In this document: positions 1 to 64,000 of the stretch, one piece after another | How positions within the stretch are numbered: the first letter of the stretch is position 1 | How the letters are laid out: each line of letters begins with the position of its first letter | Assembly (NCBI RefSeq): GCF_055900595.2 | Contig: NZ_CM148325.1 | Reading direction: 5' to 3' (one strand) | Length of the DNA: 64,000 nucleotides | Notes under the pieces: model-generated | What the model was told of the DNA's origin: nothing | Database searches by the model: none | Seen by the model: the letters and a program-made list of their open reading frames with translations, nothing else | Position numbers and translations under genes: made by a program

Positions 1-83
1 TTACTACGATTGGTTTGGTTGGGTCTGGAAGGATTTGCTGTACTGCGTGAATAGCGTTTTGCTGATGTGCTGGAGATCGAATT

Positions 84-296
84 TCAAAGGTCAGTTTTTT
101 CATGACTTCCCTCTCTAACAGATTTCAGGTTATTCCACTCCGTTACCGCACTGCGATAATTCGCGGCCGCCACAGCAGCGTGGTTAGCGCAGTAGATTTG
201 GCACCCGTTCTCCATGTCGAATATTGTCGGTGATTTTCCGCATTTACATTTTTTGGCACGCGGTGCGTCTGAACACATTCCGTTAACGGTGTCCAT
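84..296 (-). CDS. Hypothetical Cys-rich small protein (nin-region position)
   Basis: 70-aa ORF downstream of replication genes, several Cys pairs; no family recognised. Confidence 0.4.
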   Translation of the reverse strand: MDTVNGMCSDAPRAKKCKCGKSPTIFDMENGCQIYCANHAAVAAANYRSAVTEWNNLKSVREGSHEKTDL

Positions 297-320
297 TAGG
301 ATCCCCCTAGTTCTTAATCC

Positions 321-350
321 AATAAAAAAGGGCTACTGTGTAAATAGCCC
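321..350 (-). terminator. Putative rho-independent terminator (tR2-like position)
   Basis: Hairpin GGGCTA...TAGCCC (330..350) followed on the minus strand by a T-run. Confidence 0.35.
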
Positions 351-381
351 CTGTTATTAGCCCAGTGATGTAGATGGTCAT

Positions 382-2262
382 TTAATACTCCGTCACGTTT
401 TCCTGTCGCCACGCCTCGTCATATTCCGATTTCGGCATATTGGCGATGTAGCTATATGGCGATCCTGATTCAAGTTGCAGGAACTGGTGCGATTGCTCGT
501 CAAGGAACAACGGGACACCACCTTCCCAACCTTCGCCGTTACGTTGTTTTTCAAGCATCAAAACAGATGCCGGAGATGCCAGTAGCTGTTCGTCCTTCTC
601 TGACATCTTTTCACCACTCTGAACTCTCTGTAACGCTCTCTCGCGAGCCTTGTTACGCCAGATGATGAAAAGGTTGTCTGTCAGGTCTGTTATCGCTCCA
701 GAGCCTTTTACGTCCATTTTCCCGGTTGGTTTTTCTTCGCTGTCTCCTTTTCGCGAGTGAGTAACGAGAATGACGTGGGAGTTTGTTTTGTTTTTGAAGT
801 CGCAAATCGAGTCAACAAACGCCTTCTGCCCGTTATAGTCATCGTCGCCTATGCCACATTTCATCAGGCTGTCGATGATGAATAACTGGATCCCGTATCG
901 GCGGCGAGCGTAGTCGAATATTTCGATCAGCCTGTCGGCTTTCGCCGTTCCGGTCAGGCCAAACACCCAGAGTCTTTCGTCATAAAATTTAAATGCAGAG
1001 TCAATTTCCAGCACTGGCGGCATCTTGCAGCACGTTGCCTGACGGGTAAGGCGCTTAAGGAGAATACCAGGCTTCAGCTCAAGTGACGCGATGCACGTCT
1101 TCACACCCTGACGCATTGCCTCAAGTGCCATATGCCCGACAACCTCCGTTTTTCCGTGACCGTTCACACCATTGACCAGCGTCAACTCGGCCTCACGGAA
1201 CTGGAATTTATCTGCCAGAGATTCCCACGGTGGATTAAACAGATACTGCTGCTTGCCGTAGAAAGCGTTGATAGTGTCCTGGTAAAACTCTCGCGCGCTG
1301 TAGAGTTCTTCAGGATCGAAGTAGGATGCCGTGCCAATGTACTGCCAGATTTCATCCTCGGTAACACCGTTCATCAGGCATTCGTTGATGTCTTTGTACG
1401 GCAGAGTAACAAGACGGCAACGATGTTCACCGAGTCGGCTTGCGATTTCCCTTGCGGCTTCACGACCAACATCATCAACGTCCATCGAGATGAATATTTC
1501 CTCAAACCTGTCGAGGTTGTGATACTCAAACTCAATCCACTGCTGCTTAGCGCCTTTCCCGCCACCAAACGGCACGGATAACGCCGAGATGCCGTATTGC
1601 GCATAGCTCATACAGTCAATTTCGCCTTCGCAAAGTACAACAGCCCTCACGCCAGCGTCCAGAGCCTGCCATCCGAACAGACAAGGTTCGCAATCACCTT
1701 CTGCCATAATGACTTTCTTCCCGTCCGGGCGCTCAGTGCTGATTCGCTTGACCTGCAACAACTCACCATCGCGTTTGTACGGAATCACCAGAGCATCCAG
1801 TTCCCGCTCTCCATTCCACACCTTGCCGCTGACAACCTCGTATCGCTTTACGATTTCTGGCGATATGCCACGCGATTGCAGGTACTCAAGATGGGATTCT
1901 GTTCTGGTAACGTAGCGGGCTATTTTCTTGCGATCAGGTCTGGAGAATTTCTTCTCACGTTTGGCATCGAAATGGTGATCGTCATCCTTGATACCGAGAA
2001 ATGCTTTCGCTTCCTGCATAGCCTGATGCAGGTTAATTCCACGACATGCCATCCACAAATCAAGCATGTCACCGCCGTCTCCCTCAGCGAAATCAGCCCA
2101 TTTTTTCTTGCCGCTAAGATTGACCTTAAGGCTGTTTCCCTTGTCACCGTTGACGTTACCGGCAACCCACTCATGCCCCTCTTTCTTGCCGTTTGGCAAC
2201 AGGTGCGGAGCCACCCTGTCAACCTGCGCCCAAAGCAGGTCGCTAAGTTCACTTGGCGTCAT
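382..2262 (-). CDS. Bifunctional DNA primase / replicative helicase (TOPRIM + DnaB-like ATPase)
   Basis: 626 aa; TOPRIM-like LCEGEIDCMS, Walker A GVNGHGKT, Walker B-like FIIDSL; sits where lambda P would be. Confidence 0.85.
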   Translation of the reverse strand: MTPSELSDLLWAQVDRVAPHLLPNGKKEGHEWVAGNVNGDKGNSLKVNLSGKKKWADFAEGDGGDMLDLWMACRGINLHQAMQEAKAFLGIKDDDHHFDAKREKKFSRPDRKKIARYVTRTESHLEYLQSRGISPEIVKRYEVVSGKVWNGERELDALVIPYKRDGELLQVKRISTERPDGKKVIMAEGDCEPCLFGWQALDAGVRAVVLCEGEIDCMSYAQYGISALSVPFGGGKGAKQQWIEFEYHNLDRFEEIFISMDVDDVGREAAREIASRLGEHRCRLVTLPYKDINECLMNGVTEDEIWQYIGTASYFDPEELYSAREFYQDTINAFYGKQQYLFNPPWESLADKFQFREAELTLVNGVNGHGKTEVVGHMALEAMRQGVKTCIASLELKPGILLKRLTRQATCCKMPPVLEIDSAFKFYDERLWVFGLTGTAKADRLIEIFDYARRRYGIQLFIIDSLMKCGIGDDDYNGQKAFVDSICDFKNKTNSHVILVTHSRKGDSEEKPTGKMDVKGSGAITDLTDNLFIIWRNKARERALQRVQSGEKMSEKDEQLLASPASVLMLEKQRNGEGWEGGVPLFLDEQSHQFLQLESGSPYSYIANMPKSEYDEAWRQENVTEY

Positions 2263-2366
2263 GATTCCCTCAGATTGAGATTTTTAAACCAGAAATCGAC
2301 AAATGAAATACTTAACCAGCCGTGGTTATAACCAGCGACCAGTAGCGATTTGATTTTTGATTTCAT
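2259..2366 (-). CDS. Possible 35-aa ORF coupled between initiator and primase-helicase
   Basis: ATG with AGGTGA SD; stop overlaps primase start (ATGA); below ORF-track cutoff. Confidence 0.25.
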   Translation of the reverse strand: MKSKIKSLLVAGYNHGWLSISFVDFWFKNLNLRES

Positions 2367-2369
2367 GGT

Positions 2370-3230
2370 TCACCTGTCGAAAAACACGTAGCCAGTTTTC
2401 GATACGGTGATTGCGGATGATGGTTTGGATTGTGGTTGAATGGTTTCTGGCTTTTCGTCGTTCCAGCGTTGACCGTTCAGGTAGCTCGATGGTAACAACC
2501 TGTCGAATCCGAACTGCTTACCATTCCTGCATGCGATGTCTTCTGCCAACATCGTGGCAAACTCGCTTGCCGTACCCCTGGTAGTTTTACGCCATTCCCT
2601 GAACTGTGTTCTGAATGCCGAAGCTGCGTTTTTCTTCCCGGCTTTCCGCATGCCTGCACACCAGAATATTTCCTCGAATGCCTTGTCGGTTTCTTCGTGA
2701 CGGTCAGGTGATTTTTCACACTCCGTCCGAACACTTTCGGACATAGTGTTTTTATTATTTCTTTTTTCTTTTGTAATAGTTTCTTTTGTGTGTCCCTGTT
2801 TTGGTGACAGCGCTGTCACCATTTTGGTGACACTTTTTGTCACCAATGCAGTGACATTATCACCAGAGTAGTGACACCCTTCGATTTGCCATTCCTCGAT
2901 GTTCTTGTTAGGCCCGATTTGCTGGCCTTCGCGAAGGATAACCTTCATCGCGATAAGCTCATTCTTGGCCTTGTTTACCTTCTGTCTTGGCAGCCTGGTA
3001 ATTTGAGCTAACTGACTATCAGAGATGCGATCCATCTTTTTACCGTAGCCGTATGTTTTACGGCATATGGCGTGGGCAACCTTGCTCTGATTTTTCGTTA
3101 AATCTGCGCCGATAAGCTCTTCATACAGGGCATTTGCAAGACGGGTATAACCATCTTCAACTTCTGCCACACGACGCTCCACAGGCCGTTGTGAAGGCCT
3201 TAAATGTGTTACGGTTGCAAGATTACTCAT
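2370..3230 (-). CDS. Replication initiator, lambda O-family N-terminal domain
   Basis: N-terminal region resembles lambda O (DGYxRL...ADLTK...KTYG...MDRIxDSQL...GPNKNI.EW); iterons lie inside the gene. Confidence 0.75.
2801..2880. repeat. Origin iterons (GGTGACA/TGTCACC repeats) with adjacent AT-rich tract
   Basis: At least 6 direct/inverted GTGACA motifs within 80 bp, flanked by AT-rich 2745..2790, in the initiator linker as in lambda ori. Confidence 0.55.
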
Positions 3231-3369
3231 GACCTTTCTCCTTCTGCATCAGCTTCACTTTTTCCAACTCAGCCCGGAATCGACCAGGCTGCTTGAAGCT
3301 GGACAGGAAGCGATCACGTAGTATGTGTTTGTGAATTTTGTCCTGGTAAGGACTGAGTTGTTTTGTCAT
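3223..3369 (-). CDS. Hypothetical basic 48-aa protein between cII and the initiator
   Basis: [18 protein letters not shown]... with AGGAG SD 6 nt upstream; 3-prime end overlaps initiator start. Confidence 0.4.
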
Positions 3370-3403
3370 AATTACTCCTGTGGATTGATCCAGTCTTTCT
3401 ACA

Positions 3404-3682
3404 TCAGGCCTCGAAGAATTCGCCGTTCTTCGGGGCTTTTTCTTTTGTCAGCATTCTGGCTACTTTCTTAGCCAGTTCCGCCAACTCCTCGTCTTCAACA
3501 CCCCATTCAAGAACAGCCAGAAGCATTCCCATTTTTGGGATGAAGCTGTCTTTCCATCGTGAAATTTGCGATTCATTAATCCCTAACGCGTCGGCCACCT
3601 TTCGCTGACCACGTACAGCAATTCGATTTAGGATGTTGCTTGTAATTGCATTCGCTTTCTTGCGAGTACTTGTAAGTTGCAT
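3404..3682 (-). CDS. cII: CII-like transcriptional activator
   Basis: Matches lambda CII core (SQISRWK...[10 protein letters not shown]). Confidence 0.8.
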
Positions 3683-3761
3683 ATGTAAGTATTTCCTTAG
3701 ATAACAATTGATTGAATGTATGCAAATAAATGCATACACCATAGGTGTGGTTTAATTTGAT

Positions 3762-3793
3762 GCCCTTTTTCAGGGCTGGGATGTGTAAGAGCG
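3762..3793 (-). promoter_or_regulatory. nutR (boxA + boxB)
   Basis: Minus strand reads boxA CGCTCTTACA then boxB GCCCTGAAAAAGGGC, between cro and cII. Confidence 0.65.
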
Positions 3794-3801
3794 GGAATGT
3801 C

Positions 3802-5154
<1,353 letters not shown>

Positions 5155-5179
5155 TCCCCACCTCAATCTCGATAACCAA

Positions 5180-5220
5180 AAACAAACTATTTTTCATTTA
5201 AAAACAATGGAGTTTGTTTT
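5180..5220 (+). terminator. Possible terminator of the immunity transcript
   Basis: Inverted repeat AAACAAACT...AGTTTGTTT followed by T-rich sequence; large loop, weak. Confidence 0.3.
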
Positions 5221-5240
5221 TCACGCCCCTTTTTACAATA

Positions 5241-5283
5241 TTTCTTGTTTACAACATACAATCTTTCTTGTAATTTTAAGCCA
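5241..5283 (+). promoter_or_regulatory. pL-like promoter with left operators
   Basis: TTTACA, 17 bp, TAATTT upstream of a lambda-pL-like transcript start; two TTTCTTGT operator repeats overlap. Confidence 0.5.
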
Positions 5284-5315
5284 TCAGCAGGACGCACTGA
5301 CCACCATGAAGGTGA

Positions 5316-5346
5316 GGCTCTTAAAAATTAAGCCCTGAAGAAGGGC
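5316..5346 (+). promoter_or_regulatory. nutL (boxA + boxB)
   Basis: GGCTCTTAA then GCCCTGAAGAAGGGC, as in lambda nutL. Confidence 0.8.
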
Positions 5347-5544
5347 AGCATTCAAAGCAGAAGGCTTTGGGATTGGATGAATGAGCAGGCTGATGCTCGA
5401 CCAATGTATAAACAGCGCTCATGGCAAGCAGTAACCAATCTGCGCCTCAAGACAGCGTCACTGGTAGTGCGGGCGCTCTAACCAGTAAGCCGGGGTTCAG
5501 CGCCGGCCATCCAATCACCAAAGCTAACTGACAGGAGAATCCAG

Positions 5545-5877
5545 ATGGATGCACAAACACGCCGCCGCGAACGTCGCGCAGAGAAACAGGCTCAATGGAA
5601 AGCAGCAAATCCCCTGTTGGTTGGGGTAAGCGCAAAACCAGTTAACCGCCCTATTCTCTCGCTGAATCGCAAACCGAAATCACGAGTAGAAAGCGCACTG
5701 AATCCGATAGACCTTACGGTGCTGGCTGAATACTACGAACAGATTGAAAGCAACCTGCAACGTATTGAGCGCAAGAATCAGCGCACATGGTACAGCAAGC
5801 CACGGAGTGAAATGGGTGTGACATGCTCAGGCCGCCAGAAGCAACGCGGAAAATCAATTCCGGCTTATTACGATTGA
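5545..5877 (+). CDS. N: Antiterminator N
   Basis: MDAQTRRRERRAEKQAQWKAANPLL..., Arg-rich motif, near-identical to lambda N over most of its length. Confidence 0.92.
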   Translation: MDAQTRRRERRAEKQAQWKAANPLLVGVSAKPVNRPILSLNRKPKSRVESALNPIDLTVLAEYYEQIESNLQRIERKNQRTWYSKPRSEMGVTCSGRQKQRGKSIPAYYD

Positions 5878-5885
5878 GGTGAGAT

Positions 5886-6137
5886 ATGGAATTTCATGAA
5901 AGTGCGATTTGTGATTTTCGCGCTAACGCAAATTCAGTAAAACCACAGCCAATTGCAGTTCTTTTTAAAACAATGGGAGCGTGGGCTGTTTTATGCTTCG
6001 CCTCTGACGACACTGATGCAAGAATGGCAATAGGCCAAGAGATGGAGATGGACCCGACAAACGATGAATTCATAATTTATGGCGCTCCATCTAATTACTT
6101 ACTTGATACCTGCAACATTTACAACAAGGCTGCCTGA
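5886..6137 (+). CDS. Hypothetical protein (83 aa)
   Basis: ORF with GAGGTGAG SD immediately after N. Confidence 0.5.
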   Translation: MEFHESAICDFRANANSVKPQPIAVLFKTMGAWAVLCFASDDTDARMAIGQEMEMDPTNDEFIIYGAPSNYLLDTCNIYNKAA

Positions 6138-6196
6138 TGGTGGCCTTTATTTTTTTGCCGTAAATAATTTCATGATTATTACAATCAAGGTGATAT

Positions 6197-6385
6197 ATGA
6201 AACGTAAATTTGAAATTTGGTTGGATTCCGGAGCAAACATTCACTCTTGCAAAAAGACAGTTGTAACACTCGATGATCTTGGCTTATCCGAGAATGAGTG
6301 GAATGAAATGGATCAGGACGAAAAAGACGAAAACATGCGTGATGTAGCATTTGAAACGCTTGATTGGGGATGGAAGGAAATTTAA
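6197..6385 (+). CDS. Hypothetical small acidic protein (62 aa)
   Basis: ORF with AGGTGA SD; Asp/Glu-rich C-terminal half; followed by a terminator hairpin. Confidence 0.55.
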   Translation: MKRKFEIWLDSGANIHSCKKTVVTLDDLGLSENEWNEMDQDEKDENMRDVAFETLDWGWKEI

Positions 6386-6390
6386 GTGAT

Positions 6391-6416
6391 GGCCGCATAG
6401 TCGGCCTTTATTTTTG
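6391..6416 (+). terminator. Rho-independent terminator
   Basis: GGCCG-CATA-GTCGGCC hairpin followed by T-run. Confidence 0.45.
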
Positions 6417-6624
6417 GCATAAACAACAGAATAAACACAGCACTGTGTATTCATTCCAACGAGTGAATACACGGAGCAATGTCGCTCGTAACTAAACAGG
6501 AGCCGACTTGTTCTGATTATTGGAAATCTTCTTTGCCCTCCGATGTGAGGGCTTTTTTATATGCATACCAATAACGCTTCACTCGAGGCGTTTTCGTTAT
6601 GCAATCAAACAGAAGGAGCATCCT

Positions 6625-6795
6625 ATGCAACAGTTCGCTATTGCAGGGGCGGCATCGGTTCGCCCTTTCAACCCGATTTTATCGGTACAGCATTCACGAA
6701 AAAATATTTTAACCGGAGCAGACTTTAAACAACCAAGAATGAAAAGTTTGCTCGAAAAGCTTTGGGATATTTTGAAACAACAAGGCCGTCCATGA
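6625..6795 (+). CDS. cIII: CIII-like protein (FtsH inhibitor family)
   Basis: MQQFAIAGA... and SLLEKLWDILKQ resemble lambda CIII; AAGGAG SD. Confidence 0.6.
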   Translation: MQQFAIAGAASVRPFNPILSVQHSRKNILTGADFKQPRMKSLLEKLWDILKQQGRP

Positions 6796-6950
6796 GTTTT
6801 ACGGATAACTGGTCAGACGAAGAATTCATTCGTCAGATGAAAGAATTAATCGGTAACGAAGGAGATATTCATGTCACTTGCAACCACAGTGAAGGAGAGC
6901 AAGTTACAGAGACGCATGTACACGCAGAAAGCTCTCTGGTATCGCCATAA
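6792..6950 (+). CDS. Hypothetical small protein (52 aa)
   Basis: ATG overlaps cIII-like stop (ATGA). Confidence 0.4.
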   Translation: MSFTDNWSDEEFIRQMKELIGNEGDIHVTCNHSEGEQVTETHVHAESSLVSP

Positions 6951-7049
6951 TGGCGACCGCGAAGGAATGCGGGTATGCCTTAATTTGTCCCGAGTCGAAG
7001 TATTAAATCAGCGTTATTTCCTTGGGCCATGTCCATTCTGAGGTGATTT

Positions 7050-7757
7050 ATGGATTTGAATAAATTCGATGAGCCATTCAGCCCTGAAGATATCGAATGG
7101 CGAATACAGCAAAGCGGTAAAACACGCGATGGCAAAGTGTGGGCTATGGTGCTGGCTTATGTCACGAACCGGGCAATCATGAAACGCCTGGACGATGTTT
7201 GCGGCAAAGCAGGATGGCGCAATGAATACCGCGATATTCCCAACAACGGCGGAGTTGAATGCGGCATATCAATCAAGATTGATTCCGAATGGGTAACCAA
7301 ATGGGATGCCGCTGAAAACACGCAGGTAGAAGCCGTCAAAGGTGGTCGTTCCGGTGCAATGAAGCGCGCTGCCGTTCAGTGGGGAATCGGTCGGTATCTG
7401 TATAACCTTGAGGAAGGTTTTGCACAAACATCTCTCGATAAAAAGCAGGGATGGCACAGGGCAAAACTCAAGGATGGAACAGGATTTTACTGGCTCCCTC
7501 CATCGCTGCCGGGATGGGCAATCCCAGCATCAGATAACAAACCATCACCAGAAAATACCAACCAGAAATCTCCATCGGTTGACTGCGAACAAATCCTGAA
7601 AGACTTCAGCGATTATGCGTCAACAGAAACTGACAAGAAAAAACTCATCGAGCGTTATCAGCGTGACTGGCAATTAATGGCTGGCAACGAGGAGGCGCAG
7701 GCTAAATGCGTTCAGGTAATGAACATCAGAGTTAACGAACTAAAACAGGCGGCATAA
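7050..7757 (+). CDS. Single-strand annealing protein (Rad52/Sak-like)
   Basis: Motif KGGRSGAMKRAAVQWGIGRYLY typical of Rad52-type annealases; sits where lambda bet would be. Confidence 0.7.
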   Translation: MDLNKFDEPFSPEDIEWRIQQSGKTRDGKVWAMVLAYVTNRAIMKRLDDVCGKAGWRNEYRDIPNNGGVECGISIKIDSEWVTKWDAAENTQVEAVKGGRSGAMKRAAVQWGIGRYLYNLEEGFAQTSLDKKQGWHRAKLKDGTGFYWLPPSLPGWAIPASDNKPSPENTNQKSPSVDCEQILKDFSDYASTETDKKKLIERYQRDWQLMAGNEEAQAKCVQVMNIRVNELKQAA

Positions 7758-8225
7758 ATGTCTCACTTGGACGGAATTATTAAAAGATTCGAGTCCAGCT
7801 ACAAAGTTAATGAAACAACAGGTTGCTGGGAGTCTACCTATTCAAAAAACAAAGGAGGATACACAAAATTTGTAGCCTTTGGCGTAACAATGCTTTCTCA
7901 TCGGGTTGCTTTTGAGCTTTATCACTCCCCCATTCCATCTGGGAAGATGGTTTGCCACAAATGCGATAACCCATGCTGCGTTAATCCTGAACATCTCTTT
8001 TTAGGTAGCGCGCAAGAAAACATGGACGACAAGATAGCAAAAGGAAGGCATCGTGGAGCCAAGAAAGGTCATGCTCATCATGGTGCAAAATTAACAGAGT
8101 GGCAGGTTATAGAAATTAGGAAAAGACTCTCTGAAAAAGAGAGTCAGTACAAGATAGCAAAAGACATGGGTGTATCTCAATCAATTATAAGCAACATAAA
8201 AACTGGCAAGAGGTGGAGCAAATGA
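7758..8225 (+). CDS. HNH endonuclease with C-terminal HTH
   Basis: HRVAFELYH...[23 protein letters not shown] motif. Confidence 0.8.
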
Positions 8226-8728
8226 GTTCTCGCGGGATAAATAAGGTGATTATTCTTGGTCGGGTAGGACAAGACCCGGAAGTTCGATACTCACCATCAG
8301 GAACAGCGTTCGCTAACCTGACAATAGCCACGTCAGAACAATGGCGAGATAAAAATACTGGCGAGCAAAAGGAATTGACTGAATGGCATCGTGTTGCTGT
8401 ATCCGGGAAACTGGCTGAGGTCGTGGGGCAGTATGTGAAAAAAGGTGATCAGATTTATTTCGAGGGAATGCTGAGAACCAGAAAGTGGAAAGACCAGTCA
8501 GGGCAAGACCGTTACACAACCGAGGTTCATGTCGGAATTAATGGTGTGATGCAAATGCTTGGCGGCATTGGCGACAGCAAACAACAAGCATCCAGCAGGC
8601 AATCACAGAAGCCACAGCAGCAATCATCACCAGCACAACACAACGAACCTCCGATGGATTTTGACGACGATATACCCTTTGCACCAGTAACTCTCCCCTT
8701 CCCTCGTCACGCTATTCACGCAATTTAA
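8222..8728 (+). CDS. ssb: Single-stranded DNA-binding protein (phage SSB) with C-terminal extension
   Basis: OB-fold N-terminus, Gln/Pro-rich linker, DDDIPF motif followed by 15 extra residues. Confidence 0.9.
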
Positions 8729-8741
8729 TCAGGAGAAAATC

Positions 8742-9035
8742 ATGCCAGCGCCTCAGTATGGTGCGGATGACCCGCGCCGCTGTTCCGGCAATTCCGTATC
8801 GGAGGTGCTGGATAAATTCAGAAAAAACTACGACCTGATAATGTCGCTACCGCAGGAAACGAAAGAGGAAAAGGAATTTCGCCATTGTATATGGCTTGCA
8901 GAGAAAGAAGAACGCGAGCGAATTTACCAGACATCAATCCGACCATTCCGCAAAGCCACATATACCCACTTCCCTGAAATTGACCCGCGCCTGCGTAATT
9001 ACCGCTCACGCTATGGCGCTATCAGTAATGACTGA
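8742..9035 (+). CDS. Hypothetical protein
   Basis: 97-aa ORF with CAGGAG SD. Confidence 0.5.
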
Positions 9036-9045
9036 GGAATTTACC

Positions 9046-9210
9046 ATGAGAGGACTTGCATACAATCCCGGCATTCTTCCGGCAGAAATGATTATTCGCC
9101 AACGCGTAAAGCCAATGCCATCGAGAGAGGAATTGCTTAAGAGAAATTCTTTTCCATCAGTGTATCAAAACAAATATCTGAATGCAATGTGGCGGAGTGG
9201 GAAGAAATGA
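9046..9210 (+). CDS. Hypothetical small protein
   Basis: Internal ATG with GAGGAA SD; start uncertain (alternative ATG at 9028). Confidence 0.35.
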
Positions 9211-9626
9211 AACAAATGTCACTAATTGAGATGGATGGATTTCTGAAAGGTAAATGCATCCCAAGTGATTTAAAGGTTAACGAAACAAACGCTGATTATC
9301 TGGTGCGTAAATTTGCTGAAGCGGAGGCCAAGTGCGCGGCGCTTGCGGCGGAGAATGAGCTGGCTCGTAAGGCAGTTCAGGCATTCTGCGATGTTGTTGG
9401 CGACAACACCGAGGTTATCGCTGAGGTGGTTGGGCGAGATGGCGTTCTGGTTATTTTGGAGGCCATGAAGGCAACAGGAAATATGCCAGCCACCGATGCT
9501 TTTCTGGCTGAAGTACGGGCGCAGGGTGTTGAATTGTTGCGCGAGCATCCTGCTATCCAGATTTGCTCTTTAACGCACGTATGCGACGAGTTCGCCGCCC
9601 AGCTTCGTCAGGGGGAAGCGGTATGA
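9207..9626 (+). CDS. Hypothetical protein
   Basis: ATGA overlap with upstream ORF; start uncertain. Confidence 0.5.
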
Positions 9627-9940
9627 GCATAGTTGATGATTCACATCTTACAGACGAAGTGGTTAACGCCGCTTTCGAAGGTACCAATTTCGGGCGCACT
9701 GATTTCCGCACCATTCTGGCAGAAACAGTTATGAAGCGTGCTGCTGGCTATCACTCTGGCTACACGGCAACGACTATCTGTATTCGCCTGGGATTGCTTG
9801 GCAAACACGATCGCCCGACAAAACTCGGCCTGACCTTCGCTTTCCATCACTACTACAGGCCATGCGTTCGCGAAGCGCTGATTTCGCATAACAGCCTTGA
9901 AGTATGGGCAAAACTTGGAGCACAGGAGTCCGCCAAATGA
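9623..9940 (+). CDS. Hypothetical protein
   Basis: ATGA overlap with upstream ORF. Confidence 0.5.
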   Translation: MSIVDDSHLTDEVVNAAFEGTNFGRTDFRTILAETVMKRAAGYHSGYTATTICIRLGLLGKHDRPTKLGLTFAFHHYYRPCVREALISHNSLEVWAKLGAQESAK

Positions 9941-10224
9941 GCAACATCAACAAACAGGCGCTGATTGCAAAAATCAAAAAGCAGGCCGAAAGCTTCGACA
10001 CAGTGGTGTTGAGAGAGGATGAAGCTAACGCGCTGCTGGATGAGCTGGAAGCAGCAGAGAAGCGGATTGCTGAACTGGAAGCGCGGGAAATACTGCTCCC
10101 GGAACGTAGCAGCATGCTTCATCGAACAGATTTTCACGATGATTACCAAACGGTAATGGCATACAAAGTTTCTGAAGTCATCGATGCAATCCGCGCCGCT
10201 GGCATTCGTATCAAAGGAGAGTGA
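9937..10224 (+). CDS. Hypothetical coiled-coil protein
   Basis: ATGA overlap; heptad-like LDELEAAEKRIAELEARE. Confidence 0.5.
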   Translation: MSNINKQALIAKIKKQAESFDTVVLREDEANALLDELEAAEKRIAELEAREILLPERSSMLHRTDFHDDYQTVMAYKVSEVIDAIRAAGIRIKGE

Positions 10225-10225
10225 T

Positions 10226-10447
10226 ATGGCTAACTCATTACTTGAAACCTGCAACAACTGGCAGATTCAGAGGGCGGAGATTTTATCTCGCAATCCAGAT
10301 ATGGCAATGACAATTGATAATCTGGACACGCTAATTGAACGGACCGTGCGTTCTGCAATTGATATAGCACATCGAGTGGATTGGGATTTCAGAGAAGCGG
10401 AGCGACTTGCTAAAGAGCAGGCGAAAGCAGCGGGTAAAGGAGAGTGA
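10226..10447 (+). CDS. Hypothetical protein
   Basis: ATG after conserved AAAGGAGAGTGAT junction. Confidence 0.45.
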   Translation: MANSLLETCNNWQIQRAEILSRNPDMAMTIDNLDTLIERTVRSAIDIAHRVDWDFREAERLAKEQAKAAGKGE

Positions 10448-10448
10448 T

Positions 10449-10646
10449 ATGGATAAAAACACCACTGCTTACTGGAGTCTTTCACTTGATACCGAATGTC
10501 CCAAATGCGGCCACAATTTCGATCTGCTTTGCGATGCTGATTTCTGGGAATTTTCTGGAGCAAAACAGGCATGTGAAGAAATAAAAGGTTACGAAACATG
10601 CTGCCCAGAATGTAACCATGAATTTAAAACAGATTTTGTGTATTGA
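10449..10646 (+). CDS. Hypothetical zinc-ribbon protein
   Basis: CPKCG...CCPECN; same AAAGGAGAGTGAT junction upstream. Confidence 0.5.
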   Translation: MDKNTTAYWSLSLDTECPKCGHNFDLLCDADFWEFSGAKQACEEIKGYETCCPECNHEFKTDFVY

Positions 10647-10656
10647 GGCATAACGA

Positions 10657-11466
10657 ATGACCACTTTTACTAAAGAACAATTAATAGAGATAATTAAGCG
10701 CAATATAACGGTTATGGATCGTTATCCTGATTTAGTAACTGCACAAATGGATCTGGAAGTATACAAAATTGCGCTGGCATCACTGGAAGCAGAACCAGTT
10801 GCTTATATTTTCAAACATCCGGCCGGGAAATTATTCTGGGCTTTAACGGATGAAAGCAATAAAGAGCAACCGGACGTTATTCCTGTTTATGCTGACTCAC
10901 CTGCGCCGGTTGTGCCGGATGAAATAGACGTAAACGATGTACCAAGGGCGGTGACATATTTCAAGACACACAGAGATTGTTACGCAGATGGCTGGAACGC
11001 CTGCCGCGCCGCCATGCTTCAGTCCGGAAACTTTCGGGAAAACAAGAATTCGTCAACCAATAATTTTCGGGAAATCGCGGAAACGTCAACCAACTATCCG
11101 GTAATTCCTAGTGAGGTGTTGTCCGCAATCCTGAAGGTTGCCAAGATTCGTGCCGATTTCGATGATTTTGACGGTGACAGGCGAGGTATCGGTGATTGTC
11201 TGGATGAGGCTGAGCAAGAGCTTATCGTTACCATTAACAAATATGCCAGTCAGTTGGCAGCAGAACCGATAGCGACTAATGACGTTCGAGAGCAAACAGC
11301 CGTTCCGCCAGTTCCTGTAATACAGGCTGATGTCGCGCAGGCAATTGAAAAACTCAAACGGAAATTAGTGGAATGCAATCGCTATAACTACTGCGCAGAT
11401 GCAGTTAAGGGCGTTGAGTATGCCTGCCACGCTGCCACGCTGCCACGCTGCCATGCTTCAGGGTAG
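10657..11466 (+). CDS. Hypothetical protein (269 aa)
   Basis: Long ORF; 3-prime end carries the CTGCCACG tandem repeat. Confidence 0.55.
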   Translation: MTTFTKEQLIEIIKRNITVMDRYPDLVTAQMDLEVYKIALASLEAEPVAYIFKHPAGKLFWALTDESNKEQPDVIPVYADSPAPVVPDEIDVNDVPRAVTYFKTHRDCYADGWNACRAAMLQSGNFRENKNSSTNNFREIAETSTNYPVIPSEVLSAILKVAKIRADFDDFDGDRRGIGDCLDEAEQELIVTINKYASQLAAEPIATNDVREQTAVPPVPVIQADVAQAIEKLKRKLVECNRYNYCADAVKGVEYACHAATLPRCHASG

Positions 11467-11857
11467 CCAACCTGTAAGCCAAACTTACAAGTTTCCAGTT
11501 AATACACCTTGCCAGGATGCGCCAGCCCATATCTGGCTGCAAACAGCTGGAGTATGGCCAGAAGATGGCGAGTTAAGCGAATTAACGTGGTGCAGCCACA
11601 ATCAGCACCATGATGACACGCTATATGTTCGAGCTGACTTGGTAAATGGCAATTCTCCGGTAACTCCGGATGGTTGGATAAGCTGTAGTGATCGAATGCC
11701 AAACGAAGAAGATGTTTTGGTTTATTGCTCAGACACTAAAGAGCAGATGGTAGGGTTTCACAAAGGTAAAGGGTTATTTCAATTCTTTTACATGAATGGT
11801 GTTGAGGGGGTATGTGAGCCGTCACACTGGATGCCGCTACCAGAGCCTCCACTTTGA
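11399..11857 (+). CDS. Phage protein with DUF551-like C-terminus; start uncertain (ATG at 11399, 11420 or 11453)
   Basis: C-terminal W.PLPEPP-type motif; no convincing SD at any candidate start. Confidence 0.5.
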   Translation: MQLRALSMPATLPRCHAAMLQGSQPVSQTYKFPVNTPCQDAPAHIWLQTAGVWPEDGELSELTWCSHNQHHDDTLYVRADLVNGNSPVTPDGWISCSDRMPNEEDVLVYCSDTKEQMVGFHKGKGLFQFFYMNGVEGVCEPSHWMPLPEPPL

Positions 11858-11953
11858 AAGCGAAGCTTATACATATCTTTTACATCAGCAATCTATTGTT
11901 AATCTCCAATCAATGTTACGTTGTCATCTCACTCATGCTTTGGAGGTAGTGAT

Positions 11954-12133
11954 ATGTCTTGTCCAAAATGCGGTTCTGGAAATATTGCAAAAGAAAAAAC
12001 AATGCGTGGATGGTCTGGTGATTATGTGTGCTGCGATTGCGGATACAACGACTCTAAAGACGCATTTGGAGAGCGTGGTAAAAACGAGTTTGTCAAAATT
12101 AATAAAGATCGCGAAGGCAACGGAAAAAGCTAA
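11954..12133 (+). CDS. Hypothetical zinc-ribbon protein
   Basis: CPKCG...CCDCG; GGAGG SD. Confidence 0.5.
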   Translation: MSCPKCGSGNIAKEKTMRGWSGDYVCCDCGYNDSKDAFGERGKNEFVKINKDREGNGKS

Positions 12134-12198
12134 TTTATTTATTCATATATGAAAACAATGTAACCAATATTCGAATTGAAGAACTGAAAGAACACCAA

Positions 12199-12220
12199 GC
12201 CGCCTGATGGCGGTTTTTTC
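12199..12220 (+). terminator. Rho-independent terminator upstream of xis
   Basis: GCCGCC-TGAT-GGCGG hairpin followed by TTTTTT. Confidence 0.45.
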
Positions 12221-12246
12221 TTGCGTGTAATTGCGGAGACTTTGCG

Positions 12247-12465
12247 ATGTACTTGACACTTCAGGAGTGGAACGCACGCCAGCGACGCCCAAGAAGCCTT
12301 GAAACAGTTCGTCGATGGGTACGCGAGTGCAGGATATTCCCTCCTCCGGTTAAGGATGGAAGAGAGTATCTGTTCCACGAATCAGCGGTAAAGGTTGACT
12401 TAAATCGACCAGTAACAGGTAGCCTTTTGAAGAGGATCAGAAATGGGAAGAAGGCGAAGTCATGA
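12247..12465 (+). CDS. xis: Excisionase
   Basis: 72 aa, MYLTLQEWNARQRRPRSLETVRRW..., lambda Xis. Confidence 0.92.
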   Translation: MYLTLQEWNARQRRPRSLETVRRWVRECRIFPPPVKDGREYLFHESAVKVDLNRPVTGSLLKRIRNGKKAKS

Positions 12466-13513
12466 GCGCCGGGATTTACCCCCTAACCTTTATATAAGAA
12501 ACAATGGATATTACTGCTACAGGGACCCAAGGACGGGTAAAGAGTTTGGATTAGGCAGAGACAGGCGAATCGCAATCACTGAAGCCATACAGGCCAACAT
12601 TGAGTTATTTTCAGGACACAAACACAAGCCTCTGACAGCGAGAATCAACAGTGATAATTCCGTTACGTTACATTCATGGCTTGATCGCTACGAAAAAATC
12701 CTGGCCAGCAGAGGAATCAAGCAGAAGACACTCATAAATTACATGAGCAAAATTAAAGCAATAAGGAGGGGTCTGCCTGATGCTCCACTTGAAGACATCA
12801 CCACAAAAGAAATTGCGGCAATGCTCAATGGATACATAGACGAGGGCAAGGCGGCGTCAGCCAAGTTAATCAGATCAACACTGAGCGATGGATTCCGAGA
12901 GGCAATAGCTGAAGGCCATATAACAACAAACCCTGTCGCTGCCACTCGCGCAGCAAAATCAGAGGTAAGGAGATCAAGACTTACGGCTGACGAATACCTG
13001 AAAATTTATCAAGCAGCAGAATCATCACCATGTTGGCTCAGACTTGCAATGGAACTGGCTGTTGTTACCGGGCAACGAGTTGGTGATTTATGCGAAATGA
13101 AGTGGTCTGATATCGTAGATGGATATCTTTATGTCGAGCAAAGCAAAACAGGCGTAAAAATTGCCATCCCAACAGCATTGCATGTTGATGCTCTCGGAAT
13201 ATCAATGAAGGAAACACTTGATAAATGCAAAGAGATTCTTGGCGGAGAAACCATAATTGCATCTACTCGTCGCGAACCGCTTTCATCCGGCACAGTATCA
13301 AGGTATTTTATGCGCGCACGAAAAGCATCAGGTCTTTCCTTCGAAGGGGATCCGCCTACCTTTCACGAGTTGCGCAGTTTGTCTGCAAGACTCTATGAGA
13401 AGCAGATAAGCGATAAGTTTGCTCAACATCTTCTCGGGCATAAGTCGGACACCATGGCATCACAGTATCGTGATGACAGAGGCAGGGAGTGGGACAAAAT
13501 TGAAATCAAATAA
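12443..13513 (+). CDS. int: Tyrosine integrase, lambda Int
   Basis: 356 aa; N-terminal arm-binding region and catalytic domain as in lambda Int; overlaps xis. Confidence 0.95.
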   Translation: MGRRRSHERRDLPPNLYIRNNGYYCYRDPRTGKEFGLGRDRRIAITEAIQANIELFSGHKHKPLTARINSDNSVTLHSWLDRYEKILASRGIKQKTLINYMSKIKAIRRGLPDAPLEDITTKEIAAMLNGYIDEGKAASAKLIRSTLSDGFREAIAEGHITTNPVAATRAAKSEVRRSRLTADEYLKIYQAAESSPCWLRLAMELAVVTGQRVGDLCEMKWSDIVDGYLYVEQSKTGVKIAIPTALHVDALGISMKETLDKCKEILGGETIIASTRREPLSSGTVSRYFMRARKASGLSFEGDPPTFHELRSLSARLYEKQISDKFAQHLLGHKSDTMASQYRDDRGREWDKIEIK

Positions 13514-13586
13514 TGATTTTATTTTGACTGATAGTGACCTGTTCGTTGCAACAAATTGATAAGCAATGCTTTTTTATAATGCCAAC

Positions 13587-13601
13587 TTAGTATAAAAAAG
13601 C
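13587..13601. other. Lambda att core (prophage-host junction, BOP-prime type) with int-proximal P-prime arm at 13514..13586
   Basis: Reverse complement reads GCTTTTTTATACTAA; flanking arm reads like lambda P-prime arm. Confidence 0.8.
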
Positions 13602-13647
13602 AGGCTTCAACGGATTCATTTTTCTATTTCATAGCCCGGAGCAACCT

Positions 13648-14931
13648 GTGAACACATTTTCAGTTTCCCGTCTGGCGCTGGCATTGGCTTTTGGCGTGAC
13701 GCTGACCGCCTGTAGCTCAACACCGCCCGATCAACGTCCTTCTGATCAAACCGCGCCTGGTACCTCTTCTCGCCCGATTCTGTCGGCAAAAGAAGCGCAG
13801 AATTTCGATGCTCAACACTATTTTGCGTCCCTGACGCCAGGTGCTGCAGCGTGGAATCCTTCCCCGATTACTCTGCCTGCGCAACCTGACTTTGTTGTCG
13901 GCCCGGCGGGTACTCCGGGTGTAACGCATACCACGATTCAGGCGGCGGTAGATGCGGCAATTATCAAGCGCACCAACAAGCGCCAGTATATTGCCGTGAT
14001 GCCTGGTGAGTATCAGGGAACGGTGTATGTCCCTGCTGCTCCGGGTGGAATTACTCTGTACGGTACAGGTGAAAAACCGATTGATGTGAAGATTGGGCTT
14101 TCCCTTGATGGGAGCATGAGCCCTGCCGACTGGCGTCACGACGTCAACCCGCGCGGCAAATATATGCCAGGTAAACCAGCGTGGTATATGTACGATAGCT
14201 GCCAGAGCAAACGCAGCGACAGTATCGGCGTTCTGTGTTCTGCGGTCTTCTGGTCACAAAACAACGGCCTGCAACTGCAAAACCTGACCATCGAAAACAC
14301 GCTGGGTGATAGCGTAGATGCGGGTAACCATCCGGCGGTGGCACTGCGTACTGATGGCGACAAAGTGCAGATCAATAACGTCAACATTCTCGGTCGTCAG
14401 AATACATTCTTTGTCACCAACAGTGGTGTGCAAAACCGTCTGGAAACCAACCGTCAGCCGCGTACTCTGGTGACCAACAGTTACATTGAAGGGGATGTGG
14501 ATATCGTTTCTGGTCGCGGCGCAGTGGTGTTCGATAATACCGAATTCCGCGTGGTGAACTCACGTACTCAGCAAGAAGCGTATGTGTTTGCACCGGCTAC
14601 GCTGTCTAACATCTATTACGGTTTCCTCGCCGTAAACAGCCGCTTCAATGCTTCCGGTGATGGCGTGGCGCAACTGGGCCGCTCGCTGGATGTTGATGCC
14701 AATACCAACGGTCAGGTGGTGATCCGTGATAGCGCCATCAACGAAGGTTTTAACACGGCTAAACCGTGGGCCGATGCGGTGATTTCCAATCGCCCGTTTG
14801 CGGGTAATACTGGCAACGTTGATGATAACGACGAAGTACAGCGTAATCTGAATGACACTAACTACAACCGCATGTGGGAATACAATAACCGCGGCGTGGG
14901 TAGCAAAGTGGTTGCAGAGGCGAAGAAGTAA
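13648..14931 (+). CDS. ybhC: Pectinesterase-family lipoprotein YbhC
   Basis: GTG start, lipoprotein signal (LTAC), 427 aa. Confidence 0.9.
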   Translation: MNTFSVSRLALALAFGVTLTACSSTPPDQRPSDQTAPGTSSRPILSAKEAQNFDAQHYFASLTPGAAAWNPSPITLPAQPDFVVGPAGTPGVTHTTIQAAVDAAIIKRTNKRQYIAVMPGEYQGTVYVPAAPGGITLYGTGEKPIDVKIGLSLDGSMSPADWRHDVNPRGKYMPGKPAWYMYDSCQSKRSDSIGVLCSAVFWSQNNGLQLQNLTIENTLGDSVDAGNHPAVALRTDGDKVQINNVNILGRQNTFFVTNSGVQNRLETNRQPRTLVTNSYIEGDVDIVSGRGAVVFDNTEFRVVNSRTQQEAYVFAPATLSNIYYGFLAVNSRFNASGDGVAQLGRSLDVDANTNGQVVIRDSAINEGFNTAKPWADAVISNRPFAGNTGNVDDNDEVQRNLNDTNYNRMWEYNNRGVGSKVVAEAKK

Positions 14932-14946
14932 AAGCGATTAACTTTT

Positions 14947-15150
<204 letters not shown>

Positions 15151-15163
15151 CACATGGCGCTTT

Positions 15164-17425
15164 TTACATCTGACGGTTTTTATTGAAGTTAATCAAACTA
15201 CCCGCCTTGATAATCTCGCGCTCTTCAGCAGTCAGACTTTCCATATAGAGCGTAATCTCTGTTACCGGCGCATCTTCATGGATCACATAACCTTTAAACG
15301 TCGTCCCCGGATTATCCAGCGCCGCTTTAATGCCAGGGATGTAAATGTAATCGCCCACTTCAAAGTTCGGTGCTTCCGCCATCTGCAGCGGTAACATTCC
15401 CCAGTTGATGACGTTAGAACGGTAGCGTTTAGTCGCGTATTCCTCGGCAATATTCGCCAGACCGCCAATCACACGCTGGCAGCTCGCCGCCTGCTCACGC
15501 GCAGAACCATCGCCTGGTTTCACCGCATAGACCATGCTGCCAATTTCAGTTTGCAGCGGATCAATATGCTCCTGACCAGCAATCTGCTTAATGCGCGCAA
15601 ACACCTCTGTCAGCTCGCTGACATTGCCCGCCAGACGCTGATTTTCCAGCTCAGCAGTCGCTTTACTTCTGCCAACATAACCTGGATCGCGGCGTGACAG
15701 GGTAAACTCCGCCAAACCAATCGGATTTGAACGATAAGAAGAGGTTTCACCGGAAGGAATCAGTTCGTCGGTGGTGGTGACTTCGTCGAGGATCTTCGAG
15801 CACACTTTGAGGACGATATTGTCAGTCAGCGCCCCCAATTCCGGCCAGTCTTTAATGTTCGGTCCGTAAATCAGCGGTTGCTGGGTCGCCCCTTTCACAA
15901 AGCCCTGATAAACACGGTTTTTATACGGCGTTACATCGAAGGCGTACTCCGGCACGTTGTCCCAGCAATCGAGTTCGCTGGCAGAGGTTAAATAGCCTCC
16001 GTTTGCCGCAGTCGCAGCAATAGAACGGGCGTCCATCAACGCCACCGCTGACATCTGACCATTAGCTGGCTTAGAGCCTTCGCGGTTCGGGAAGTTACGC
16101 GTGGTGTGGCGAATACTCAAACCGTTGTTGATTGGCGTATCACCCGCACCGAAGCATGGGCCGCAGAACGCGGTTCTGATGATTGCGCCTGCGCCAATCA
16201 AATCTGCTACCATGCCTTTTTTGGCTAAATCCATAAACACCGACTGTGATGACGGATAAACCGCCAGCGAGAAGGTGTCATTGCCACAGGATTGACCGCG
16301 CAGCGCATTCGCCGCCGCGATGACGTTTTCGTAGTTACCGCCAGAACAGCCCGCGATAATCCCCTGCTGCACTTTCAGGCGACCATTTTCCACTTTATCC
16401 AGCAGCGAGAGTTTGGCTTTACCGTGCGCCACGCGCTCGGACTCAATTTCAATCTCACGCAGAATGTCAGTCAGGTTCTGGTTCAGCATGTCGATTTCAT
16501 ACACGTTGCTCGGGTGGAACGGCAGCGCAATCATTGGTTTGATGGCGCTTAAATCAACGCTGATGCAGCCATCGTAGTACGCCATCGGTTGAGGGTTAAG
16601 CTGGCAGTAATCCTGGCCGCGACCGTGCAGCGCCAGCCAGTTATGGACTTCTTCATCAGTTTGCCAGACAGAACTTAAACAGGTAGTTTCAGTGGTCATC
16701 ACGTCAACGCTGTTACGGAAATCGGTAGAGAGCGCCGCAACACCGGGACCCACGAACTCCATCACTTTGTTTTTGACGTAGCCGTTTTTGAACACGGCAC
16801 CGATGATAGCCAGCGCCACATCCTGCGGCCCCACATACGGCGCAGGTTTTCCGGTCAAATGCACCGCAACAACTCCCGGATAGTCGATATCCCAGGTGTC
16901 ATTAAGCAGCTGTTTTACCAACTCACCGCCACCCTCACCGACTGCCATTGTCCCTAATGCACCGTAACGGGTGTGGCTGTCTGACCCGAGGATCATTTTG
17001 CCGCCGCCTGCCATCATCTCACGCATATATTGATGGATGACCGCAATATGTGGAGGCACAAAAATACCGCCATAACGCTGCGCTGCCGATAAACCAAAAA
17101 CATGGTCATCACCGTTAATGGTGCCGCCGACGGCGCAGAGTGAGTTATGGCAGTTGGTCAGCACATACGGCAGCGGGAAACGTTCCATACCGGACGCTTT
17201 AGCGGTCTGTACAATACCAACAAAGGTAATATCGTGAGAGGCTAATGAATCAAACTTAATTTTAAGTTTATCCATATTTCCGGACGTATTATGAGAAGAG
17301 AGAATAGACCAGGCAATAGTGCCTTTTTTTGCTTCTTCTTTTTTAATTTCGCCGGTGAAATGTTCTTCGGCAATTATTTCGTTATTACTGGCGAGAAACA
17401 CGCCTTTTTCAGATAACTTGATCAT
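15164..17425 (-). CDS. ybhJ: Aconitase-family hydratase YbhJ
   Basis: 753 aa from MIKLSEKG; aconitase-family size and composition. Confidence 0.85.
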
Positions 17426-17480
17426 CAAATGCTCCAGATATCTGCGCACCGTTAAGTACGCAGAAAGATAATAAATGGAT

Positions 17481-17605
17481 ATACTCTAAATAATTCGAGT
17501 TGCAGGAAGGCGGCAAGCGAGTGAATCCCCAGGAGCTTACATAAGTAAGTGACTGGGGTGAGCGAACGCAGACGCAGCACATGCAACTTGAAGTATGACG
17601 AGTAT
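17481..17605. repeat. ERIC (intergenic repeat unit) element
   Basis: Imperfect palindrome ATACTCTAAATAATTCGAGTTGCAGGAAGGCGGCAAGCGAGTGAATCCCCAGGAGCTTACATAAGTAAGTGACTGGGGTGAGCG... Confidence 0.7.
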
Positions 17606-17607
17606 AT

Positions 17608-19041
17608 TTACAGCATGTTCCAGCCGATCAGCATATTCCACCACCACACGCCGAGGGTGATATGTACCAGGAAGGTTAATATCGTCAGTACCGCACCGAC
17701 TAACCACCAGGATTTAATATCGTTATAGCCTACGCCGAAGATGACCGGACCTGCCGCACCGCCATAGTGAGTAACCATGCCGCCATAGGAGTTGGAGAAA
17801 AGCAGCGCCAGCGCAGTTAACATTAACGGTGCGCCGGAGACGTTCGCCAGCATGGCAAATACCGGTAACATGGCAACGATATAGGCACTACCGGAAGCAA
17901 AGAAATAACGCACGATGATGCTAAGGAAAATAATAACGAAGAAAGCTACGTTACCATGACCGTCAAATGCCAGGTTATTTTTAAAGACTTCAGCTAACCA
18001 TTCGAAGAATTTAACTTTCGATAATAAGGAGCTTAAGCCGATAATACCGCCGTACCAGATTAAGGTATTCCAGCCGCCTTTATTTTTCACCACGTCTTCC
18101 CAGGTAACGATCCCCAGCAGCAGCATGGTCGCCATAACAACGATTGCCACAGTGGATTCATCTACCCCGAGCGTTTTACTGAAAATCCAGCCCAACAGCG
18201 CCAGCACAAAGACACCGAGCAGCATTTTTTCGCGGATTTTCATCGGCCCCAGTTCAGCAAGGCCCGCTTTGGCGATAGTTTTGTTATCCACTTTCTTAAT
18301 TTCTGGCGGATACATGGTGTAAATCACCAGCGGAGTGACCAGCAGCATAATGATGCCCGGTAAACCAGCGGCCAGTGCCCATCCACCCCAGCTAATTTGC
18401 AGGTGCAGAATGTCGTTGATCATTTTCAGCGCCAGAATGTTCCCCGCCATTGCGGTAAAGAACATATAGCTGGTGGTTTTGGTGACCATGTAAATGGACA
18501 TCATCAGGTAATGTCCGACACGACGCGGGCTTTTTTCAGGTTCTGACCCCAAAGCCACCGCCACGCTGTTGATGATCGGTAACACAATGCCGCCCGCACG
18601 CGCGGTGTTAGACGGTGTTGCCGGAGCCAGTACCAGATCGAGGAATACCGTAACGTAACCCAGCCCCAGCGTGGTGTTACCGATTTTACCAATCAGCAGA
18701 TAGGCTATACGTTTGCCTAAGCCGGTGGTCACAAATGCGGCGCTTAAGGTAAACGCCGAGAACACCAGCCAGGTGGTACCTGAAGAGTAACCGCTTAATA
18801 CGGCGGTAGTCTTAAATGCACCAGCGGATAAATTACCGACCACCACCATTGAGGCAGCAACGGCAATTAACAGTACGACAGGTTCCGGGAAAGGCTTGAT
18901 AACCAGCCCGACGATTGCTGCCAGGTAAATACCAAAAAGCACCCACGCCAGTTCGCTTAATCCTGCCGGAGCTGGCATAAAGCCAATAATACATGGGATC
19001 GCTAATATCAGAATTAGCTTCCATAACGATTTTTTATTCAT
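17608..19041 (-). CDS. ybhI: DASS-family anion:sodium symporter YbhI
   Basis: 477 aa, polytopic membrane protein. Confidence 0.85.
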   Translation of the reverse strand: MNKKSLWKLILILAIPCIIGFMPAPAGLSELAWVLFGIYLAAIVGLVIKPFPEPVVLLIAVAASMVVVGNLSAGAFKTTAVLSGYSSGTTWLVFSAFTLSAAFVTTGLGKRIAYLLIGKIGNTTLGLGYVTVFLDLVLAPATPSNTARAGGIVLPIINSVAVALGSEPEKSPRRVGHYLMMSIYMVTKTTSYMFFTAMAGNILALKMINDILHLQISWGGWALAAGLPGIIMLLVTPLVIYTMYPPEIKKVDNKTIAKAGLAELGPMKIREKMLLGVFVLALLGWIFSKTLGVDESTVAIVVMATMLLLGIVTWEDVVKNKGGWNTLIWYGGIIGLSSLLSKVKFFEWLAEVFKNNLAFDGHGNVAFFVIIFLSIIVRYFFASGSAYIVAMLPVFAMLANVSGAPLMLTALALLFSNSYGGMVTHYGGAAGPVIFGVGYNDIKSWWLVGAVLTILTFLVHITLGVWWWNMLIGWNML

Positions 19042-19115
19042 TTAAAATCCTGTTCTTTCTGTATGACTTATACAGAAGTCCTTTGTTAATTGCCCTTATC
19101 ACGACAACGACCTTT

Positions 19116-20168
19116 TCAGGGAAGATAAACTTCACCGGAAAATATTTTTCTGGTCGTCCGAATAACAGATGCGCGTAAGGTTGTGGCATCCTGACCTTCA
19201 TTGCTTAAATGAACGTCGAGCGCACCACTGGGATGTTCAATATTGATATTGCCATATCCTACAGAAGGGACGATTTGTCGGGTGACGGTGCCTTCCAATG
19301 CACAACTACTGGAAATGGCAATAGCACCGGTTATCGCCAGCGCACGATGGCAGGAGTGCGGCATAAAATAACGCACATTAATTGCCCCGCCTTTCTGTGC
19401 TGGAGAAATAAGCACAGGCTTAGGGATAACCATATTACTGACATCACCTAAGCCCATTGCTTTACCCGCTTGTAGGCGGATAGATTCAATGCGGGCTAAT
19501 AATGTTTTGTCGGCATCCAGTTCCGCCGGTAATTCATAGCCTGTTTTACCCAAATAATCAGCCGGAATAATGACGACTGGCATCGCCATATCGATACAAG
19601 TCACTGGAACATCGTCAAAATAATCGATCTGATTATCAGTCGGGAAAACTTTTCCGGTTTTGGTTCCAGCGGCATTCAGGAAAGTGAGCGCAACCGGTGC
19701 GGCAGTACCCGGTACGCCGTCAATTCTGGTGCTACCCTCGTACTCGACAACACCATTTGGCGTTTGCACATCAGCTTCGATGAACGTACCCGTATTGACG
19801 TTGCGGATACGTACGCGGGTAACTGGCGAAGTCGCTGCAATCAAACCATTTTCAATGGCGAATGCCCCAACGCCAGACAGCATATTGCCGCAGTTAGGTG
19901 TAGTGTCGACACGTTGCTCATGGACGATAACCTGAGCAAACAGATAATCGACGTCAGCACGCGGATCGCTGGAACGGCTAATTATGGCGACTTTACTGGT
20001 CAGCGGATTACCGCCGCCAATACCGTCAATTTCCAGATCGTTACCGGAACCCATAATTGCCATCAATATTTTATCGCGCTGCGTTTGATCTTCGGGTAGA
20101 TGTTCCGCTAACAGGAACGCGCCCCTCGAGGTTCCACCTCGCATCATCACGCAGGGTATTTTTTTCAT
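19116..20168 (-). CDS. ybhH: PrpF-family isomerase YbhH
   Basis: 350 aa, PrpF/AcnD-accessory fold signature. Confidence 0.85.
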   Translation of the reverse strand: MKKIPCVMMRGGTSRGAFLLAEHLPEDQTQRDKILMAIMGSGNDLEIDGIGGGNPLTSKVAIISRSSDPRADVDYLFAQVIVHEQRVDTTPNCGNMLSGVGAFAIENGLIAATSPVTRVRIRNVNTGTFIEADVQTPNGVVEYEGSTRIDGVPGTAAPVALTFLNAAGTKTGKVFPTDNQIDYFDDVPVTCIDMAMPVVIIPADYLGKTGYELPAELDADKTLLARIESIRLQAGKAMGLGDVSNMVIPKPVLISPAQKGGAINVRYFMPHSCHRALAITGAIAISSSCALEGTVTRQIVPSVGYGNINIEHPSGALDVHLSNEGQDATTLRASVIRTTRKIFSGEVYLP

Positions 20169-20351
20169 AATAATGCCCTCAATTTAAAAACATAACTTAT
20201 TGCGATATGGTTACATTAAGGGCAAAGCATCTCTAATGACTTTAGCTCAACGATTAATAACATTTTTTCATTAATTTAAGTTGGCTAAATGCAGTTAAAA
20301 TTTTTAACGGCCTGTCATCCAAAATCGTCGCATCCATTTTTCGGAGTAATA

Positions 20352-21305
20352 ATGAAGCATGAATTATCAAGTATGAAGGCATTTGTCATACTGGCAGAGT
20401 CCAGTTCATTTAACAATGCTGCTAAATTACTCAATATTACGCAACCTGCATTAACGCGAAGAATAAAAAAGATGGAAGAGGATTTACATATTCAACTATT
20501 TGAGCGTACAACTCGCAAGGTTACGTTAACAAAAGCAGGAAAAAGGTTGCTCCCGGAGGCACGGGAATTAATAAAGAAATTCGATGAAACGCTTTTTAAT
20601 ATTCGTGATATGAATGCTTATCATCGTGGTATGGTGACGTTAGCGTGTATTCCGACCGCAGTATTTTATTTTTTACCACTGGCAATCGGTAAATTTAATG
20701 AGCTGTATCCCAATATTAAAGTGCGGATTCTGGAACAAGGCACGAATAATTGCATGGAATCGGTGCTGTGTAACGAATCAGACTTTGGCATAAACATGAA
20801 CAACGTCACAAATTCATCCATTGATTTTACCCCACTGGTCAACGAGCCGTTTGTGCTGGCCTGTCGGCGTGACCACCCATTAGCCAAAAAGCAGCTTGTA
20901 GAATGGCAGGAGTTAGTAGGTTACAAAATGATTGGCGTACGCTCCTCCCGCGGCAACCGACTGCTGATAGAACAGCAACTGGCCGACAAGCCCTGGAAGC
21001 TGGATTGGTTTTACGAAGTGCGTCATCTTTCGACGTCGTTAGGACTGGTAGAGGCGGGACTGGGGATTTCAGCGCTTCCTGGTCTTGCAATGCCCCATGC
21101 GCCCTATTCTTCCATTATTGGTATCCCGCTGGTGGAACCCGTTATACGTCGGACATTGGGGATTATTCGCCGCAAAGATGCCGTACTTTCTCCGGCTGCA
21201 GAACGCTTTTTTGCCTTGCTGATTAATTTATGGACCGACGATAAAGACAACTTGTGGACCAATATCGTCGAACGCCAGAGACATGCGTTACAGGAGATAG
21301 GTTAA
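20352..21305 (+). CDS. ybhD: LysR-family regulator YbhD
   Basis: N-terminal HTH; divergent from ybhH. Confidence 0.8.
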   Translation: MKHELSSMKAFVILAESSSFNNAAKLLNITQPALTRRIKKMEEDLHIQLFERTTRKVTLTKAGKRLLPEARELIKKFDETLFNIRDMNAYHRGMVTLACIPTAVFYFLPLAIGKFNELYPNIKVRILEQGTNNCMESVLCNESDFGINMNNVTNSSIDFTPLVNEPFVLACRRDHPLAKKQLVEWQELVGYKMIGVRSSRGNRLLIEQQLADKPWKLDWFYEVRHLSTSLGLVEAGLGISALPGLAMPHAPYSSIIGIPLVEPVIRRTLGIIRRKDAVLSPAAERFFALLINLWTDDKDNLWTNIVERQRHALQEIG

Positions 21306-21345
21306 TACTCCGGCGCAGGAGAGACTGCGCCGGGTGAATCAGCGG

Positions 21346-22377
<1,032 letters not shown>

Positions 22378-22495
22378 CTAAAATTAGTCGCTTTTGGCGG
22401 TGAATGCTGAATTAAAACGCAGAATTTTGTCCGATAGTGGTATCGGTGTACCATTCGCGCAGACGAAAATTCTTAACCTTAATCTGGAATACGCC

Positions 22496-23314
22496 ATGAC
22501 CACACGCGTGATTGCACTCGACTTAGACGGCACCTTATTGACCCCGAAAAAAACCTTGCTTCCTTCATCGATAGAAACCCTGGCCCGCGCTCGCGAAGCA
22601 GGCTATCAATTAATCATCGTCACGGGCCGCCATCACGTCGCTATTCATCCTTTTTATCAGGCGCTGGCGCTGGATACACCTGCTATTTGCTGTAATGGCA
22701 CCTATTTGTATGATTATCATGCAAAAACAGTACTTGAAGCCGATCCAATGCCCGTTAATAAAGCCCTGCAACTCATTGAGATGCTGAATGAACACCACAT
22801 TCACGGTCTGATGTATGTGGATGATGCAATGGTCTATGAGCACCCGACCGGGCATGTCATTCGCACGTCTAACTGGGCGCAAACCCTGCCGCCGGAACAG
22901 CGTCCGACCTTTACCCAGGTTGCTTCACTGGCCGAGACAGCGCAGGAAGTTAACGCAGTATGGAAGTTCGCCCTGACACACGATGACCTGCCGCAATTGC
23001 AGCATTTTGGTAAGCATGTTGAACATGAATTGGGACTGGAGTGTGAATGGTCCTGGCACGATCAGGTTGATATTGCCCGCGGTGGTAACAGCAAAGGTAA
23101 ACGCCTGACGAAATGGGTTGAGGCGCAAGGCTGGTCGATGGAAAACGTCGTCGCATTCGGCGATAATTTTAATGATATCAGTATGCTGGAAGCCGCTGGT
23201 ACAGGCGTGGCGATGGGCAACGCTGATGACGCAGTAAAAGCGCGTGCCAACATTGTGATTGGTGATAACACCACCGACAGCATTGCCCAGTTCATTTATA
23301 ACCACCTGATTTAA
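22496..23314 (+). CDS. ybhA: HAD-family (Cof-type) sugar/pyridoxal phosphate phosphatase YbhA
   Basis: DLDGTLL motif; 272 aa from MTTRVIALDLDGTLL. Confidence 0.85.
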   Translation: MTTRVIALDLDGTLLTPKKTLLPSSIETLARAREAGYQLIIVTGRHHVAIHPFYQALALDTPAICCNGTYLYDYHAKTVLEADPMPVNKALQLIEMLNEHHIHGLMYVDDAMVYEHPTGHVIRTSNWAQTLPPEQRPTFTQVASLAETAQEVNAVWKFALTHDDLPQLQHFGKHVEHELGLECEWSWHDQVDIARGGNSKGKRLTKWVEAQGWSMENVVAFGDNFNDISMLEAAGTGVAMGNADDAVKARANIVIGDNTTDSIAQFIYNHLI

Positions 23315-24373
23315 TCAGGCGGTTATCGAGACACTTTTAATTTGCGCGTATAGCCACAGGCCAGGTTTGATCGCCAGTTCATCCCTGGCCCACGGGCTTA
23401 TTCGCGCCCACAGCGTTTTACCGCCGACTTCCAATTCCACTTCCACCTGACCGTTGTCGTCATAGCTATTGACGACTTTGGCGCGCAGCACATTGCGGAT
23501 GCTGGTTTGTTGCGGCGGTTGTAAAACCAGAGAAACATCGGAAGCCTGGATGCGGATGCGTAGCGCGGCTTGCAGCGGTTCATCCAGCTTATTAACCCAC
23601 AAATGCTGATCGCCCAGCGCCAGCGCGGTCATCGCGTAATGCGGATGATGTTCCAGTACCGTTACTTTCAGAATGCTGCTTTGTTGCTCTTTCGGCAACC
23701 ATGGATTCATTACGCTACTGCCCCAGACTTCTTCCAGCGCACCGAACGCTTTCACCTGGCCGTTTTCCAGTACCATCACTCGGTCTGCCAGATGGAGGAT
23801 CTCATCCAGCGAATGGCTGACATAGAGCATTGGAATGTTGATTTCCCGCGTCAACCGTTGCAGATAAGGCAATAGCTCGCGTTTTCGCGGAAGATCCAGC
23901 GAGGCCAGTGGTTCATCCAGCAACAGCAATTCCGGTGCTGTCAGCAAAGCCCGCCCAATCGCCACACGCTGTTTTTCGCCTCCGGACAGGCTGCCTGGTA
24001 AACGGTCAAGCAACGGTTCAATGCCTAAAAGCGCCACCAGCTTATCGAACTGATCGGCCATGCTTTTCGCCATGCCGTAGCGCAGATTTCCACGTACTTT
24101 GTAATGCGGAAACAGCCGCGCATCCTGAAACACATAACCAACGCGACGCTTTTCTGGCGAAAGGCAGATCCCTTTTTCGGCGTCATTTAGTACCCGACCA
24201 TTGAGGACAATCCGCCCTTTTTGCGGACGTGTCAGCCCACTGATGGCATTAATCAGCGAGGTTTTTCCGGCACCAGAGACGCCAAAGATAGCGGTGATAC
24301 CATTGGCGGGCAGCGTTTCATTAATGGCCAGGCAATGATTGCCCAACGTCTGGGAAAAATTCAGTTCCAGCAT
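23315..24373 (-). CDS. modC: Molybdate ABC transporter ATPase
   Basis: Walker [13 protein letters not shown] signature LSGGEKQR, C-terminal TOBE domain. Confidence 0.92.
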
Positions 24374-24375
24374 GA

Positions 24376-25065
24376 TTAGCGCCCCGCCCGTTCACGGCTG
24401 ATTCTGGCCAGCCATTCAGAAATCAACAGGGAGATCATCGCCAGCGCAATAGAGATAATGCACAGTCTCGCCGCGCCACTTTCCCCGCCGGGAGTCTGGA
24501 TCAGGGTATACATGGCAGAAGGAATGGTTCGCGTTTCACCAGGAATGTTAGAAACAAAGGTTATGGTTGCCCCAAACTCACCGAGCGAACGAGCGAATGC
24601 CAGTACCGTACCGACGATAATTCCCGGTAGGGTCAGCGGTAACGTGATAGTAAAGAACACGCGCCAGCGCCCTGCCCCCAATGTTCTTGCGGCCTGTTCC
24701 AGTTTGACATCAACCCCTTCCAGCGCCAGACGAATTGCCCGCACCATCAACGGAAACGACATCACGGCGGCAGCGAGAACCGCGCCACGCCAGCTAAAGG
24801 CGAAGGTAATGCCAAACCAGTCATACAGACGTTCACCGATAAATCCGCGCCGTCCCATCGAAACTAATAACAAGTAACCGACGACCACGGGCGGTAACAC
24901 CAGCGGTAGATGCAGTACGCTATCGAGCAGAGCTTTGCCCGGAAATGTGCAACGCACCAGTAACCAGGCAAAAAAGATCCCAAACGGCAGGCTAAACAGC
25001 ACAGCCAGGGAAGAAACTTTCAGGCTTAATAAAACCGCCTGCCATTCTGGATCGGTCAGTATCAT
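24376..25065 (-). CDS. modB: Molybdate ABC transporter permease
   Basis: 229 aa membrane protein. Confidence 0.92.
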
Positions 25066-25838
25066 TACTTGGTTGTAAATCCGTAGCGTTTAAAAATTTC
25101 CGCAGCCTGCGGTCCCTTCAGATAATCATAAAATGCTTTTACTGTCGCATTGTTATGTCCTTCCACAACAGCAACCGGATATTCCACTTTTTTATGTGAA
25201 TCTTCCGGGAAGGTGGCAACCACTTTTACCCCTTTGCTGGCAACAGCGTCAGAACCGTAAACAATACCCAGCGGCGCTTCATTGCGTTCGACCAACGCCA
25301 GCGCGCCACGAACATCTTCCGCCGGAGCCAGTTTCGGGGAGAGCGTATCCCATGCGCCCAGTTTTTGCAGTGCTTCTTTTGCATAAATGCCAGCGGGAAC
25401 ATGTTCCGGATCACCAACCGCCAGGCGACCGCCATTCAGCAGCGAAGTCCAGTTGGTTTTGCTGTCAATGGAGAAATCTTTCTGCTCGCTGGCTTTCGGT
25501 GCTACAACAACCAGGCTATTACCGAGTAGAGTCTGACGCGAGGCCGTATCGATCGCTTTTTTATCAACCGCATAATCCATCCATTTCTGATCGGCAGAAA
25601 TAAACAGATCCGCAGGCGCACCCGCTTCAATCTGACGGGCCAGGGTAGAAGACGAGGCGAAAGAAGAGACGATATCTACGCCTTTCTCTTTTTTATACTG
25701 CGTAGCGATGTCCTGCATTGCGTTAGTCAGTGATGCGGCGGCGAACACCGTGATTTTTCCTTCATCTGCCAGTACATTGCCAGCAACAGCGAAAGAGAAT
25801 GCCGCCCCGGCAAACAAGTTCAACCATTTACGAGCCAT
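25065..25838 (-). CDS. modA: Molybdate-binding periplasmic protein
   Basis: Signal peptide, 257 aa. Confidence 0.92.
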   Translation of the reverse strand: MARKWLNLFAGAAFSFAVAGNVLADEGKITVFAAASLTNAMQDIATQYKKEKGVDIVSSFASSSTLARQIEAGAPADLFISADQKWMDYAVDKKAIDTASRQTLLGNSLVVVAPKASEQKDFSIDSKTNWTSLLNGGRLAVGDPEHVPAGIYAKEALQKLGAWDTLSPKLAPAEDVRGALALVERNEAPLGIVYGSDAVASKGVKVVATFPEDSHKKVEYPVAVVEGHNNATVKAFYDYLKGPQAAEIFKRYGFTTK

Positions 25839-25857
25839 TGGTAACCCCTTAATGTGA

Positions 25858-25881
25858 CGTTATGTAGGCGACAATATAACG
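25858..25881. promoter_or_regulatory. ModE operator at the modA promoter
   Basis: Palindrome CGTTATATTGTCGCCTACATAACG (reverse complement) just upstream of modA. Confidence 0.6.
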
Positions 25882-25964
25882 GCAAGTTCAGAATTTTCCC
25901 AGCAGTTATTGCTAACCTTTGTGAGGTTGATGAAAAAAATATCGGCAGGAAAAGCAGGAAGTTG

Positions 25965-25993
25965 AGAAAAAGAAAATGCCCGACTAAGCGGGC
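25965..25993 (-). terminator. Rho-independent terminator after acrZ
   Basis: GCCCG...CGGGC hairpin followed on the minus strand by a T-rich run. Confidence 0.45.
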
Positions 25994-26003
25994 ATTCAGA
26001 GAA

Positions 26004-26171
<168 letters not shown>

Positions 26172-26281
26172 TCATGAGACTATTCTAACCGCTAAGCACA
26201 GAAAAGCACTCCCCTTTTGTGCGGTCAGCTTTGCGTGGCGTTCGTTTTCCGTCACAATAAGACTTTTGCCAGGACATTGTT

Positions 26282-27070
26282 ATGCAGGCCGAAATCCTTC
26301 TCACCCTTAAGCTCCAACAAAAATTATTCGCCGACCCGCGCCGCATTTCGTTACTAAAACACATTGCGCTTTCCGGTTCCATTAGCCAGGGAGCGAAAGA
26401 TGCCGGTATCAGCTATAAAAGCGCCTGGGATGCCATTAACGAGATGAATCAGTTAAGTGAGCATATTCTGGTTGAGCGCGCAACAGGCGGTAAAGGTGGC
26501 GGCGGCGCAGTACTGACCCGCTATGGTCAGCGACTGATTCAGCTCTATGATTTACTGGCGCAAATCCAGCAAAAAGCCTTTGATGTGTTAAGTGACGATG
26601 ACGCCTTGCCGCTGAACAGCCTGCTGGCCGCGATCTCACGTTTTTCACTGCAGACCAGTGCCCGTAACCAGTGGTTTGGCACCATCACCGCCCGCGATCA
26701 TGATGACATTCAACAACATGTTGATGTCTTACTGGCCGATGGCAAAACACGCCTTAAAGTCGCGATTACCGCACAAAGTGGCGCACGTCTGGGACTGGAT
26801 GAAGGCAAAGAAGTGTTGATTCTGCTGAAAGCGCCGTGGGTGAACATTACTCAGGATGACACTGTCGCCCAGGGTGCCGACAACCAATTGCCGGGCATTA
26901 TTCGTCATATAGAGCGCGGTGCAGAACAGTGCGAAGTATTAATGGCGTTACCTGACGGGCAAACTCTGTGCGCCACGGTGCCGGTAAATGAAGCAGCTTC
27001 TCTTGAACAAGGGCAGAATGCCACGGCTTACTTTAACGCCGACAGCGTGATTATCGCTACGCTTTGCTAA
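26282..27070 (+). CDS. modE: Molybdate-responsive regulator ModE
   Basis: 262 aa, HTH plus di-MOP domains. Confidence 0.9.
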   Translation: MQAEILLTLKLQQKLFADPRRISLLKHIALSGSISQGAKDAGISYKSAWDAINEMNQLSEHILVERATGGKGGGGAVLTRYGQRLIQLYDLLAQIQQKAFDVLSDDDALPLNSLLAAISRFSLQTSARNQWFGTITARDHDDIQQHVDVLLADGKTRLKVAITAQSGARLGLDEGKEVLILLKAPWVNITQDDTVAQGADNQLPGIIRHIERGAEQCEVLMALPDGQTLCATVPVNEAASLEQGQNATAYFNADSVIIATLC

Positions 27071-27137
27071 GCGTGTTGACAATTTGTTATGAAACACGTA
27101 TCCCTGTCAGTAATCGCTGCAAAAAATGGGATATAAA

Positions 27138-28610
27138 ATGTCATCGTTGCAAATTTTGCAAGGCACGTTTCGTCTTAGCGACACAAAAACGCTGCAATTG
27201 TCTCAGCTAACGTTAAACGCGGGTGATAGTTGGGCGTTTGTCGGTTCGAATGGAAGCGGGAAGTCGGCGCTGGCCCGCGCGCTGGCGGGGGAACTTCCGC
27301 TTTTGAAAGGTGAACGACAAAGTCAGTTTTCCCACATCACTCGTCTCTCCTTCGAGCAATTGCAAAAGCTCGTCAGCGACGAATGGCAACGGAATAACAC
27401 CGATATGCTCGGCCCTGGCGAAGATGACACCGGACGCACTACGGCTGAAATCATTCAGGATGAAATTAAGGATGCACAGCGTTGTGCGCAGTTGGCGCAG
27501 CAGTTCGGCATTACCGCCCTTCTCGACCGACGCTTTAAATACCTTTCCACTGGCGAGACGCGAAAAACCCTGCTGTGTCAGGCGCTGATGTCGGAGCCAG
27601 ACTTGTTGATTCTTGATGAGCCGTTCGATGGCCTGGATGTTGCCTCACGTCAGCAGCTGGCTGAGCGACTCGCCTCGTTACATCAGTCCGGTATTACCCT
27701 GGTACTGGTGCTCAATCGCTTCGATGAGATCCCGGAATTTGTCCAGTTTGCTGGCGTGCTGGCGGATTGCACGTTAGCGGAAACTGGCGCTAAAGAGGAA
27801 CTGCTCCAACAAGCACTCGTCGCGCAACTGGCGCATAGCGAACAGCTTGAAGGTGTGCAACTGCCGGAGCCAGATGAACCTTCAGCACGTCACGCCTTAC
27901 CTGCCAACGAACCGCGCATTGTGCTGAACAACGGCGTGGTTTCTTATAACGATCGCCCCATTCTTAATAACCTTAGCTGGCAGGTGAATCCAGGCGAGCA
28001 CTGGCAAATTGTCGGGCCAAATGGCGCGGGAAAATCGACGCTATTAAGCCTGATTACAGGCGATCATCCGCAAGGTTACAGCAACGATTTAACACTTTTC
28101 GGACGACGTCGCGGCAGCGGCGAAACCATCTGGGATATCAAAAAGCATATCGGTTACGTCAGCAGTAGTTTGCATCTGGATTACCGGGTCAGCACTACCG
28201 TGCGTAATGTGATCCTTTCTGGCTATTTTGATTCGATTGGCATTTATCAGGCCGTTTCAGATCGCCAGCAAAAACTGGTGCAGCAGTGGCTGGATATTCT
28301 CGGCATTGATAAACGCACGGCTGACGCTCCTTTCCATAGTCTTTCCTGGGGACAGCAGCGTCTGGCGCTGATCGTTCGCGCACTGGTGAAGCATCCGACT
28401 TTGCTTATTCTTGATGAACCTTTACAGGGCCTTGATCCACTCAATCGCCAGCTTATCCGCCGTTTTGTTGATGTGCTGATTAGCGAAGGTGAAACGCAAT
28501 TATTGTTTGTTTCACACCACGCCGAAGATGCGCCCGCCTGTATTTCACATCGTCTTGAGTTCGTGCCGGACGGTGACCTCTATCGTTATGCGCTGACAAA
28601 AATAAACTGA
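27138..28610 (+). CDS. modF: ABC-type ATPase ModF (tandem ATPase domains)
   Basis: Two Walker A motifs (GSNGSGKS, GPNGAGKS). Confidence 0.88.
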   Translation: MSSLQILQGTFRLSDTKTLQLSQLTLNAGDSWAFVGSNGSGKSALARALAGELPLLKGERQSQFSHITRLSFEQLQKLVSDEWQRNNTDMLGPGEDDTGRTTAEIIQDEIKDAQRCAQLAQQFGITALLDRRFKYLSTGETRKTLLCQALMSEPDLLILDEPFDGLDVASRQQLAERLASLHQSGITLVLVLNRFDEIPEFVQFAGVLADCTLAETGAKEELLQQALVAQLAHSEQLEGVQLPEPDEPSARHALPANEPRIVLNNGVVSYNDRPILNNLSWQVNPGEHWQIVGPNGAGKSTLLSLITGDHPQGYSNDLTLFGRRRGSGETIWDIKKHIGYVSSSLHLDYRVSTTVRNVILSGYFDSIGIYQAVSDRQQKLVQQWLDILGIDKRTADAPFHSLSWGQQRLALIVRALVKHPTLLILDEPLQGLDPLNRQLIRRFVDVLISEGETQLLFVSHHAEDAPACISHRLEFVPDGDLYRYALTKIN

Positions 28611-28776
28611 GTCGGTAATGCTGACTGTACCGGAGGCGGCCTAAGCGCCCTCTCCGGCCTAAAGTTCGACGCATCCAGGCATGAAACCGCGACTTTTTTC
28701 AGATAAAAAGCGCAATCATTCATAAACCCTCTGTTTTATAATCACTTAATCGTGCATAAAGAACGGCTAAATTCTT

Positions 28777-28792
28777 GTGTAAACGATTCCAC
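28777..28792. promoter_or_regulatory. gal operator OE within the galP1/P2 region
   Basis: GTGTAAACGATTCCAC upstream of TTATGCTATGGTTATTTCATACCAT. Confidence 0.6.
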
Positions 28793-28870
28793 TAATTTAT
28801 TCCATGTCACACTTTTCGCATCTTTGTTATGCTATGGTTATTTCATACCATAAGCCTAATGGAGCGAATT

Positions 28871-29887
28871 ATGAGAGTTCTGGTTACCGGTGGTAGCGGT
28901 TACATTGGAAGTCATACCTGTGTGCAATTACTGCAAAACGGTCATGATGTCATCATTCTTGATAACCTCTGTAACAGTAAGCGCAGCGTACTGCCTGTTA
29001 TCGAGCGTTTAGGCGGCAAACATCCAACGTTTGTTGAAGGCGATATCCGTAACGAAGCGTTGATGACCGAGATCCTGCACGATCACGCTATCGACACCGT
29101 GATCCACTTCGCCGGGCTGAAAGCCGTTGGCGAATCGGTACAAAAACCGCTTGAATATTACGACAACAATGTCAACGGTACTCTGCGCCTGATTAGCGCC
29201 ATGCGCGCCGCTAACGTCAAAAACTTTATCTTCAGCTCCTCCGCCACCGTTTATGGCGATCAGCCCAAAATTCCATACGTTGAAAGCTTCCCGACCGGCA
29301 CACCACAAAGTCCTTACGGCAAAAGCAAGCTGATGGTGGAACAGATCCTCACCGATCTGCAAAAAGCCCAGCCGGACTGGAGCATTGCCCTGCTGCGCTA
29401 TTTCAACCCGGTTGGCGCGCATCCGTCGGGTGATATGGGCGAAGATCCGCAAGGTATTCCGAATAACCTGATGCCATACATCGCCCAGGTTGCTGTAGGC
29501 CGTCGCGACTCGCTGGCGATTTTTGGTAACGATTATCCGACCGAAGATGGTACTGGCGTGCGTGATTACATCCACGTAATGGATCTGGCGGATGGACACG
29601 TCGTGGCGATGGAAAAACTGGCGAACAAGCCAGGCGTACACATCTACAACCTCGGCGCTGGCGTAGGCAGCAGCGTGCTGGACGTGGTGAATGCCTTCAG
29701 TAAAGCCTGCGGCAAACCGGTTAACTATCATTTTGCACCGCGTCGCGAGGGCGATCTTCCGGCCTACTGGGCGGACGCCAGCAAAGCCGACCGTGAACTG
29801 AACTGGCGCGTAACGCGCACACTCGATGAAATGGCGCAGGACACCTGGCACTGGCAGTCACGCCATCCACAGGGATATCCCGATTAA
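28871..29887 (+). CDS. galE: UDP-glucose 4-epimerase
   Basis: MRVLVTGGSGYIGSH..., 338 aa. Confidence 0.95.
   Translation: MRVLVTGGSGYIGSHTCVQLLQNGHDVIILDNLCNSKRSVLPVIERLGGKHPTFVEGDIRNEALMTEILHDHAIDTVIHFAGLKAVGESVQKPLEYYDNNVNGTLRLISAMRAANVKNFIFSSSATVYGDQPKIPYVESFPTGTPQSPYGKSKLMVEQILTDLQKAQPDWSIALLRYFNPVGAHPSGDMGEDPQGIPNNLMPYIAQVAVGRRDSLAIFGNDYPTEDGTGVRDYIHVMDLADGHVVAMEKLANKPGVHIYNLGAGVGSSVLDVVNAFSKACGKPVNYHFAPRREGDLPAYWADASKADRELNWRVTRTLDEMAQDTWHWQSRHPQGYPD
28890..28905. promoter_or_regulatory. gal internal operator OI
   Basis: GTGGTAGCGGTTACAT inside the 5-prime end of galE. Confidence 0.55.
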
Positions 29888-29896
29888 GGAACGACC

Positions 29897-30943
29897 ATGA
29901 CGCAATTTAACCCCGTTGATCATCCACATCGCCGCTACAACCCGCTCACCGGGCAATGGATTCTGGTTTCACCGCACCGCGCTAAGCGCCCCTGGCAGGG
30001 GGCGCAGGAAACGCCAGCCAAACAGGTGTTACCTGCGCACGATCCAGATTGCTTCCTCTGCGCAGGTAATGTGCGGGTGACAGGCGATAAAAACCCCGAC
30101 TACACTGGGACTTACGTTTTCACTAATGACTTTGCGGCCTTGATGTCTGACACGCCAGATGCGCCAGAAAGCAACGATCCTTTGATGCGTTGTCAGAGCG
30201 CGCGCGGTACCAGCCGGGTGATCTGCTTTTCACCGGATCACAGTAAAACGCTGCCAGAACTGAGCGTTGCGGCTTTGACGGAAATCGTCAAAACCTGGCA
30301 GGAGCAAACCGCAGAACTGGGGAAAACATACCCGTGGGTGCAGGTCTTTGAAAACAAAGGCGCGGCGATGGGCTGCTCTAACCCGCATCCGCACGGACAG
30401 ATTTGGGCAAATAGCTTCCTGCCTAACGAAGCTGAGCGCGAAGATCGCCTGCAAAAAGAATATTTTGCCGAGCAAAAATCGCCAATGCTGGTGGATTATG
30501 TTCAGCGCGAGCTGGCAGACGGTAGCCGTACCGTTGTCGAAACCGAACACTGGTTAGCCGTTGTGCCTTACTGGGCTGCCTGGCCGTTCGAAACGCTACT
30601 GCTGCCCAAAGCCCACGTTTTGCGGATCACCGATTTGACCGACGCCCAGCGCAGCGATTTGGCGCTGGCGTTGAAAAAGCTGACCAGTCGTTATGACAAC
30701 CTCTTCCAGTGCTCCTTCCCCTACTCTATGGGCTGGCACGGCGCGCCATTTAATGACGAAGAGAATCAACACTGGCAGCTGCACGCGCACTTTTATCCGC
30801 CTCTGTTGCGCTCCGCCACCGTACGTAAATTTATGGTTGGTTATGAAATGCTGGCAGAGACCCAGCGAGACCTGACCGCAGAACAGGCAGCAGAGCGTTT
30901 GCGCGCAGTCAGCGATATCCATTTTCGCGAATCCGGAGTGTAA
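29897..30943 (+). CDS. galT: Galactose-1-phosphate uridylyltransferase
   Basis: 348 aa; CFLC and HPHGQ motifs. Confidence 0.95.
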
Positions 30944-30946
30944 GTA

Positions 30947-32095
30947 ATGAGTCTGAAAGAAAAAACACAATCTCTGTTTGCCAATGCATTTGGCTACCCT
31001 GCCACTCATACCATTCAGGCGCCTGGCCGCGTGAATCTTATTGGCGAACACACCGACTACAACGACGGTTTCGTTCTGCCCTGCGCAATTGATTATCAAA
31101 CCGTCATTAGCTGTGCGCCACGTGATGACCGTAACGTTCGCGTGATGGCAGCCGATTATGAAAATCAGCTTGACGAGTTTTCCCTTGATGCGCCCATTGT
31201 CGCTCATGAAAACTATCAATGGGCTAACTACGTCCGTGGCGTGGTGAAACATCTGCAACTGCGTAACAACAGCTTCGGCGGCGTGGACATGGTGATCAGC
31301 GGCAATGTGCCGCAGGGTGCCGGGTTAAGTTCTTCCGCTTCACTGGAAGTCGCGGTTGGAACCGTATTGCAGCAGCTTTATCATCTGCCGCTGGACGGCG
31401 CACAAATCGCACTTAACGGCCAGGAAGCAGAAAACCAGTTTGTTGGCTGTAACTGTGGGATCATGGATCAGCTAATTTCCGCGCTCGGCAAGAAAGATCA
31501 TGCCTTGCTGATCGATTGCCGCTCACTGGGCGCCAAAGCGGTTTCTATGCCGAAAGGTGTGGCTGTGGTCATCATTAACAGTAACTTCAAACGTACCCTG
31601 GTCGGCAGCGAATACAACACCCGTCGTGAACAGTGCGAAACCGGTGCGCGTTTCTTCCAGCAGCCGGCCCTGCGCGATGTCACCATTGAAGAGTTCAACG
31701 CTGTTGCGCATGAACTGGACCCGATCGTGGCGAAACGCGTGCGTCATATCCTGACTGAAAACGCCCGTACCGTTGAAGCAGCCAGCGCACTGGAGCAAGG
31801 CGACCTGAAACGTATGGGCGAGTTGATGGCGGAGTCTCATGCTTCTATGCGCGATGATTTCGAAATCACCGTGCCGCAAATTGACACTCTGGTAGAAATC
31901 GTCAAAGCTGTGATTGGCGACAAAGGTGGCGTACGCATGACCGGCGGCGGATTTGGCGGCTGTATCGTCGCACTGATCCCGGAAGAGCTGGTGCCTGCCG
32001 TACAGCAGGCTGTCGCTGAACAATATGAAGCAAAAACAGGTATTAAAGAGACTTTTTACGTTTGTAAACCATCACAAGGAGCAGGACAGTGCTGA
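30947..32095 (+). CDS. galK: Galactokinase
   Basis: 382 aa, GHMP kinase motifs. Confidence 0.95.
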
Positions 32096-33129
32096 ACGAA
32101 ACTCCCGCACTGGCACCCGATGGTCAGCCGTACCGACTGTTAACTTTGCGTAACAACGCAGGGATGGTAGTCACGCTGATGGACTGGGGTGCGACTTTAC
32201 TTTCCGCCCGTATTCCGCTTTCCGATGGCAGCGTCCGCGAGGCGCTGCTCGGCTGCGCCAGCCCGGAATGCTATCAGGATCAGGCCGCGTTTCTGGGGGC
32301 CTCTATTGGTCGTTATGCAAACCGTATCGCCAATAGTCGTTATACCTTTGACGATGAAACCGTGACGCTTTCGCCAAGTCAGGGCGTTAACCAGCTGCAC
32401 GGCGGCCCGGAAGGGTTCGACAAACGTCGCTGGCAGATTGTGAATCAGAACGATCGTCAGGTGCTATTTGCCCTGAGTTCAGAAGATGGCGATCAGGGCT
32501 TTCCGGGTAATCTCGGCGCGACAGTGCAATATCGTCTGACCGACGATAACCGTATCTCCATTACTTATCGCGCCACAGTTGATAAACCTTGCCCGGTGAA
32601 TATGACTAACCACGTCTATTTCAACCTCGACGGCGAGCAGTCTGACGTACGCAATCACAAGCTGCAGATTCTGGCAGACGAATATCTGCCGGTTGATGAA
32701 GCCGGCATTCCGCACGACGGTCTGAAATCTGTCGCCGGAACGTCTTTTGATTTCCGCAGCGCCAAAATCATCGCCAGTGAATTTCTTGCCGACGACGATC
32801 AGCGCAAAGTGAAAGGTTACGATCATGCGTTCTTGTTACAGGCTAAAGGCGATGGCAAGAAAGTGGCGGCGCATGTCTGGTCAGCAGATGAAAAATTGCA
32901 ACTGAAGGTCTACACCACCGCTCCGGCTCTGCAATTCTACTCCGGCAACTTCCTCGGCGGCACACCGTCGCGGGGAACCGAACCTTATGCCGACTGGCAA
33001 GGGCTGGCGTTGGAAAGCGAGTTTCTGCCGGACAGCCCAAACCACCCTGAATGGCCGCAACCGGACTGCTTCCTGCGTCCTGGCGAAGAGTATTCCAGCC
33101 TGACTGAATATCAGTTTATTGCTGAATAA
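32089..33129 (+). CDS. galM: Aldose 1-epimerase (galactose mutarotase)
   Basis: 346 aa, overlaps galK end. Confidence 0.93.
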
Positions 33130-33331
33130 CTTTAAGCCCTCGTCATGAGGGCTTTATCCTTATATTGCTCAAATCACCAGCAAACACCGACATATTTGCA
33201 ACTCAATATTCACAACAACCTTACACTGCGACACTATTTTCGCTATGGTTATGCGTAAGCATTGCCGTTGCTTCGTCACGGCAATATAATGAGAATTATT
33301 ATCATTAAAAGATGGTTTGAGGAGTAAGTAT

Positions 33332-34084
33332 ATGGCTGTAACTAAGCTGGTTCTGGTTCGTCATGGCGAAAGTCAGTGGAACAAAGAAAACCGTTTTACC
33401 GGTTGGTACGACGTGGATCTGTCTGAGAAAGGCGTAAGCGAAGCAAAAGCAGCTGGTAAGCTGCTGAAAGAGGAAGGTTACAGCTTTGATTTTGCTTACA
33501 CCTCTGTGCTGAAACGCGCTATCCATACCCTGTGGAATGTGCTGGACGAACTGGATCAGGCATGGCTGCCCGTTGAGAAATCCTGGAAACTGAACGAACG
33601 TCACTACGGTGCGTTGCAGGGTCTGAACAAAGCGGAAACTGCTGAAAAGTATGGCGACGAGCAGGTGAAACAGTGGCGTCGTGGTTTTGCGGTTACTCCG
33701 CCGGAACTGACTAAAGATGATGAGCGTTATCCGGGCCACGATCCACGTTACGCGAAGCTGAGCGAGAAAGAGCTGCCACTGACGGAAAGCCTGGCGCTGA
33801 CCATTGACCGCGTGATCCCTTACTGGAATGAAACTATTCTGCCGCGAATGAAGAGCGGTGAGCGCGTGATCATCGCCGCACACGGTAACTCGTTACGTGC
33901 GCTGGTGAAATATCTCGATAATATGAGCGAAGAAGAGATTCTTGAGCTGAATATCCCGACTGGCGTGCCACTGGTTTATGAATTCGACGAGAATTTCAAA
34001 CCGCTGAAACGCTATTATCTGGGTAATGCTGACGAGATCGCGGCGAAAGCAGCGGCCGTTGCTAACCAGGGTAAAGCGAAGTAA
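33332..34084 (+). CDS. gpmA: 2,3-bisphosphoglycerate-dependent phosphoglycerate mutase
   Basis: [10 protein letters not shown] motif, 250 aa. Confidence 0.93.
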
Positions 34085-34107
34085 ACGTCATTCGCTTAAA
34101 AATGAGA

Positions 34108-34136
34108 AAGCCGACTGCAAGTGAGTCGGCTTTTTT
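34108..34136 (+). terminator. Rho-independent terminator after gpmA
   Basis: AAGCCGACT...AGTCGGCTT hairpin plus TTTTTT. Confidence 0.55.
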
Positions 34137-34149
34137 GTTGCTAACAATG

Positions 34150-34240
34150 GAGCACATTGCCTGATGCGACGCTGCGCGTCTTGTCAGGCCTACGGTGATT
34201 CATCGGATAACCACTGTGACGGCGCATCCGACAATTAAAC
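34150..34240. repeat. REP element
   Basis: GCCTGATGCGACGCTGCGCGTCTTGTCAGGCCTAC-type palindromic unit. Confidence 0.45.
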
Positions 34241-34241
34241 T

Positions 34242-35294
34242 TTACCCGCGACGCGCTTTTACTGCATTCGCCAGTTGACGTAACAGGGCATCGGTATCTT
34301 CCCAGCCAATGCAGGCATCGGTGATGCTCTTGCCATAGGCCAGCGGTTCCCCACTCTCGAGGCTCTGATTGCCTTCCACCAGATGGCTTTCCACCATCAC
34401 GCCAATAATGGCCTTTTCGCCACCGGCAATCTGCTGGCAAACGTCAGCACAAACATCCATCTGCTTTTTGAATTGTTTCGACGAGTTAGCATGGCTGAAA
34501 TCGATCATCACCTGTGCTGGCAGGCCTGCTTTGTTCAGCCCTTCTTTCACTTCAGCAACGTGCTTCGCGCTGTAGTTAGGCTCTTTACCGCCGCGCAGAA
34601 TGATATGGCAATCGCCGTTACCGCTGGTGTTCACGATCGCCGAATGCCCCCATTTCGTTACGGACAGGAAGCAGTGCGGCGCACCGGCGGCATTAATAGC
34701 ATCGATAGCCACTTTAATCGTACCGTCGGTGCCATTTTTGAAGCCGACCGGACAAGAAAGCCCAGACGCAAGTTCGCGGTGCACCTGCGATTCCGTTGTA
34801 CGTGCGCCAATTGCTCCCCAGCTCATCAGGTCCGCGAGATATTGCGGGGTGATCATATCCAGGAATTCACCCGCTGCTGGCAGACCGCTGTCGTTAATAT
34901 CGAGCAGTAATTTACGGGCAATACGCAGACCGTCGTTGATCTGGAAGCTGTTATCCATATGCGGATCGTTAATCAGCCCTTTCCAGCCCACTGTGGTACG
35001 CGGCTTTTCAAAGTAGACGCGCATTACGATTTCCAGCTCATCTTTCAGCTCTTCACGCAGCGCCAGCAAGCGAGTGGCATACTCTTTAGCCGCGACGGGA
35101 TCATGAATAGAACACGGACCAATCACCACCAACAGGCGATCATCATTACCTTTCAGGATCTTATGGATCGCTTTTCGGGCATGGGCGACCGTATTCGCGG
35201 CATTTTCAGTAGCAGGGAATTTTTCCAGCAATGCGACAGGAGGAAGTAACTCTTTGATTTCTTTGATGCGTAAATCGTCGTTCTGATAATTCAT
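34242..35294 (-). CDS. aroG: DAHP synthase, Phe-sensitive
   Basis: 350 aa, MNYQNDDLRIKEIKELLPP... Confidence 0.93.
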   Translation of the reverse strand: MNYQNDDLRIKEIKELLPPVALLEKFPATENAANTVAHARKAIHKILKGNDDRLLVVIGPCSIHDPVAAKEYATRLLALREELKDELEIVMRVYFEKPRTTVGWKGLINDPHMDNSFQINDGLRIARKLLLDINDSGLPAAGEFLDMITPQYLADLMSWGAIGARTTESQVHRELASGLSCPVGFKNGTDGTIKVAIDAINAAGAPHCFLSVTKWGHSAIVNTSGNGDCHIILRGGKEPNYSAKHVAEVKEGLNKAGLPAQVMIDFSHANSSKQFKKQMDVCADVCQQIAGGEKAIIGVMVESHLVEGNQSLESGEPLAYGKSITDACIGWEDTDALLRQLANAVKARRG

Positions 35295-35364
35295 GTCTGT
35301 TCCAGTGTTGCCATACTTATCTTAGTGAATGCAATACTTCCAATCTATATCTTCCGTCAGAATG

Positions 35365-35382
35365 TGTAAACGGGGTTTTACA
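35365..35382. promoter_or_regulatory. Putative TyrR box upstream of aroG
   Basis: TGTAAACGGGGTTTTACA (TGTAAA-N6-TTTACA). Confidence 0.5.
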
Positions 35383-35609
35383 CTATGAACGGATTAATCC
35401 TGGAATTAGCAAGAAAAACGCCAGATTGTCGCGAAAAACGAGATCTCTCCTACAATTTCTAACTGTAACTCCTTTGTTTGTTAATTATTTCAAGATTCTC
35501 TGCTGCGTTTTATAACCTGGCTGAAATCTTAAACCATTGCCTTATATTCACCTGCAAATGCACTGTTGGAAGAGGTTATCCGACATAACGACCATAACAG
35601 GAGCATCCT

Positions 35610-35990
35610 ATGAAAATGACAAAACTGGCCACACTATTTCTGACTGCCACTCTAAGCCTTGCCAGCGGTGCCGCACTGGCTGCCGATAGCGGAGCGCAAA
35701 GCAATAACGGCCAGGCAAACGCCGCAGCTGATGCGGGCCAGGTAGCCCCTGATGCCCGTGAAAATGTCGCGCCAAATAACGTCGACAATAACGGGGTAAA
35801 TACCGGTTCTGGCGGCACAATGCTGCATCCGGATGGTTCTTCAATGAACAATGACGGCATGACCAAAGATGAAGAGCACAAAAACACCATGTGCAAAGAT
35901 GGTCGCTGCCCGGATATCAATAAAAAAGTCCAAACCGGTGATGGCATCAACAATGATGTCGATACCAAAACCGACGGTACCACGCAGTAA
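35610..35990 (+). CDS. ybgS: Secreted protein YbgS
   Basis: Signal peptide, low-complexity 126 aa. Confidence 0.8.
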
Positions 35991-36103
35991 CCCTGCGAAA
36001 TAGCCAATAATGGGAGAGCGGAGTCTCTCCCTTTTAATTTTTCCCTTCTAAAAGCAGTATGATGTCATAAAGTTAAGTGAGAATAATTAAGGGATGACTC
36101 GTC

Positions 36104-37045
36104 ATGGCGCACTCACACTCACACACGTCCTCACACCTGCCAGAAGATAATAATGCTCGTCGCTTGTTGTATGCTTTCGGCGTGACTGCCGGGTTTATGC
36201 TCGTAGAAGTCATTGGTGGTTTTCTTTCCGGTTCTCTGGCATTGCTGGCCGATGCGGGTCATATGTTGACCGATACTGCCGCCCTGCTTTTCGCCCTACT
36301 CGCAGTGCAATTTTCCCGTCGTCCTCCCACCATTCGCCACACTTTCGGTTGGCTAAGATTGACCACGCTCGCGGCGTTTGTGAATGCCATCGCCCTGGTG
36401 GTGATTACTATTTTGATTGTCTGGGAGGCGATAGAACGCTTCCGCACGCCGCGTCCGGTCGAGGGCGTCATGATGATGGCAATTGCCGTGGCTGGGCTAC
36501 TGGCAAATATACTTTCTTTCTGGTTACTTCATCACGGCAGCGAAGAGAAAAACCTCAACGTGCGAGCAGCGGCACTGCATGTCCTCGGGGACCTTCTGGG
36601 TTCGGTTGGAGCTATTATTGCCGCGTTGATTATTATCTGGACCGGCTGGACACCTGCTGACCCCATTCTCTCAATACTGGTGTCGCTTCTGGTTCTGCGT
36701 AGCGCGTGGCGACTGTTGAAAGATAGCGTGAATGAATTACTTGAAGGTGCACCGGTATCGCTGGATATCGCCGAACTGAAGCGTCGTATGTGCCGGGAAA
36801 TCCCTGAAGTCCGCAATGTGCACCATGTACATGTATGGATGGTAGGCGAGAAGCCGGTGATGACGCTGCATGTGCAGGTGATCCCGCCACACGATCACGA
36901 TGCCTTGTTAGATCAGATCCAACACTACCTGATGGATCACTATCAGATTGAGCACGCCACTATTCAGATGGAATATCAACCTTGTCATGGGCCAGACTGC
37001 CACCTGAATGAAGGGGTGTCTGGCCATTCACATCATCATCATTAA
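36104..37045 (+). CDS. zitB: CDF-family zinc efflux transporter
   Basis: 313 aa, His-rich termini, CDF TM core. Confidence 0.9.
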
Positions 37046-37761
37046 TGGGACAGCGCGCGTGAACCTCTTTCGCGTGCGCTGTTGATCCACATCCGGCTGC
37101 CGTTGAGGGCAATAAAGGTCAGGATGATGTACTCCAGAGACATGGCGTAAACGCCCTGAAGTGCAAAAATAACGACGCTAATCACGTTAATAATCACCCA
37201 CAATAGCCAGTTTTCCACATACTTACGCGTCATCAGAATCATTGCCACGATAGATAACACCATCATGCATGAATCCCAGAACGGGAAAGCGTCCGGCTGT
37301 AGTTCAGGCATCGCAACCTGTAATCCTAATGCTTGCATGATCATGACTGCCACGCGGGTCAAAAATGCAAACACCGGATTGATAAATACCGTCATCAGAC
37401 CAATCGAAACAACGCAAACCGCCAACCAGCTGAGCGCCTTCGGCAATGGCAACCAGCGAATTTTCAACTCCGCCTCGTTCTGACTGGTTTGTCGCGACCA
37501 CGCATACCAACCGTAAATATTCGCGGCAAAGAAAAACACCTGTAATAGCAGGCTGGCATACAGCTGAATCTGAAAGAAAATAATGCCAAACAAGGTGACG
37601 TTGATCAGGCCAAAGAAGTAGTTGCTGATCTTCTCCAGACTGGCAAGGCCAATACACAGCAACCCGGCGATCGTGCCTACCGCTTCGATCCATGAGAGAT
37701 CATAACCGCCTGCTCCTATTGGTATATGTACCAGGATATTCTGCACACTAAAAAAATCCAT
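37042..37761 (-). CDS. pnuC: Nicotinamide riboside transporter
   Basis: 239 aa membrane protein, operonic with nadA. Confidence 0.9.
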
Positions 37762-37798
37762 CTTTCCCCCAAAGCGTAACGTGACGCCTTATTATTAG

Positions 37799-38842
37799 TT
37801 ATCCACGTAGTGTAGCCGCAAAATCCAGCATACGATTGAGCGGCACCAGCGCCTTCTCTCGCAGCTTTTCCTCAACATGAACCTCGTGATTGCTTCCTTC
37901 CTGTTCTAATGCCTCTGCGATGGCCTGAAGGCCATTCATGGCCATCCACGGACAATGCGCGCAGCTGCGGCAGGTTGCGCCCTCACCCGCGGTTGGTGCT
38001 TCCAGTAACTCTTTATCTGGCACCGCCTGCTGCATTTTGTAGAAAATACCCCGATCGGTTGCCACGATAAGTCGCTGATGTGGCAATGTTTTCGCAGCAG
38101 CGATCAGTTGACTGGTGGAACCGACCGCATCCGCCATATCTACAATAGCTTGCGGTGATTCTGGATGCACCAGTATGGCAGCATCCGGGTATTCTTCTTG
38201 CAAGCGGGTTAACGCCTGAGTCTTAAACTCATCATGCACAATGCAGGCACCCTGCCAGCATAAAATGTCTGCGCCCGTCTGTTTTTGCACGTAACGCCCC
38301 AGATGTTTGTCGGGTGCCCAGATGATTTTTTCACCCAAACTATCCAGATGATCAATAAGTTCGACGGCAATGCTTGAAGTTACCACCCAATCTGCGCGCG
38401 CTTTTACCGCAGCAGAAGTGTTGGCGTAGACGACGACAGTACGATCGGGATGGGCATCGCAAAATGTGTTAAATTCTTCAACAGTGCAGCCGAGATCCAG
38501 TGAACATTCAGCCTGAAGTGTCGGCATCAGAATTGTTTTTTCTGGACTGAGGATTTTGGCGGTTTCTCCCATAAATCTCACCCCAGCGACTAACAATGTA
38601 GAAGCGGGATGCTTTGCACCGAAGCGCGCCATTTCCAGAGAATCAGAAATACATCCACCCGTTTCTTCTGCCAGTTGTTGAATTTCGGGATCGGTATAGT
38701 AGTGGGCAACCATCACCGCATTACGTTCTTTTAGCAAACGTTTTATCTTCTCGCGGTAATACGCTTTTTCATCAATGCTTAACGGCGTCGGCTTCGGGGG
38801 GAAAGGATAAATCGCCGCTTCAGGATCAAACATCACGCTCAT
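37799..38842 (-). CDS. nadA: Quinolinate synthase
   Basis: 347 aa, Fe-S Cys motifs. Confidence 0.93.
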
Positions 38843-38914
38843 CTTACCATCTCGTTTTACATGCTTAACGTTAACACCGACTTAAGCGTGACATTCGCTA
38901 TTATCGGCGCAATT

Positions 38915-38932
38915 TGTTTTATATGCTAAACA
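38915..38932. promoter_or_regulatory. Possible NadR operator upstream of nadA
   Basis: TGTTTTATATGCTAAACA inverted repeat. Confidence 0.35.
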
Positions 38933-39080
38933 AGATAGTCGAATGGTGAGGAAAAGTCACTCGAATTACGTATGAGATGACGAATGCCACACTTTGCGTC
39001 TTATTCCTCCGACGTAGAGTCGTTTACGCAGCAAGCGCGGAGTATGTCATCAGGGTCAGAATTGAAATTGAGAGATGCCT

Positions 39081-39432
39081 GAATAGCAAAAAAGCGCCTT
39101 TAGGGCGCTTTTTTTACATTGGTGGGTCGTGCAGGATGACTCGCTTCGCTCGCCCTTCGGGCCGTCGCCGCGAGCGGCTCCGTTGTTTCGCTACGCTCAA
39201 CTCGAACCTGCTGCAGGTTCGAATCTTTGAATATCCCAGATAGCAAAAAAGCGCCTTTAGGGCGCTTTTTTACATTGGTGGGTCGTGCAGGATGACTCGC
39301 TTCGCTCGCCCTTCGGGCCGTCGCCGCGAGCGGCTCCGTTGTTTCGCTACGCTCAACTCGAACCTGCTGCAGGTTCGAATCTTTGAATATCCCAGATAGC
39401 AAAAAAGCGCCTTTAGGGCGCTTTTTTTACAT
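39081..39432. repeat. Tandem ~156-bp repeats downstream of the tRNA operon, each with a terminator hairpin and a tRNA-Lys 3-prime-end fragment
   Basis: AAAAAAGCGCCTTTAGGGCGCTTTTTT plus TGGTGGGTCGTGCAGGATGACTCG... repeated with period ~156 bp. Confidence 0.6.
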
Positions 39433-39508
39433 TGGTGGGTCGTGCAGGATTCGAACCTGCGACCAATTGATTAAAAGTCAACTGCTCTACCAACTGAGCT
39501 AACGACCC
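39433..39508 (-). tRNA. lysQ: tRNA-Lys (UUU)
   Basis: 76-nt match to tRNA-Lys, anticodon loop CTTTTAA, CCA encoded. Confidence 0.9.
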
Positions 39509-39640
39509 CTTGCGGGATTATGCTGCTTTAATCATTCAGGATGGTGGGTCGTGCAGGATGACTCGACTTCGTCTCGCCCTTCGGGCCGTTGCTGACGCAA
39601 CGTTATCCTTCACGTTCTCTACCAGTAACCACCTTTAAAT

Positions 39641-39716
39641 TGGTGGGTCGTGCAGGATTCGAACCTGCGACCAATTGATTAAAAGTCAACTGCTCTACCA
39701 ACTGAGCTAACGACCC
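39641..39716 (-). tRNA. lysZ: tRNA-Lys (UUU)
   Basis: Identical 76-nt tRNA-Lys copy. Confidence 0.9.
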
Positions 39717-39862
39717 ATACGGGTGTTACCTGAATGATTTCTACTCGGAACCAATCTTTAAGATTAGTGGGTCGTGCAGGATGACTCGCTTCGCTCGCCC
39801 TACGGGCCGTTGCTGACGCATCGTTATCCTTCACGCTTAACATCTGAGTTTGATGTTAAAAC

Positions 39863-39938
39863 TGGTGGGTCGTGCAGGATTCGAACCTGCGACCAATTGA
39901 TTAAAAGTCAACTGCTCTACCAACTGAGCTAACGACCC
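39863..39938 (-). tRNA. lysY: tRNA-Lys (UUU)
   Basis: Identical 76-nt tRNA-Lys copy. Confidence 0.9.
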
Positions 39939-39941
39939 GAG

Positions 39942-40017
39942 TGGTGGGTGATGACGGGATCGAACCGCCGACCCCCTCCTTGTAAGGGAGGTGCTCTCCC
40001 AGCTGAGCTAATCACCC
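39942..40017 (-). tRNA. valZ: tRNA-Val (UAC)
   Basis: 76-nt tRNA, anticodon TAC. Confidence 0.9.
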
Positions 40018-40068
40018 GATACTGCGCTGGATACTACAAACTACTTCCACCGAACCCACCGTAATTAG

Positions 40069-40144
40069 TGGTGGGTCGTGCAGGATTCGAACCTGCGACC
40101 AATTGATTAAAAGTCAACTGCTCTACCAACTGAGCTAACGACCC
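40069..40144 (-). tRNA. lysW: tRNA-Lys (UUU)
   Basis: Identical 76-nt tRNA-Lys copy. Confidence 0.9.
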
Positions 40145-40146
40145 GG

Positions 40147-40222
40147 TGGTGGGTGATGACGGGATCGAACCGCCGACCCCCTCCTTGTAAGGGAGGTGCT
40201 CTCCCAGCTGAGCTAATCACCC
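40147..40222 (-). tRNA. valT: tRNA-Val (UAC)
   Basis: 76-nt tRNA, anticodon TAC. Confidence 0.9.
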
Positions 40223-40357
40223 GATACTGCGCTGGATACTACAACTAACTAGGTTAGTGGTGGGTCGTGCAGGATGACTCGACTTCGTCTCGCCCTTCGG
40301 GCCGTTGCTGACGCAACGTTATCCTTCACGTTTTACTACCGCTTCCACCTTAGCGAT

Positions 40358-40433
40358 TGGTGGGTCGTGCAGGATTCGAACCTGCGACCAATTGATTAAA
40401 AGTCAACTGCTCTACCAACTGAGCTAACGACCC
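40358..40433 (-). tRNA. lysT: tRNA-Lys (UUU)
   Basis: Identical 76-nt tRNA-Lys copy, promoter-proximal. Confidence 0.9.
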
Positions 40434-40597
40434 ACTTTTTCGTTGCTTTCGGTTTGTTTGATATCCCGTGGCAACGGCGGCATATATTACTGATTTCAGA
40501 CTTGAGCGCAACAAAAATTTCGATGCAGATCACTCAACTGCTTATGATTCGCACGACACGACCAGAAATAATGCGACTTCTGGTCGTGTGTTATGCA

Positions 40598-41389
40598 TTA
40601 CATCGCGTTCAGACGTTTTTGTGCCTGTTTAGCGCCATCAGTACCAGGGTATTTACTGATAACCTGCTGGTATACGGCTTTCGCTTTTGCGGTGTCACCT
40701 TTGTCCTGCATGATGACGCCGACTTTAAACATCGCATCTGCAGCCTTCGGTGACTTCGGATAGTTTTTCACTACCGAAGCAAAATAATACGCCGCATCAT
40801 CTTTTTTACCCTTGTTGTAGTTTAACTGACCCAGCCAATAATTGGCGTTTGGCAGGTAAGTTGAATCAGGGTAATTTTTGATGAAATTCTGAAATGCCAC
40901 CATTGCGTCATCCTGGCGGGATTTATCCTGCACCAGCGCAATAGCTGCATTGTAATCCGTGTTTGCATCACCGCTTTTCACCGGCGCGCCAGCATTCGCA
41001 GTACCAGCATCAGCTGTCGGCGTCGTTGATGCCGCCGCACCGCTATGATCGCCGCTGGTTGATTGCGCCGCTGCACCACCGCTGCTGAGGCTATCGATCT
41101 GCAACAGGATCTGCTTTTGCCGCTCCACGACCTGATTCAGTTGATACTGATTTTCCTGAATCTGACCACGCAGGGAATCAATATCGGATTGATTATCAGA
41201 GAGTTGTTGCTGGAGTTGGGTTAAAAGCTGGCTGTGAGCATTAGAAATACGCTCAAGTTGAGTGACGCGGTCTTCGACCGAGCCTGAGCCGACACTACTG
41301 ATTGGTGCCTGAGCAAAAGCGGCCCAGGGGGCCGCTATACCAACCAGTAACGACAGACTCAATAGTTGATGTCTGAAGTTACTGCTCAT
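40598..41389 (-). CDS. cpoB: Cell division coordinator CpoB (YbgF)
   Basis: Signal peptide, coiled coil, C-terminal TPR; last gene of tol-pal. Confidence 0.88.
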   Translation of the reverse strand: MSSNFRHQLLSLSLLVGIAAPWAAFAQAPISSVGSGSVEDRVTQLERISNAHSQLLTQLQQQLSDNQSDIDSLRGQIQENQYQLNQVVERQKQILLQIDSLSSGGAAAQSTSGDHSGAAASTTPTADAGTANAGAPVKSGDANTDYNAAIALVQDKSRQDDAMVAFQNFIKNYPDSTYLPNANYWLGQLNYNKGKKDDAAYYFASVVKNYPKSPKAADAMFKVGVIMQDKGDTAKAKAVYQQVISKYPGTDGAKQAQKRLNAM

Positions 41390-41398
41390 GCAATTCTC

Positions 41399-41944
<546 letters not shown>

Positions 41945-41954
41945 TTAATTATTA

Positions 41955-43247
41955 TCACAGATACGGCGACCAGGCAGGGAATTTTACCTGTCCATCAGTT
42001 GCCGGAAGACGCGCTTTGAAACGCCCATCTGTAGAAACCAAATTCAGCACGGATCCCATCCCCTGAGAAGAGCTGTAGATTACCATAGTGCCGTTAGGTG
42101 CCAGACTTGGCGTTTCATCCAGGAACGTGGACGACAGAACTTGTACGCCTCCCGTTGCCAGATCTTGTTTGGCAATGTGCTGCTGCCCACCATTGGAGCT
42201 GACCATTACCATAAATTTACCGTCGCTGCTGACATCCGCATCCTGGTTCTGCGAACCTTCCCAGGTAATACGTTGTGGCGCACCGCCGTTGATATTCACT
42301 TTATAAACCTGCGGACGACCGGCCTGGTCAGAAGTAAATGCCAGGTTCTGGCTGTCCGGGAACCAGGTCGGTTCGGTATTGTTACTGCGACCATCAGTCA
42401 CCTGGCGGATCTGACCAGAAGCCAAATCCATTACGTACAGGTTCAGGCTACCGGTTTTCGACAAGGCGAATGCCAGTTTGCTGCCGTCTGGCGAGAATGC
42501 AGGTGCACCGTTGTGACGCGGGAATGAAGCCACCTGACGTACAGCGCCATTTGCCAGCGTTTGGATGACCAGCGCGGAACGACCGCTTTCGAAGGTCACA
42601 TAAGCCAGTTTAGAACCGTCTGGTGACCACGCCGGAGACATCAGCGGCTGCGGTGAACGGTGAACGACAAATTGGTTGTAACCGTCATAGTCAGATACGC
42701 GCAGTTCATACGGGAACTGACCGCCGTTGGTCTGAACAACGTAGGCAATACGGGTACGGAACGCACCTTTAATGCCGGTCAGTTTTTCAAATACTTCGTC
42801 ACTGGCGGTATGACCAGCATAACGCAGCCACTGCTTGTTCACTTTGTACGAGTTCTGAGCAAGTACAGTACCCGGTGCGCCGCCAGTGTCAACCAGCTGA
42901 TAAGCAACATTGTAAGAGCCGTCCGGATTCGGAGTGACCTGGCCGACAACCACAGCGTCAATGCCCAGCGCAGACCATGCTGCTGGTTGTACTTCCTGTG
43001 CACTACCCGGCTGCTGTGGCAGACGAGCGCGATCTAATGGATTAAATTTACCGCTGTTACGCAAGTCAGCAGCAACGATGCCGCCAATATCTTCAGGTGC
43101 AGCACCAGGACCCGCCCACTGGAAAGGAACTACGCCAATAGGACGACCGGAATCTACACCGCTGTCGATCACAATGCGGACTTCAGCGTGCAGAACTGAT
43201 GCCCACAGTATGAGAAAACCAAATGCTACTCGTAATGCCTGCTTCAT
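41955..43247 (-). CDS. tolB: Tol-Pal system periplasmic protein TolB
   Basis: 430 aa, signal peptide, beta-propeller. Confidence 0.93.
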
Positions 43248-43379
43248 CATATCTCCCTTATCTGGACCGATGGCCCACGATAATTTAGCAGAATGTTAAC
43301 AAACTAAAATACACAAAACTACCAGAACCCCGTGTCAACCGGTGCCTGATGTTGACCGTTGGAACAATCAACATCGTGA

Positions 43380-44645
43380 TTACGGTTTGAAGTCCAATGG
43401 CGCATTTTTGAACACTTCATATACTGCCTGGCTTGGTGGTTTCGGGATCTTCGCAAGTTTAGCTGCTGCCAACGCAGCCTGACAAAGTGCGGGATCGCCA
43501 CCTTCAGGTTTGATATCCAGTAACATACCATCGGGTGCCAGTTTTATGCGCAGCGTACAGGTCTTGCCTGCATAGGACGATGCGTCATAGAACTTACTTT
43601 CGATAGCAGATTTAATCTGCCCGGCATAGTTATTGATATCGGCCCCTGATGCGCCATTGTTTTTAGTATTACCACTCCCGGCAGGCGAAGCATTGTTCCC
43701 TTTCGCCCCTCCCCCCGTTTTCGGTGCATTCTTACCAGAGCTTAGCTCACCGAAAATATCATCTGCCTCTGCGGCAGCTTTTGCTGCAGCGGCTTTTTCA
43801 GCTGCAGCTTTTGCCGCTGCCGCTTTTTTGTCTGCGGCGGCTTTTTCTGCCGCTGCTTTCTTATCAGCTGCTGCCTTTTCAGCAGCCGCTTTTTCTGCTG
43901 CTTTTTTGTCGGCTGCAGCTTTCTCTGCCGCTGCTTTCTTATCAGCTGCAGCCTTTTCAGCAGCCGCTTTCTTCTCAGCTTCTGCCTTGGTTTTTTCAGC
44001 AGCTTCAGTTGCCGCTTTTTTTCTTGCTTCAGCTGCAGCTGCTTCTGCCGCTTCCGCTTTCTTCTTCAGCGCCGCAGCGGCTGCTTCGGCTTTTTTCTGC
44101 GCTTCGGCTGCGGCTTTGGCGGCTTCTGCTTCTGCTTTTTTCTTCGCGTCTGCAGCCGCTTTCTTCGCTGCTTCTTCCGCAGCTTTTGCATCCGCTTCAG
44201 CCTTCGCTTTAGCATCTGCCGCCGCTTTCGCTGCCGCCTCTTCCGCTTGCTTCTGCTTTAACTCGGCCTGTTTTGCGGCTTCTTCAGCCTGCTTTTTCTG
44301 CTCCTGAGCCGCTAACCGCTCTTTCTCAAGTTGCTTCAGGCGTTCCTGTTCAGCCGCTTGTTTCTCACGCAGTTCTTCCGCAGCCTGCTGTTCCTTCATC
44401 TTGCGCTGCTCATCAGAACGCTTCGCGCTTGATTCCTGGCTTTGCATGCGTTTGTACTGCTCAACTACCGCACCTGAATCAACCATTACAGCGTCGATGG
44501 ACGAACCACCGCCGCCTCCGGCTGAAGCTTCTATATTCTCATCGAACGAACTCCAGATCAGCGCCGCAAATAAGATGACATGCAGCACTGCTGAAATAAT
44601 TATCGCCCGCTTGAGCTTGTCGTTTTGTTCGGTTGCCTTTGACAC
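43380..44645 (-). CDS. tolA: Tol-Pal system protein TolA
   Basis: N-terminal TM, long Ala/Lys/Glu-rich helical domain II, C-terminal domain III. Confidence 0.9.
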   Translation of the reverse strand: MSKATEQNDKLKRAIIISAVLHVILFAALIWSSFDENIEASAGGGGGSSIDAVMVDSGAVVEQYKRMQSQESSAKRSDEQRKMKEQQAAEELREKQAAEQERLKQLEKERLAAQEQKKQAEEAAKQAELKQKQAEEAAAKAAADAKAKAEADAKAAEEAAKKAAADAKKKAEAEAAKAAAEAQKKAEAAAAALKKKAEAAEAAAAEARKKAATEAAEKTKAEAEKKAAAEKAAADKKAAAEKAAADKKAAEKAAAEKAAADKKAAAEKAAADKKAAAAKAAAEKAAAAKAAAEADDIFGELSSGKNAPKTGGGAKGNNASPAGSGNTKNNGASGADINNYAGQIKSAIESKFYDASSYAGKTCTLRIKLAPDGMLLDIKPEGGDPALCQAALAAAKLAKIPKPPSQAVYEVFKNAPLDFKP

Positions 44646-44709
44646 TCTCGGTTTCCAAAAACTGTTCGCCTGTTACCCGCTCTCTTTCAAGCTAGGGAAA
44701 CGCAGATGT

Positions 44710-45138
44710 TTAGATAGGCTGCGTCATTAAACCAACCGATTTCACACCCGCACTATGTAACAAGTTCAGTGCTTTAATTATTTCATCGTAAGGCACATCT
44801 TTTGCGCCACCGATCAGAAAGACCGTTTTCGGGTTGGCCTTGAAACGGCTGGACACTTCCGCCACCACCTGCTCTGGTGGTAAACGCTCCAGGCGATCTT
44901 TCTCAACCATCACGGTGTACTGACCAATACCAGACACTTCAACAATCACTGGCGGATTATCGTTACTGCTCACCGCCTGTGATTCAGTAGCGTCTGGCAG
45001 ATCGACCTCCACGCTCTGGGTGATGATGGGCGCTGTCGCCATAAAGATCAGCAACAGCACCAGCAGTACGTCCAGCAACGGTACAATGTTGATTTCGGAC
45101 TTGAGATCGCGACGACCTCGTCCACGCGCTCTGGCCAT
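44710..45138 (-). CDS. tolR: Tol-Pal system protein TolR
   Basis: 142 aa, ExbD/TolR family. Confidence 0.92.
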   Translation of the reverse strand: MARARGRGRRDLKSEINIVPLLDVLLVLLLIFMATAPIITQSVEVDLPDATESQAVSSNDNPPVIVEVSGIGQYTVMVEKDRLERLPPEQVVAEVSSRFKANPKTVFLIGGAKDVPYDEIIKALNLLHSAGVKSVGLMTQPI

Positions 45139-45141
45139 GGC

Positions 45142-46235
<1,094 letters not shown>

Positions 46236-46384
46236 TTTACATCCCGGTAATGCAACAAAAGTTAGAGCTTTTAAACGCTGCTACTATACGCGCGCGATTG
46301 AGGTTTGGGAATGAGGGCAAGTTAAGGGAGCGTAAAAATTTATGGGCCTGAAGCGGCCCATAAATTTTTAAAGAGAATTCTGAT

Positions 46385-46678
46385 TTAAAAGAAGAAGAAA
46401 ATCAGCCCGACAATGAGAACAATATCGGCAAGCAAAGGGCAAAAAATCCCTTGCCAGAGAACCTTCTGCGGACGAAAGCCCACGCCGTGAATAACACCAG
46501 CACAGACGGCCCACATCAGCAATAAACCATGCCAGATTTCCAGTTCACTGGTCTTCGCGGCGAAACGTGACGGGTCCCAAAACATACATCCTGCTAACAG
46601 AAGCGCCATCACGAAGGAAAGCGCCCGCAGGGGGCGCTTGTCCATTACCGCATACAAGGTTGCGATAATCTTACTCAT
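46385..46678 (-). CDS. ybgE: Cyd operon membrane protein YbgE
   Basis: 97 aa hydrophobic, downstream of cydX. Confidence 0.8.
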   Translation of the reverse strand: MSKIIATLYAVMDKRPLRALSFVMALLLAGCMFWDPSRFAAKTSELEIWHGLLLMWAVCAGVIHGVGFRPQKVLWQGIFCPLLADIVLIVGLIFFFF

Positions 46679-46791
46679 CAGATGTCTTCTTGACCGGCTT
46701 TGCCTGATTCGACGTGCTCAAGCGCCAGCGCGGTGATTACCCCAAATGAACAGGCAAGAAGCGTTCCCAGAATCCATGCGAAATACCACAT
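46678..46791 (-). CDS. cydX: Cytochrome bd-I small subunit CydX (37 aa)
   Basis: Translates to MWYFAWILGTLLACSFGVITALALEHVESGKAGQEDI; below ORF-track cutoff. Confidence 0.8.
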   Translation of the reverse strand: MWYFAWILGTLLACSFGVITALALEHVESGKAGQEDI

Positions 46792-46805
46792 TTTTAGCTC
46801 CTTAC

Positions 46806-47945
46806 TTAGTACAGAGAGTGGGTGTTACGTTCAATATCTTCTTTGGTGATACGACCGAACATTTTCCAGTAGCACCAAGCGGTGTAGAGCAGAATGATCG
46901 GTACCAGAACCACCGCAACCCAGGTCATGACGTTAAGCGTCAGCTGGCTGGAAGTTGCATCCCACATTGTCAGACTTGCGTTCATCATGGTGCTGGACGG
47001 CATCACAAACGGGAACATTGCAATACCGGCAGTCAGGATGATGCAGGCCAGCGTCAGGGAGGAGAACACAAACGCCCACGCCGCTTTATCCATACGTGCA
47101 GTCAGAATGGTCAGCAGAGGCAGAACCACACCCAGTACCGGAATAGCCCACAGAATCGGCGTGTTGTTGAAGTTCACCAACCATGCGCCAGCTTCACGAA
47201 CCACTTCTTTATTCAGTGGGTTAGATGCCGCGTAATGGTCCATTGTTGATTTCACAACATAACCATCGATACCGTACATCACCCATACGCCAGCCAGTGC
47301 GAAGCAGACCAGTGTCACCAGTGCCGCCACCTGAGCCGTTGCACGGGTACGCAGGTGCAGTTCGCCCACGGTACGCATCTGCAGATAGGTTGCGCCCTGA
47401 GTAATGATCATCCCTACGCTCACCACGCCAGCCAGCAGGCCGAACGGGTTAAGCAGCTGGAAGAAGTTACCGGTGTAGTACAGACGCAGGTATTCATCAA
47501 CGTTAAACGGTACGCCCTGCAACAGGTTACCGAACGCCACACCAATCACCAGCGGCGGAACGAAGCTACCAATGAAGATGCCCCAGTCCCACATGTTACG
47601 CCAGCGGGTTTCTTCAATCTTGGAGCGGTAGTCAAAACCGACCGGACGGAAGAACAGAGACGCCAGCACGAGGATCATCGCGACATAGAAGCCGGAGAAC
47701 GCAGCGGCATAGACCATCGGCCAGGCAGCAAACAGAGCGCCACCCGCAGTGATCAGCCATACCTGGTTACCGTCCCAGTGTGGTGCGATGGAGTTAATCA
47801 TAATTCGACGCTCGGTGTCGTTACGACCGAGGAAACGGGTGAGCATGCCCACCCCCATGTCGAAACCGTCAGTGACTGCAAAACCAATCAGCAGAACGCC
47901 AACCAGCAGCCACCAGATAAAACGCAATACTTCATAATCGATCAT
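46806..47945 (-). CDS. cydB: Cytochrome bd-I oxidase subunit II
   Basis: 379 aa polytopic membrane protein. Confidence 0.93.
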   Translation of the reverse strand: MIDYEVLRFIWWLLVGVLLIGFAVTDGFDMGVGMLTRFLGRNDTERRIMINSIAPHWDGNQVWLITAGGALFAAWPMVYAAAFSGFYVAMILVLASLFFRPVGFDYRSKIEETRWRNMWDWGIFIGSFVPPLVIGVAFGNLLQGVPFNVDEYLRLYYTGNFFQLLNPFGLLAGVVSVGMIITQGATYLQMRTVGELHLRTRATAQVAALVTLVCFALAGVWVMYGIDGYVVKSTMDHYAASNPLNKEVVREAGAWLVNFNNTPILWAIPVLGVVLPLLTILTARMDKAAWAFVFSSLTLACIILTAGIAMFPFVMPSSTMMNASLTMWDATSSQLTLNVMTWVAVVLVPIILLYTAWCYWKMFGRITKEDIERNTHSLY

Positions 47946-47960
47946 TTGACGACTCCTGTC

Positions 47961-49529
47961 TTAGCGTGCCGGCTGAGTAGTCGTGGAAGACTGCTCAAAG
48001 TGATAGCGACCGGTTTTCAGGCTGCTTGGGCCGAGGCGTGCAAACTTGAACATTAAGAACAATTCTGCCACCAGGAACAGGGTATACAGGCCACAAATCA
48101 GCACCATCGAGAAGATGAGGTCGCCTGCGGTCAGTGACGAGTTCGCTACAGCTGTCGGCAGCACTTCACCGATAGCCCAAGGTTGGCGACCATATTCAGC
48201 CACGAACCAGCCCGCTTCTACAGCAATCCACGGCAGCGGAATACCGTACAGTGCGGCGCGCAGCAGCCATTTTTTCTCGCCAATACGGTTGCGGATGACA
48301 CTCCAGAAAGAGAGCGCGATGATTGCCAGCAGCAGGAAGCCACACGCCACCATGATACGGAACGCGAAGTACAGCGGCGCTACACGTGGAATGGAGTCTT
48401 TGGTTGCCTGTTGAATCTGCGCTTCAGTTGCATCCGCCACGTTTGGCGTATAGCGTTTCAGCAGCAGACCGTAACCGAGGTCTTTCTTCATGCTATTGAA
48501 CTGGTCACGAACCGCCTGGTCAGTAGAACCAGAACGCAGTTGCTCGAGCAGAGAGTACGCCTTCATCCCGTTACGGATGCGTTCTTCATGCTGCACCATC
48601 AGCTCTTTCAGGCCGATAACCGGGGTATCCACGGAACGCGTTGCAATGATGCCCAGCGCGTAAGGGATCTGGATCGCAAATTTGTTCGTCTCCTCTTCCT
48701 GATCAGGAATGCCGAACAGAGTAAAGGCAGCAGGTGCAGGTTGCGTTTCCCACTCGGCTTCAATAGCAGCCAGTTTGGTTTTCTGCACGTCGCCCATTTC
48801 ATAACCAGATTCATCACCCAGAACAATAACAGACAGAACGGCAGCCATACCGAAGCTGGCAGCGATAGCAAAGGAGCGTTTAGCAAAGGCGAAGTCACGA
48901 CCTTTCAACATATACCATGCGCTGATACCGAGGATGAACATCGCGCCAGTCACATAACCAGACGCTACAGTGTGAACGAATTTCACCTGAGCAACCGGGT
49001 TAAGCACCAGCTCGGAGAAGCTCACCATCTCCATACGCATAGTTTCAAAGTTGAAATCGGATGCGATTGGGTTTTGCATCCAGCCGTTCGCAACCAGAAT
49101 CCACAGTGCGGACAGGTTTGAACCAAGCGCCACCAGCCAGGTGACACACATATGCTGAACTTTACCCAGACGATCCCAACCGAAGAAGAACAGACCTACA
49201 AAGGTGGATTCGAGGAAGAAGGCCATCAGACCTTCGATTGCCAGCGGCGCACCGAAGATATCCCCTACATAGTGGGAATAGTAAGACCAGTTAGTCCCGA
49301 ACTGGAACTCCATGGTCAGACCGGTTGCCACACCCAGAGCGAAGTTGATACCAAACAACTTGCCCCAGAACTTGGTCATATCTTTATAAATCTGTTTGCC
49401 GGAAAGGACGTAGACCGTTTCCATAATGGCCAGCAGGAACGCCATACCGAGCGTCAGTGGCACAAAAAGGAAGTGGTACATCGCGGTCAAGGCAAACTGT
49501 AAGCGCGACAGTTCGACTATATCTAACAT
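47961..49529 (-). CDS. cydA: Cytochrome bd-I oxidase subunit I
   Basis: 522 aa from [24 protein letters not shown]. Confidence 0.93.
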
Positions 49530-49866
49530 CATGACTCCTTGCTCATCGCATGAAGACTCCGAGAGTGAACCCCGTTAGAAAGGGTCACACGCATGCCCCA
49601 ATACAAAATTATTTGCTCGCCTCTATCGCTGTCTTTTCCTCAAAAGTGGAAAAGACAATGATAAAAAAGTTACAAATATGTTAATGAATAAACCAAATTG
49701 ATCCCGTAATTATATTACGCCGCAAAATCCTTACAATAAACAGGTTTTTATTGAGCAAATTTGCATTTTTCGACAGTGATCAATTTATAGCGAAATTGTC
49801 ACGCCCCCACCAATTTGATCTACGACAATTTATCGTGTTTTGCAGATTTTTTTCAAGAATTAAAAA

Positions 49867-49880
49867 TTGATTAATATCAA
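49867..49880. promoter_or_regulatory. FNR-type box in the cydA upstream regulatory region
   Basis: TTGATTAATATCAA (TTGAT-N4-ATCAA) inside the long AT-rich cydA leader. Confidence 0.5.
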
Positions 49881-50332
49881 AATCAATCGAATATGTTAAT
49901 TATGTATAAATCATAGACCATTGGTAATTTTATTGTTAATTTATTGTGAAATATTTACGTAACACAATTATTACAATAAAAAGACATAGATAAAAAACCA
50001 GTGTTTTATTTAACAGAATCGCCTTATCAACTTTTTATAATACCAATTGATTAGAGTAGCCAATTTGTTGCTATTTTACATAACATATTTTTATCAAAGT
50101 TAATTGATTGTTGCCTTTATGAGCATCGCCGTAAGACCGCCATGTTATTGTTTCATTTGTAATAATCACCAATAAGTATCGATGAGAGAGATATCGCTTA
50201 ACAGAGGCGACTGTGTCTGCATGAACACAGGCACTTTCGTCTGATAAACGAAAAATGAGCGATTTTTGCAAGTTAGTTTTTCTATAGCCGGGTACGCTGA
50301 GCGCCTCGCTTGATTACAATGAGGTTGCTGCC

Positions 50333-51277
50333 ATGGGTCTTGATAATATAGGTTATGTTGTCAATCGCTTCTCTGGTTGGCCATCAAATGATCCTCTAAA
50401 AACAGATAACGAATCAATGACATCACCCGTGACTGTGCAGGTAATAAAGTTGATTGCCGCCATCCTTGACCCACATCGGATAGTCGTTGGTATCGATACA
50501 CTTTATACAACGCAGCGCAAAACATTTACCTCAGAGGGTCAACAACTCATTGAATCAGCATTGAAAACACTTAATGTGATGAATTTAAATAACCTGGAAA
50601 CAGATCGCGATGAGGAGGGTAACTATCTGGCTTTTGGATATAACGTTGACACTCCTGACAGAATAACCGTTTCTGCTTATAATGAAAAAAAACCTTTCTG
50701 TTATGGCCAATGTCTTTTAATACAGGATGAAGAACCAGATTTATTTAACCTGGTAAAAATTAAAACCTTTGAAGCCAGGCATAATTATGTTTCTAAATTG
50801 ATGAGCGATCCGGAATTTATGTTTAAATTCAGTTATAGCACCCAACAAAATAGATTAGAACCTCATCTTCTGGTTCCCACTTATTTCCCTCTAAAAACAA
50901 ACCAACCGGTTACGCTAGAGGATGTACTGATACTTTATCGTTTCTTTAAAATGAATGGCGATTTTAATATATTAACATCAGATGAATACATGAGTATCAT
51001 GACACCTCTGATGAAGTGTGAGCGTAGTGTCCACGACCATAACAGGTATGTGACGGGCAAAGATGCTCTTCTTCTGGACAATCCTCCGTCTGGTAACCAG
51101 ATATATTTCCATATTTCCCCTGACGAATCAGCAACACTTGTCCTTTATTTTTCAGACAATAACCTTGAATCCTTCGTCTTTGAAAATGATATTCCGAGCC
51201 AGTATCGACATTTCAAAATGTTTACCAATTTAGCACTAGTTATTGATCAGTTAACCGACGCCAATCAAATACTTTAA
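50333..51277 (+). CDS. Hypothetical protein (314 aa), AT-rich
   Basis: Long ORF with GAGGT SD; no recognised motif, TM segment or signal peptide. Confidence 0.6.
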   Translation: MGLDNIGYVVNRFSGWPSNDPLKTDNESMTSPVTVQVIKLIAAILDPHRIVVGIDTLYTTQRKTFTSEGQQLIESALKTLNVMNLNNLETDRDEEGNYLAFGYNVDTPDRITVSAYNEKKPFCYGQCLLIQDEEPDLFNLVKIKTFEARHNYVSKLMSDPEFMFKFSYSTQQNRLEPHLLVPTYFPLKTNQPVTLEDVLILYRFFKMNGDFNILTSDEYMSIMTPLMKCERSVHDHNRYVTGKDALLLDNPPSGNQIYFHISPDESATLVLYFSDNNLESFVFENDIPSQYRHFKMFTNLALVIDQLTDANQIL

Positions 51278-51356
51278 TTTTCTATACAGCCCTGTGTAAA
51301 ATATTGCTAATCAGTGCCCGGGGTTGATTTTTATTCCTCACGGTGATATTTAAATC

Positions 51357-51779
51357 ATGACCCCATCTCAGCTCTCTTTTAATACTCTTCCTGTCAATGC
51401 AACATGCACTTCAGAGATAACAGTAAACACACAAAAATTCTCTGACATCCTCTACTCAGTGGGGTATTCCCTAAAGGATCTGGCTTATCTGAGCAGATGT
51501 CTTGCATCATTACACCCGACACTCGCCAAAAACATTTATGAAACGGAAAATCTCAGCGATCAAAAATTACTTTATATAGATTGCCGTAGTACAAATGAAA
51601 TCAAGATAAATATCTTTTTTGGTCAGCAACGAGAAGGATTAATTGAAATTAGTTCTGACACAGTCATTTTTTCGATACTGTCTTCATTGATTGACTCAGC
51701 TATTTCTGAACATCGACATCAAATCACCATTAACGATTCAAATAATTCTGAACTATTTTATGAGGATTATACTGATTAA
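51357..51779 (+). CDS. Hypothetical protein (140 aa), AT-rich
   Basis: ORF directly downstream of the 314-aa ORF, same strand; no recognised motif. Confidence 0.55.
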   Translation: MTPSQLSFNTLPVNATCTSEITVNTQKFSDILYSVGYSLKDLAYLSRCLASLHPTLAKNIYETENLSDQKLLYIDCRSTNEIKINIFFGQQREGLIEISSDTVIFSILSSLIDSAISEHRHQITINDSNNSELFYEDYTD

Positions 51780-52321
51780 ATCCACTCTGTGCGAACCTGT
51801 CCTGCATTTATGCCAGAAGTATTAGAATCTTTGATTAACGTTACTCGTACTGGTAGCACCTTCATGTGCCTCTCTTTTTTACGAACAATCAAAAGAACTA
51901 ACAAAGGGCATAATTCGTATAAATCATTAACCATTTGTTATATTCAACATTTTTTTACATTAAGCAGAGATGAATTGCAGTGAAATTCAAGTTAAATTTT
52001 ACAAAATGTATTACTCATGGCTAAAAAATCTCCCCAAAATGCAAATTAGAAGTTGATCACAATTATCTCAATACATCAAATAAAGTTAATTTTAAAAATT
52101 TAACATTCATGACATTAGTTGACATAACACGCTGAATTAAAATGAGAATTTAAAAACACACTTTAAACAATCATTTCCCGAAAGACATTTTGAAAATAGA
52201 TCAATTGCAACATTACGGTCAGATAAAGACACTCCTCTGATATTAAACCTGTGCCGTTATGAACGGCCATAAATACGACGTGTGTAACTTAATTTACTCT
52301 CTGTCTTACAAAGGATTACCC

Positions 52322-52771
52322 ATGAAGAAAGCAACACTTGTGATTGGCGTTATTGGCGCGGACTGCCATGCAGTAGGCAATAAAGTTCTGGACCGCGTTT
52401 TTAGCAACCATGACTTCAGAGTCATTAATCTGGGCGTAATGGTCAGCCAGGACGAATATATTGATGCTGCCATTGAAACTGGCGCTGACGCGATTGTCGT
52501 CTCCTCTATCTATGGGCATGGCGATATCGATTGTCTGGGCATGCGCGAACGCTGCATCGAGCGTGGGCTGGGTAACATCCTGCTCTATGTGGGCGGTAAC
52601 CTGGTGGTCGGAAAACATGACTTCGCTGACGTGGAAACCAAGTTCAAAGAGATGGGATTTGATCGCGTCTTTTCCCCAAGTCATGACTTAGAAGATGTTT
52701 GTCAGCTGATGGCCCACGATATCAACCAACGTCATGACGTTGATACTCGCATTCTTGAAGAGGCAATCTGA
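52322..52771 (+). CDS. Glutamate mutase sigma (B12-binding) subunit
   Basis: 149 aa; cobalamin-binding DxHxxG motif (DCHAVG); followed by L and E subunits. Confidence 0.85.
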
Positions 52772-54159
52772 TGCAAATCGTCTCTGTCGATATTGGATCG
52801 ACGTGGACCAAAGCAGCCCTCTTCACCCGGGAGGGGGACGCGTTAACGTTGGTTAACCACGTTCTGACCCCAACCACCACCCATCATCTGGCGAAGGGGT
52901 TTTTCTCCAGCCTGGACCAGGTGTTAAACGTAGATGATGCCCTCCCCCTGTTAAACAGTGGTGAGGTTGCATTGAAGTATTCCTCCTCTGCCAAAGGTGG
53001 GCTGGCGGTTGCCGCAATGGGATTAGTGCCTTCTATCACTCTGGAAACCGCGAAAGTAACCGCTCACTCTGCGGGTGCTAAAATTGCGCAATATTACGCC
53101 TACAAGCTGAACCGCCGTGATATCCAGGCACTGGAAGAAACGCAGCCCGATATTCTCTTGTTCACCGGCGGCACCGACGGCGGAGAAGAAAGCTACGGAC
53201 TGAATAACGCCCGTGTGCTGGCAGAATCCAAACTCGACTGCGCCATTATTTATGCCGGAAACCGGGATATTCAGGACAAGGTGCAGGAGATCCTCGGGCA
53301 TAAAGACCTGACCATCGTCGACAACGTTCTGCCCGATCTTGACCATCCGAACCCTTTAGCTGCACGCCAGGCTATCTGCGACATATTCCTTAAACGCATC
53401 GTTAAAGGGAAAGGGCTGGATGTCATTGTTGATAAAACAGGCGAAGAACCAATGCCGACACCATGGACGGTCTTTGAACTGGTTAAGGCAATCAGTAACG
53501 TCGATCACAGCTGGAAAGAGTTCATGCTGATCGACATGGGCGGCGCAACCACCGATGTCTATTCCGCCTGTGCCAACACGCTCTCGCCCGACACTGTTTT
53601 ACATGGCGTACCGGAACCCTTCGTAAAACGGACGGTGGAAGGCGATCTGGGAATGCGCGTCTCGGCAATGGTGGTTGGTGAAAGTGCGAAAGAGTTAGTC
53701 AGTGTGAATTTTGCTCAGCAACCCGCACAGTTGGACGCTTTTTATCATTACCTCCGTCATCTAGTCGCTCATCCCGACTACTTACCCGCGAATGCAGATG
53801 AAAAATATTTCGATACCGTCCTGGCCGGACTGTGTGTGGGTTATGCCACCGAAAGACATGCGGGCACCAAAAAAGAGGTCTGCACCTGCGTCGGCAATGT
53901 CGATTTACAGATGGGACGTGACCTGACAACCGTGCGTAAAGTCGTGGGTTCCGGCGGATGGCTCTCGCGTGCCAGTCAGTTCGATATGCATCGCTGGTTG
54001 AAATACCGCGAGTTAAACGACGACGGTAAACGCATTCTCTTACCGACCGAATTTGAATATTACCGCGATTCCCGGGGGCTATTACCACTGCTGGCAAACG
54101 TCGCCAGAGTCGATCCGCTGGCCGCCGCGCGCACCAGTATTCAATGCTTAACCCTATAA
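52771..54159 (+). CDS. Glutamate mutase-associated L protein (MutL/GlmL-type ATPase chaperone)
   Basis: 462 aa, ASKHA-type N-terminus (VDIGSTWTKAA), between S and E subunits. Confidence 0.8.
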   Translation: MQIVSVDIGSTWTKAALFTREGDALTLVNHVLTPTTTHHLAKGFFSSLDQVLNVDDALPLLNSGEVALKYSSSAKGGLAVAAMGLVPSITLETAKVTAHSAGAKIAQYYAYKLNRRDIQALEETQPDILLFTGGTDGGEESYGLNNARVLAESKLDCAIIYAGNRDIQDKVQEILGHKDLTIVDNVLPDLDHPNPLAARQAICDIFLKRIVKGKGLDVIVDKTGEEPMPTPWTVFELVKAISNVDHSWKEFMLIDMGGATTDVYSACANTLSPDTVLHGVPEPFVKRTVEGDLGMRVSAMVVGESAKELVSVNFAQQPAQLDAFYHYLRHLVAHPDYLPANADEKYFDTVLAGLCVGYATERHAGTKKEVCTCVGNVDLQMGRDLTTVRKVVGSGGWLSRASQFDMHRWLKYRELNDDGKRILLPTEFEYYRDSRGLLPLLANVARVDPLAAARTSIQCLTL

Positions 54160-54177
54160 CAATTAAGGCTGCAATCA

Positions 54178-55623
54178 ATGGAACTTCGAAATAAGAAATT
54201 AACCCATGACGAATTCATGACCGAGCGGCAACAGGTATTGAAAACCTGGGAAACCGGCAAGGATGTTGAAAACTTTGAAGATGGCGTTAAATACCAACAA
54301 ACCATTCCTGAGCATAAACGCTTCTCTCTTGCCCTGCTGAAAGCAGACAAGGAAGGTAAAACCCTTAGCCAACCGCGCGCAGGCGTGGCGCTGATGGACG
54401 AACACATCGAACTACTGAAAACACTACAAGAAGAGTGCGATCTGCTGCCGAGCACTATCGATGCATATACCCGTCTGAATCGGTACGAAGAAGCGGCTGT
54501 AGGGATTAAAAAATCCATCGAAGCCAGAACCTCTAAACTGAACGGTTTACCGGTAGTTAACCACGGCGTCGCAGCTTGCCGTCGCCTCACCGAAACTCTG
54601 CAAAAACCGCTACAGATCCGCCACGGCACGCCAGATGCGCGTCTGCTGGCTGAAATCTCGATGGCCAGCGGCTTTACCAGTTATGAAGGCGGCGGCATTT
54701 CCTACAATATTCCGTATGCCAAGCGCGTAACGCTGGAAAAATCGATCCGCGACTGGCAGTACTGCGATCGTTTAATGGGGATGTACGAAGAACACGGGAT
54801 CCGCATCAACCCCGAACCGTTTGGCCCACTAACGGGTACGCTGATCCCGCCGTTTATCTCGCACTCTATCGCAATAATCGAAGGCTTGCTGGCACTGGAA
54901 CAGGGTGTGAAGTCTATCACCGTTGGTTATGGTCAGGTCGGTAGCCTGACGCAGGATGTTGCGGCGATCCAGTCTCTGCGGGAACTTGCACACGAATACT
55001 TTCAGAGCTATGGCTATACCGACTACGAATTAAGTACCGTGTTTCACCAGTGGATGGGCGGCTTTCCGGAAGACGAATCGAAAGCGTTCGCCATTATCTC
55101 CTGGGGTGCTGCCGTCGCGGGGATGTCTGGTGCTACCAAAGTCATCACCAAAAGTCCGCACGAAGCCTGGGGCATCCCGACTGCTGCTGCCAACATTCAG
55201 GGGCTAAAAGCCTCCCGCCAGATGCTCAACATGGTCAACGAGCAGAAATTCCCGCCGTGCCCGGCGGTTGAACTAGAAATTGAACTGATTAAGAGCGAGG
55301 TTCGCGCGGTACTGAACAAAGTGTTCGAACTGGGTAATGGTGATATTGCGCGCGGTACGGTGCTGGCATTTGAAGCGGGCGTACTGGATGTGCCGTTTGC
55401 GCCAGCCGCCTGCAACGCAGGCAAAATTCTTCCGGTCCGTGACAACACTGGCGCGATTCGCGTACTGGAGGCCGGAGCCGTTCCATTGCCAAAAGATATT
55501 CTCGACCTCCACCACGATTACGTTGCTGAACGCGCGCGCTTTGAAGGACGCCAACCGACATTCCAGATGGTTGTAGATGACATCAATGCTGTATCCCACA
55601 GTAAATTAATAGGAAGACCATAA
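54178..55623 (+). CDS. glmE: Glutamate mutase epsilon (catalytic) subunit
   Basis: 481 aa, TIM-barrel mutase signature; coupled to methylaspartase. Confidence 0.88.
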   Translation: MELRNKKLTHDEFMTERQQVLKTWETGKDVENFEDGVKYQQTIPEHKRFSLALLKADKEGKTLSQPRAGVALMDEHIELLKTLQEECDLLPSTIDAYTRLNRYEEAAVGIKKSIEARTSKLNGLPVVNHGVAACRRLTETLQKPLQIRHGTPDARLLAEISMASGFTSYEGGGISYNIPYAKRVTLEKSIRDWQYCDRLMGMYEEHGIRINPEPFGPLTGTLIPPFISHSIAIIEGLLALEQGVKSITVGYGQVGSLTQDVAAIQSLRELAHEYFQSYGYTDYELSTVFHQWMGGFPEDESKAFAIISWGAAVAGMSGATKVITKSPHEAWGIPTAAANIQGLKASRQMLNMVNEQKFPPCPAVELEIELIKSEVRAVLNKVFELGNGDIARGTVLAFEAGVLDVPFAPAACNAGKILPVRDNTGAIRVLEAGAVPLPKDILDLHHDYVAERARFEGRQPTFQMVVDDINAVSHSKLIGRP

Positions 55624-56864
55624 TGAAAATAAAACAGGCCCTTTTTACCGCTGGCTACTCCTCATTCTATTTCGATGATCAGCAGGCGATAAAAAACGGA
55701 GCGGGTCACGACGGTTTTTTTTATACCGGGGAGCCAGTAACACAGGGGTTTAACGCCGTACGTCAGGCCGGGGAGTGCGTTTCGGTTCAGTTGATTCTGG
55801 AAAACGGTGCGGTCGCCGTAGGCGACTGTGCTGCCGTACAGTATTCCGGGGCAGGTGGTCGCGATCCACTGTTCCTCGCAGAGCACTTTATTCCGTTCCT
55901 CAACGACCATATCAAGCCATTACTGGTAGGCCGCGATGTGGATGCTTTCCTGCCGAATGCCCGTTTCTTCGACAAATTGCGTATTGACGGCAACTTGCTA
56001 CATACCGCCGTGCGCTACGGATTATCACAGGCGCTGCTTGATGCTACCGCGCTGGCAACCGGCCGTCTGAAAACTGAAGTGGTCTGTGATGAATGGCAGT
56101 TGCCACGCGTGGCGGAATCCATTCCATTATTTGGTCAGAGCGGCGACGATCGATATATCGCTGTCGATAAGATGATCCTTAAGGGCATCGACGTGCTGCC
56201 CCATGCGCTGATTAATAACGTCGAAGAGAAACTGGGCTTTAAAGGTGAAAAACTGCGCGAATATGTCCGCTGGCTGTCGGATCGCATTCTGAGCAAGCGC
56301 ACCAGCGCACGCTACCACCCTACCCTGCACATCGATGTATACGGCACTATTGGTCTGATCTTCGATATGGATCCGCTTCGCTGTGCGCAATACATCGCCA
56401 GTCTGGAAAAAGAGGCGCAAGGCCTGCCGCTCTACATTGAGGGGCCGGTCGATGCCGGTAACAAGCCCGATCAAATCCGCCTGCTGACCGCGATTACCAA
56501 AGAGCTGACGCGCCTCGGTTCCGGCGTGAAAATCGTGGCCGATGAATGGTGTAACACCTACCAGGATATTGTTGATTTCACTGATGCCGCCAGTTGCCAC
56601 ATGGTGCAAATCAAAACCCCGGATCTGGGCAGTATTCACAACATCGTCGATGCAGTTCTTTATTGCAACAGCCACAGCATGGAAGCGTACCAGGGCGGCA
56701 CCTGCAATGAAACTGATGTCAGTGCCCGCACCTGTGTCCACGTCGCCCTTGCTGCTCGCCCCATGCGTATGCTGGTAAAACCAGGGATGGGCTTTGACGA
56801 AGGCCTCGATATCGTCTTCAACGAAATGAATCGTACTATCGCGCTGTTGCAGGCTAAGGATTAA
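55623..56864 (+). CDS. 3-methylaspartate ammonia-lyase (enolase superfamily)
   Basis: 413 aa; start overlaps glmE stop. Confidence 0.88.
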   Translation: MKIKQALFTAGYSSFYFDDQQAIKNGAGHDGFFYTGEPVTQGFNAVRQAGECVSVQLILENGAVAVGDCAAVQYSGAGGRDPLFLAEHFIPFLNDHIKPLLVGRDVDAFLPNARFFDKLRIDGNLLHTAVRYGLSQALLDATALATGRLKTEVVCDEWQLPRVAESIPLFGQSGDDRYIAVDKMILKGIDVLPHALINNVEEKLGFKGEKLREYVRWLSDRILSKRTSARYHPTLHIDVYGTIGLIFDMDPLRCAQYIASLEKEAQGLPLYIEGPVDAGNKPDQIRLLTAITKELTRLGSGVKIVADEWCNTYQDIVDFTDAASCHMVQIKTPDLGSIHNIVDAVLYCNSHSMEAYQGGTCNETDVSARTCVHVALAARPMRMLVKPGMGFDEGLDIVFNEMNRTIALLQAKD

Positions 56865-56867
56865 CAA

Positions 56868-58238
56868 ATGGCTCGTTCTTTTAAAGTCTTATCGCCAACG
56901 GCAATCCTCGGGTATGGATTCCCGGAAGAGAGCTTCCGCAAAGCGATGGCAGAATCGCCCGATCTGATCGCCGTTGATGCAGGCTCTTCCGATCCTGGCC
57001 CCCACTACCTCGGGGCGGGCAAACCGTTTACCGATCGCGCAGGGGTCAAGCGCGATCTACGCTATATGATCACCGCAGGCGTGCAAAATAATATACCGGT
57101 AGTGATCGGAACGGCCGGCGGTTCTGGTGCCGCTCCACACCTGGAGTGGTGCCGAGAAATAATTCATGAGATTGCCCGGGAAGAGCACCTCGCGTTCTCG
57201 ATGGCGCTGATCCCGGCAGACGTTGACAAAGCCATCGTCCACCAGGCGCTGGATAACGGCAAAATCACGGCGCTGGATTTTGTCCCGCCGTTAACCCACG
57301 ACGCGATTGACGAAAGTACGTATATCGTCGCGCAAATGGGCATCGAACCCTTCCAGCAGGCGCTGAAAGAAGGCGCGCAAGTGGTGCTGGGCGGGCGCGC
57401 TTACGACCCGGCCTGCTTTGCTGCGCTACCGATCATGCAAGGCTTTGATGAAGGTCTGGCGCTGCATTGTGGGAAAATCCTTGAATGCGCGGCAATCGCC
57501 GCAACGCCCGGCTCAGGCTCTGACTGTGCGATGGGCATCATTGATGACAACGGCTTTACGCTGAAGACATTTAATCCGAAGCGTAAATTTACCGAAACGT
57601 CAGCGGCTGCACACACACTGTATGAGAAATCCGATCCCTACTTTCTGCCAGGACCTGGCGGCGTGCTAAACCTGAAAGGTTGCACATTTAAAGCGATCAA
57701 TGATGGCGAAGTTTACGTCAGCGGTTCTAAGCATGAAGAAACGCCCTATGCCCTGAAACTGGAAGGTGCGCGGCGGGTGGGTTTCCGCTGTTTGACCATC
57801 GCCGGAACGCGCGACCCGATCATGATCGCCGGGATCGATAACATCATCGATGAAGTCAAAACCAGCGTTTCGCGTAATCTGTCCTTAGACGATGACAGCA
57901 TTCGCATCAATTTCCACCTGTACGGCAAAAACGGGGTGATGGGCGACCATGAACCGATGCAAACTGCCGGGCATGAGCTGGGGATTGTCCTTGATGTAGT
58001 TGCACCGACCCAGGATATTGCCAATAGCGTTTGCTCGCTGGTGCGCTCTACCATGCTGCACTACGGCTATGAAAACCGCATCGCTACCGCAGGCAACCTG
58101 GCGTTCCCGTTCTCCCCTTCTGATATCCAGGGCGGGCCGGTATACGAATTTTCCATATATCACCTGATTGAAGCCAACGACGCTCTGCGTTTTGATTTCC
58201 ATATTGAACAGGTGACGCCAGAAGGAGTTCAGGCATGA
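56868..58238 (+). CDS. DUF1446 (AtuA-like) family protein, function unknown
   Basis: 456 aa; N-terminal pattern recalled for AtuA-like proteins; coupled to next ORF. Confidence 0.65.
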   Translation: MARSFKVLSPTAILGYGFPEESFRKAMAESPDLIAVDAGSSDPGPHYLGAGKPFTDRAGVKRDLRYMITAGVQNNIPVVIGTAGGSGAAPHLEWCREIIHEIAREEHLAFSMALIPADVDKAIVHQALDNGKITALDFVPPLTHDAIDESTYIVAQMGIEPFQQALKEGAQVVLGGRAYDPACFAALPIMQGFDEGLALHCGKILECAAIAATPGSGSDCAMGIIDDNGFTLKTFNPKRKFTETSAAAHTLYEKSDPYFLPGPGGVLNLKGCTFKAINDGEVYVSGSKHEETPYALKLEGARRVGFRCLTIAGTRDPIMIAGIDNIIDEVKTSVSRNLSLDDDSIRINFHLYGKNGVMGDHEPMQTAGHELGIVLDVVAPTQDIANSVCSLVRSTMLHYGYENRIATAGNLAFPFSPSDIQGGPVYEFSIYHLIEANDALRFDFHIEQVTPEGVQA

Positions 58239-58552
58239 AACAGTCAATTGTCTCACTGGCGCAAGTCATTCGTTCGAAAAATGCCGGACCTTACGAACTG
58301 GTTTTAGATATTTTATTTAAAACCAAAGAAAACTATGAGCGAGTAAAATCATCAGGGCAATTAACCCCAGAACTGATTGCGCGCTTATATCATGTTGAAC
58401 CTGACTTTATTCATCGTATTGTCTGGTTTGATCCTTCTAACGCAGTAAAAATTGTCATGCCACGAGATATTATCTCCGGGAATGTAGGTGACAATGATGT
58501 CTATGGCGCACAGCAACATGCACCTTTATTAAATATGAGTTTCGATTTGTAA
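58235..58552 (+). CDS. DUF4387-like small protein, partner of the DUF1446 protein
   Basis: 105 aa; start overlaps upstream stop. Confidence 0.55.
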   Translation: MKQSIVSLAQVIRSKNAGPYELVLDILFKTKENYERVKSSGQLTPELIARLYHVEPDFIHRIVWFDPSNAVKIVMPRDIISGNVGDNDVYGAQQHAPLLNMSFDL

Positions 58553-58712
58553 AAATCCGAACACTTTTAGCCAACTGACATCCCGTCACTTATTGCAGCT
58601 CAACACTTCAGCTATTTGTAAGGTTGTTATAGCAGGTAGATGCCTGAATCTCTATTCAGGCATCCACTTCTCCTGATTCTGATTTATCGCCGTGCACCTG
58701 ATGGAGGAAAAA

Positions 58713-59993
58713 ATGAAGAAAATAAGTTTAACCACGATGATTCTTTTGGCGCTGGTACTTGGAATGATTATCGGCGTAGTGCTCAATAACACTGCTTCAC
58801 CGGAAACAGCAAAACTCTATGCGCAAGAAATATCGATATTCACGACGATTTTCTTACGACTGATAAAAATGATTATCGCTCCGTTAGTGGTCTCTACCCT
58901 GGTGGTAGGTATTGCTAAAATGGGCGATGCCAAAGCCCTTGGTCGTATTTTTTCTAAAACACTCTTTTTATTTATTTGCGCCTCATTGCTGTCAATTGCC
59001 TTAGGCTTGATAACGGTAAATTTCTTCATGCCAGGCACAGGAATTAATTTTGTTGCACACGGTGCCGAAACCACCGGAGTGGTCGCGTCAGAACCCTTTA
59101 CACTAAAAGTATTTATTTCGCATGCTTTCCCCACCAGCATTGTCGATGCCATGGCGCACAATGAAATTTTGCAAATCGTGGTGTTCTCAATTTTCCTCGG
59201 CTGTAGCCTGACGGCGATTGGTGAGAAAGGCAGCGCCATCGTTCACGCCTTAGATTCGCTGGCACATGCCATGTTAAAGCTCACTGGCTACGTCATGCTC
59301 TTCGCTCCCCTGACCGTATTCGCCGCTATTTCAGCATTGATTGCTGAACGAGGACTGGCAGTTATGGTGAGCGCCGGGATCTTTATGGGTGAATTTTATT
59401 TCACCATGTTATTACTTTGGGTGCTGCTTATCGGTCTGGCCATCGTTTATGTCGGCCCCTGCATCAGACGCCTGACCCGCGCCCTTTCTGAACCCGCCCT
59501 GCTGGCATTTACCACATCCAGTTCTGAAGCTGCTTTTCCGGGAACGCTTGAAAAACTGGAGCAATTTGGCGTTTCCCCCAAAATTGCCAGCTTTGTCTTA
59601 CCCATTGGCTACTCATTTAATCTCGTTGGATCAATGGCCTACTGCTCCTTCGCCACAGTTTTCATCGCCCAGGCCTGCAATATCCATTTATCCATCGGTG
59701 AGCAAATCACCATGCTGTTGATCCTGATGTTGACCTCGAAAGGAATGGCTGGCGTACCACGCGCCTCAATGGTGGTTATCGCCGCCACGCTCAACCAGTT
59801 CAATATTCCGGAAGCGGGGCTGATCTTGCTGATGGGCGTTGATCCGTTCCTTGATATGGGGCGTTCCGCGACAAACGTCATGAGCAACGCAATGGGCGCT
59901 GCGATGGTGAGTCGGTGGGAAGGCGAACATTTCGGCGAGGGTTGTCGGGGTAAAGCATTAAAACCCAATGAATCGAACGTTGCTCTGCCCTGA
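58713..59993 (+). CDS. Dicarboxylate/amino acid:cation symporter (GltP/DctA family)
   Basis: GGAGG SD; polytopic membrane protein with DAACS-type motifs. Confidence 0.8.
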   Translation: MKKISLTTMILLALVLGMIIGVVLNNTASPETAKLYAQEISIFTTIFLRLIKMIIAPLVVSTLVVGIAKMGDAKALGRIFSKTLFLFICASLLSIALGLITVNFFMPGTGINFVAHGAETTGVVASEPFTLKVFISHAFPTSIVDAMAHNEILQIVVFSIFLGCSLTAIGEKGSAIVHALDSLAHAMLKLTGYVMLFAPLTVFAAISALIAERGLAVMVSAGIFMGEFYFTMLLLWVLLIGLAIVYVGPCIRRLTRALSEPALLAFTTSSSEAAFPGTLEKLEQFGVSPKIASFVLPIGYSFNLVGSMAYCSFATVFIAQACNIHLSIGEQITMLLILMLTSKGMAGVPRASMVVIAATLNQFNIPEAGLILLMGVDPFLDMGRSATNVMSNAMGAAMVSRWEGEHFGEGCRGKALKPNESNVALP

Positions 59994-60100
59994 GGGGGAT
60001 CTTAAGAAATCAGAAGCCAATGACTACGCATTTTTATAAGCCGGATCATGAAGTTAGACGGCAATTAAGTAACACTAACGTTTAAGGTGAAAAGTGAAAT

Positions 60101-61753
60101 ATGTCCAAACCATTTATCTGGCAAGAACCGTTTCTACAAAATAAAGACGGTACAGAATATACATTAATTAGCGATCAACATATTACAGTAACGGAATTAG
60201 ACGGCGAAGAAGTAATAAAAATCGCTCCTGAAGCATTAACGCTGCTTGCCCGGCAGGCATTTTATGAAGCCTCTTTTTTCTTACGTTCCGCTCATTTGCA
60301 ACAGGTCGCCAGCATTCTTAACGATCCGCAGGCCAGCAGTAATGATAAATACGTTGCGTTGCAGTTATTACGTAATGCTGAAGTCTCAGCAAAAGGGGTA
60401 TTACCCAACTGTCAGGATACCGGCACCGCAACTATTGTTGCCAGTAAAGGGCAACAGATATGGACGGGAGGTAACGACGCTGAAGCCTTAAGCAAAGGCA
60501 TTTACAGTACTTTCCAGGAAAATAATCTGCGCTTTTCACAAAATGCGCCGCTGGATATGTATACCGAAGTCAATACGCAAACCAATCTTCCGGCGCAGAT
60601 TGATATCAGCGCTGTCGCTGGTAATGAGTACCATTTTCTCTGTGTTAATAAAGGGGGCGGCTCCGCCAATAAAGCTGCACTTTATCAGGAAACCAAATCC
60701 TTATTGCAACCAGAAAAACTGACCGCATTTTTAATCGACAAAATGAAATCGTTGGGCACGGCCGCCTGCCCGCCCTACCACATCGCCTTTGTCGTCGGAG
60801 GGCTTTCAGCCGATCAAACCTTAAAAGTTGCCAAGCTGGCCTCTACGAAATATTACGACAATTTGCCCACCAGCGGAAACGAGCAGGGACAAGCATTCCG
60901 TGATATTGAGCTGGAAAAAGCGTTGCTCGAAGCCAGTCAGCAATTTGGTATTGGTGCGCAATTTGGGGGTAAATATTTCGCTCATGATATTCGCGTCATT
61001 CGTCTGCCGCGTCACGGTGGCTCCTGCCCGATAGCTATGGCGCTCTCCTGTTCTGCCGATCGCAATATCAAAGCCAAAATTAACAAGCACGGTATCTGGC
61101 TGGAAAAACTCGAACACAATCCGGGGCAATATATTCCAGCCTCATTGCGGGAAGAAAATCACTCGCTACATGTACACCTGGATCTAAACCGTCCGTTGCG
61201 TGACGTGATGCAGGATCTCGCCAGATTACCGGTAGGTACCCGCGTGTCGTTAAGTGGTCCCATCGTAGTGGCGCGCGATATCGCCCACGCAAAAATAAAA
61301 GCGCGGCTGGATAGCGGCGAATCGATGCCGGATTACCTGAAGCATCATATTGTCTATTACGCTGGCCCGGCGAAAACACCGGAGAACATGGCCTGCGGTT
61401 CACTGGGTCCAACCACGGGCGGTCGAATGGACGGTTATGTCGAAACCTTCCAGGCGGCTGGCGGCAGTCTGGTAATGTTATCGAAAGGTAACCGCAGCCA
61501 GCAGGTCACCGATGCCTGTCACAAACATGGCGGCTTCAATCTGGGAAGTATTGGCGGTGCAGCTGCGTTACTGGCGCAAGAATATGTCAAAAGTCTGCGT
61601 TGCCTGGAATACCCGGAGCTGGGTATGGAGGCGGTGTGGATGATGGAAGTGGAAAATCTGCCCGCATTCATCCTGGTTGATGATAAAGGCAATAATTTCT
61701 TTAGCCAGTTTGAGCAGCAACACCGCTGCGCCAGTTGCCCTGCGGGACATTAA
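60101..61753 (+). CDS. fumD: Class I (Fe-S) fumarate hydratase paralogue, likely mesaconase
   Basis: 550 aa, strongly FumA-like along full length; name fumD is from memory of the O157 mesaconase. Confidence 0.8.
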
Positions 61754-61762
61754 GGAAAATGA

Positions 61763-62365
61763 ATGGAAGCGCGAATTTCAACTGAACGGCATGTGCAGCG
61801 CCAGCAGAAATTGAAGGAACAGGTCGATACGCGCGTCGCGGCGGCGATAGAGAAAAAAGGGATCTTGATTGTTTTCACCGGCAACGGCAAAGGGAAATCC
61901 ACTGCCGCGTTTGGTACTGTAACGCGCGCGGTGGGCCATGGCAAAACGGTGGGGGTTGCGCAGTACATCAAGGGGCAATGGGACAACGGCGAATACAATC
62001 TTCTCCAGCCGCTGGGAGTGGAGTTTCATATTATGGGAACCGGTTTTACCTGGGAGACACAGAACCGGCAAGCGGATATCGATGCGGCGAAAGAGGTCTG
62101 GTCGGAAAGCAAACGGATGCTGGCTGACAAGCGTTACGACTTAGTGGTGCTTGATGAGCTCACCTATATGCTGGCTTACCATTATCTGGATACAGAAGAA
62201 GTGATCACTTCTCTGCAAAACCGTCCGGCACAACAAAGTGTCATTGTCACCGGACGCGGTTGCCACAGTCAGATATTAAAAATGGCGGATACGGTAAGTG
62301 AAATCCGCCCCGTCAAACATGCTTTTGATAACGGCATTCAGGCCCAGCCGGGGATCGACTGGTAA
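61763..62365 (+). CDS. Corrinoid adenosyltransferase (BtuR/CobA family)
   Basis: 200 aa; P-loop GNGKGKSTAAFG; strongly BtuR-like. Confidence 0.88.
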   Translation: MEARISTERHVQRQQKLKEQVDTRVAAAIEKKGILIVFTGNGKGKSTAAFGTVTRAVGHGKTVGVAQYIKGQWDNGEYNLLQPLGVEFHIMGTGFTWETQNRQADIDAAKEVWSESKRMLADKRYDLVVLDELTYMLAYHYLDTEEVITSLQNRPAQQSVIVTGRGCHSQILKMADTVSEIRPVKHAFDNGIQAQPGIDW

Positions 62366-62368
62366 TAA

Positions 62369-62400
62369 CTGCGCCTGGCATCCCGCCAGGCGCAGGTTTT
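62369..62400. terminator. Bidirectional terminator between convergent genes
   Basis: 10-bp stem CTGCGCCTGG/CCAGGCGCAG with T-run. Confidence 0.5.
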
Positions 62401-63304
62401 ACATCTCCTGCGGTACGACCGATTTCGCCAGCAACCATTCACGAAATTGCTGCAAGTGCGGAGAGTCAGACTTCTCTTCCTGCCACGTCATAATAAAACG
62501 ATTACCGGTACGAATAGGCACATCACAGGGAATCACCATATCGCCACTATCCAAATCATGTTGAATAGCGAACCGTGGTAACAGCGCCACGCCGAGATTA
62601 GAGCGCACGGCGGCAATCAGCATTGAAAGCAAATCGAAACGTGGTCCGTTATTGACCAGCGGACTGCTAACGCCAGATAAAGCAAACCACTCTTCCCAGC
62701 CAGTAATACGGGTGCTTTGATGCAGAAGTGGTAACTCAGTAAGCAGTTCTGCCACTGACAGTTTTTGATCGGACATTGCAAGCAAACTGCCGCTGCATAC
62801 CGGCAAAATCTCCTCTTCAAAGAGATATTCTACTTCCGCCCAGGGCGCGCAAAAATTTTCGCGCATAATGACAGCATCGTACTCCCGATTAAGAAAATCG
62901 CCGTTATTAGCTAAAGAATGAATATTAACAATAATATCGGGATGTAACTTTGTGAATTCATGTAAATTTGGGATTAACCAGTGGGTACTAAAAGTAGGAT
63001 TAACGGCAAGTTCAATAACCTGAACCGTAGGCTGCCATGTCATAATCGTATTGGTATCGCGCTCCAGCTTATTTAATGTTTCTTTTACTATCCCCAGGTA
63101 ATACTTCCCTGCATCATTAAGAAAAATGCGTTTTTTAGAGTGTGAAAATAACGGAGTATGTAAAAATTCCTCCAGCGCACTTACTTGTCTGAATACAGCA
63201 CTTTGGGTTAACGCTAACTCCTCTGCCGCTCTGGTATAACTTTCATGTCGTGCGACGACCTCAAAAGTCACCAGCAGCTCCGTTTTAGGTATTTTTCCTC
63301 GCAT
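62399..63304 (-). CDS. LysR-family transcriptional regulator (likely regulator of the island operon)
   Basis: N-terminal HTH (ESYTRAAEELALTQSAVFRQV); start taken at second ATG. Confidence 0.8.
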   Translation of the reverse strand: MRGKIPKTELLVTFEVVARHESYTRAAEELALTQSAVFRQVSALEEFLHTPLFSHSKKRIFLNDAGKYYLGIVKETLNKLERDTNTIMTWQPTVQVIELAVNPTFSTHWLIPNLHEFTKLHPDIIVNIHSLANNGDFLNREYDAVIMRENFCAPWAEVEYLFEEEILPVCSGSLLAMSDQKLSVAELLTELPLLHQSTRITGWEEWFALSGVSSPLVNNGPRFDLLSMLIAAVRSNLGVALLPRFAIQHDLDSGDMVIPCDVPIRTGNRFIMTWQEEKSDSPHLQQFREWLLAKSVVPQEM

Positions 63305-63517
63305 AATGCCGTCCGTGAAAAAATAACAATTCAAAAATTATTTTATAAAAAACAGTAGCACTAATGAATATCATAATTCAAATAAACAAACCAGTCAGCT
63401 ATATGTCTAACCAGGAAAATAAAGTGACAATAATCCTAAAACAGGAATTTCACCTCAGTTATCCGCATGCAATACTTTAAAGCTATTATTGCAAGAATAT
63501 TATTCATATACATGAAT

Positions 63518-63641
63518 ATACTCTAAATAAGTCAAGTTGCAGGAAGGGAACAAATAATGAATATCCAGAAGCTTACATAAGTAAGTGACCTGGGTGAGCG
63601 AACATCGATGCAGCACATGCAACTTGAATTATGACAAGTAT
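63518..63641. repeat. ERIC element (second copy, with internal substitution/insertion)
   Basis: Shares both arms with the 17481..17605 copy. Confidence 0.65.
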
Positions 63642-63892
63642 ACAATGATAAATTTATATACCCTATGTTATATATTATCTATGTCCGGTTAAATTGAATG
63701 AGTCATAGCCTTAAAAGACTTCACAAAAGATAATTCCTCTTTAACAATAAGCCAGATTTACCACTTGTAAAACTTGCTATCGCTGCATACACTACGCGCG
63801 TTTTCTTTCCCTTTTGCTGGCTGCTGACCGGAAAGACAAAATTACCCTCGCAATACAGGGGGTTGATTAACGTCTATATTTCAGGACAGCGT

Positions 63893-64000
63893 TATGCATC
63901 ATCTTTCAAGGCTTGATAAAGCCTTTCTGCGCAAAGGGATCCAACTTTCCCGCGCCAACAATATTGTTTCATTATGTCGTCCATCAGGAGCCAGTGCCCG
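63893..64000 (+). CDS. Possible 5-prime end of an unidentified gene running off the window
   Basis: ATG with AGGA upstream and open frame to window end; not recognised. Confidence 0.25.

Follow-up and report, generated by a model that had tools for sequence, protein, structure and literature searches.

We found that two consecutive gene boundaries of a lambdoid prophage share an exact 17-mer, AAAGGAGAGTGATATGG, and we consider it likely that this sequence is a conserved gene-boundary linker of the lambdoid accessory region: a portable junction at which gene cassettes are exchanged by short-homology recombination. The window (the whole 64-kb stretch of DNA that was analyzed) contained the 17-mer on the + strand at 10213–10229 and at 10436–10452. 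No third match was present in the window with as many as two mismatches tolerated, the chance expectation for the sequence in the window was 0.01, and two matches appeared in 0 of 100 shuffles. A sequence-only reading had pointed to an identical 17-nt junction at two consecutive ORF boundaries, each copy spanning the end of an ORF ending in ...KGE, the ribosome-binding site (SD) and the next start codon. Its coordinates proved exact, and the reading frame bore out its description of each copy.

Copy 1 reads AAA GGA GAG TGA, the K-G-E-stop of an Ea22-like ORF, with the embedded AAGGAG, followed by a spacer T and the ATG-G of ORF2. It thus covers the ...IKGE end of the ORF at 9937–10224 (TGA at 10222–10224) and the ATG of ORF2 at 10226. 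Copy 2 likewise comprises the K-G-E-stop of ORF2 (...GKGE; TGA at 10445–10447), a ribosome-binding site, and the ATG-G of ORF3, whose start codon is at 10449. Sequence reading placed AAGGAG 6 nt 5' of each ATG, and each TGA stops one base short of the ATG. With the ribosome-binding site inside the upstream coding end and the stop adjacent to the start, the junctions have the layout of translationally coupled ones; the linker is suited to such coupling, which would then operate at both copies. When the repeat was lengthened beyond 17 nt, 20 of 21 bases were alike (...GGCTAA vs ...GGATAA). To the left of copy 1 lies a shoulder, GCTGGCATTCGTATC (AGIRI; 10198–10212, + strand), that is common to Ea22-like subfamilies, and shoulder plus linker make an identity block of ~33 nt at Ea22-type junctions.

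The two copies lie in the early-left operon of a lambdoid prophage adjoining ybhC. Gene order was established from PHROG, Pfam and RefSeq annotation. It begins with antiterminator N, a Rad52/Rad22-family single-strand annealing recombinase (7050–7757, + strand; Pfam PF04098, E = 5e-26; RefSeq), an HNH endonuclease (7758–8225; Pfam HNH_3; RefSeq), SSB (8213–8728; Pfam; RefSeq) and the anti-RecBCD protein Abc2 (8742–9035; PHROG abc2; RefSeq). Small genes of unknown function follow, and then the Ea22-like gene, ORF2, ORF3, DUF551-type genes, the excisionase and a tyrosine integrase (12443–13513) that is lambda-Int-like by sequence reading. Because of this order, both linker copies fall among the accessory genes that separate the recombination genes from xis/int. 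Other junctions within the same operon use ATGA overlaps. As a separate observation, the HNH gene at 7758–8225, which also matches a helix-turn-helix weakly, separates the Rad52-family recombinase from ssb, and no gene is annotated as an HNH endonuclease at the corresponding place in HK620; the gene may be a homing-type insertion.

The Ea22-like ORF (+ strand) encodes 95 aa ending in ...AGIRIKGE and matches both a PHROG family and Pfam Ead_Ea22. Its widely shared portion is the C-terminal block from about 10033, and among the matches listed the block at ~10036–10228 was 93–97% identical to other E. coli genomes. RefSeq annotates 10033–10224 alone, as an ead/Ea22-like pseudogene fragment 'missing N-terminus'. 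The 95-aa ORF starts at an ATG in an ATGA overlap with the gene upstream, and its first residues, MSNINKQAL, are close to the MSNIDKRAL with which full Ea22-like proteins of other phages begin. It could be an intact, shortened variant that lacks the middle part. ORF2 (10226–10447, + strand; 73 aa, phrog_10585, function unknown) is a single-gene cassette between the linker copies, with a period of 223 bp. ORF3 (10449–10646, + strand; 65 aa, phrog_4173) is the downstream cassette and carries CxxC...CxxC motifs like those of a zinc ribbon. RefSeq annotation gives ORF2 and ORF3 at identical coordinates.

The sequence-only reading had taken linkers of this kind for the joints by which lambdoid phages swap gene cassettes. 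The check that it had proposed gave a positive result: the exact 17-mer was found in at least 120 viral contigs, with two or three copies in some, and in every phage occurrence it spanned a gene boundary with K-G-E-stop and ATG in the same register. A comparison of the ORFs that come after it showed different genes in different genomes, paired many-to-many with those before it. We clustered the 120 nt on each side of the linker and counted upstream-by-downstream combinations, which numbered 76 in 131 occurrences among the matches listed, these occurrences being database contigs and not phylogenetically independent events. Fourteen occurrences had relatives on neither flank, and most of these were clearly low-GC matches due to chance; with them set aside, 58 combinations in 113 occurrences remained among the matches listed. 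Seven upstream clusters were each found with both of the commonest downstream clusters, D1 and D2, and five upstream families paired with at least 12 downstream families. The flanking modules therefore reassort across the linker among related phages, as the modules beside a boundary sequence do.

The linker is also an island of identity between non-homologous flanking genes. For 4521 of the 5162 pairs whose downstream clusters differed, identity was gone within 0–1 nt of the right edge, and pairwise identity beyond this edge was ~0.3, the background level. At the left edge, identity was lost at the linker itself between unrelated upstream families; Ea22-like subfamilies share a further ~15-nt shoulder, GCTGGCATTCGCATC, and leftward identity between different upstream clusters often ran to 11–20 nt. 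Because the TGA of the linker, read in the K-G-E frame, is the stop codon of every upstream gene, unrelated proteins share a K-G-E tail: Ea22-like variants, a 64-aa cassette, truncated DUF550/551-like proteins and ORF2 all carry it. U1-type upstream genes had seemed to end in another frame, at a TAA overlapping the linker start, but ORF tracing showed that these too end in the K-G-E-TGA frame. A Pfam match was obtained for only one swapped cassette (D9, an HNH endonuclease), the rest being of unknown function. The linker with a lambdoid-type upstream flank was also seen in a Segatella copri MAG contig (L248) and in a 427-bp contig labeled 'Xanthomonas pisi' (L299), which are probably enterobacterial phage contamination of those assemblies.

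Breakpoints of homology in other genomes were located by megablast, using a 1.5-kb query (9500–11000) against phage records and against 5,426 complete E. coli genomes. Phage homology repeatedly stopped at window position 10228–10229, as at hkaG/hkaF of HK620 and in 22 Stx-phage matches among those listed; it began at 10436 in Salmonella phages SE10 and SI23. The HK620 hkaG/hkaF junction contains a copy of the linker with one mismatch, AAAGGAGAGTGAGATGG. The same genome region of HK620 was reportedly dealt with by Clark, Inwood, Cloutier and Dhillon in 2001. Within a spread sample of 60 E. coli rows, 20 of the 28 single-piece matches to the Ea22-like block ended at exactly 10228, and 27 of the 28 ended within 10221–10232. 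The gene after the breakpoint varied (a hypothetical protein, DUF550, DUF551, or a dATP/dGTP pyrophosphohydrolase domain protein). Among the E. coli matches, one block started at 10213 (H63) and one ended at 10451 (H66), and homology also started at 10436 (H70; SCU-101). The full 1.5-kb arrangement was present in 1 of the 5426 E. coli genomes, the source itself (EC332, 100% identity), and pieces of it were found in 1,211. Mosaic breakpoints thus coincide with the edges of the linker, as expected of a boundary sequence.

The matches extended to plasmids, which accounted for 174 of the 1,389 matching E. coli places. In addition, plasmid-prophage P7 (AF503408.1, upf88.3-89.5) holds both an Ea22-like block and a DUF551-type block. 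By sequence comparison, this suggests that lambdoid prophages and P1/P7-like plasmids exchange cassettes.

In an exact-match search, 100% identity of the linker is built in. We therefore gathered ORF3 and ORF2 homologs on protein similarity, disregarding the linker, and then read their junctions. At the 5' junction, each of the 54 close ORF3 homologs had the linker itself or a form minimally changed from it: 22 were exact, 26 had one mismatch, and 6 had a 4-nt GTGA insertion. At least four unrelated upstream gene families preceded the linker of ORF3 homologs, and a different junction was seen only in six divergent homologs (83–86% amino-acid identity). For ORF2, the linker was present with 0–1 mismatch at 23 of 40 homologs, the divergent ones having other junctions, and different upstream genes preceded ORF2 in other phages. 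Three ORF2 homologs (L197–L199) had a premature TAG at codon 12 and kept the upstream linker; they look like decaying cassettes.

In locus L155, the same Ea22-like end leads through a single linker directly to ORF3 (alignment A1), such that the window differs from it by a clean 223-bp indel consisting of ORF2 and one linker copy. In locus L185, a different upstream gene is joined to ORF2 at the linker. At the 3' end of ORF2 in L185, identity continues to the end of AAAGGAGA, beyond which another gene follows; the breakpoint is therefore inside the linker. Together, recurrence, reassortment, breakpoints and this indel support the interpretation of the junction as a cassette-swap joint, as judged from sequence comparisons. 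The one-mismatch variants of the linker, used as markers for the crossover point, segregated oddly across loci L001–L225: c9 and a7, in the 5' half, traveled with the downstream gene, and g13, the HK620 type in the 3' half, traveled with the upstream gene. This segregation is partly contradictory; it would need exchange points in the outer 4–8 nt, recurrent mutation or heteroduplex repair, and no single crossover point fits it.

Divergent ORF2 homologs of Klebsiella phages carry a different 17-mer, GGAGGCTGAGTGATGGC. One such locus (L214) has GGAGGCTGAGTGATGGC at both ends of the ORF2 homolog, 212 bp apart, and a block of homology with Aeromonas phage pIS4-A begins exactly at the second copy. 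A scan with GGAGGCTGAGTGATGGC yielded 82 flank combinations in 118 analysable occurrences among the matches listed; in these matches, 18 upstream clusters had at least two downstream partners, and one downstream cluster had 17 upstream partners. By sequence reading, the flanks of GGAGGCTGAGTGATGGC resemble genes of the E. coli pool near the junction, with Ea22-like tails (...AGIKV) and with D1-, D9- and ORF2-like starts. The existence of two dialects means that the junction sequence is not fixed by function, and on these sequence comparisons the junction is uniform within one phage gene pool and different between pools. A bolder reading, which we regard as improbable, is that each enterobacterial pool keeps its own dialect by concerted evolution at orthologous junctions (AAAGGAGAGTGATATGG in E. 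coli/Salmonella lambdoid phages, GGAGGCTGAGTGATGGC in Klebsiella), and that the dialects might act as compatibility tags limiting short-homology cassette exchange. If so, they would offer a natural, countable system for the dispute over whether phage mosaicism arises by linker-homologous or illegitimate recombination.

In the mechanism that we favor, the same linker stands between many unrelated small genes of the E. coli/Salmonella lambdoid phage pool. An exchange between co-resident phages or prophages that resolved in or at the linker would leave both flanking genes intact, in frame and expressed. Because the window contains two copies of the linker, ORF2 would be a cassette open to insertion, deletion and replacement. 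The exchange would be driven by homology at the linker and performed by a phage recombinase. The enzymes would probably be recombinases that act on short homology, the prophage's own Rad52-family annealing protein for one, with SSB and the anti-RecBCD protein as further candidates, and longer homology in a shared neighboring gene could be the source of the second crossover. Minimal efficient pairing segments have been given as 31–34 bp for RecA and 23–27 bp for Redβ (PMC3945230). At 17 exact nucleotides (20/21 when lengthened), the linker is shorter than both, and a length of ~33 nt is reached only at Ea22-type junctions with the shoulder.

This shortfall is one of the points in favor of a different account, which we regard as improbable: that the linker is conserved only as a translation signal, that illegitimate recombination takes place at random sites followed by selection for gene-border joints (the Hendrix model), and that the 17-mer simply travels with gene ends. 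The pattern of variant markers, which misfits one simple crossover point, also speaks for it, as does the behavior of the sequence in unrelated bacteria. We scanned 298 Gb with one genome per species, as a measure of background rate rather than of host range, and found 86 exact matches to AAAGGAGAGTGATATGG, almost all in unrelated phyla; only 4 of the 86 were of the lambdoid type. By our own arithmetic, ~35 matches were expected for a random 17-mer. With a 17-mer so rare, two copies 223 bp apart are not a chance occurrence. Among 80 unrelated genome matches, the linker's ATG opened at least 50 codons in 63, so the sequence also serves well as an all-purpose ribosome-binding site and start. Selection for expression probably helps to conserve it.

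Yet the translational function needs no such sequence, given the ATGA overlaps in the same operon and the different Klebsiella 17-mer at orthologous junctions. Because function does not require the sequence, 17/17 identity between unrelated gene pairs points to shared descent spread by exchange, and not to convergence. Random joints followed by selection would not give unrelated proteins one K-G-E tail, nor would they yield base-exact breakpoints in hundreds of genomes. At the level of sequence comparison, the dialects, the K-G-E tail and the exact breakpoints all weaken the case for illegitimate recombination, and we retain exchange at a conserved linker as our preferred explanation.

The repeat might instead have arisen locally, by tandem duplication or replication slippage that copied one junction, in which case the ...KGE ORFs would be paralogs. 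Two direct copies on the same strand, 223 bp apart, with both upstream ORFs ending in KGE, are what such an event could leave behind. However, BLASTP showed no relationship between the two upstream proteins (E = 0.30), and the identity does not go past the ends of the repeat; together these results exclude local gene duplication. Similarity beyond the junction, as in a tandem duplication, was absent, the repeat being limited to 21 nt, and each junction is found separately in many genomes with other partners; we therefore consider this origin extremely improbable. We also consider it very improbable that the linker is the target of a site-specific enzyme, for instance an HNH endonuclease encoded in the region or an integron-like recombinase, that cuts or recombines gene junctions and so mobilizes cassettes. 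It is true that the HNH gene at 7758–8225 is placed between the recombinase and ssb, and that D9, one of the cassettes found behind the linker in other phages, encodes an HNH protein. But the linker has no dyad symmetry, no stable structure and no attC-like match, Rfam returned nothing at E ≤ 1 in 9000–12500, and the fold of the mRNA around the copies was no better than that of shuffled sequence (z = 0.79 and 0.26), so that the mRNA is predicted to be unstructured at the linker. The prophage, which lies beside ybhC, has no integrase other than a lambda-type Int, and breakpoints fall inside the linker and at both its edges, with no single fixed position. Neither a promoter-like nor a terminator-like site was detected at either copy. 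Exchange of cassettes by homology at the linker thus remains the reading that we prefer to a local duplication or a dedicated enzyme.

Boundary sequences of lambdoid phages have been proposed before, in the modular theory of Susskind and Botstein (1978) and for HK620 by Clark et al. (2001), as these are cited in PMC2327257 and PMC3029335. The linker resembles such sequences in being short, in lying at gene borders with unrelated flanks and mosaic breakpoints, and in its position among accessory genes, with the recombination functions on one side and int on the other. The phenomenon is therefore already known in kind, and the linker is no new kind of element. The exact 17-mer was not discussed in the literature that we searched, where a search with the sequence gave only an unrelated lentiviral-vector paper; Clark et al. 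(2001) lay outside that search. The lineage dialects (E. coli/Salmonella vs Klebsiella) and the imposed K-G-E tail were likewise not found in the literature searched, and PMC9836094 and PMC2629481 gave no useful further detail on boundary sequences.

The linker may also be set beside three other known systems. Phage recombinases of the Rad52-like type have been shown to drive the formation of mosaics (De Paepe et al. 2014, PMC3945230), and relaxed homologous or homeologous recombination by these enzymes has been described as a source of mosaicism (Martinsohn et al. 2008, PMC2327257; PMC3945230). As in those studies, the prophage has a Rad52-family recombinase, SSB and anti-RecBCD, and the exchange partners are temperate phages and prophages that are related and share a host group. 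Those studies, in contrast, concerned diverged homologies of hundreds of bp with identical segments of 23–34 bp, whereas the linker block is 17–21 bp, or ~33 with the shoulder. The linker shares with translationally coupled operon junctions an AAGGAG in the last upstream codons and a stop next to the start; ordinary coupled junctions, however, are specific to one gene pair, and the linker is identical across many unrelated pairs. Finally, as with integron cassettes, small single genes lie between repeated boundary elements, and their order and content reassort. Unlike an integron, the region has no inverted-repeat attC, IntI or attI, and the linker consists of coding sequence plus a ribosome-binding site; with no significant fold, no Rfam match and only a lambda-type integrase, it is not a member of that class.

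Boundary sequences have been reported as unidentifiable at most mosaic boundaries (PMC3029335). The linker is a clear and well-populated example, in which one 17-mer and its Klebsiella dialect join dozens of gene combinations, and it offers a practical way to test whether phage recombinases build mosaics through short-homology recombination. The dialects and the number of natural recombinants could together serve as a test system for the old question of mosaicism. For annotation, the linker explains the K-G-E C-terminus common to unrelated small prophage proteins, as well as the near strain-by-strain variation of the accessory genes between the recombination genes and int.

Several further features were observed downstream of the two linker copies. 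ORF3 has another conserved boundary at its 3' end (window 10644–10676), with the sequence TGAGGCATAAC(A/G)AATGACCACT(A/T)TTAC(C/T)A(A/G)AGA. It was common to 50 of 60 ORF3 homolog loci, and a slightly diverged form was present in 6 more; the genes 3' of this boundary diverge only after ~20 nt of coding sequence (MTTITKE...). The hkaF/hkaE junction of HK620 also has ATGACCACTATTACCAAAGAAC. Farther downstream, CTGCCGCGCCGCCATGCTTCAG (window 11001–11022) is repeated 439 bp away at 91% identity, in the region 11424–11461, and three tandem CTGCCACG octamers precede this downstream repeat. The ORFs at 10657–11466 and 11399–11857 overlap by 68 nt in different frames, and RefSeq annotates 11005–11265 as a partial DUF551 pseudogene. 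In other phages, the same motif, NACRAAMLxG, runs straight into the K-G-E linker, and the genes are truncated as a result.

Follow-up and report, generated by a model that had tools for sequence, protein, structure and literature searches.

The window (the whole 64-kb stretch of DNA analyzed) carried a frameshifted allele of one modular eaA-like/DUF551 accessory gene, because fused full-length homologues were the norm for this gene, which normally encoded about 394 to 412 aa. The window allele encoded a 269-aa protein devoid of DUF551 plus an orphan DUF551 ORF, and the two were parted at an array of three units of the octanucleotide CTGCCACG (the number of these units is given as n below), the length of which set the reading frame. 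The site was very probably a slippage-prone coding VNTR in a non-essential gene: the tract grew from a proto-repeat CTGCCACG-CTGCCATG within the 'ACHAAMLQ' joint of the protein; a single CTGCCACG unit is stable, and an expanded tract gains and loses 8-bp units, very probably by replication slippage; tracts of one, four, or seven units give a protein of ~400 aa, and those of two or three units give a frameshift. To judge from the distribution of alleles, which was the only guide to the direction (4 to 3 versus 3 to 4), the window allele most likely arose from an in-frame n=4 allele by losing one unit. Since the covalent link to DUF551 was lost, the function of the gene was most likely lost or altered in the window prophage, and one further slip could reverse this; the two halves might still work separately, and switching by the tract may possibly represent adaptive phase variation.

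Split gene and octanucleotide array

Table 1. Coordinates of the split gene, its two ORFs, its module joints, and its repeat array in the window
Feature	Position	Strand	Remark
Whole disrupted gene, modular eaA-like/DUF551 accessory gene	10657..11857	+	In-silico variants; intact natural alleles
ORF1, 269 aa, N-terminal and middle modules	10657..11466	+	Tail out of frame, ending with CHAATLPRCHASG before the stop
ORF2, 152 aa, orphaned C-terminal part with DUF551	11399..11857	+	+1 frame
Motif 1 DNA (A-C-R-A-A-M-L-Q), upstream joint copy	10999..11022	+	Megablast hits break nearby, at query position ~330
Motif 2 DNA (A-C-H-A-A-[TLPRCHAA]-M-L-Q), downstream joint copy	11422..11461	+	Contains the array; phage and genome hits break there
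Optional in-frame middle cassette (SGNFRENKNSS...EYACHAAMLQ)	11023..11461	+	Between the motif copies; missing in single-motif alleles
Octanucleotide array	11424-11457	.	3 x CTGCCACG + CTGCCATG + CT; slippage tract, length sets the reading frame

Three perfect CTGCCACG units, read directly in the sequence, occupied 11424-11447 and were followed by CTGCCATG (11448-11455) as an imperfect fourth unit, and a trailing CT completed the array. Tandem Repeats Finder gave a period of 8 bp, 4.2 copies, and 96% matches, and the 24-mer made up of three CTGCCACG units had 0 matches in 100 dinucleotide-preserving shuffles. The array lay in coding sequence, its 8-bp unit was not a multiple of three, and every other short-period tandem repeat of the 64-kb window had a period divisible by three. 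The other tandem repeats of the window were ordinary chromosomal features: (i) a 92-bp repeat (2.1 copies) just past ybhC at 14947-15141, (ii) repeats of 156 bp and 205 bp within the cluster of Lys/Val tRNA genes (39083-39450; 39863-40244), and (iii) in-frame 15/33-bp repeats in tolA at 43769-44247.

ORF1 was closed by a TAG at 11464-11466, just past the array, and the +1 frame of ORF2 was open from 11369. ORF2 matched Pfam DUF551 (PF04448) over aa 92-151 (E = 6e-19; 69.1 bits versus a cut-off of 22), which placed the domain at about 11672-11851; ORF1 had no match in Pfam, and its exact product occurred in public data as P0002. When the gene was rebuilt in silico with different numbers of CTGCCACG units, n=1, 4, and 7 gave a single ORF of 394, 402, and 410 aa, respectively, and n=0, 2, 3, 5, and 6 gave truncations; the window allele was 16 bp longer than n=1 and 8 bp shorter than n=4. 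The homology search returned thousands of relatives, of which fused full-length proteins of 390-427 aa were the usual form, and some single full-length fused sequences recurred on 30-60 contigs. Intact homologues existed, and the indel was not divisible by three. An earlier note on this DNA had placed three tandem CTGCCACG copies at the ORF junction, and both direct reading and Tandem Repeats Finder bore this out; its description of the junction was correct except for the imperfect fourth unit CTGCCATG, which had been overlooked. Its proposal that an ancestral single gene had been split here agreed with related genomes, which showed one ORF of about 394-412 aa, and its expectation that a change of one 8-bp unit would fuse or separate the ORFs held for the in-silico series and for natural alleles; copy number was not invariant across related genomes, n=1, 2, 3, 4, and 7 all being found.

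Automated annotation mishandled even intact alleles. RefSeq/PGAP left unannotated the intact ORFs of 402 aa in E. coli EC332 (L001 3001-4209) and of 396 aa in plasmid pCombat11I9-3 (L003 3001-4191), and it gave there instead a 'partial DUF551 pseudogene' in mid-gene plus a DUF551 CDS of 134-136 aa that began at the internal AAMLQ methionine. Because PGAP started such CDSs inside intact ORFs, many short 'DUF551 proteins' in databases (for example, P0028, 134 aa, 19 contigs) were probably annotation artefacts of intact genes.

Copy-number alleles in public sequences

Alleles with n=1, 2, 3, 4, and 7 occurred naturally and were aligned as one series, all five lying on almost identical DNA: (i) n=1 in pCombat11I9-3 (L003), with its intact 396-aa ORF; (ii) n=2 in L010 and L014-L017; (iii) n=3 in the window, in L002 (strain 90-1, split like the window), in L018, and in L019; (iv) n=4 in EC332 (L001), with its intact 402-aa ORF at the same ybhC-integrase site, and in L011 (intact, 415 aa); and (v) n=7 in L020, the DNA of which read as 7 x CACG + CATG and the intact 412-aa product of which (P0086) had a different C-terminal tail. 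ON (n=1, 4, 7) and OFF (n=2, 3) alleles were thereby both represented in nature.

The survey of 5,426 complete E. coli genomes gave 58 records spanning both flanks, with n=1 in ~53, n=2 in two, n=3 in one, and n=4 in two; many of the n=1 records had flanks 100% identical to those of the window. The n=1 state was also found in 22 of the 23 PLSDB plasmid records. Because >90% of carriers had n=1, with only two imperfect units, the gene family as a whole did not maintain the tract. A query composed of eight units plus one flank detected no further expanded alleles in 337 right-flank and 450 left-flank records; the JGI metagenomes gave 0 expanded alleles, a zero that says little because the n=1 pattern was on just 7 contigs there; and the one-genome-per-species scan gave a single n=1 match, in Escherichia sp. 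MOD1-EC7003. Rows H164-H171, taken up as candidates for further expanded alleles, were rejected as single-motif genes whose motif-1 DNA aligned partly to the synthetic repeat. The IMG/VR contigs with at least two CTGCCACG units (L004-L007) were rejected as homologues, being unrelated intergenic arrays on GC-rich viral contigs. These arrays of the same octamer had 8-9 units in L005/L006 (IMGVR_UViG_3300033076_000880) and L007 (IMGVR_UViG_2922130491_000001) and three in L004; they lay apparently between genes and had no homology to the split gene.

The products predicted for the window haplotype were looked up exactly in a collection of 15 billion proteins: (i) the 270-aa product of n=2 was found on 9 contigs (P1-like plasmids); (ii) the 269-aa product of n=3 was found on 2 contigs, plus a 250-aa form of strain 90-1 on 5 contigs; (iii) the 402-aa product of n=4 was found on 11 contigs; and (iv) the products of n=5, 6, and 7 (278, 277, and 410 aa, respectively) had no match on the window haplotype. 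The in-frame insertion of n=4 (ATLPRCHA) turned up beside three or more different N-terminal modules and three or more DUF551 tails, both in E. coli and in Salmonella Virchow; n=4 is therefore an established allele, spread by recombination.

Copy number differed between near-identical genomes, and n=2, 3, 4, and 7 were found on the same protein haplotype. L018 (GCA_050484865.1, n=3) and EC332 (n=4) were one unit apart, with 0 mismatches in 7,384 bp, and this identical stretch took in host ybhC and ybhJ. The window prophage differed from that of EC332 by one SNP (12891) plus one unit in about 13.6 kb, and the remaining 37 mismatches all lay within host ybhC. In the gal region, a divergence of ~4% separated the window host from EC332 (host flank about 96% identical; 1-13600 versus 13758-64000), and 9 of 5,424 complete E. 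coli genomes matched the window gal region at 99% or more. A near-identical prophage next to a ~96% identical host flank points to near-identical phage having recently lysogenized very different E. coli lineages, that of the window host being rare. In strain 90-1 (L002 1873-2853), the IS5-family element ISKpn26 lay upstream and replaced the first ~13 bases of the gene; the n=3 allele of this strain matched the window at every one of 1,022 bp but resided in another prophage, a decayed one at torI.

L019 (Logan SRR22575581, 3327-3358) had four perfect CTGCCACG units and no CTGCCATG, the total length being that of the window allele, and its array had lost the AAMLQ methionine codon from the downstream frame (ATG to ACG); since four CACG units without a CATG unit must have arisen in a different register, L019 is an independent event. 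An n=2 allele was also found on a diverged cassette (10 SNPs plus a 3-bp indel), and a second n=2 truncation was found on the P0017 haplotype. None of the truncation products of n=0, 2, or 3 turned up for P0068 and P0132, two abundant n=1 haplotypes (63 and 31 contigs, respectively), and frameshifted forms occurred only on haplotypes that also had expanded alleles. The lack of truncations on abundant n=1 haplotypes, set beside the variants on expanded ones, argues that instability depends on tract length, as replication slippage predicts, and that n=1 is stable. As n=1 has only two imperfect units and n=4 is in frame, the way from n=1 to n=4 would have passed through at least one out-of-frame intermediate, the frame being restored at least once.

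Module joints and genomic setting

The peptide CRAAMLQSG was encoded by 11002-11028 (ORF1) and CHAAMLQGS by 11441-11467 (ORF2). The DNA under the two AAMLQ peptides was identical at 22 of 24 positions, with GCCTGCCGCGCCGCCATGCTTCAG at 10999 and the same core at motif 2, and the 12-mer GCCATGCTTCAG was common to 11450-11461 and 11011-11022. Motif 1 was a poor tandem repeat (CTGCCGCG/CCGCCATG, 5 of 8 identical); relative to it, two substitutions in motif 2 converted CTGCCGCG-CCGCCATG (5/8) to CTGCCACG-CTGCCATG (7/8), which constituted a proto-repeat within the conserved 'ACHAAMLQ' module joint. Single-motif genes displayed an N-terminal sequence like that of the window up to GWNACRAAMLQ and then continued directly with GSQPVSQTYK...DUF551. 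Examples were the 263-aa protein of E. coli DEC5D and the 280-aa protein of E-1246, and the L009 and L008 proteins had this direct junction; the ~423-bp segment between the motif copies was absent from such alleles. The cassette matched the stand-alone family phrog_14306 (E = 9e-80), and BLAST hits from many phages and genomes broke exactly at the two motifs. The AAMLQ motif is therefore a conserved joint for module exchange, flanking an optional in-frame cassette.

The gene belonged to the early-left accessory genes of a lambdoid/P22-like prophage, which was integrated beside ybhC (lambda attachment region), and it stood between the recombination genes and xis-int. The near-identical prophage of EC332 displayed the order Rad52-family recombinase, HNH endonuclease, SSB, anti-RecBCD, ead/Ea22-like fragment, two small genes, the homologue of the split gene, Eag, excisionase, and integrase, followed by host ybhC. 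The right-hand part of the gene matched phage genes annotated EaA, and DUF551 in the mosaic exo-xis region has been described as a portable C-terminal domain whose function is not known (PMC10834534). The gene was also present on P1-like phage-plasmids, beside phd/doc (Fic), pol III theta, and DUF968. PHROGs matched three separate segments of the protein, aa 1-123, aa 111-262 (phrog_14306, a family of 177 aa), and aa 324-401 (DUF551), and all the families matched were labelled 'unknown function'; searches of the gene product for function gave no PADLOC, NCBIfam, or PDB match, and the AlphaFold2 model of the n=4 protein, built from a 49-sequence alignment, had a mean pLDDT of 42.9, too poor for use. 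Two small Cys-rich, zinc-ribbon-like ORFs flanked the gene at 10449-10646 and 11954-12133; the downstream one was annotated 'Eag protein' in EC332 and had a weak Pfam Lar_restr_allev match in L018.

Known systems and alternative explanations

The CTGG x3 frameshift hotspot in lacI of E. coli, reportedly described by Farabaugh et al. in 1978, is said to gain or lose one unit by slippage as the dominant spontaneous frameshift, reversibly. It resembles the array in having three tandem short units in an E. coli coding region, but it has a 4-bp unit in a chromosomal gene and no suggested function, whereas the split gene has an 8-bp unit, resides on mobile elements, and shows natural n of 1-7. In E. 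coli K1, the P22-like prophage CUS-3 bears the 'mobile contingency locus' neuO, which has 14-39 units of the heptanucleotide AAGACTC in essentially all carriers; about 1-2% of it switches within a few generations, with capsule O-acetylation as the phenotype (PMC8653822, which cites the Vimr/Deszo papers). Both are prophage accessory genes near the integrase end, with a coding repeat unit that is not a multiple of three, slipped-strand mispairing, and a full-length protein from some copy numbers only; unlike neuO, the split gene has 3-8 units, with n=1 in >90% of carriers, and its repeat lies at an internal module joint and not at the 5' end. The unit CTGCCACG, the internal position, and the DUF551 family all differ from the (AAGACTC)n O-acetyltransferase, so the likeness to neuO is one of analogy only.

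The contingency loci of T2 agt and T4 rIIA (Gomez, Barrick and Waters) are homopolymers of at least 6 bp in lytic phages, with a measured reversion about 10,000-fold over point mutation, and they have been proposed to diversify progeny against host defences (bioRxiv 10.1101/2025.10.21.683753). They and the array are alike frameshift sites inside phage genes, the T2/T4 sites being hypermutable and reversible, whereas the split gene has an octanucleotide and belongs to temperate phages and P1-like phage-plasmids. The Ea22/ead-family genes of the lambda exo-xis region (PMC10834534) share the region and the mosaic module swapping, but the work on them covers domain mosaicism and structure, with no frame-setting repeat, and the split gene is the neighbouring eaA-like gene, not Ea22.

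Several other readings of the split were weighed against that of a slippage-prone VNTR. Sequencing or assembly artefacts are scarcely credible as the source of the copy-number differences: repeats in general are prone to mis-assembly, with nothing specific to add in this case, but the differences were exact multiples of 8 bp, the tract (24-64 bp) was below any read length, and the alleles recurred in independent assemblies and sources (9 contigs carried n=2 and at least 11 carried n=4, and there were 4 contexts with n=3). It is highly improbable, too, that an insertion of foreign DNA split the gene and left the duplicated AAMLQ as its mark, as the earlier note supposed. The note was right that CRAAMLQSG recurs as CHAAMLQGS, both peptides being present, and the single-motif alleles do represent an indel polymorphism bounded by the 22/24-bp direct repeat; however, the cassette is in frame, both motif copies are also present in intact full-length genes of 394-412 aa, which refutes the insertion as the cause of the split, and the number of 8-bp units alone breaks the frame. 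ORF1 ends with GGG-TAG (11461-11466), where the glycine tRNA, by slipping +1 onto GGT, would enter the frame of ORF2 (GGT AGC CAA), and a ribosomal frameshift at this GGG-UAG (to GGU-AGC) might be imagined to yield full-length protein still from n=3. Such a frameshift has very little probability; the sequence coincidence at the ORF1 stop is all that speaks for it, whereas visual inspection showed no prfB-type stimulatory Shine-Dalgarno-like element at a suitable distance, nearly all homologues were single ORFs, and the two-frame layout with its shift site was not conserved across homologues. The two-ORF layout was confined to rare, recent n=2/n=3 alleles, and therefore no programmed frameshift signal can have evolved; the GGG-TAG layout is probably a coincidence. 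Functional gene fission, in which both halves would be made, the DUF551 half by coupling or re-initiation from ATG 11420, and the frameshift would be nearly neutral, is an improbable explanation. The protein is modular, as the separate PHROGs segments and the stand-alone family of the middle module indicate, its modules are shuffled among alleles, and the n=3 prophage, residing in two very different hosts, was apparently still transmissible; moreover, ATG 11420, the more plausible start of ORF2 and the equivalent of the one chosen by PGAP in strain 90-1, has TAAGGG 8 nt upstream and sits within ORF1, 44 nt ahead of its stop. Against this, the SD-like TAAGGG is also present in intact alleles, where the ATG is out of frame, so selection did not shape it as a start signal for ORF2; and database 'DUF551 proteins' of 134 aa are largely annotation calls within intact ORFs. 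The promoter/terminator scan around the junction gave nothing over the shuffled background and no internal promoter signal for ORF2.

An evolved contingency (phase-variation) locus, in which the tract would switch the DUF551 fusion ON and OFF at high frequency as a form of bet-hedging that might keep host defences from being triggered or might counter them, is unlikely. The lambdoid early-left region, where the gene lies just upstream of xis and int, is repressed in lysogens, which tells against such switching, as do the n=1 state of >90% of carriers, which have no real tract, and the shortness of the tracts (3-8 units versus 14-39 in neuO). ON and OFF alleles nevertheless occurred on identical backgrounds, the path from n=1 to n=4 would include at least one restoration of frame, and a tree that pairs EC332 (n=4) with L018 (n=3) and leaves the window (n=3) outside them calls for either one 3-to-4 restoration or two independent losses. 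Expanded in-frame and out-of-frame alleles were about equally common, on ~24 and ~20 contigs, respectively, with more in frame than the one-third expected from random length, although clonality makes this ratio unreliable, the contig counts not being phylogenetically independent and the event counts being minimum estimates. Precedents are neuO on CUS-3 (PMC8653822) and the homopolymer loci in T2/T4 (bioRxiv 10.1101/2025.10.21.683753). It is rather doubtful that the expanded tract serves temperate phages and P1-like phage-plasmids as a true mobile contingency locus, reversibly coupling DUF551 to its N-terminal modules and uncoupling it at high frequency to give mixed progeny.

Read as a slippage-prone coding VNTR, the mutable site is a new example of the well-known class of slipped-strand frameshift sites, real but modest. 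Sporadic slippage alone would explain a recurrent 'two-ORF' artefact in a common prophage/phage-plasmid gene, and the tract would provide a clean natural case of tract-length-dependent instability on E. coli mobile elements, stable at n=1 and unstable from n=2 upward. If switching is fast and selected, E. coli temperate phages would have here a multi-base contingency locus to set beside neuO, the second of its kind and the first within an early accessory gene; comparing naturally ON phages with naturally OFF ones would then give a route into DUF551 function. If the tract is a true contingency locus, progeny would differ in their interaction with host defence or takeover targets, and 'phage contingency loci' would extend from lytic homopolymers to multi-base repeats on temperate elements of E. 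coli and Salmonella.

Follow-up and report, generated by a model that had tools for sequence, protein, structure and literature searches.

A lambda-type attL junction next to ybhC bounds a P22-like mosaic prophage that is probably excisable in Escherichia coli

Organization of the attL junction

The window, a stretch of 64,000 nucleotides of contig NZ_CM148325.1 (assembly GCF_055900595.2), begins inside a prophage that occupies positions 1-13601 and ends with the excisionase gene xis (12247-12465, + strand), the integrase gene int (12443-13513, + strand) and an attachment junction, beyond which lies the chromosomal gene ybhC (13648-14931, + strand). The rest of the prophage, about 25 kb with its attR, precedes window position 1.

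The 15-bp lambda core GCTTTTTTATACTAA, which is the common core (O) of attL, is present in the window as a single exact copy at 13587-13601 on the minus strand, with 0 mismatches, and no other core-like site with at most 2 mismatches was found in the window, where 0.09 would be expected by chance. The 7-bp overlap TTTATAC lies inside this core at 13590-13596 (minus strand). In an alignment to lambda (NC_001416), window positions 13514-13601 (minus strand) match lambda 27724-27811 at 100% identity, the core corresponding to lambda 27724-27738 and the entire P' arm (window 13514-13586, minus strand), down to the int stop codon, to lambda 27739-27811. An exact match of 88 nt to lambda is far beyond chance. 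The identity runs from the first base of the core across the P' arm into int, and on the opposite side of the core the similarity to lambda ends abruptly and E. coli sequence starts.

The protein-binding sites of the junction are all found in their expected order. The C' site (13577-13591) is on the P' arm side of attL and is followed in the P' arm by the H' IHF site (TATCAATTTGTTG, 13549-13561) and by the arm-type sites P'1 (13531-13540), P'2 (13521-13530) and P'3 (13510-13519), the last of which overlaps the int stop codon. On the other side, the B arm, which is the chromosomal side of attB, covers 13602-13647 (minus strand) and extends to the start of ybhC, and the B core-type site of attL, ending in CCTGCTTT, is at 13597-13604. 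C', H', P'1 to P'3 and the other att sites were placed with their known lambda attP sequences. How P'1 and P'2 act in excision, and which sites excision requires, has been described (PMC4880445).

The features of a lambda-type attL are therefore found together here, namely the core, the P' arm sites, a bacterial B arm, an adjacent integrase and excisionase and a partner attR, the latter in a clone-mate described below, and 13514-13608 is assigned as a bona fide attL (B-O-P'). The initial annotation had proposed an intact 15-bp lambda core with an arm resembling the lambda P' arm, which agrees with the 88 nt of identity and with the presence of every P' site.

Integrase and excisionase genes

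The int gene encodes a lambda-type heterobivalent tyrosine integrase of 356 aa with the Pfam domains Arm-DNA-bind_1 and Phage_integrase, which is identical to lambda Int at 353 of 356 residues (99.2%) and keeps the catalytic RKHRHY set (R212, K235, H308, R311, H333 and Y342). The xis gene, which overlaps the start of int, encodes an excisionase of 72 aa that shares 71 of 72 residues with lambda Xis (98.6%) and matches the Pfam model Exc (E = 4e-41). The proposal of a full-length int and xis beside the junction is borne out by these comparisons.

Two of the residues that distinguish this Int from lambda Int, P164 and V248, are common to the free phage Huey, while the change A150G is private. 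The nucleotide responsible, at position 12891 in int codon 150, is the sole difference from the prophage of E. coli strain EC332 in the region from the core to xis, and the exact Int protein with G150 is present in only 2 public contigs, the clone-mate contig DAZWYA010000005.1 and one from the Logan run SRR27886137. Position 150 falls in the core-binding domain of Int and is not a catalytic residue; it is Ala in all other lambda-type Ints examined and Val in a homologue of 75% identity. An Int defect caused by A150G is possible but unlikely.

Chromosomal insertion site

The ybhC gene, annotated as such in EC332 and in strain Z0117EC0005, borders attB on the gal side and is followed by ybhJ and then by the chromosome toward mod and gal. 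Five complete genomes share 99.9% identity with the chromosomal part at 15000-39000, and those that follow them in similarity reach 98.3%. In one of the five, Z0117EC0005, ybhC is directly followed by ybhB and bioA, an arrangement that represents the empty attB, and window positions 13587-15400 have 0 mismatches to this empty site, core included. A four-way alignment of the empty attB, the attL of the window, the attR of EC332 and the lambda attP gives the classic BOB'/BOP'/POB'/POP' pattern. The identity of the chromosomal side to a strain with an empty attB, together with this pattern, indicates that the phage inserted exactly at the core, so the prophage boundary can be fixed at window position 13601. 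The ybhC-ybhB interval is known as an insertion hot spot of prophages (PMC3032704, PMC8190617).

Other elements were observed in the chromosomal part of the window. Between ybhC and ybhJ, a REP/BIME-like unit of 92 bp is repeated 2.1 times in tandem at positions 14947-15141, and a Rfam naRNA4 match is found in the same gap at 15000-15070 (minus strand), while the equivalent intergenic region of EC332 is much shorter. Further along, 41360-41498 (minus strand) matches the CpoB/ybgF thermometer (Rfam RF02782) over its full length with 142 bits, as expected in this chromosomal region.

The second junction in a clone-mate assembly

The attR described here comes from the public draft assembly GCA_043978215.1, a clone-mate, rather than from the window's own record. 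Its contig DAZWYA010000005.1 (213,159 bp) was picked out by the exact Int protein with the private G150, and two more stretches of this contig were fetched via exact EC332 prophage proteins, a tailspike and a lysozyme; the resulting three loci tile positions 15596-73547 of the contig with no conflict. Window positions 1-23513 correspond, without a single mismatch in 23,513 bp, to 39108-15596 of DAZWYA010000005.1. The contig ends (its position 1) at window position 39108, and therefore represents the same clone in a draft assembly other than the record of the window. This end falls exactly at an array in which seven tRNA genes are interleaved with five RtT repeats (window 39120-40433, minus strand), and the assembly probably breaks there because of this array.

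Within the tiled region the core occurs twice and no more, as direct repeats at contig positions 25508 (attL) and 64235 (attR), and from the distance between them the prophage is 38,727 bp long. The attR core (64235-64249 of the contig, 12746-12760 of locus L041) adjoins ybhB, and its right flank continues with bioA and bioBFCD; the B' flank matches the empty site exactly. In the P arm of this clone-mate attR, the P1 site is kept, the H1 consensus is intact, P2 matches at 10 of 10 positions, X1 is identical to that of lambda, X2 has one change relative to lambda, the end bases of the Fis site are kept, the H2 consensus is intact within a region about 30% diverged from lambda, and both the C site and the tI hairpin are kept. 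All P-arm sites that excision requires (P2, X1, X2/F, H2 and C) are thus present. The initial annotation had called for locating the second junction and had regarded its absence or degradation as decisive against excision; the junction has now been located, and in the clone-mate it is an intact attR 38,727 bp from attL.

The P arm as a whole (L041 12440-12760) is a non-lambda allele that is common to phage Huey and EC332. Compared with lambda it has about 125 extra nt just left of the tI hairpin, which might alter the structure involved in sib retroregulation. In a separate scan with the core plus B', the only match was JAEWTL010000008.1 (locus L031, 2,500 bp), which is binned in a metagenome-assembled genome labelled 'Bacillota bacterium' and carries an E. 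coli-type attR with a lambda-type P arm, the core and a flank from the ybhB side; it is probably a misbinned enterobacterial contaminant.

Gene content of the prophage

The part of the prophage inside the window comprises a ninB fragment and genes for the primase/helicase, O, cII, cro, cI and N, followed by genes for a Rad52-like recombinase, an HNH protein, SSB and Abc2, by ea22/DUF551 genes, and by xis, int and attL. The cI-like repressor (4121-4753, + strand) matches the Pfam models HTH_3 and Peptidase_S24, the latter being typical of a self-cleaving protein, and its EC332 equivalent is annotated as LexA family; it would presumably act as an SOS-inducible switch. The N-type antiterminator (5545-5877, + strand; Pfam N36, E = 2e-26) heads the leftward operon that leads to xis and int, and all called genes from N to int share one strand, as in a pL operon. 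These genes, among them those for a toprim primase/helicase, an O-type replication protein and Abc2, the anti-RecBCD protein of P22, were assigned from Pfam matches and from the annotation of the near-identical EC332 prophage. The primase/helicase protein is widespread, being present in 1,271 blocks of public sequence, and the ybhC and bioA proteins are widespread as well.

Similarity to lambda DNA is confined to the end of the element. It begins at the att region and stops at about 12160, a short way upstream of xis, with 10 differences in 1,355 nt, and the remaining 12 kb in the window has patchy matches to Sf101, Huey, vB_EcoP-720R6, mEp043, Sf6 and HK633. Lambda is not among the 15 best phage matches listed for 1-13601, all of which are P22-like or other lambdoid mosaics, and the collinearity that would mark a prophage of phage lambda was not found outside the int-att module. 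Two further readings, a defective lambda remnant of the recombineering type with cro-bioA deleted and an interrupted int of the DE3 type, were considered and rejected, as Int has its full length and the prophage runs leftward through the replication genes into ninB, as far as the start of the window.

The region between the two junctions in the clone-mate holds nin genes, a Q-type antiterminator, a holin, a lysozyme, Rz and both terminase subunits. Its virion genes are those for portal, scaffold and coat, for gp4, gp10 and the tail needle, and for three ejection proteins and a tailspike of 685 aa, and all the genes named are of ordinary length. Precomputed Pfam assignments on the clone-mate loci identify a P22-type virion module, with the families P22_portal, P22_CoatProtein, P22_Tail-4, Phage_stabilise, P22_gp7, Inj_translocase, Phage_P22_gp16 and Head_binding. 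This late region is patchily similar, at 94-97%, to E212, Kapi1, CUS-3 and JEP4. No deposited phage was found that covers at least 80% of any of three queried segments, which jointly span the prophage. The element is best described as a 38.7-kb P22-like mosaic of the CUS-3/Kapi1/E212/Sf101 type that carries a lambda int-xis-att module, and its combination of segments is taken to be new. One correction applies to the prophage of the initial annotation, which is not lambda, as only its int-xis-att module is of that origin.

The ea22/DUF551 region also has an open reading frame of 269 aa (10657-11466, + strand), whose equivalent stretch in EC332 is labelled by PGAP as a DUF551 pseudogene fragment. 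The exact protein is present in only 2 public contigs and leads to a different strain (locus L014), with flanks 95.8% identical. A scan of viral contigs with a 45-mer from this reading frame gave seven partial relatives, and the same prophage was not among them.

Relatives and frequency of the junction

EC332, the best match among the complete RefSeq E. coli genomes, which do not include the genome of the window, carries a near-identical prophage at the same site (locus L002, 5126-44330), with 27 mismatches over about 37 kb and one swap of the nin module at phage coordinates 15119-16721. The chromosome of EC332 is a distinct background, in which ybhJ is 95.8% identical, and the occurrence of a near-identical prophage in this unrelated lineage argues for a recent horizontal spread as an active, infectious phage. 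Huey, which was recovered from sewage as a free phage, has the same P-arm allele and an Int of 99.4% identity with P164 and V248.

Queries of 300 nt, counted when at least 80% covered, found attL in 1,919 and attR in 1,920 of 5,426 complete E. coli genomes. About 35% of these genomes thus carry a prophage with a lambda-type int at ybhC-ybhB, and the near-equal counts indicate that the two junctions normally occur together. A junction type so widespread, present in roughly one complete E. coli genome out of three, is ordinary, and the lambda-type attL in E. coli is a well-known, textbook system in a common configuration.

Excision of the prophage

Recombination of attL with attR in silico yields an attB with 0 mismatches in 615 nt to the empty site of Z0117EC0005, with 3 mismatches in 11,000 over the wider flanks, and a product circle of 38,727 bp. 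The attP of this simulated circle is identical to lambda on the P' side and has the Huey allele on the P side. Both junctions, int and xis, the regulatory genes and a complete late-gene set are intact at the level of sequence, attR and the late genes being those of the clone-mate, and from this we infer that these genes are expressed and that excision may take place. The most probable reading, to which we assign a probability of about 0.88, is that a P22-like mosaic is inserted precisely at the lambda site, is intact in its sequence and would be excisable by the lambda mechanism. The initial claim that the element should be excisable provided that its second junction is intact is supported in this form, as the clone-mate attR is intact and its simulated recombination with attL restores a natural attB.

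The proposed course of events begins with a temperate phage that carried a lambda int-xis-attP module and would have integrated at the canonical attB between ybhC and ybhB. Upon SOS triggering, self-cleavage of the cI-like repressor would open the leftward operon, and antitermination by N would carry transcription on to xis and int. Int, Xis and the host proteins IHF and Fis, the latter as an enhancer, would then assemble on B, C', H', P'1 and P'2 of attL and on P2, X1/X1.5/X2, F, H2, C and B' of attR, and strand exchange within the 7-bp overlap would release the circle of 38,727 bp and restore attB.

It is very unlikely that the element is instead a grounded or cryptic remnant, in which attL, int and xis survive and the far junction or essential genes are gone, so that it does not excise. 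Grounded prophages are frequent in E. coli, a single junction is visible in the window, and PGAP calls a few ea22, DUF551 and Arc fragments pseudogenes in the near-identical EC332 prophage; these fragments, however, are confined to accessory regions, and in the clone-mate attR is intact and the P22-like genes for replication, lysis, head, ejection and tailspike are all there at normal length, to which the practically equal counts of attL and attR across the 5,426 genomes can be added. Intact junctions could also be accompanied by an excision that is impaired, either by A150G or by a poor match of the P' arm, Int and Xis to the diverged P arm. That the region from the core to xis differs from EC332 in A150G alone, that the exact Int protein is clone-specific and that all other lambda-type Ints examined have Ala150 speak for such an impairment, but Val150 in the 75%-identical homologue indicates that a change is tolerated at this non-catalytic residue, the P arm keeps all its protein-binding sites, and in the free phage Huey this P-arm allele functions together with an Int of 99.4% identity, all of which makes impaired excision improbable.

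The core, P' arm, int and xis, at 99-100% identity to lambda, would also suit a true lambda lysogen or a laboratory construct with an attL of the Gateway type, the junction sequence being the wild type from which the Gateway attL sites are derived. A true lambda lysogen is refuted by gene content, and this reading as a whole is hardly conceivable, because the element is non-lambda beyond about 12160 (Rad52-like recombinase, Abc2, toprim primase/helicase and P22-type late genes), its best phage matches are Sf101, Huey, CUS-3, E212 and JEP4, and the junction has a natural chromosomal context and a wild-type overlap.

The excisable P22-like mosaic retains one peculiarity, the pairing of a lambda P' arm, Int and Xis with a P arm diverged at H2 and with Int A150G. 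That this pairing alters the efficiency or direction of recombination is unlikely; if it did, it would amount either to a 'grounding' mutation that arose naturally or to a natural experiment on the P-arm changes that the lambda intasome tolerates. Apart from this, the significance of the junction is slight beyond annotation and it raises no new question. The element is a complete and probably inducible P22-like phage with a borrowed lambda integration module, which replaces the assumption of lambda, and a further example of the movement of the lambda int-xis-att cassette between lambdoid and P22-like phages. Strain typing and the design of prophage curing are possible uses.

Comparison with known systems

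The junction is equivalent to the attL (BOP') of a lambda lysogen, with which it shares the core, C', H' and P'1 to P'3 at 100%, Int at 99.2% and Xis at 98.6%, and the likeness extends to the attB between ybhC and ybhB and to the way in which int and xis are ordered and overlap. It differs from a lambda lysogen in the P-arm allele of attR, with its diverged H2 and the insertion of about 125 nt left of tI, in an Int that has P164, V248 and the private G150, and in the rest of the phage, which is non-lambda. The elements lambda-B of strain B, lambda-Cr of Crooks and Sp3 of O157 Sakai, some of which are defective, occupy the same ybhC-ybhB site with different phage bodies.

The body of the prophage is most similar to temperate P22-like podoviruses that infect E. 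coli and Shigella, namely CUS-3, Kapi1, E212, JEP4, Sf101, Sf6 and Huey, with a patchy DNA identity of 94-98%. They have in common the P22-type terminase, the portal, scaffold and coat proteins, gp4 and gp10, the tail needle and the ejection proteins, the tailspike with its head-binding domain and, among early proteins, Abc2, N, the S24 cI-like repressor, O and the primase/helicase. Several of these relatives, including Sf6 and CUS-3, depend on other integrases and insert elsewhere, for instance at argW, and Huey has the same lambda-type int-xis-attP as the prophage described here.

Follow-up and report, generated by a model that had tools for sequence, protein, structure and literature searches.

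Within the 64-kb window, by which we mean the whole stretch of DNA analysed, ybhJ, ybhI and ybhH are co-oriented and divergent from the LysR-type gene ybhD, as the first-pass annotation had described, and the open reading frames agree on this layout with the RefSeq coordinates of a 99.9% identical genome. The features are as follows.

14932-15163, no strand assigned: REP/BIME array bounding the 3' end of ybhJ, its repeated palindromic units visible in the sequence
15164-17425, minus strand: ybhJ, 753 aa, RefSeq start (open reading frame 15164-17449)
17479-17607, no strand assigned: ERIC-like dispersed repeat inside the ybhI-ybhJ spacer (17426-17607)
17608-19041, minus strand: ybhI, 477 aa, open reading frame and RefSeq in agreement
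19116-20168, minus strand: ybhH, 350 aa, open reading frame and RefSeq in agreement
20169-20351, no strand assigned: divergent ybhH/ybhD control region, a 183-bp AT-rich spacer
20253-20275, no strand assigned: candidate YbhD operator ATTAAT-N11-ATTAAT, from motif match and conservation
20352-21305, plus strand: ybhD, 317 aa, RefSeq start (open reading frame 20289-21305)

The shorter starts of ybhJ and ybhD are favored by GGAG motifs 6-7 nt upstream. By BLAST, 5233 of 5426 complete E. coli genomes cover at least 80% of the 6.6-kb region and 5371-5381 of them have the ybhJ segments, the cluster as such being carried by ~99%. Strong purifying selection acts on the cluster, with dN/dS values against Citrobacter of 0.03-0.09 across the four genes, and these low values together with the wide presence indicate that all four are real, maintained genes in the stated order. 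Many extra BLAST places per genome are due to the REP/BIME repeats, within which Rfam naRNA4 matches the minus strand at 15000-15070 (71.9 bits). The ERIC-like repeat carries 26-nt inverted repeats at its ends, and E. coli genomes contain a median of 11 copies of it; it is missing from the Citrobacter ybhI-ybhJ spacer, which measures 71 bp, and no terminator-like site was found on the minus strand of the ybhI-ybhJ spacer.

Pfam matches bear out the gene identities given earlier: Aconitase (8e-88) and Aconitase_C in YbhJ, Na_sulph_symp (DASS, 4e-194) in YbhI, PrpF (2e-167) in YbhH, and HTH_1 plus LysR_substrate in YbhD. K59 and C93 of YbhH, a protein with a crystal structure of its own (6OTV), fall in alignment on the LigU positions changed by mutation in 6P3H and 6P3K. 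The protein shares 61-69% identity with a clade from Pseudomonas, Dickeya, Azotobacter, Klebsiella, and Providencia, whose genes always occur as a set of LysR regulator, isomerase, and carboxylate transporter, versus 45% with LigU. We matched Pseudomonas members of this clade to the published constructs AI-7-1, AI-16-1, AI-32-1, and AI-41-1, which have 88-101% of the forward aconitate isomerase activity of TarA (PMC11495376 Tables S2 and S4); for AI-32-1 the forward primer is identical to the beginning of the Pseudomonas gene, and the primers, once translated, agree with its termini. Both AI-32-1 and AI-41-1 favor the forward reaction ~tenfold relative to TarA (PMC11495376). Among enterobacterial YbhH-like proteins just one, AI-79 of Providencia rettgeri, was assayed; its activity was <1% (PMC11495376), a value made ambiguous by the construct, whose primer begins at RGGTSK and which probably lacks ~9 N-terminal residues. 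We propose that YbhH is an aconitate isomerase converting the trans to the cis form. It scores 514 bits against the tautomerase model NCBIfam NF033377 (cut-off 440); its RefSeq name, 4-oxalomesaconate tautomerase, is, given the identity to LigU of only 45%, probably wrong, an over-extension. The first-pass annotation had missed this naming problem as well as the lineage of YbhJ described next.

Judged by its domains and residues, YbhJ is a single-chain, mitochondrial-type [4Fe-4S] hydro-lyase of the aconitase family. It scores 1536 bits against NCBIfam NF008503, and its top Foldseek matches are mitochondrial aconitases (TM ~0.6, E 6e-34); the AlphaFold model is poor in active-site segments. 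Pig mitochondrial aconitase (PDB 5ACN and others) is likewise a single chain of four domains and of equal length, but only ~20% identical. In alignment with it, YbhJ retains the three Cys ligands of the Fe-S cluster (C358, C421, and C424), the Ser base, the His residues, and all four substrate arginines, which bind a tricarboxylate; H101, H147, D165-S166-H167, E262, S642, R447, R452, and R644 are among the kept positions. The departures are D100, replaced by Cys92 within an invariant NCHN motif, Q72 (His), N258 (Val), and S643 (Ala). Compared with its own clade, YbhJ departs, conservatively, at only 9 of 335 conserved positions. Homologs with 65-72% identity in gut anaerobes adjoin citrate synthase, IDH-like, or citrate lyase genes, which lie at most three ORFs away in 22 of 48 loci, a set that leaves out Collinsella and the Enterobacteria; neighbors are uninformative at about half of the Firmicute loci and at all Collinsella loci. 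On the homologs recovered, the YbhJ lineage is otherwise one of strict gut anaerobes, the gut Firmicutes and Coriobacteriia. E. coli has two known aconitases, AcnA and AcnB; if YbhJ is, as we propose, a cis-aconitate hydratase yielding citrate or isocitrate, it would be the third, and of a type otherwise from gut anaerobes.

The carrier YbhI resembles exchanger-type DASS proteins in sequence, with 33% identity to CitT over the full length, and is proposed to be a tricarboxylate/dicarboxylate exchanger; its solved relatives were only DiT1, DiT2.1, and one bacterial DASS protein. Homologs of 65% identity take the place of citT in the citCDEFXG operon of Providencia and, in Serratia, lie beside an AcnB-type aconitase gene and citEFXG.

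In Pseudomonas, Dickeya, and Azotobacter a YbhH homolog (62-64% identity) is divergent from a YbhD homolog (52-59%), and the only genes after it encode carboxylate transporters, whose family varies (SDF, CitMHS, MFS, OprD porin). Going by these arrangements, YbhD and YbhH form a conserved core, and since nothing but transporters follows the isomerase gene, its product must already be a central metabolite. In Dickeya, citCDEFX has a ybhH-like and an MFS gene upstream; in Providencia, ybhI-like and ybhH-like genes come after citCDEFXG, and in Serratia the AcnB-type aconitase and ybhI-like genes come after citEFXG. The whole ybhD-H-I-J module adjoins citAB-oadGAB-citS, a citrate fermentation island, in Klebsiella, and the Azotobacter module adjoins tcuAB-like genes. 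As read from gene order, ties of ybh relatives to citrate metabolism recur independently. Isolates of Enterobacter, Citrobacter, and Providencia that assimilate trans-aconitate have been reported (PMC13188880).

YbhD is apparently a repressor of ybhH: its knockout strongly raises ybhH mRNA, and ChIP-exo placed it at ybhH/ybhI (PMC9068703). The same study reported an L-malate-dependent growth phenotype of the ybhD deletion on glycerol plus L-malate, and its results are the only functional data we found on the regulation or substrate of the E. coli ybh genes. Blocks of the ybhH-ybhD spacer are conserved in E. albertii and Citrobacter. The candidate operator ATTAAT-N11-ATTAAT has a single match in the window (0.2 expected by chance), is kept in E. 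albertii and with one mismatch in Citrobacter, and recurs with identical motif and spacing in the orthologous Dickeya spacer.

From residues, contexts, and published activities we infer, with a probability of about one half, that ybhD and ybhHIJ form a YbhD-repressed pathway for import of trans-aconitate, isomerization to cis-aconitate, and hydration to citrate or isocitrate. YbhD would hold the operon off until the substrate, its presumptive ligand, appears; YbhI would import trans-aconitate, and possibly cis-aconitate or citrate, in exchange for succinate, malate, or a similar dicarboxylate; YbhH, as a PrpF-family Lys/Cys allylic isomerase, would turn trans- into cis-aconitate; YbhJ would hydrate the latter; and the citrate would go to citrate lyase under anaerobic conditions. 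If so, four conserved E. coli genes import a plant acid and convert it to citrate. The earlier suggestion of unsaturated di- or tricarboxylate catabolism is thereby sharpened, by comparative context and published isomerase activities, to the aconitate isomers, and its statement that the substrate was not established matches our literature search, which returned no published assignment for E. coli ybhH, ybhI, or ybhJ.

That the substrate is another tricarboxylate, (de)hydrated by YbhJ and shifted in its double bond by YbhH according to AcnD/PrpF-like or LigU/LigJ-like logic, is possible but unlikely. The tautomerase model score, LigU as closest characterized solved relative, and several noncanonical active-site residues in YbhJ would fit, as would some Firmicute clusters (L018, L034, and L071) joining YbhJ-like, PrpF, and RraA/LigK-like aldolase genes, 4-carboxy-4-hydroxy-2-oxoadipate being on chemical reasoning a citrate analogue; the PrpFs of these clusters, however, are just 37-40% identical to YbhH, and YbhH itself is closer to the clade with matches to active aconitate isomerases than it is to LigU. 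Moreover, in six genera the surroundings of ybhH and of its relatives at 61-69% identity showed no gene for a ring-cleavage dioxygenase, a LigJ/GalB hydratase, or a LigK/GalC aldolase, and AcnD and PrpF equivalog scores are far under their cut-offs. Candidate compounds include methyl- or homo-aconitate, hydroxycitrate, and aromatic ring-cleavage products of the oxalomesaconate or 2-keto-4-carboxyhexenedioate type from other gut microbes. The reversed direction, with YbhJ making cis-aconitate from citrate, YbhH making trans-aconitate, and YbhI exporting it, strikes us as quite improbable. Aconitate isomerases are reversible, with the transporter thought to set direction (PMC11495376), DASS exchangers can work either way, and trans-aconitate-producing Enterobacter, Citrobacter, Providencia, and Serratia isolates have been reported (PMC13188880), but the surroundings of the relatives are catabolic (citrate lyase operons, OprD-type porins, and tcuAB-like genes resembling those for tricarballylate utilization), a LysR repressor relieved by substrate is typical of catabolic operons, and AI-32-1 and AI-41-1 have the forward preference given above. 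The tbrAB nematicide operon of Bacillus thuringiensis would be a parallel for such an exporting module.

Rodionova et al. read the phenotype of the ybhD mutant on glycerol plus L-malate as a sign that the genes handle L-malate or some other C4-dicarboxylate (PMC9068703); we give this very little credence. The best solved relatives of YbhI are indeed 2-oxoglutarate/malate translocators, but the use of malate calls for no allylic isomerase and no aconitase-type hydratase, de-repressed YbhI exchanging malate as counter-substrate accounts for the phenotype equally well, and the contexts of relatives are citrate-centered rather than malate-centered. Equally remote is a cluster that is not one pathway, with YbhJ a dead aconitase paralog in a regulatory or oxidative-stress role. 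Weighing also against the aconitate model, Blank et al. are said to have found in 2002 that deletion of ybhJ made no difference to the aconitase activity left in an acnAB mutant. The protein has been called catalytically inactive, its mutant showing H2O2 sensitivity and low NADPH (PMC4054840). The unchanged activity and the verdict of inactivity could both follow from repression of the operon by YbhD. The ERIC element separates ybhI from ybhJ, but in Citrobacter and Klebsiella ybhJ is closely linked without it. Elsewhere there are YbhJ-like proteins that are truly degenerate (P0148 and P0155); unlike them, YbhJ retains every Fe-S ligand and catalytic residue, its gene has a dN/dS of 0.04, and it fits the conserved core of homologs in citrate synthase/IDH-like operons.

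Among known systems, LigU/GalD (4E)-oxalomesaconate delta-isomerase (PDB 6P3H, 6P3J, and 6P3K; E 1e-92) shares with YbhH the Lys/Cys catalytic pair, has a tricarboxylate substrate, and is the source of the RefSeq name; no gallate or protocatechuate 4,5-cleavage genes were found at ybh or the relatives' loci examined. The AcnD-PrpF pair of the Shewanella oneidensis 2-methylcitrate cycle likewise sets an aconitase-family gene beside a PrpF-family gene, the isomerase correcting double-bond geometry so that the hydratase can act (PMC5690661). Its aconitase is nevertheless the AcnA-like form, YbhJ (64 bits, AcnD cut-off 1420) and YbhH (186 bits, PrpF cut-off 441) do not score as its members, and ybh has a transporter and no prpB or prpC nearby. 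E. coli citCDEFXG-citT also ties an exchanger-type DASS carrier to enzymes feeding oxaloacetate-based fermentation, but ybh has no lyase, would act upstream by making citrate, and has a LysR regulator in place of the two-component system CitAB (DpiBA). In the tartrate system ttdR-ttdAB-ttdT, a LysR regulator, an Fe-S hydro-lyase, and a DASS antiporter cooperate. In tarR-tarAB of Bacillus velezensis FZB42, a LysR protein, a PrpF-family isomerase, and an importer suffice for trans-aconitate assimilation, and enterobacterial TarA homologs have 37-40% identity (PMC11495376), YbhH being ~39% identical to TarA. The two systems have in common the divergent LysR gene, the PrpF-family aconitate isomerase (proposed for YbhH), a dedicated importer, and a product that enters central metabolism directly. 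They differ in transporter (DASS YbhI versus the MFS protein TarB), in regulator (YbhD apparently a repressor, TarR an activator), in sites (the candidate ATTAAT-N11-ATTAAT versus three TTATAA motifs), and in the putative dedicated aconitase, YbhJ, that ybh adds.

The ybh genes of this E. coli stretch most probably encode the import, isomerization, and hydration of a tricarboxylate, a scheme to which we assign a probability of about 0.85. They lie on the chromosome in the order bioA-ybhB-ybhC, ybhJ-ybhI-ybhH, divergent ybhD, and pgl-ybhA-modCBA. The first-pass annotation had described an aconitase-like, a PrpF-type, a DASS carrier, and a LysR gene, the first three co-oriented and the last divergent; Pfam supports all four identities with very strong scores, and the ORF list and RefSeq annotation agree on the orientation.

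Features of the ybh region (window positions)
15164-17449 as ORF, 15164-17425 in RefSeq; minus strand; ybhJ, aconitase family (ORF list; annotation of a 99.9% identical genome)
17608-19041; minus strand; ybhI, DASS carrier (ORF list)
19116-20168; minus strand; ybhH, PrpF family (ORF list)
20289-21305 as ORF, 20352-21305 in RefSeq; plus strand; ybhD, LysR family (ORF list; annotation of a 99.9% identical genome)
14932-15163; REP/BIME array directly after the ybhJ stop codon
within the ybhI-ybhJ spacer, 17426-17607; ERIC-like dispersed repeat with 26-nt terminal inverted repeats

GGAG motifs 6-7 nt 5' of the RefSeq starts of ybhJ (17425) and ybhD (20352) favor these shorter reading frames. The alternative in-frame starts are a GTG at 17449, for a ybhJ product of 761 aa as annotated in Klebsiella, and an ATG at 20289, for a ybhD product of 338 aa. 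The region is covered over at least 80% of its length in 5233 of 5426 complete E. coli genomes, the ybhJ segments are present in 5371-5381 of them, and dN/dS is 0.03-0.09 for all four genes (against Citrobacter, with dS saturated). Identity to window positions 14900-21500 reaches 99% in just 14 of 5464 E. coli records, nearly all others falling at 95-99%, so the window stems from a minority lineage of the species.

Rare E. coli ybhJ alleles carry in-frame internal changes (P0036, P0029, and P0001): one of 634 aa is missing residues 421-536 and with them two Fe-S cysteines, one of 648 aa is missing 483-581, and one of 835 aa has an internal duplication. Decay of ybhJ in the species, as the two shorter forms might suggest, was rejected, since 5371 of the 5426 complete genomes retain the segment in question. 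In strain RMDEC465 (NZ_CM177019.1) the ybhJ-ybhI region is ~2.4 kb longer, and ltrA, a group II intron reverse transcriptase/maturase gene, is annotated within it. The ERIC-like repeat has a median of 11 copies per E. coli genome; the spacer that holds it is of the same size in E. albertii (~185 bp) and is 71 bp long, without the repeat, in Citrobacter. It may alter the stability or expression of ybhJ mRNA relative to ybhHI, and no terminator-like site was found on the coding strand of this spacer. Outside the genes, the Rfam scan returned only the REP-derived naRNA4, a nucleoid-associated ncRNA (15000-15070, minus strand, 71.9 bits).

YbhH matches PF04303 (PrpF) across residues 1-350 (2e-167). 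Its crystal structure has been deposited as 6OTV, "putative isomerase YbhH", for which our literature search found no descriptive paper. The solved relatives after 6OTV are, in order, LigU ((4E)-oxalomesaconate delta-isomerase, 1e-92), methylitaconate isomerase, and PrpF. K59 and C93 of YbhH align with the LigU positions mutated in 6P3H (Lys to Met) and 6P3K (Cys to Ser), entries that mark the catalytic pair. YbhH is 45% identical to LigU versus 61-69% to a clade from Klebsiella, Providencia, Dickeya, Pseudomonas, and Azotobacter, and is thus nearer to this clade, to which active aconitate isomerases were matched, than to LigU. The match was made through cloning primers: that of AI-32-1, a published aconitate isomerase construct from Pseudomonas protegens, is identical to codons 2-7 of the gene for Pseudomonas P0357 (63% identical to YbhH), and the translated primers of AI-7-1, AI-16-1, AI-32-1, and AI-41-1 (start QRIPCV, end RLAG) fit Pseudomonas YbhH-like termini. 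From these primers we infer that the AI constructs belong to the YbhH clade. All four had forward aconitate isomerase activities of 88-101% of that of TarA, the Bacillus velezensis FZB42 enzyme, versus 2-4% for PrpF-type paralogs from the same strains (PMC11495376). A YbhH-like enterobacterial construct from Providencia rettgeri, AI-79, was nearly inactive (PMC11495376); we treat this as ambiguous, since its primer begins at RGGTSK and some nine N-terminal residues are apparently missing. Comparisons with TarA, TbrA, and GalD rest on the identities reported in that paper.

The ybhH-like gene of Pseudomonas, Dickeya, and Azotobacter always diverges from a gene for a LysR regulator with 52-59% identity to YbhD, and nothing but carboxylate transporters lies after it, of a family that varies by genus: SDF, CitMHS, and an OprD porin in Pseudomonas; an MFS carrier, then an FAA-hydrolase-family gene and citCDEFX, in Dickeya; and CitMHS and OprD in Azotobacter, next to tcuAB-like genes. 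A locus consisting of regulator, isomerase, and importer alone implies that the isomerase already yields a central metabolite. The Klebsiella aerogenes module (L098/L099, 7683-8945 and 11356-20286) comprises LysR, PrpF, DASS, an extra CitMHS carrier, and YbhJ, and adjoins a citrate fermentation island of citB-citA, oadBAG, and citS. There ybhI and ybhJ are separated by the gene for the 420-aa CitMHS-family transporter, with another LysR gene after ybhJ; the module sits between ispH-rihC and citBA-oadBAG-citS, compared with the bio-pgl position in E. coli.

YbhI carries a full-length DASS domain (PF00939, 4e-194), and exchangers are its nearest characterized relatives. The PDB search matched it only to DiT1 and DiT2.1, dicarboxylate translocators of chloroplasts, and to a single bacterial DASS protein, which we take to be the exchanger LaINDY. 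It is 33% identical over 477 aa to the citrate:succinate antiporter CitT. In Providencia rustigianii a citA-like kinase gene and citCDEFXG are followed by ybhI-like (65%) and ybhH-like genes, so that the YbhI-type carrier fills the slot of citT, with the isomerase after it. In Serratia fonticola a hydrolase gene follows citEFXG, and next come genes for an AcnB-type aconitase and a YbhI-like carrier (65%); the context of the YbhI-like locus of Snodgrassella was uninformative. Six lineages tie parts of the module independently to citrate metabolism, namely Dickeya, Providencia, Serratia, Klebsiella, Azotobacter (tcuAB-like), and Firmicutes.

YbhJ exceeds the Pfam cut-offs for Aconitase (295.8 bits) and Aconitase_C (28.4 bits), and in Foldseek its model matches mitochondrial aconitase best, along the whole chain (TM 0.6, E 6e-34). 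The AlphaFold model, built from nine sequences, has a moderate pLDDT of 71 with low values in the active-site loops, so it was used for the overall fold alone and not for residue geometry. The cluster ligands C360, C421, and C424 correspond to C358, C421, and C424 of the pig mitochondrial enzyme (mAcn) and are invariant in the family alignment. S641, R443, R448, and R643 align directly with the catalytic serine S642 and the substrate arginines R447, R452, and R644 of mAcn. R565 lies 12 residues past the TTD motif, the same spacing as R580 in mAcn, if the numbering we assume for that segment holds. The catalytic serine and four arginines are invariant in the YbhJ family alignment, and H101, H147, D165-S166-H167, and E262 (pig numbering) are also retained. 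Of the Asp-His dyad only the histidine is kept, D100 being replaced by Cys92 in an invariant NCHN motif, and further canonical contacts are changed (Q72 to His, N258 to Val, and S643 to Ala). These four variants recur in homologs encoded beside citrate synthase and IDH-like genes, and may therefore suit aconitase chemistry.

YbhJ residues 91-100 (window ~17126-17155) resemble the catalytic-Cys loop of the PrpF clade, NCGN(I/M)LCAVG (BLAST, 80% over 10 residues). The likeness is probably due to chance, even though the cysteine takes the place of the aconitase dyad aspartate.

A scan of species-representative genomes returned at least 599 YbhJ relatives, and the best 80 loci were analyzed. Among these, the ybhD/H/I/J arrangement occurs in Escherichia albertii and Citrobacter only; the remaining 78 belong to gut anaerobes, with proteins 64-72% identical to E. 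coli YbhJ, from Lachnospiraceae (Enterocloster, Blautia, Hungatella, and Butyrivibrio), Collinsella, Megasphaera, Acidaminococcus, Ellagibacter, and Erysipelotrichaceae. The Collinsella loci (30 of the best 80) have heat-shock gene synteny only and are uninformative. Of the 48 loci that lack this synteny, 22 have genes for citrate synthase (NF010635, 592 bits), IDH-like proteins, or citrate lyase (citD, E, F, C, and XG) within three ORFs of the YbhJ homolog, usually in the order YbhJ-like, citrate synthase, IDH-like. This is the order of the classical 2-oxoglutarate branch, so the clade very probably supplies the aconitase activity there. The analysis further suggests that many Lachnospiraceae, Negativicutes, and Coriobacteriia rely on a YbhJ-type protein as their working aconitase. 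P0148 and P0155 (37-39% identity) were excluded as outgroups for their lost cysteine ligands and unrelated contexts. These two proteins (L006 8001-10966 and L007 1175-4287) lack both the Fe-S cysteines and the DSH motif, are followed by Macro-domain and FGGY kinase genes, and may be a degenerate, noncatalytic offshoot of the family.

Deletion of ybhD strongly raises ybhH expression in RNA-seq, ChIP-exo places the protein at ybhH/ybhI, and the deletion has a growth phenotype dependent on L-malate (PMC9068703). The 183-bp spacer between ybhH and ybhD contains ATTAAT-N11-ATTAAT at 20253-20275, a motif that occurs nowhere else in the 64-kb window. E. albertii conserves the site, Citrobacter nearly does, and the orthologous Dickeya spacer has the same motif with identical N11 spacing. 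We propose it as a candidate YbhD operator, and infer that YbhD answers to a ligand; a promoter and terminator consensus scan of this spacer gave nothing above chance.

The annotation had held that the substrate of the ybh genes, an unsaturated di- or tricarboxylate, was not established, and our literature search found neither an E. coli assignment for ybhH, ybhI, ybhJ, or ybhD nor an assay of E. coli YbhH. We give about even odds to aconitate specifically, in what is the most economical reading. YbhI would import trans-aconitate (TAA), YbhH would isomerize it to cis-aconitate, and YbhJ would hydrate the latter to citrate or isocitrate. In the anaerobic gut, citrate lyase would be the sink and an exported dicarboxylate the counter-substrate.

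A module for malate utilization is a rival reading of the L-malate phenotype, for which a dicarboxylate counter-substrate in antiport would also account. The opposite flux, with TAA made and exported, is plausible, as the isomerase is reversible and TAA-producing Enterobacterales have been reported, but is disfavored by the catabolic contexts of the relatives. Another rival is that YbhJ is catalytically dead, and Blank et al. (in 2002) are reported to support the earlier view of it as inactive. The protein is regarded as such in PMC4054840. Yet among 335 positions with at least 97% conservation across 65 of the gut-anaerobe homologs, E. coli YbhJ departs at just nine, each time conservatively, so the verdict may stem from repression and not from lost function.

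We also disfavor a different tricarboxylate handled by AcnD/PrpF-like or LigU/LigJ-like logic. In favor of it, YbhH scores 514.2 bits against NF033377, the NCBIfam equivalog for oxalomesaconate (OMA) tautomerase (cut-off 440), from which its RefSeq name "4-oxalomesaconate tautomerase" derives, and the Firmicute clusters L005, L018, L034, and L071 unite YbhJ-like, PrpF, and RraA/LigK-like aldolase genes. Partner genes are, however, absent near all close YbhH relatives: dioxygenase, OMA hydratase, and CHA aldolase genes of gallate/protocatechuate 4,5-cleavage were not found at the E. coli, Klebsiella, Providencia, Dickeya, Pseudomonas, or Azotobacter loci. The product name of YbhH is likely to need correction.

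Three of the Firmicute clusters (L005 199-10202, L034 8300-14267, and L018 4741-12500) encode LysR, an RraA/LigK-like aldolase or oxaloacetate decarboxylase, a 650-aa aconitase, a second YbhJ subclade (40-48%), PrpF (37-40% to YbhH), and a 390-407-aa Iso_dh-family dehydrogenase. They look like an uncharacterized anaerobic tricarboxylate pathway apart from the E. coli module.

To return to tricarboxylate import and hydration, the E. coli module looks chimeric, its LysR-isomerase core being proteobacterial, its exchanger CitT-like, and its aconitase of gut-anaerobe lineage. Only tentatively would we go further and suggest that YbhJ is a conditionally expressed third aconitase of E. coli and its enteric relatives, with its dyad Asp replaced by Cys in NCHN, that it came from strict gut anaerobes, probably by horizontal acquisition, to join the other two parts, and that plant TAA is fermented via citrate lyase in the gut. 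On this reading a dedicated YbhJ may be needed because TAA inhibits the housekeeping aconitases, or because these are scarce under anaerobic conditions. Should the aconitate model as such hold, functions would be assigned to four E. coli y-genes found in ~99% of strains, a RefSeq name spread to thousands of genomes would be corrected, and YbhJ, earlier dismissed, would be revived as a real third aconitase. TAA, abundant in grasses, cereals, and sugar cane, would then be a gut nutrient of Enterobacteriaceae tied to citrate-lyase fermentation. The suggested role of YbhJ-type proteins in gut anaerobes also bears on metabolic reconstruction of the gut microbiota.

Among known systems, the AcnD-PrpF 2-methylcitrate route differs in both enzymes, YbhJ scoring 64 bits against TIGR02333 (AcnD; cut-off 1420) and YbhH 186 against TIGR02334 (PrpF; cut-off 441), and prpB and prpC are not among the neighbors, which are bio genes, ybhB, ybhC, pgl, ybhA, and mod genes. 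The closer likeness is to the TAA assimilation system tarR-tarAB of B. velezensis, which also unites a divergent LysR gene, a PrpF isomerase, and an importer in one locus, a logic that recurs in the orthologous Pseudomonas, Dickeya, and Azotobacter loci. The paper describing it lists enterobacterial TarA homologs by BLAST only (PMC11495376). TarB is an MFS importer and TarR an activator, whereas the ybh locus has a DASS carrier and the repressor YbhD (PMC9068703), and adds the dedicated aconitase YbhJ. Given this carrier and this repressor, we regard the ybh module as a variant of the Tar type rather than a member of it.

Follow-up and report, generated by a model that had tools for sequence, protein, structure and literature searches.

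Elements ending in tRNA-Lys 3´-end copies in an E. coli lysT operon belong to the tRNA-linked repeat (RtT) family

Five elements that carry additional copies of the tRNA-Lys 3´ end, within and behind the lysT operon, are by sequence comparison members of the known tRNA-linked repeat (TLR) or RtT family of enterobacterial stable-RNA operons and are not new. The explanation that we regard as probable in its entirety is that these are TLR/RtT members, that the modules in the spacers leave the precursor as 3´ trailers and are degraded, and that copies are gained and lost exactly, driven by repeats.

Results

Extra tRNA-Lys 3´ ends within and downstream of the lysT operon

The window, by which we mean the whole 64,000-nt stretch analysed (contig NZ_CM148325.1 of RefSeq assembly GCF_055900595.2), holds the lysT operon between cpoB and nadA, with a gene order identical to that of K-12 and of strain E200086. 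Searches with ARAGORN and the Rfam tRNA model detected a cloverleaf with D, anticodon and T arms only in the seven tRNA genes (Table 1), and nothing tRNA-like in the bodies of the elements. The last 18 nt of tRNA-Lys, ATCCTGCACGACCCACCA, occur 10 times at up to two mismatches, compared with 0.01 occurrences expected from shuffles; five of the occurrences are the tRNA-Lys genes and the other five are extra copies. Four of the extra copies are exact (18/18) and one has a single mismatch, CCA to CUA (17/18). Identity to tRNA-Lys ends at 18 nt, the 19-mer being found only in the five tRNA-Lys genes, and each copy spans the upstream tRNA from the T loop (AU) to the CCA. All five copies adjoin a common core, ACGGCCCG(A/T)AGGGCGA, with 5 matches compared with 0.03 expected. 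Three elements lie in spacers of the operon and two directly downstream of lysQ.

A sequence-only reading of this DNA had proposed five such elements besides the seven tRNA genes, three of them in spacers and two in ~156-bp tandem units each with a terminator hairpin, all sharing a GC-rich hairpin-forming sequence. The 18-mer counts, the coordinates and repeats, and the presence of the core in 5/5 elements together with their folds bear this out. That reading also had the elements begin with the tRNA-Lys end, which is how they appear on the plus strand; the transcript corresponds to the minus strand, where each GC-rich body comes first and the tRNA-Lys copy last.

Table 1. Positions of the tRNA genes, TLRs, leaders and terminators in the window. 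Copies are the extra tRNA-Lys 3´ 18-mers; folding energies are in kcal/mol.
Feature	Position	Strand	Copy	Fold	Basis
Seven tRNA genes, 5 tRNA-Lys(UUU) and 2 tRNA-Val(UAC)	39433-40433	minus			ARAGORN, Rfam tRNA matches
Short TLR 1, lysT-valT spacer, 100 nt, directly after lysT CCA	40258-40357	minus	40258-40275, exact	-35.5, z -2.54	Rfam RtT, 60.6 bits
valT leader, 35 nt, after short TLR 1	40223-40257	minus			
lysW-valZ spacer, 51 nt, without TLR	40018-40068	minus			sequence comparison
Short TLR 2, lysY-lysZ spacer, 98 nt	39765-39862	minus	39765-39782, one mismatch	-32.4, z -3.11	Rfam RtT, 49.6 bits
lysZ leader, 48 nt, after short TLR 2	39717-39764	minus			
Short TLR 3, lysZ-lysQ spacer, 99 nt	39542-39640	minus	39542-39559, exact	-34.3, z -2.76	Rfam RtT, 60.7 bits
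lysQ leader, 33 nt, after short TLR 3	39509-39541	minus			
Terminator T1, directly after lysQ CCA, AUGUAAAAAAAGCGCCCUAAAGGCGCUUUUUUGCUAU	39396-39432	minus		-15.3, z -4.6	
Long TLR 1, first 156-bp unit	39276-39401	minus	39276-39293, exact		Rfam RtT, 51.0 bits
Terminator T2, between the long TLRs	39240-39275	minus		-19.1	
Long TLR 2, second 156-bp unit	39120-39245	minus	39120-39137, exact		Rfam RtT, 51.0 bits
Terminator T3, closes the tandem array, then unique sequence towards nadA	39083-39119	minus		-15.3	

The elements are members of the TLR/RtT family

TLRs, listed by Rudd in 1999 as relayed in PMC8144298, comprise 22 elements at ten K-12 loci, with one to five per locus; their last 18-19 bp are identical to the 3´ end of whichever tRNA or rRNA precedes them, and they have been reported without known function (PMC8144298). 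The five elements of the window share this location within or after an operon, the 3´-end copy and the common core. All five score above the gathering score of 45 for the Rfam model RF00391 (RtT; Table 1), the 5´ part of the model being filled by the upstream tRNA in the matches of the three short elements. RF00391 also has five matches in the K-12 lysT operon, and K-12 orthologues of the elements, in its lysT and valU operons, occupy the lysT-valT, lysY-lysZ and lysZ-lysQ spacers and follow lysQ and lysV; compared with K-12, the window has the same gene order, orthologous elements and a different copy number. The counterparts of both long TLRs in strain E200086 are labelled "RtT sRNA" in RefSeq. 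Of the five copies, automated annotation picks up only the downstream pair and overlooks the three in the spacers. The sequence-only reading had named ordinary, already-annotated spacers without structure as a finding that would refute it; the annotated part of that description applies (Rfam, RefSeq and the literature), while the lack of structure does not.

The founding members of the family, the repeats of the tyrT-tyrV locus, score 133-138 bits against RF00391. Reportedly described by Egan and Landy in 1978 as 178-bp repeats, they have a core homologous to that of the lysT elements, copy 18-19 nt of the upstream tRNA end in the same way, and likewise occupy an inter-tRNA spacer as well as following the last tRNA in tandem. 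The lysT elements differ from them in having Lys rather than Tyr as the partner and in scoring much lower (50-61 compared with 133-138 bits). In addition, the lysT spacer elements have a shorter architecture that lacks the T-arm palindrome, and the long Lys units of E. coli have a degenerate closing stem and their own terminator each.

We collected 65 distinct related elements from at least 12 genera, in which the core follows tRNA-Lys, Tyr, Arg or Pro. Nearly all carry a 17-22 nt exact copy of their own tRNA 3´ end after the core, with a few degenerate copies matching over 11-15 nt only, and elements linked to 5S rRNA obey the identical rule of a core followed by the host's own 3´ end. The elements of the window align with those of K-12 and of tyrT, and they can also be aligned with the Arg, Tyr and Pro elements (alignments A1 and A2). 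Decayed tRNA-Lys pseudogenes, or chance similarity, would be a hardly credible source of such elements: they do share 18 nt with tRNA-Lys, to which the long type adds GCAGGUUCGA from the T arm, but the number of copies far exceeds the chance expectation given above and the bodies are not tRNA-like by either tRNA search. The same body also stands beside 5S rRNA and the tRNAs for Tyr, Arg and Pro, and in every case it carries the end of the RNA concerned; we rejected this origin.

A closing helix is rebuilt from the host tRNA

Elements of the short type have a ~10-nt inverted copy of the same tRNA segment directly 5´ of the core, which pairs with the direct copy. For the spacer elements of the window, the 5´ strand CGUGAAGGAU of this closing stem pairs with AUCCUGCACG of the copy in 9/10 positions. 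The core itself consists of three hairpins, GUUGC-N4-GCAAC, GCCC-GNA-GGGC and a third whose sequence varies. Across 25 related elements, 96.5% of the cells of the short-type structure are paired, compared with at most 52% in slid controls. In the same alignment, a closing-stem pair is UA, GC or AU depending on the tRNA, and the third hairpin has GC, AU, CG and UA pairs. The closing stem, as aligned, shows covariation with the host RNA among the elements of Lys, Arg, Tyr and Pro tRNAs. The compensatory and G.U changes indicate selection on RNA structure.

Long TLRs are built in the order of a palindrome, UCGAACCUG-CAG-CAGGUUCGA, then the core, then the exact 18-nt copy; the right arm of the palindrome equals the 5´ strand of the tRNA-Lys T stem plus the start of the T loop. 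For this type 88% of cells are paired, compared with at most 46.5% in slid controls. RNAalifold gave a weak and partly different T-stem-like structure for the long-type alignment (-12.3 kcal/mol). The palindromic model fits better than this one, although both use the tRNA-derived strands and are mutually compatible. In the two long elements of the window, the closing stem is largely lost, the outer-stem pairs are non-canonical in cmscan and the fold is not exceptional (z -1.64).

The sequence-only reading had expected acceptor/T-arm-like ends on the transcript. A helix at the tRNA-derived end is indeed present in the three spacer elements, but the copy is paired as one continuous stem, unlike the acceptor/T-arm shape and with the CCA end partly sequestered, and this stem is largely gone from the two long elements. 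Folding of the lysZ-TLR-lysQ precursor was not informative, since pairing between its two identical tRNAs dominates the minimum-energy structure.

The sequence of the elements is conserved as well. In the short-type alignment A1, Lys and Arg elements from several genera share 43/90 invariant columns, and a Marinobacterium element is identical to a Pantoea element at 54/56 positions. The core is far more conserved than would be expected of a disposable spacer, which argues for some function. Within E. coli, the TLRs are only modestly less polymorphic than the adjacent leaders, with 11/297 compared with 10/116 variable sites among four strains (p = 0.048).

Two identical units with their own terminators follow lysQ

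The two tandem units after lysQ are each 156 bp and 100% identical (39110-39265 and 39266-39421); TRF reports a period of 156 with 2.4 copies. Each unit sits between copies of the operon terminator, whose hairpin AAAAAAGCGCCCUAAAGGCGCUUUUUU occurs three times (39083-39114, 39240-39271 and 39396-39427). These hairpins have the form of intrinsic terminators, with GCGCC-CUAAA-GGCGC followed by U6 and z from -4.6 to -5.8, and the sequence is that of the K-12 lysT and valU operon terminators, the one studied in K-12. A consensus scan for promoters and terminators missed these real terminators, their A and U runs being taken up into the stem; they were recognised instead by folding.

TLR number varies by exact gain and loss

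The window has three spacer elements and two downstream units, compared with four and one in K-12. The K-12 lysW-valZ spacer is 149 nt long and consists of a 98-nt TLR followed by a 51-nt leader, whereas the window has only the identical leader, a difference of exactly 98 bp. Counting only single full-length alignments under an E-value cut-off, since 80% coverage would join pieces across the 98-bp element, we found the lysW-valZ junction contiguous and TLR-less in 3,025/5,426 genomes and TLR-bearing in 2,313/5,426; the downstream unit-to-unit junction was present in 314/5,426. The two-unit tandem of the window is a minority allele. A systematic sample of 60 genomes gave no downstream unit in 29, one in 14 and two in 2, the remaining 15 being left out since their best match lay elsewhere in the operon. 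Because the unique flank diverges much between lineages, the zero-unit allele was verified directly in two genomes. Exact absence extends further: O157:H7 lacks precisely the lysT-valT TLR and keeps one TLR in the whole operon, and Citrobacter has exact TLR-less spacers at orthologous positions.

As judged from these alignments, TLR number in the lysT operon is a common E. coli polymorphism of 1 to 5 copies that arises by exact events at the 18-bp repeats. Direct repeats of 18 bp, or of 54 bp with the terminator for the long units, would permit both exact deletion and tandem duplication at the DNA level, and such gain and loss would thus account for the three plus two elements of the window compared with the four plus one of K-12.

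Integrases that target tRNA genes leave attL/attR duplications that flank the insert and correspond to the tRNA 3´ end, starting in the T loop. The TLR direct repeats likewise equal the tRNA 3´ end from the T loop, with exact presence or absence, so we considered a relic or active mobile or integrative element aimed at stable-RNA 3´ ends, with the 18-bp repeats as att or target-site duplications and the inverted copy as a terminal inverted repeat. The ends do form inverted repeats, and a near-identical core recurs beside host RNAs of five kinds and also in a distant genus. Nevertheless, we judge this origin quite improbable. Unlike att remnants, TLRs have an insert of ~80 nt without an enzyme, a conserved folded RNA and an inverted copy of the target, and they also follow 5S rRNA. 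The ~80-110 nt between the repeats hold no gene of such an element or relic of one, and there is no integrase or transposase nearby, the neighbours being cpoB and nadA. Escherichia, Citrobacter and Pluralibacter have orthologous 5´ linkers at the lysT-valT TLR, which makes the elements old and loss the simpler account, and the G.U pairs in the stems point to constraint on RNA rather than DNA. Searches of phage records gave 3 weak matches, all of them pieces of Salmonella chromosome, and viral-contig matches were mostly chance or at prophage edges, with no convincing phage presence.

The spacer modules probably leave as 3´ trailers

Published work on the K-12 lysT operon describes a transcript of ~1,100 nt, the main one, that stops at the first terminator before the downstream units are reached. 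The tRNAs are separated by RNase P at their 5´ ends, working 3´ to 5´; RNase II and PNPase take off the trailers, which measure 2-150 nt, and the spacers are cut by RNase E only when RNase P is inactive. Northern blots of wild-type K-12 with spacer probes show few processing intermediates, and no spacer-derived species is named. In the literature on sRNAs from lysT spacers, we found nothing beyond PMC4176162.

In the window, each element is a self-folding module co-linear with the operon. Carried over to it, the K-12 data suggest that the spacer modules would be transcribed in the pre-tRNA, leave within the 3´ trailers of Lys pre-tRNAs after RNase P cleavage and then be degraded, a fate taken from the K-12 papers, whereas the downstream modules would be produced only by read-through of T1. 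The 3´ end of a module may be set by the nucleases that act on genuine tRNA 3´ ends, since that context recurs in the terminal helix and the nucleotides after it. Single modules are likely dispensable.

The elements might instead act in cis as processing or decoy sites, as the sequence-only reading had proposed, with the tRNA-like end and helix recruiting or titrating RNase E, RNase P, 3´ exonucleases or the CCA-adding enzyme and thereby determining in what order or how fast the neighbouring tRNAs mature. This is plausible, though on balance we find it doubtful. The copies with their following nucleotides reproduce a real tRNA 3´-end context, structure and sequence are conserved, and the long units repeat the CCA-AUG-terminator arrangement in which RNase P reportedly removes the valU terminator; the authors of PMC8144298 also suggest that RNase E recognises the RrB repeat. 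However, tRNA separation in K-12 owes nothing significant to RNase E as long as RNase P is there, and rne-1 shows no new intermediates. The partly sequestered CCA and the continuous helix fit poorly with a tRNA mimic, and a given TLR is missing from about half of E. coli genomes, O157:H7 making do with a single one in the operon.

Action in trans, through released small RNAs like rtT of tyrT or RrA, RrB and RrF of rrn, or through arginine-rich peptides like tpr, seems to us unlikely. The tyrT repeats contain rttR, annotated as a 171-nt sRNA. The rrn TLRs rrA, rrB and rrF share the core AACGUUGC...GCAACGGCCCGGAGGG with the lysT elements and end in a copy of the 5S 3´ end that precedes them. Like the long units of the window, they have a terminator on either side, so that transcription gets to them by read-through, and their processed RNAs bind Hfq and CsrA in vitro via GGA motifs (PMC8144298). 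In contrast, TLRs of tRNA operons score < 0.01 in the same study's predictor of CsrA binding, and the phenotype once claimed for rtT has been retracted (PMC8144298). The wild-type K-12 blots, which name no spacer-derived species, also speak against released RNAs. As for a peptide, each long unit has a candidate 28-aa ORF, MSVAKQRSRSRRRPEGRAKRVILHDPPM, which like that of the tyrT-tyrV repeats is small and arginine-rich and shares its frame and an RPEGR motif with tpr. An arginine-rich frame is expected because the core is CG-rich, however, the ORF starts with TTG or GTG, and the covariation tracks RNA pairing and not codons.

Discussion

The trailer fate that we favor for the spacer modules has a parallel in sRNAs from tRNA-transcript spacers such as 3´ETS-leuZ, which like them arise from external or internal transcribed spacers as by-products of pre-tRNA processing. 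3´ETS-leuZ differs in having a demonstrated sponge function and no tRNA 3´-end copy, and it has no sequence relationship to the lysT elements.

The family combines three features that, taken together, agree with neither a disposable spacer nor the functions described so far: a core that is almost invariant beside five host RNAs, in Enterobacterales and Marinobacterium, a terminal helix that is rebuilt for each host RNA by an inverted and a direct copy of its 3´ end, and the exact loss of single copies in about half of E. coli genomes.

The elements carry little weight as a discovery, having been described in 1978 and 1999, modelled in Rfam and annotated in RefSeq. We entertain, tentatively, that TLRs might be more than passive spacers, namely RNA modules, either under selection or selfish, that some factor would recognise. 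What the analysis does is sharpen an old question, since strong conservation of sequence and fold, with a closing stem that tracks the host RNA, stands beside the lack of a known function in the literature. Through the copy-number polymorphism, natural TLR-plus and TLR-minus alleles are available for tests of function.

The lysT operon elements are tRNA-linked repeats

ARAGORN identified seven tRNA genes in the lysT operon, in the order Lys Val Lys Val Lys Lys Lys. The terminal 18 nt of tRNA-Lys (AUCCUGCACGACCCACCA) are found ten times in the window, compared to 0.01 occurrences expected by chance; five are the ends of the tRNA-Lys genes and five are additional copies, whose match to the gene ends extends no further than 18 nt and which all adjoin a common core, ACGGCCCG(A/U)AGGGCGA. 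The sequence-only reading had described seven tRNA genes, five elements joining a tRNA-Lys 3´ end to a shared GC-rich body, and, after the last tRNA, two tandem units of ~156 bp with terminator hairpins. All of these were borne out, the units being 156 bp long and 100% identical. That the elements 'begin' with the tRNA-Lys end reflects a plus-strand reading, since on the transcript they end with the tRNA copy; the observation was thus right in all particulars save orientation, and the accompanying interpretation was partly supported. Explanations based on tRNA pseudogenes or chance similarity were excluded.

All five elements match Rfam family RF00391 (RtT RNA) at 49.6-60.7 bits, relative to a curated threshold of 45. 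K-12 carries five such matches in its lysT operon and one after lysV, and the founding tyrT repeats reach 133-138 bits. In RefSeq (PGAP) the label 'RtT sRNA' is restricted to the two downstream elements; the three spacer elements are unannotated, likely because their Rfam match takes in part of the upstream tRNA and hence overlaps the tRNA gene. The literature name is tRNA-linked repeats (TLRs), first seen by Egan and Landy (1978) and catalogued by Rudd (1999), as cited in PMC8144298. [quoted passage not shown] Given the RF00391 matches, the RefSeq label and the published TLRs, the lysT-operon elements are an already known feature, the TLR / RtT family in E. coli.

Spacer and downstream elements have different architectures

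Two architectures were distinguished, one for the three spacer ('short') elements and one for the two downstream ('long') elements. The spacer elements are 98-100 nt, begin directly after the tRNA CCA and consist, in order, of a variable linker, CGUGAAGGAU, the core hairpins (GUUGC-N4-GCAAC and GCCC-GNA-GGGC), a third small hairpin, GAGUC and the 18-nt copy, with a leader of 33-48 nt between each element and the next tRNA. Since CGUGAAGGAU is the inverted complement of AUCCUGCACG, the spacer module closes on itself, with folding energies predicted at -32 to -36 kcal/mol (z -2.5 to -3.1). The downstream elements, which are 126 nt and together with the terminator make up the 156-bp unit, each hold one 18-nt copy and are without a good closing strand; their fold is unexceptional (z -1.64), and the outer stem is non-canonical by cmscan. 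Both contain a palindrome with arms that copy the 5´ strand of the tRNA-Lys T-stem together with the T loop, once inverted and once directly; the right arm corresponds to the T-stem 5´ strand and T-loop start. Equivalent palindromes, made from their own T arms, are present in Tyr and Pro elements.

Three copies of the terminator hairpin are present, one following lysQ and one following each 156-bp unit, with folds of -15.3 to -19.1 kcal/mol. None of the three was reported by a consensus terminator scan, because the flanking A and U runs are drawn into the stem at the expense of the U tract; its plus-strand hits were TLR hairpins read in antisense. Small arginine-rich ORFs traverse the elements and read the core in the frame (RPEGR) of tpr, the 'protamine-like' gene that lies within the K-12 tyrT repeats; these ORFs probably arise simply from the CG-richness of the core. 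The table also lists other Rfam matches in the window, among them naRNA4, a family that is presumably REP-repeat-derived.

Positions of lysT-operon features and other Rfam matches in the window
Feature	Position	Strand	Remarks
tRNA genes	39433-40433	minus	seven genes
Additional tRNA-Lys 3´-end copies	start 39120, 39276, 39542, 39765, 40258	minus	18 nt
Spacer elements	39542-39640, 39765-39862, 40258-40357	minus	lysZ-lysQ, lysY-lysZ, lysT-valT
Mutated 18-nt copy	39765-39782	minus	CCA to CUA
Downstream elements	39120-39245, 39276-39401	minus	one per 156-bp unit
Palindrome	39200-39230 and same position in other unit	minus	UCGAACCUG-CAG-CAGGUUCGA
Terminator hairpins	39083-39119, 39240-39275, 39396-39432	minus	AAAAAAGCGCCCUAAAGGCGCUUUUUU
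Small arginine-rich ORFs	39114-39200, 39270-39356, 39536-39613, 40249-40329	minus	MSVAKQRSRSRRRPEGRAKRVILHDPPM; MKDNVASATARRARRSRVILHDPP-
lysW-valZ spacer	40018-40068	minus	51 nt
CpoB/ybgF intergenic RNA thermometer (RF02782)	41360-41498	minus	142 bits; between pal and cpoB
naRNA4 (RF02564)	15000-15070	minus	71.9 bits

The closing strand tracks the host RNA

A scan for the core in one genome per species gave, among the matches listed, at least 65 distinct elements, a total that includes the K-12 and window copies. These matches came from Citrobacter, Enterobacter, Klebsiella, Pantoea, Pluralibacter, Pseudescherichia, Superficieibacter, Serratia, Rahnella, Mixta, Acerihabitans and E. albertii, with Lys(UUU), Tyr(GUA), Arg(ACG) and Pro(CGG/UGG) as host tRNAs. 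Nearly all elements listed repeat the host tRNA 3´ end exactly over 17-22 nt, at a distance of 13-19 nt past the core and starting at (A)AUCC of the T loop; a few degenerate copies among them match over 11-15 nt only. The same pattern, core and then a copy of its own 3´ end, was found for 5S rRNA. The 5´ closing strand changes with the host RNA, being CGUGAAGGAU for Lys, GGGAGGAU for Arg (AGGAGGAU where the tRNA CCC becomes CCU), GGGGAAGGAU for Tyr, AGAGGAU for Pro and GGCAGUU for 5S rRNA.

For the short type, which has three forms of the closing-stem pair and four of the third hairpin, 96.5% of cells are paired versus ≤52% with partners slid, and for the long type 88% versus ≤46.5%, though slid controls only partly remove relatedness and the closing stem varies with only a handful of independent host-RNA switches. 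Some stems stay paired only by way of G.U, which points to constraint on the RNA rather than the DNA. We consider the pairing evidence good but not overwhelming.

TLR-like units were also noted outside Enterobacterales, at a Marinobacterium lutimaris locus (L055, ~3244-3700, reverse-complemented), where two tandem 177-bp units follow tRNA-Arg(CCG). Their core agrees with that of a Pantoea element at 54/56 positions. Complementarity to the T-stem of the same tRNA is seen in the closing strand, CUGGAGGG, but the tRNA end is copied over 11 nt only.

TLR number varies through exact repeat-to-repeat differences

Comparison with the K-12 operon, in line with the reference-genome check proposed in the sequence-only reading, revealed the same family, an extra downstream unit in the window and an exact 98-bp difference, 18-bp repeat to 18-bp repeat, at lysW-valZ. 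Here the K-12 element is missing, and the spacer, 149 nt in K-12, consists of the identical 51-nt leader. Across 5,426 complete E. coli genomes, this junction is contiguous and TLR-less in 3,025 and TLR-bearing in 2,313 (single full-length alignments only; 88 genomes in neither class), a near-balanced presence/absence polymorphism. The unit-to-unit junction, corresponding to at least two tandem downstream units, was present in 314 of the 5,426. A systematic 60-genome sample had 0 units in 29, 1 in 14 and 2 in 2 genomes, with 15 not scored; two zero-unit genomes were checked directly. The 0, 1 and 2 downstream units are accounted for by unequal exchange, with 54-bp repeats of '18-mer plus terminator' as the sites.

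The lysT-valT element is also exactly absent from the O157:H7 genome ECP19-598 (comparison locus L012), whose operon has one TLR and six tRNA genes, one Lys gene being lost; tRNA gene number there shifts together with TLR number, and one valT copy has a G-for-U difference. In Citrobacter, 44- and 30-nt spacers correspond to the E. coli post-TLR leaders, and in Klebsiella and Pantoea three long units stand in tandem. Orthology of the lysT-valT element's linker is recognisable across Escherichia, Citrobacter and Pluralibacter, which indicates that the elements are old and makes exact loss between direct repeats the simplest interpretation. The exact indels and terminal repeats would fit a mobile or integrative origin, but we found no enzyme, no phage or plasmid link and no evidence of gains.

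In the short-type alignment, 43 of 90 columns are invariant between Lys and Arg elements from several genera; judged by this and by the Marinobacterium-Pantoea identity, the core is far too conserved for a disposable spacer. Against this stand the loss of single elements in about half of E. coli genomes and a polymorphism within E. coli that is only ~2.3-fold lower in TLRs than in the adjacent leaders (11/297 versus 10/116 variable sites, p = 0.048). These points, and the puzzling presence of the host RNA 3´ end in each element as an inverted as well as a direct copy, leave room for TLRs as functional or selfish elements, which we regard as rather unlikely. The tRNA-3´-end copies drift and the tRNA genes remain identical; strain AMSCJX03 has another substitution (C to G) in the lysY-lysZ copy.

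Spacer TLRs would be removed with the tRNA trailers

The K-12 operon transcript is ~1,100 nt and ends at the first terminator; RNase P takes off the terminator and then cleaves each tRNA 5´ end in the 3´ to 5´ direction, and the Lys pre-tRNA trailers of ≤150 nt, comprising TLRs and leaders, are removed by RNase II and PNPase (PMC4176162). Spacer TLRs thus would be transcribed, fold on themselves, leave with the trailers and be degraded. The downstream units would be made only by read-through of T1, the first terminator after lysQ, by analogy with the rrn TLRs between T1 and T2, for which synthesis on read-through was shown (PMC8144298). A trans-acting sRNA or tpr-like peptide is suggested only by analogy with rttR, RrA/B/F and the shared RPEGR frame; however, the published wild-type K-12 blots, as described, revealed 'surprisingly few other processing intermediates' and name no spacer-derived species (PMC4176162), and the rtT phenotype was retracted (PMC8144298).

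The terminal helix and the repeated downstream context may allow normal 3´-end nucleases to set the end of the module, as the authors of PMC8144298 proposed for RrB. This idea, hypothetical for the lysT operon, is close to the 'processing site' of the sequence-only reading. For a cis-acting role in processing or as a decoy, which is possible, K-12 genetics offer no support, long-spacer cuts by RNase E being seen only with RNase P inactive (PMC4176162). Collectively, the elements are structured modules of a conserved family whose copy number changes via repeats, and what is specific to this strain is confined to the absence of one spacer element, an additional downstream unit and a single mutated CCA.

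Follow-up and report, generated by a model that had tools for sequence, protein, structure and literature searches.

The presented data make it likely that a short AT-rich segment between cydA and the glutamate mutase operon is an old, Escherichia-restricted insertion, carrying two bona fide orphan genes that have no detectable relatives elsewhere. Both genes lie on the + strand of the window, by which we mean the whole 64,000-nucleotide stretch of DNA analysed. ORF1 (50333-51277) encodes 314 aa and ORF2 (51357-51779) encodes 140 aa, exactly the two same-strand reading frames that an earlier note, made by inspection of the letters, had described. The genes are co-oriented with a gap of 79 bp, and RefSeq labels both as "hypothetical protein". 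The order of genes in the window is cydA (− strand), ORF1, ORF2, glmS, glmL, glmE, mal, an atuA-like gene, a DUF4387 gene, a gltP-like gene, fumD, cobO, a LysR-type regulator gene (− strand), rtcB and sucD. The pair thus has cydABX-ybgE on one side and the glm/mal/fumD operon on the other, and the gene for the LysR-type regulator stands at the far end of the glm island. Its immediate neighbours are the glmS-glmL-glmE-mal operon and the cydA upstream region (49533-50332), which directly precedes ORF1. The enzymes of this methylaspartate pathway island were described by Kronen and Berg (2015; PMC4682846), and ORF1 and ORF2 are absent from that description.

The impression that the pair is more AT-rich than its flanks held when it was computed. 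The GC content is 0.375 for ORF1 and 0.352 for ORF2, while the window as a whole has 0.49 and cydA, glmS, glmL and glmE have 0.49-0.53, and in sliding windows the GC content is 0.33-0.41 over the pair versus 0.49-0.57 over the flanking genes. The lengths of the two reading frames are beyond what chance produces. Simulating the 1866-bp islet 5000 times under a first-order Markov null model matched to its composition gave longest ORFs of 81 aa on average and 206 aa at most, and the second-longest ORF reached 140 aa in none of the runs.

Pairwise BLAST delimits an islet-specific segment of 1866 bp (50170-52035, + strand, GC 0.37) without counterpart in Escherichia sp. E1V33, Citrobacter, Salmonella arizonae, Klebsiella oxytoca or Pseudescherichia. 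According to the BLAST boundaries and alignments, the cydA upstream (regulatory) region at 49533-50169, to which no strand is assigned, lies outside the insert. On this cydA side, 49530-49908 is common to all genera examined, and 49909-50169 is common to the pair-less Escherichia haplotypes (E1V33 and APEC O78). At the other end, the AT-rich spacer between ORF2 and glmS (51780-52321, + strand) is shared with E1V33 from about 52036 onwards; from that point it is the control region of the glm operon and also outside the insert. An element upstream of glmS (52148-52208) is conserved across genera. An Rfam scan of 49400-52500 matched no family; a cobalamin riboswitch, in particular, was absent ahead of the B12-dependent mutase.

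The distribution of the pair is patchy within E. coli and, as judged from its relatives, old. ORF1 and ORF2 are present in 1135 of 5426 complete E. coli genomes (∼21%), including those of serotypes O157:H7, O55:H7 and O145:H28, and absent from the remaining ∼79%; the glm genes likewise occur in 1135 genomes and co-occur perfectly with the pair. A GlmE scan of species-representative genomes identified five lineages in which cydA and glmS are divergent neighbours without ORF1 and ORF2, namely Citrobacter, Salmonella enterica subsp. arizonae, Klebsiella oxytoca, Pseudescherichia and Escherichia sp. E1V33. In these five the cydA-glmS spacer measures 0.85-1.4 kb and holds no trace of either gene, and E1V33 has an unrelated 451 bp in place of the islet segment. 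In E. albertii, both ORFs occupy the same site as in E. coli, and ORF1 differs between the two species with a dS of 0.52-0.59, compared with 0.65-1.1 for the neighbouring glm genes. Since E. coli and E. albertii share the segment with a dS typical of vertical descent, the insertion must be regarded as old. By their glm genes, E1V33 (dS to E. coli 0.44-0.53) is closer to E. coli than E. albertii is (0.67-1.1). The simplest history is one gain before the split of E. coli and E. albertii, with the segment later lost or replaced in several lineages: E1V33 would have lost the pair, and most E. coli would have lost it along with the whole glm island.

No integrase or IS element is present in the annotation of the locus, and the nearest tRNA genes are 10 kb away. 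We considered a 28-nt direct repeat (82% identity, at 49904 and 51917) as a possible insertion scar and rejected it, given a score of 33 versus a maximum of 38 among shuffled sequences; it is not kept as a repeat in E. albertii either, and was taken as chance. The two copies coincide in position with two homology breakpoints. Screening of 50,697 phage records by tblastn gave zero matches, and the plasmid collection returned three E. coli records only, which at 0.7-4.9 Mb look like mislabelled chromosomal sequence. A recent mobile origin thus finds no backing, either in mobile-element signatures or in relatives among phages and plasmids. The proposed foreign origin survives in part: the segment is an insert, as the five lineages without the pair demonstrate, but it is not a recent one, given the shared site and the dS in E. 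albertii. Foreign origin is correct only if it is understood as an insertion that took place long ago.

Several lines of evidence establish that both ORFs are genuine protein-coding genes under purifying selection. ORF1 and ORF2 are intact and of the same length (945 and 423 nt) in nine of nine E. coli alleles, seven of which were added as a further sample drawn from both haplogroups of the locus, and ORF1 is also intact in all four E. albertii-type loci. The ORF1 alignment is gap-free over its 314 residues and contains blocks of invariant residues, at identities of 85-97% among E. coli alleles and 62-63% to E. albertii. By the Nei-Gojobori method, the dN/dS of ORF1 is 0.41 between the window and O157:H7 (P = 2.5e-4) and 0.39-0.43 against E. 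albertii (P = 2.9e-9 at 0.39), and that of ORF2 is 0.40 overall (P = 5.7e-3). Constraint on ORF2 is concentrated in a core of codons 45-118 (51489-51710, + strand), where dN/dS within E. coli falls to 0.10 (P = 5e-5), whereas the C-terminal tail is without constraint within E. coli. Among the further E. coli alleles, pairwise dN/dS ranged from 0.14 to 0.61.

The selection acting on the pair is nevertheless weak compared with that on its neighbours. The flanking cyd and glm genes display dN/dS values of 0.00-0.15, and at the protein level ORF1 and ORF2 evolve 3- to 40-fold faster. A McDonald-Kreitman-type comparison gave no sign of positive selection, insofar as the polymorphism ratio (Pn/Ps 61/36) resembles that of divergence (Dn/Ds 122/65). 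Nucleotide identity to O157 is 85-95% in the stretch of the pair versus 96-100% in the flanks, and dS to O157 is 0.17-0.20 versus 0.05-0.14 in the neighbouring genes. We attribute this raised divergence mostly to relaxed protein constraint, and it does not imply a separate origin. A dN/dS of 0.4-0.6 is high, and the function of the pair may accordingly be marginal.

The relationship between the two genes is illuminated by loci in which they have parted. In all three E. albertii loci examined, ORF2 contains an in-frame TGA at codon 36, after which there is no canonical start codon. ORF1 is intact in the same species, with about 4 synonymous and 5 nonsynonymous within-species differences per pair, and the sequence comparisons indicate that it is still constrained after the stop in ORF2. 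In a further locus of an E. albertii-like lineage (L003), ORF1 is intact beside cydA, and the 3' half of ORF2 together with the entire glm island has been lost. The retention of ORF1 without a functional ORF2 in the former case, and without glm in the latter, argues that ORF1 acts autonomously. On these comparisons ORF1 needs neither ORF2 nor the glm operon, and ORF2 is a dispensable accessory. It also follows that ORF2 is no obligate antidote to ORF1 and, when L003 is considered together with the pair-less glm operons elsewhere, that the pair is no dedicated accessory of glm.

Both proteins are predicted to be acidic (pI 4.84 for ORF1 and 4.61 for ORF2) and soluble. Neither has a transmembrane segment, the maximum 19-residue Kyte-Doolittle mean being 1.35 and 1.52, respectively, and no motif could be assigned, Pfam remaining empty for both proteins even at E≤10; on these two points the earlier reading was borne out. 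Pfam, NCBIfam, PADLOC and PHROGs gave neither protein a meaningful match, with 0 families in PADLOC-DB at E≤1 and nothing below E=0.78 among PDB sequence profiles. Confident homology to characterised proteins, which would have spoken against an assignment to unknown function, was thus not returned by the profile-HMM or PDB sequence searches. A word-indexed search of 5.8 billion clusters with both ORFs retrieved solely entries from E. coli, E. albertii and Shigella. An exhaustive hmmsearch, conducted with the ORF1 profile alone against 1.84 billion representatives, gave 14 matches, all of them short fragments of the same family; the corresponding search for ORF2 was the word-indexed one. Three apparently "distant" ORF2 profile matches (44-60% identity) were discarded as frameshifted copies from error-prone or fragmentary assemblies. 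ORF2 variants with a C-terminal frameshift do exist. Source names across the databases are all "hypothetical" or "uncharacterized", and a literature search found neither a mention of the inferred locus tags nor a paper linking H-NS to the island. On these searches, ORF1 and ORF2 are orphan families restricted to Escherichia.

AlphaFold2 models, built from shallow alignments, reached a pLDDT of 41.7 for ORF1 and 58.3 for ORF2, and with models of such low confidence a known fold could escape notice. The core of ORF2 was modelled as helix-helix-strand-strand-strand-helix at a pLDDT of about 70-80, and COMM-domain-like strand-strand-strand-helix modules are listed among the closest known systems. 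The idea of an internal triplication, with two strand-strand-strand-helix modules of ORF1 homologous to the ORF2 core, was rejected at the level of sequence (hhalign probability ≤4%, Smith-Waterman z ≤0).

The region immediately upstream of ORF1 is better conserved than the gene itself. The 88 bp at 50245-50332 (+ strand), a putative promoter/5'UTR, are 84% identical to E. albertii, compared with 76% for the ORF1 coding sequence and 65% for 50170-50244, and a Shine-Dalgarno-like GAGG (AAGG in E. albertii) is placed 8 nt before the ATG of ORF1. The conservation of this stretch, with the motif retained, points to a maintained expression signal. A scan upstream of ORF1 for the sigma-70 consensus gave no promoter match, and the Shine-Dalgarno sequence of ORF2 is poor. 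A scan of the + strand from ORF1 to glmS for terminator-like sites revealed a single one, which lies inside ORF1; the gap between the two ORFs and the spacer from ORF2 to glmS have none. We envisage that ORF1 and ORF2 are transcribed as a single unit from the well-conserved 88 bp, and that both products are cytoplasmic. To judge from its composition, the AT-rich unit would share the fate of other AT-rich DNA in E. coli, namely binding by H-NS and a large degree of silencing; such silencing, as the earlier note had suggested, is plausible and would render expression conditional. The products would probably act through protein-protein interaction, and less probably as an enzyme, toxin or DNA-binding regulator of a known kind.

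The earlier note had proposed three roles for a soluble two-protein module of this kind. As a toxin-antitoxin or toxin-immunity pair, one product would be toxic and neutralised by its neighbour, a scheme which agrees with adjacent, same-strand, AT-rich and fast-evolving genes of patchy distribution and with the small, acidic ORF2, which resembles many antitoxins and immunity proteins in these respects. We regard this as very unlikely. Pfam, NCBIfam and PADLOC revealed no domain of a toxin, antitoxin or immunity protein, sizes of 314 and 140 aa and a gap of 79 bp are atypical of type II modules, and the pair is accompanied by no polymorphic-toxin gene and has no copy in phages or true plasmids. 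Moreover, the guess founders on E. albertii, where ORF2 is stopped and ORF1 is intact and constrained, which excludes ORF1 as toxin with ORF2 as its obligate antidote. An antidote should be retained wherever ORF1 is intact, yet ORF2 is stopped in E. albertii and truncated in L003, and the reverse arrangement, with ORF2 as the toxin, leaves the conservation of ORF1 after loss of ORF2 unexplained. A novel two-gene anti-phage defence module would likewise suit accessory, AT-rich orphan genes carried by 21% of E. coli, and many defence systems are orphan families. PADLOC, Pfam and NCBIfam were nevertheless empty for this proposal, and the Pfam searches brought up no effector domain such as a nuclease, ATPase, NTPase or TIR. 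The pair is flanked by cydAB and a metabolic operon, with no defence island or mobile element and with tRNA genes no nearer than 10 kb; and a fixed chromosomal site with vertical inheritance since before the E. coli/E. albertii split is unlike the rapid turnover of defence genes. Accordingly we give the defence reading very little credence. The third proposal, a regulator pair, can be narrowed to a dedicated regulator or accessory factor of the glm/mal/fumD glutamate-fermentation operon or of cydAB. In its favor, the pair immediately precedes glmS in the same orientation, co-occurs perfectly with glm in E. coli, and is separated from glmS by no terminator-like site. However, we ascribe the co-occurrence to physical linkage, the operon operates without the pair in five other lineages and has kept its own conserved promoter-proximal element, the island already has a LysR-type regulator, and L003 keeps ORF1 after loss of the whole glm island. 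A DNA-binding domain (HTH, wHTH, RHH or similar) was looked for in both proteins and was absent. We thus find a dedicated regulator unlikely.

Two further explanations deserve attention. ORF1 could be a type III secretion effector with ORF2 as its class I chaperone, insofar as ORF2 is chaperone-like in size and charge (140 aa, pI 4.6), the N-terminus of ORF1 has a high content of Ser, Thr, Asn and Pro, these AT-rich genes are limited to Escherichia, including E. albertii, and the lineages concerned carry ETT2 and/or LEE secretion systems. The search for a T3SS chaperone family or fold in the small acidic ORF2 returned none, and this explanation seems highly improbable to us. Like the toxin-immunity, defence and regulator readings, it fails at least one of the tests that were run, and all four are of low probability. 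Finally, the ORFs might be functionless remnants, persisting by chance or decaying. A dN/dS of 0.4 against 0.00-0.15 in the neighbours, the inactivation of ORF2 in E. albertii, its C-terminally frameshifted variants, the absence of the locus from 79% of E. coli and the low confidence of the structure models could all be taken in this sense. Against it, both genes have a dN significantly lower than their dS, the dN/dS ratio in the core of ORF2 being 0.10, and ORF1 has stayed at exactly 314 codons, with no indel or stop, across a dS of ∼0.55 in stop-prone AT-rich DNA. Degradation is thus contradicted by the selection data and by the nine of nine intact E. coli alleles, and remnants without function are an unlikely explanation. 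We also consider it rather improbable that the genes founded two protein families of possibly new fold, which either originated within Escherichia, maybe de novo from AT-rich non-genic DNA, or were altered there until unrecognisable. ORF1 would then have an autonomous lineage-specific function, for which its place between cydAB and the glutamate-fermentation operon suggests, for instance, a part in gut physiology under microaerobic or anaerobic conditions, or the pair would be an unrecognised defence or host-interaction module.

We favor the reading of an old insertion with two orphan genes, and it compares best with the ORFans of enterobacteria, with which the pair shares the lack of homologs outside one genus, an AT-rich composition, fast protein evolution, patchy distribution and a "hypothetical" label. 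ORFans are typically short, whereas ORF1 with its 314 aa is long, and the pair differs further in its age, predating the E. coli/E. albertii split, and in its fixed site between core operons, outside any prophage. The resemblance to H-NS-silenced islets lies in a GC content of 35-37% in a genome of roughly 50% GC, in being an insert relative to sister genera, and in the adjoining cydAB promoter region, which is an H-NS target in K-12. Unlike such islets, the pair is without signs of recent transfer (integrase, IS, tRNA site or convincing repeats), and its dS speaks for a long period of vertical inheritance. Type II toxin-antitoxin and toxin-immunity pairs are similar in consisting of two adjacent co-oriented genes of accessory distribution, one of them small and acidic; the differences are the missing family match, the atypical sizes and spacing, and the loss of the putative antidote beside an intact ORF1 in E. 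albertii.

In conclusion, three tempting labels that readers or annotation pipelines could have given it, toxin-antitoxin, defence and glm regulator, are removed from this locus, and ORF1 and ORF2 are ordinary lineage-restricted orphan genes of a kind common in the E. coli accessory genome. Known biology stays as it is unless a phenotype comes to light; such a phenotype, the demonstration of a new fold or that of a de novo origin would raise the significance of the pair. If our interpretation is true, the locus offers a clean and datable example of orphan genes in Escherichia: the insert became fixed between two core operons ahead of the E. coli/E. albertii divergence, its GC has stayed low, and its rapid evolution proceeds under selection, with ORF2 decaying independently of ORF1. 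It would then be a convenient case for how lineage-restricted genes persist and what role they have.

The interval between cydA and sucD (window 49533-64000; comparison loci L088, L089, L003 and L020) is a multi-allelic slot. In the window it holds ORF1 and ORF2 together with the glm island, in K-12 (L089) the mannosylglycerate genes mngB-mngA, in APEC O78:H4 a gene for a TPR protein, and in the E. albertii-like lineage L003 a gene whose 258-aa product begins with an N-terminus resembling a signal peptide. In Citrobacter sedlakii, cydA and glmS are separated by an inserted mngB-mngA-mngR, which occupies the exact slot of ORF1 and ORF2.

Where the pair (50333-51779) is present in E. coli genomes, it falls into two haplogroups with few intermediates: a rare haplogroup to which the window belongs (18 genomes, 95.9-100% identity), and a common one of about 1109 genomes with 90-95% identity. 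In the intermediate alleles ORF2 is far more diverged than ORF1, as in the comparison locus L090 (dS of 0.01 for ORF1 vs. 0.09 for ORF2), and this mismatch suggests that recombination has occurred inside the islet. A 28-nt direct repeat (49904-49931 and 51917-51944; 82% identical, copies 2013 bp apart) has both of its copies at homology breakpoints, one where the homology of K-12, Salmonella and Klebsiella 5' of cydA ends and the other where the E. albertii alignment restarts 3' of ORF2. The repeat is probably due to chance, since its score lies inside the range of shuffled controls and since it is not kept as a repeat in E. albertii. Elsewhere in the window, tolA (43800-44100) differs in-frame from the O157:H7 allele by about 81 nt (annotated lengths of 1266 vs. 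1185 nt), presumably within its repetitive central region.

On the glmS side of the pair, a short element 5' of the gene (52148-52208, …ATTTTGAAAATAGATCAATTG…) displays no variation across Escherichia, Citrobacter and Salmonella; the spacer outside it is unalignable. The element probably serves the glutamate-fermentation operon as its operator or promoter core. A non-coding block of ~100 bp on the cydA side (50001-50120, 470-590 bp 5' of cydA) is 88% conserved relative to E. albertii, is found also in Escherichia haplotypes that lack ORF1 and ORF2, and is missing in K-12. It contains GTTAATTGATTGTTG, a tentative candidate for an ArcA box from its likeness to the consensus.

Immediately 5' of cydA, a 380-bp stretch (window 49530-49911; K-12 L089:5231-5609) comes in two haplotypes within E. 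coli that have diverged deeply from each other. The K-12-type sequence displays 78-80% identity to the versions of the window, O157, APEC O78, E1V33 and E. albertii, and its distance to Citrobacter, Salmonella and Klebsiella is about equal to that from the window-type versions. The CydA protein is identical despite this split. K-12 has been the main subject of past studies of cydAB regulation, and findings made there may not be transferable to strains that carry the other upstream haplotype.
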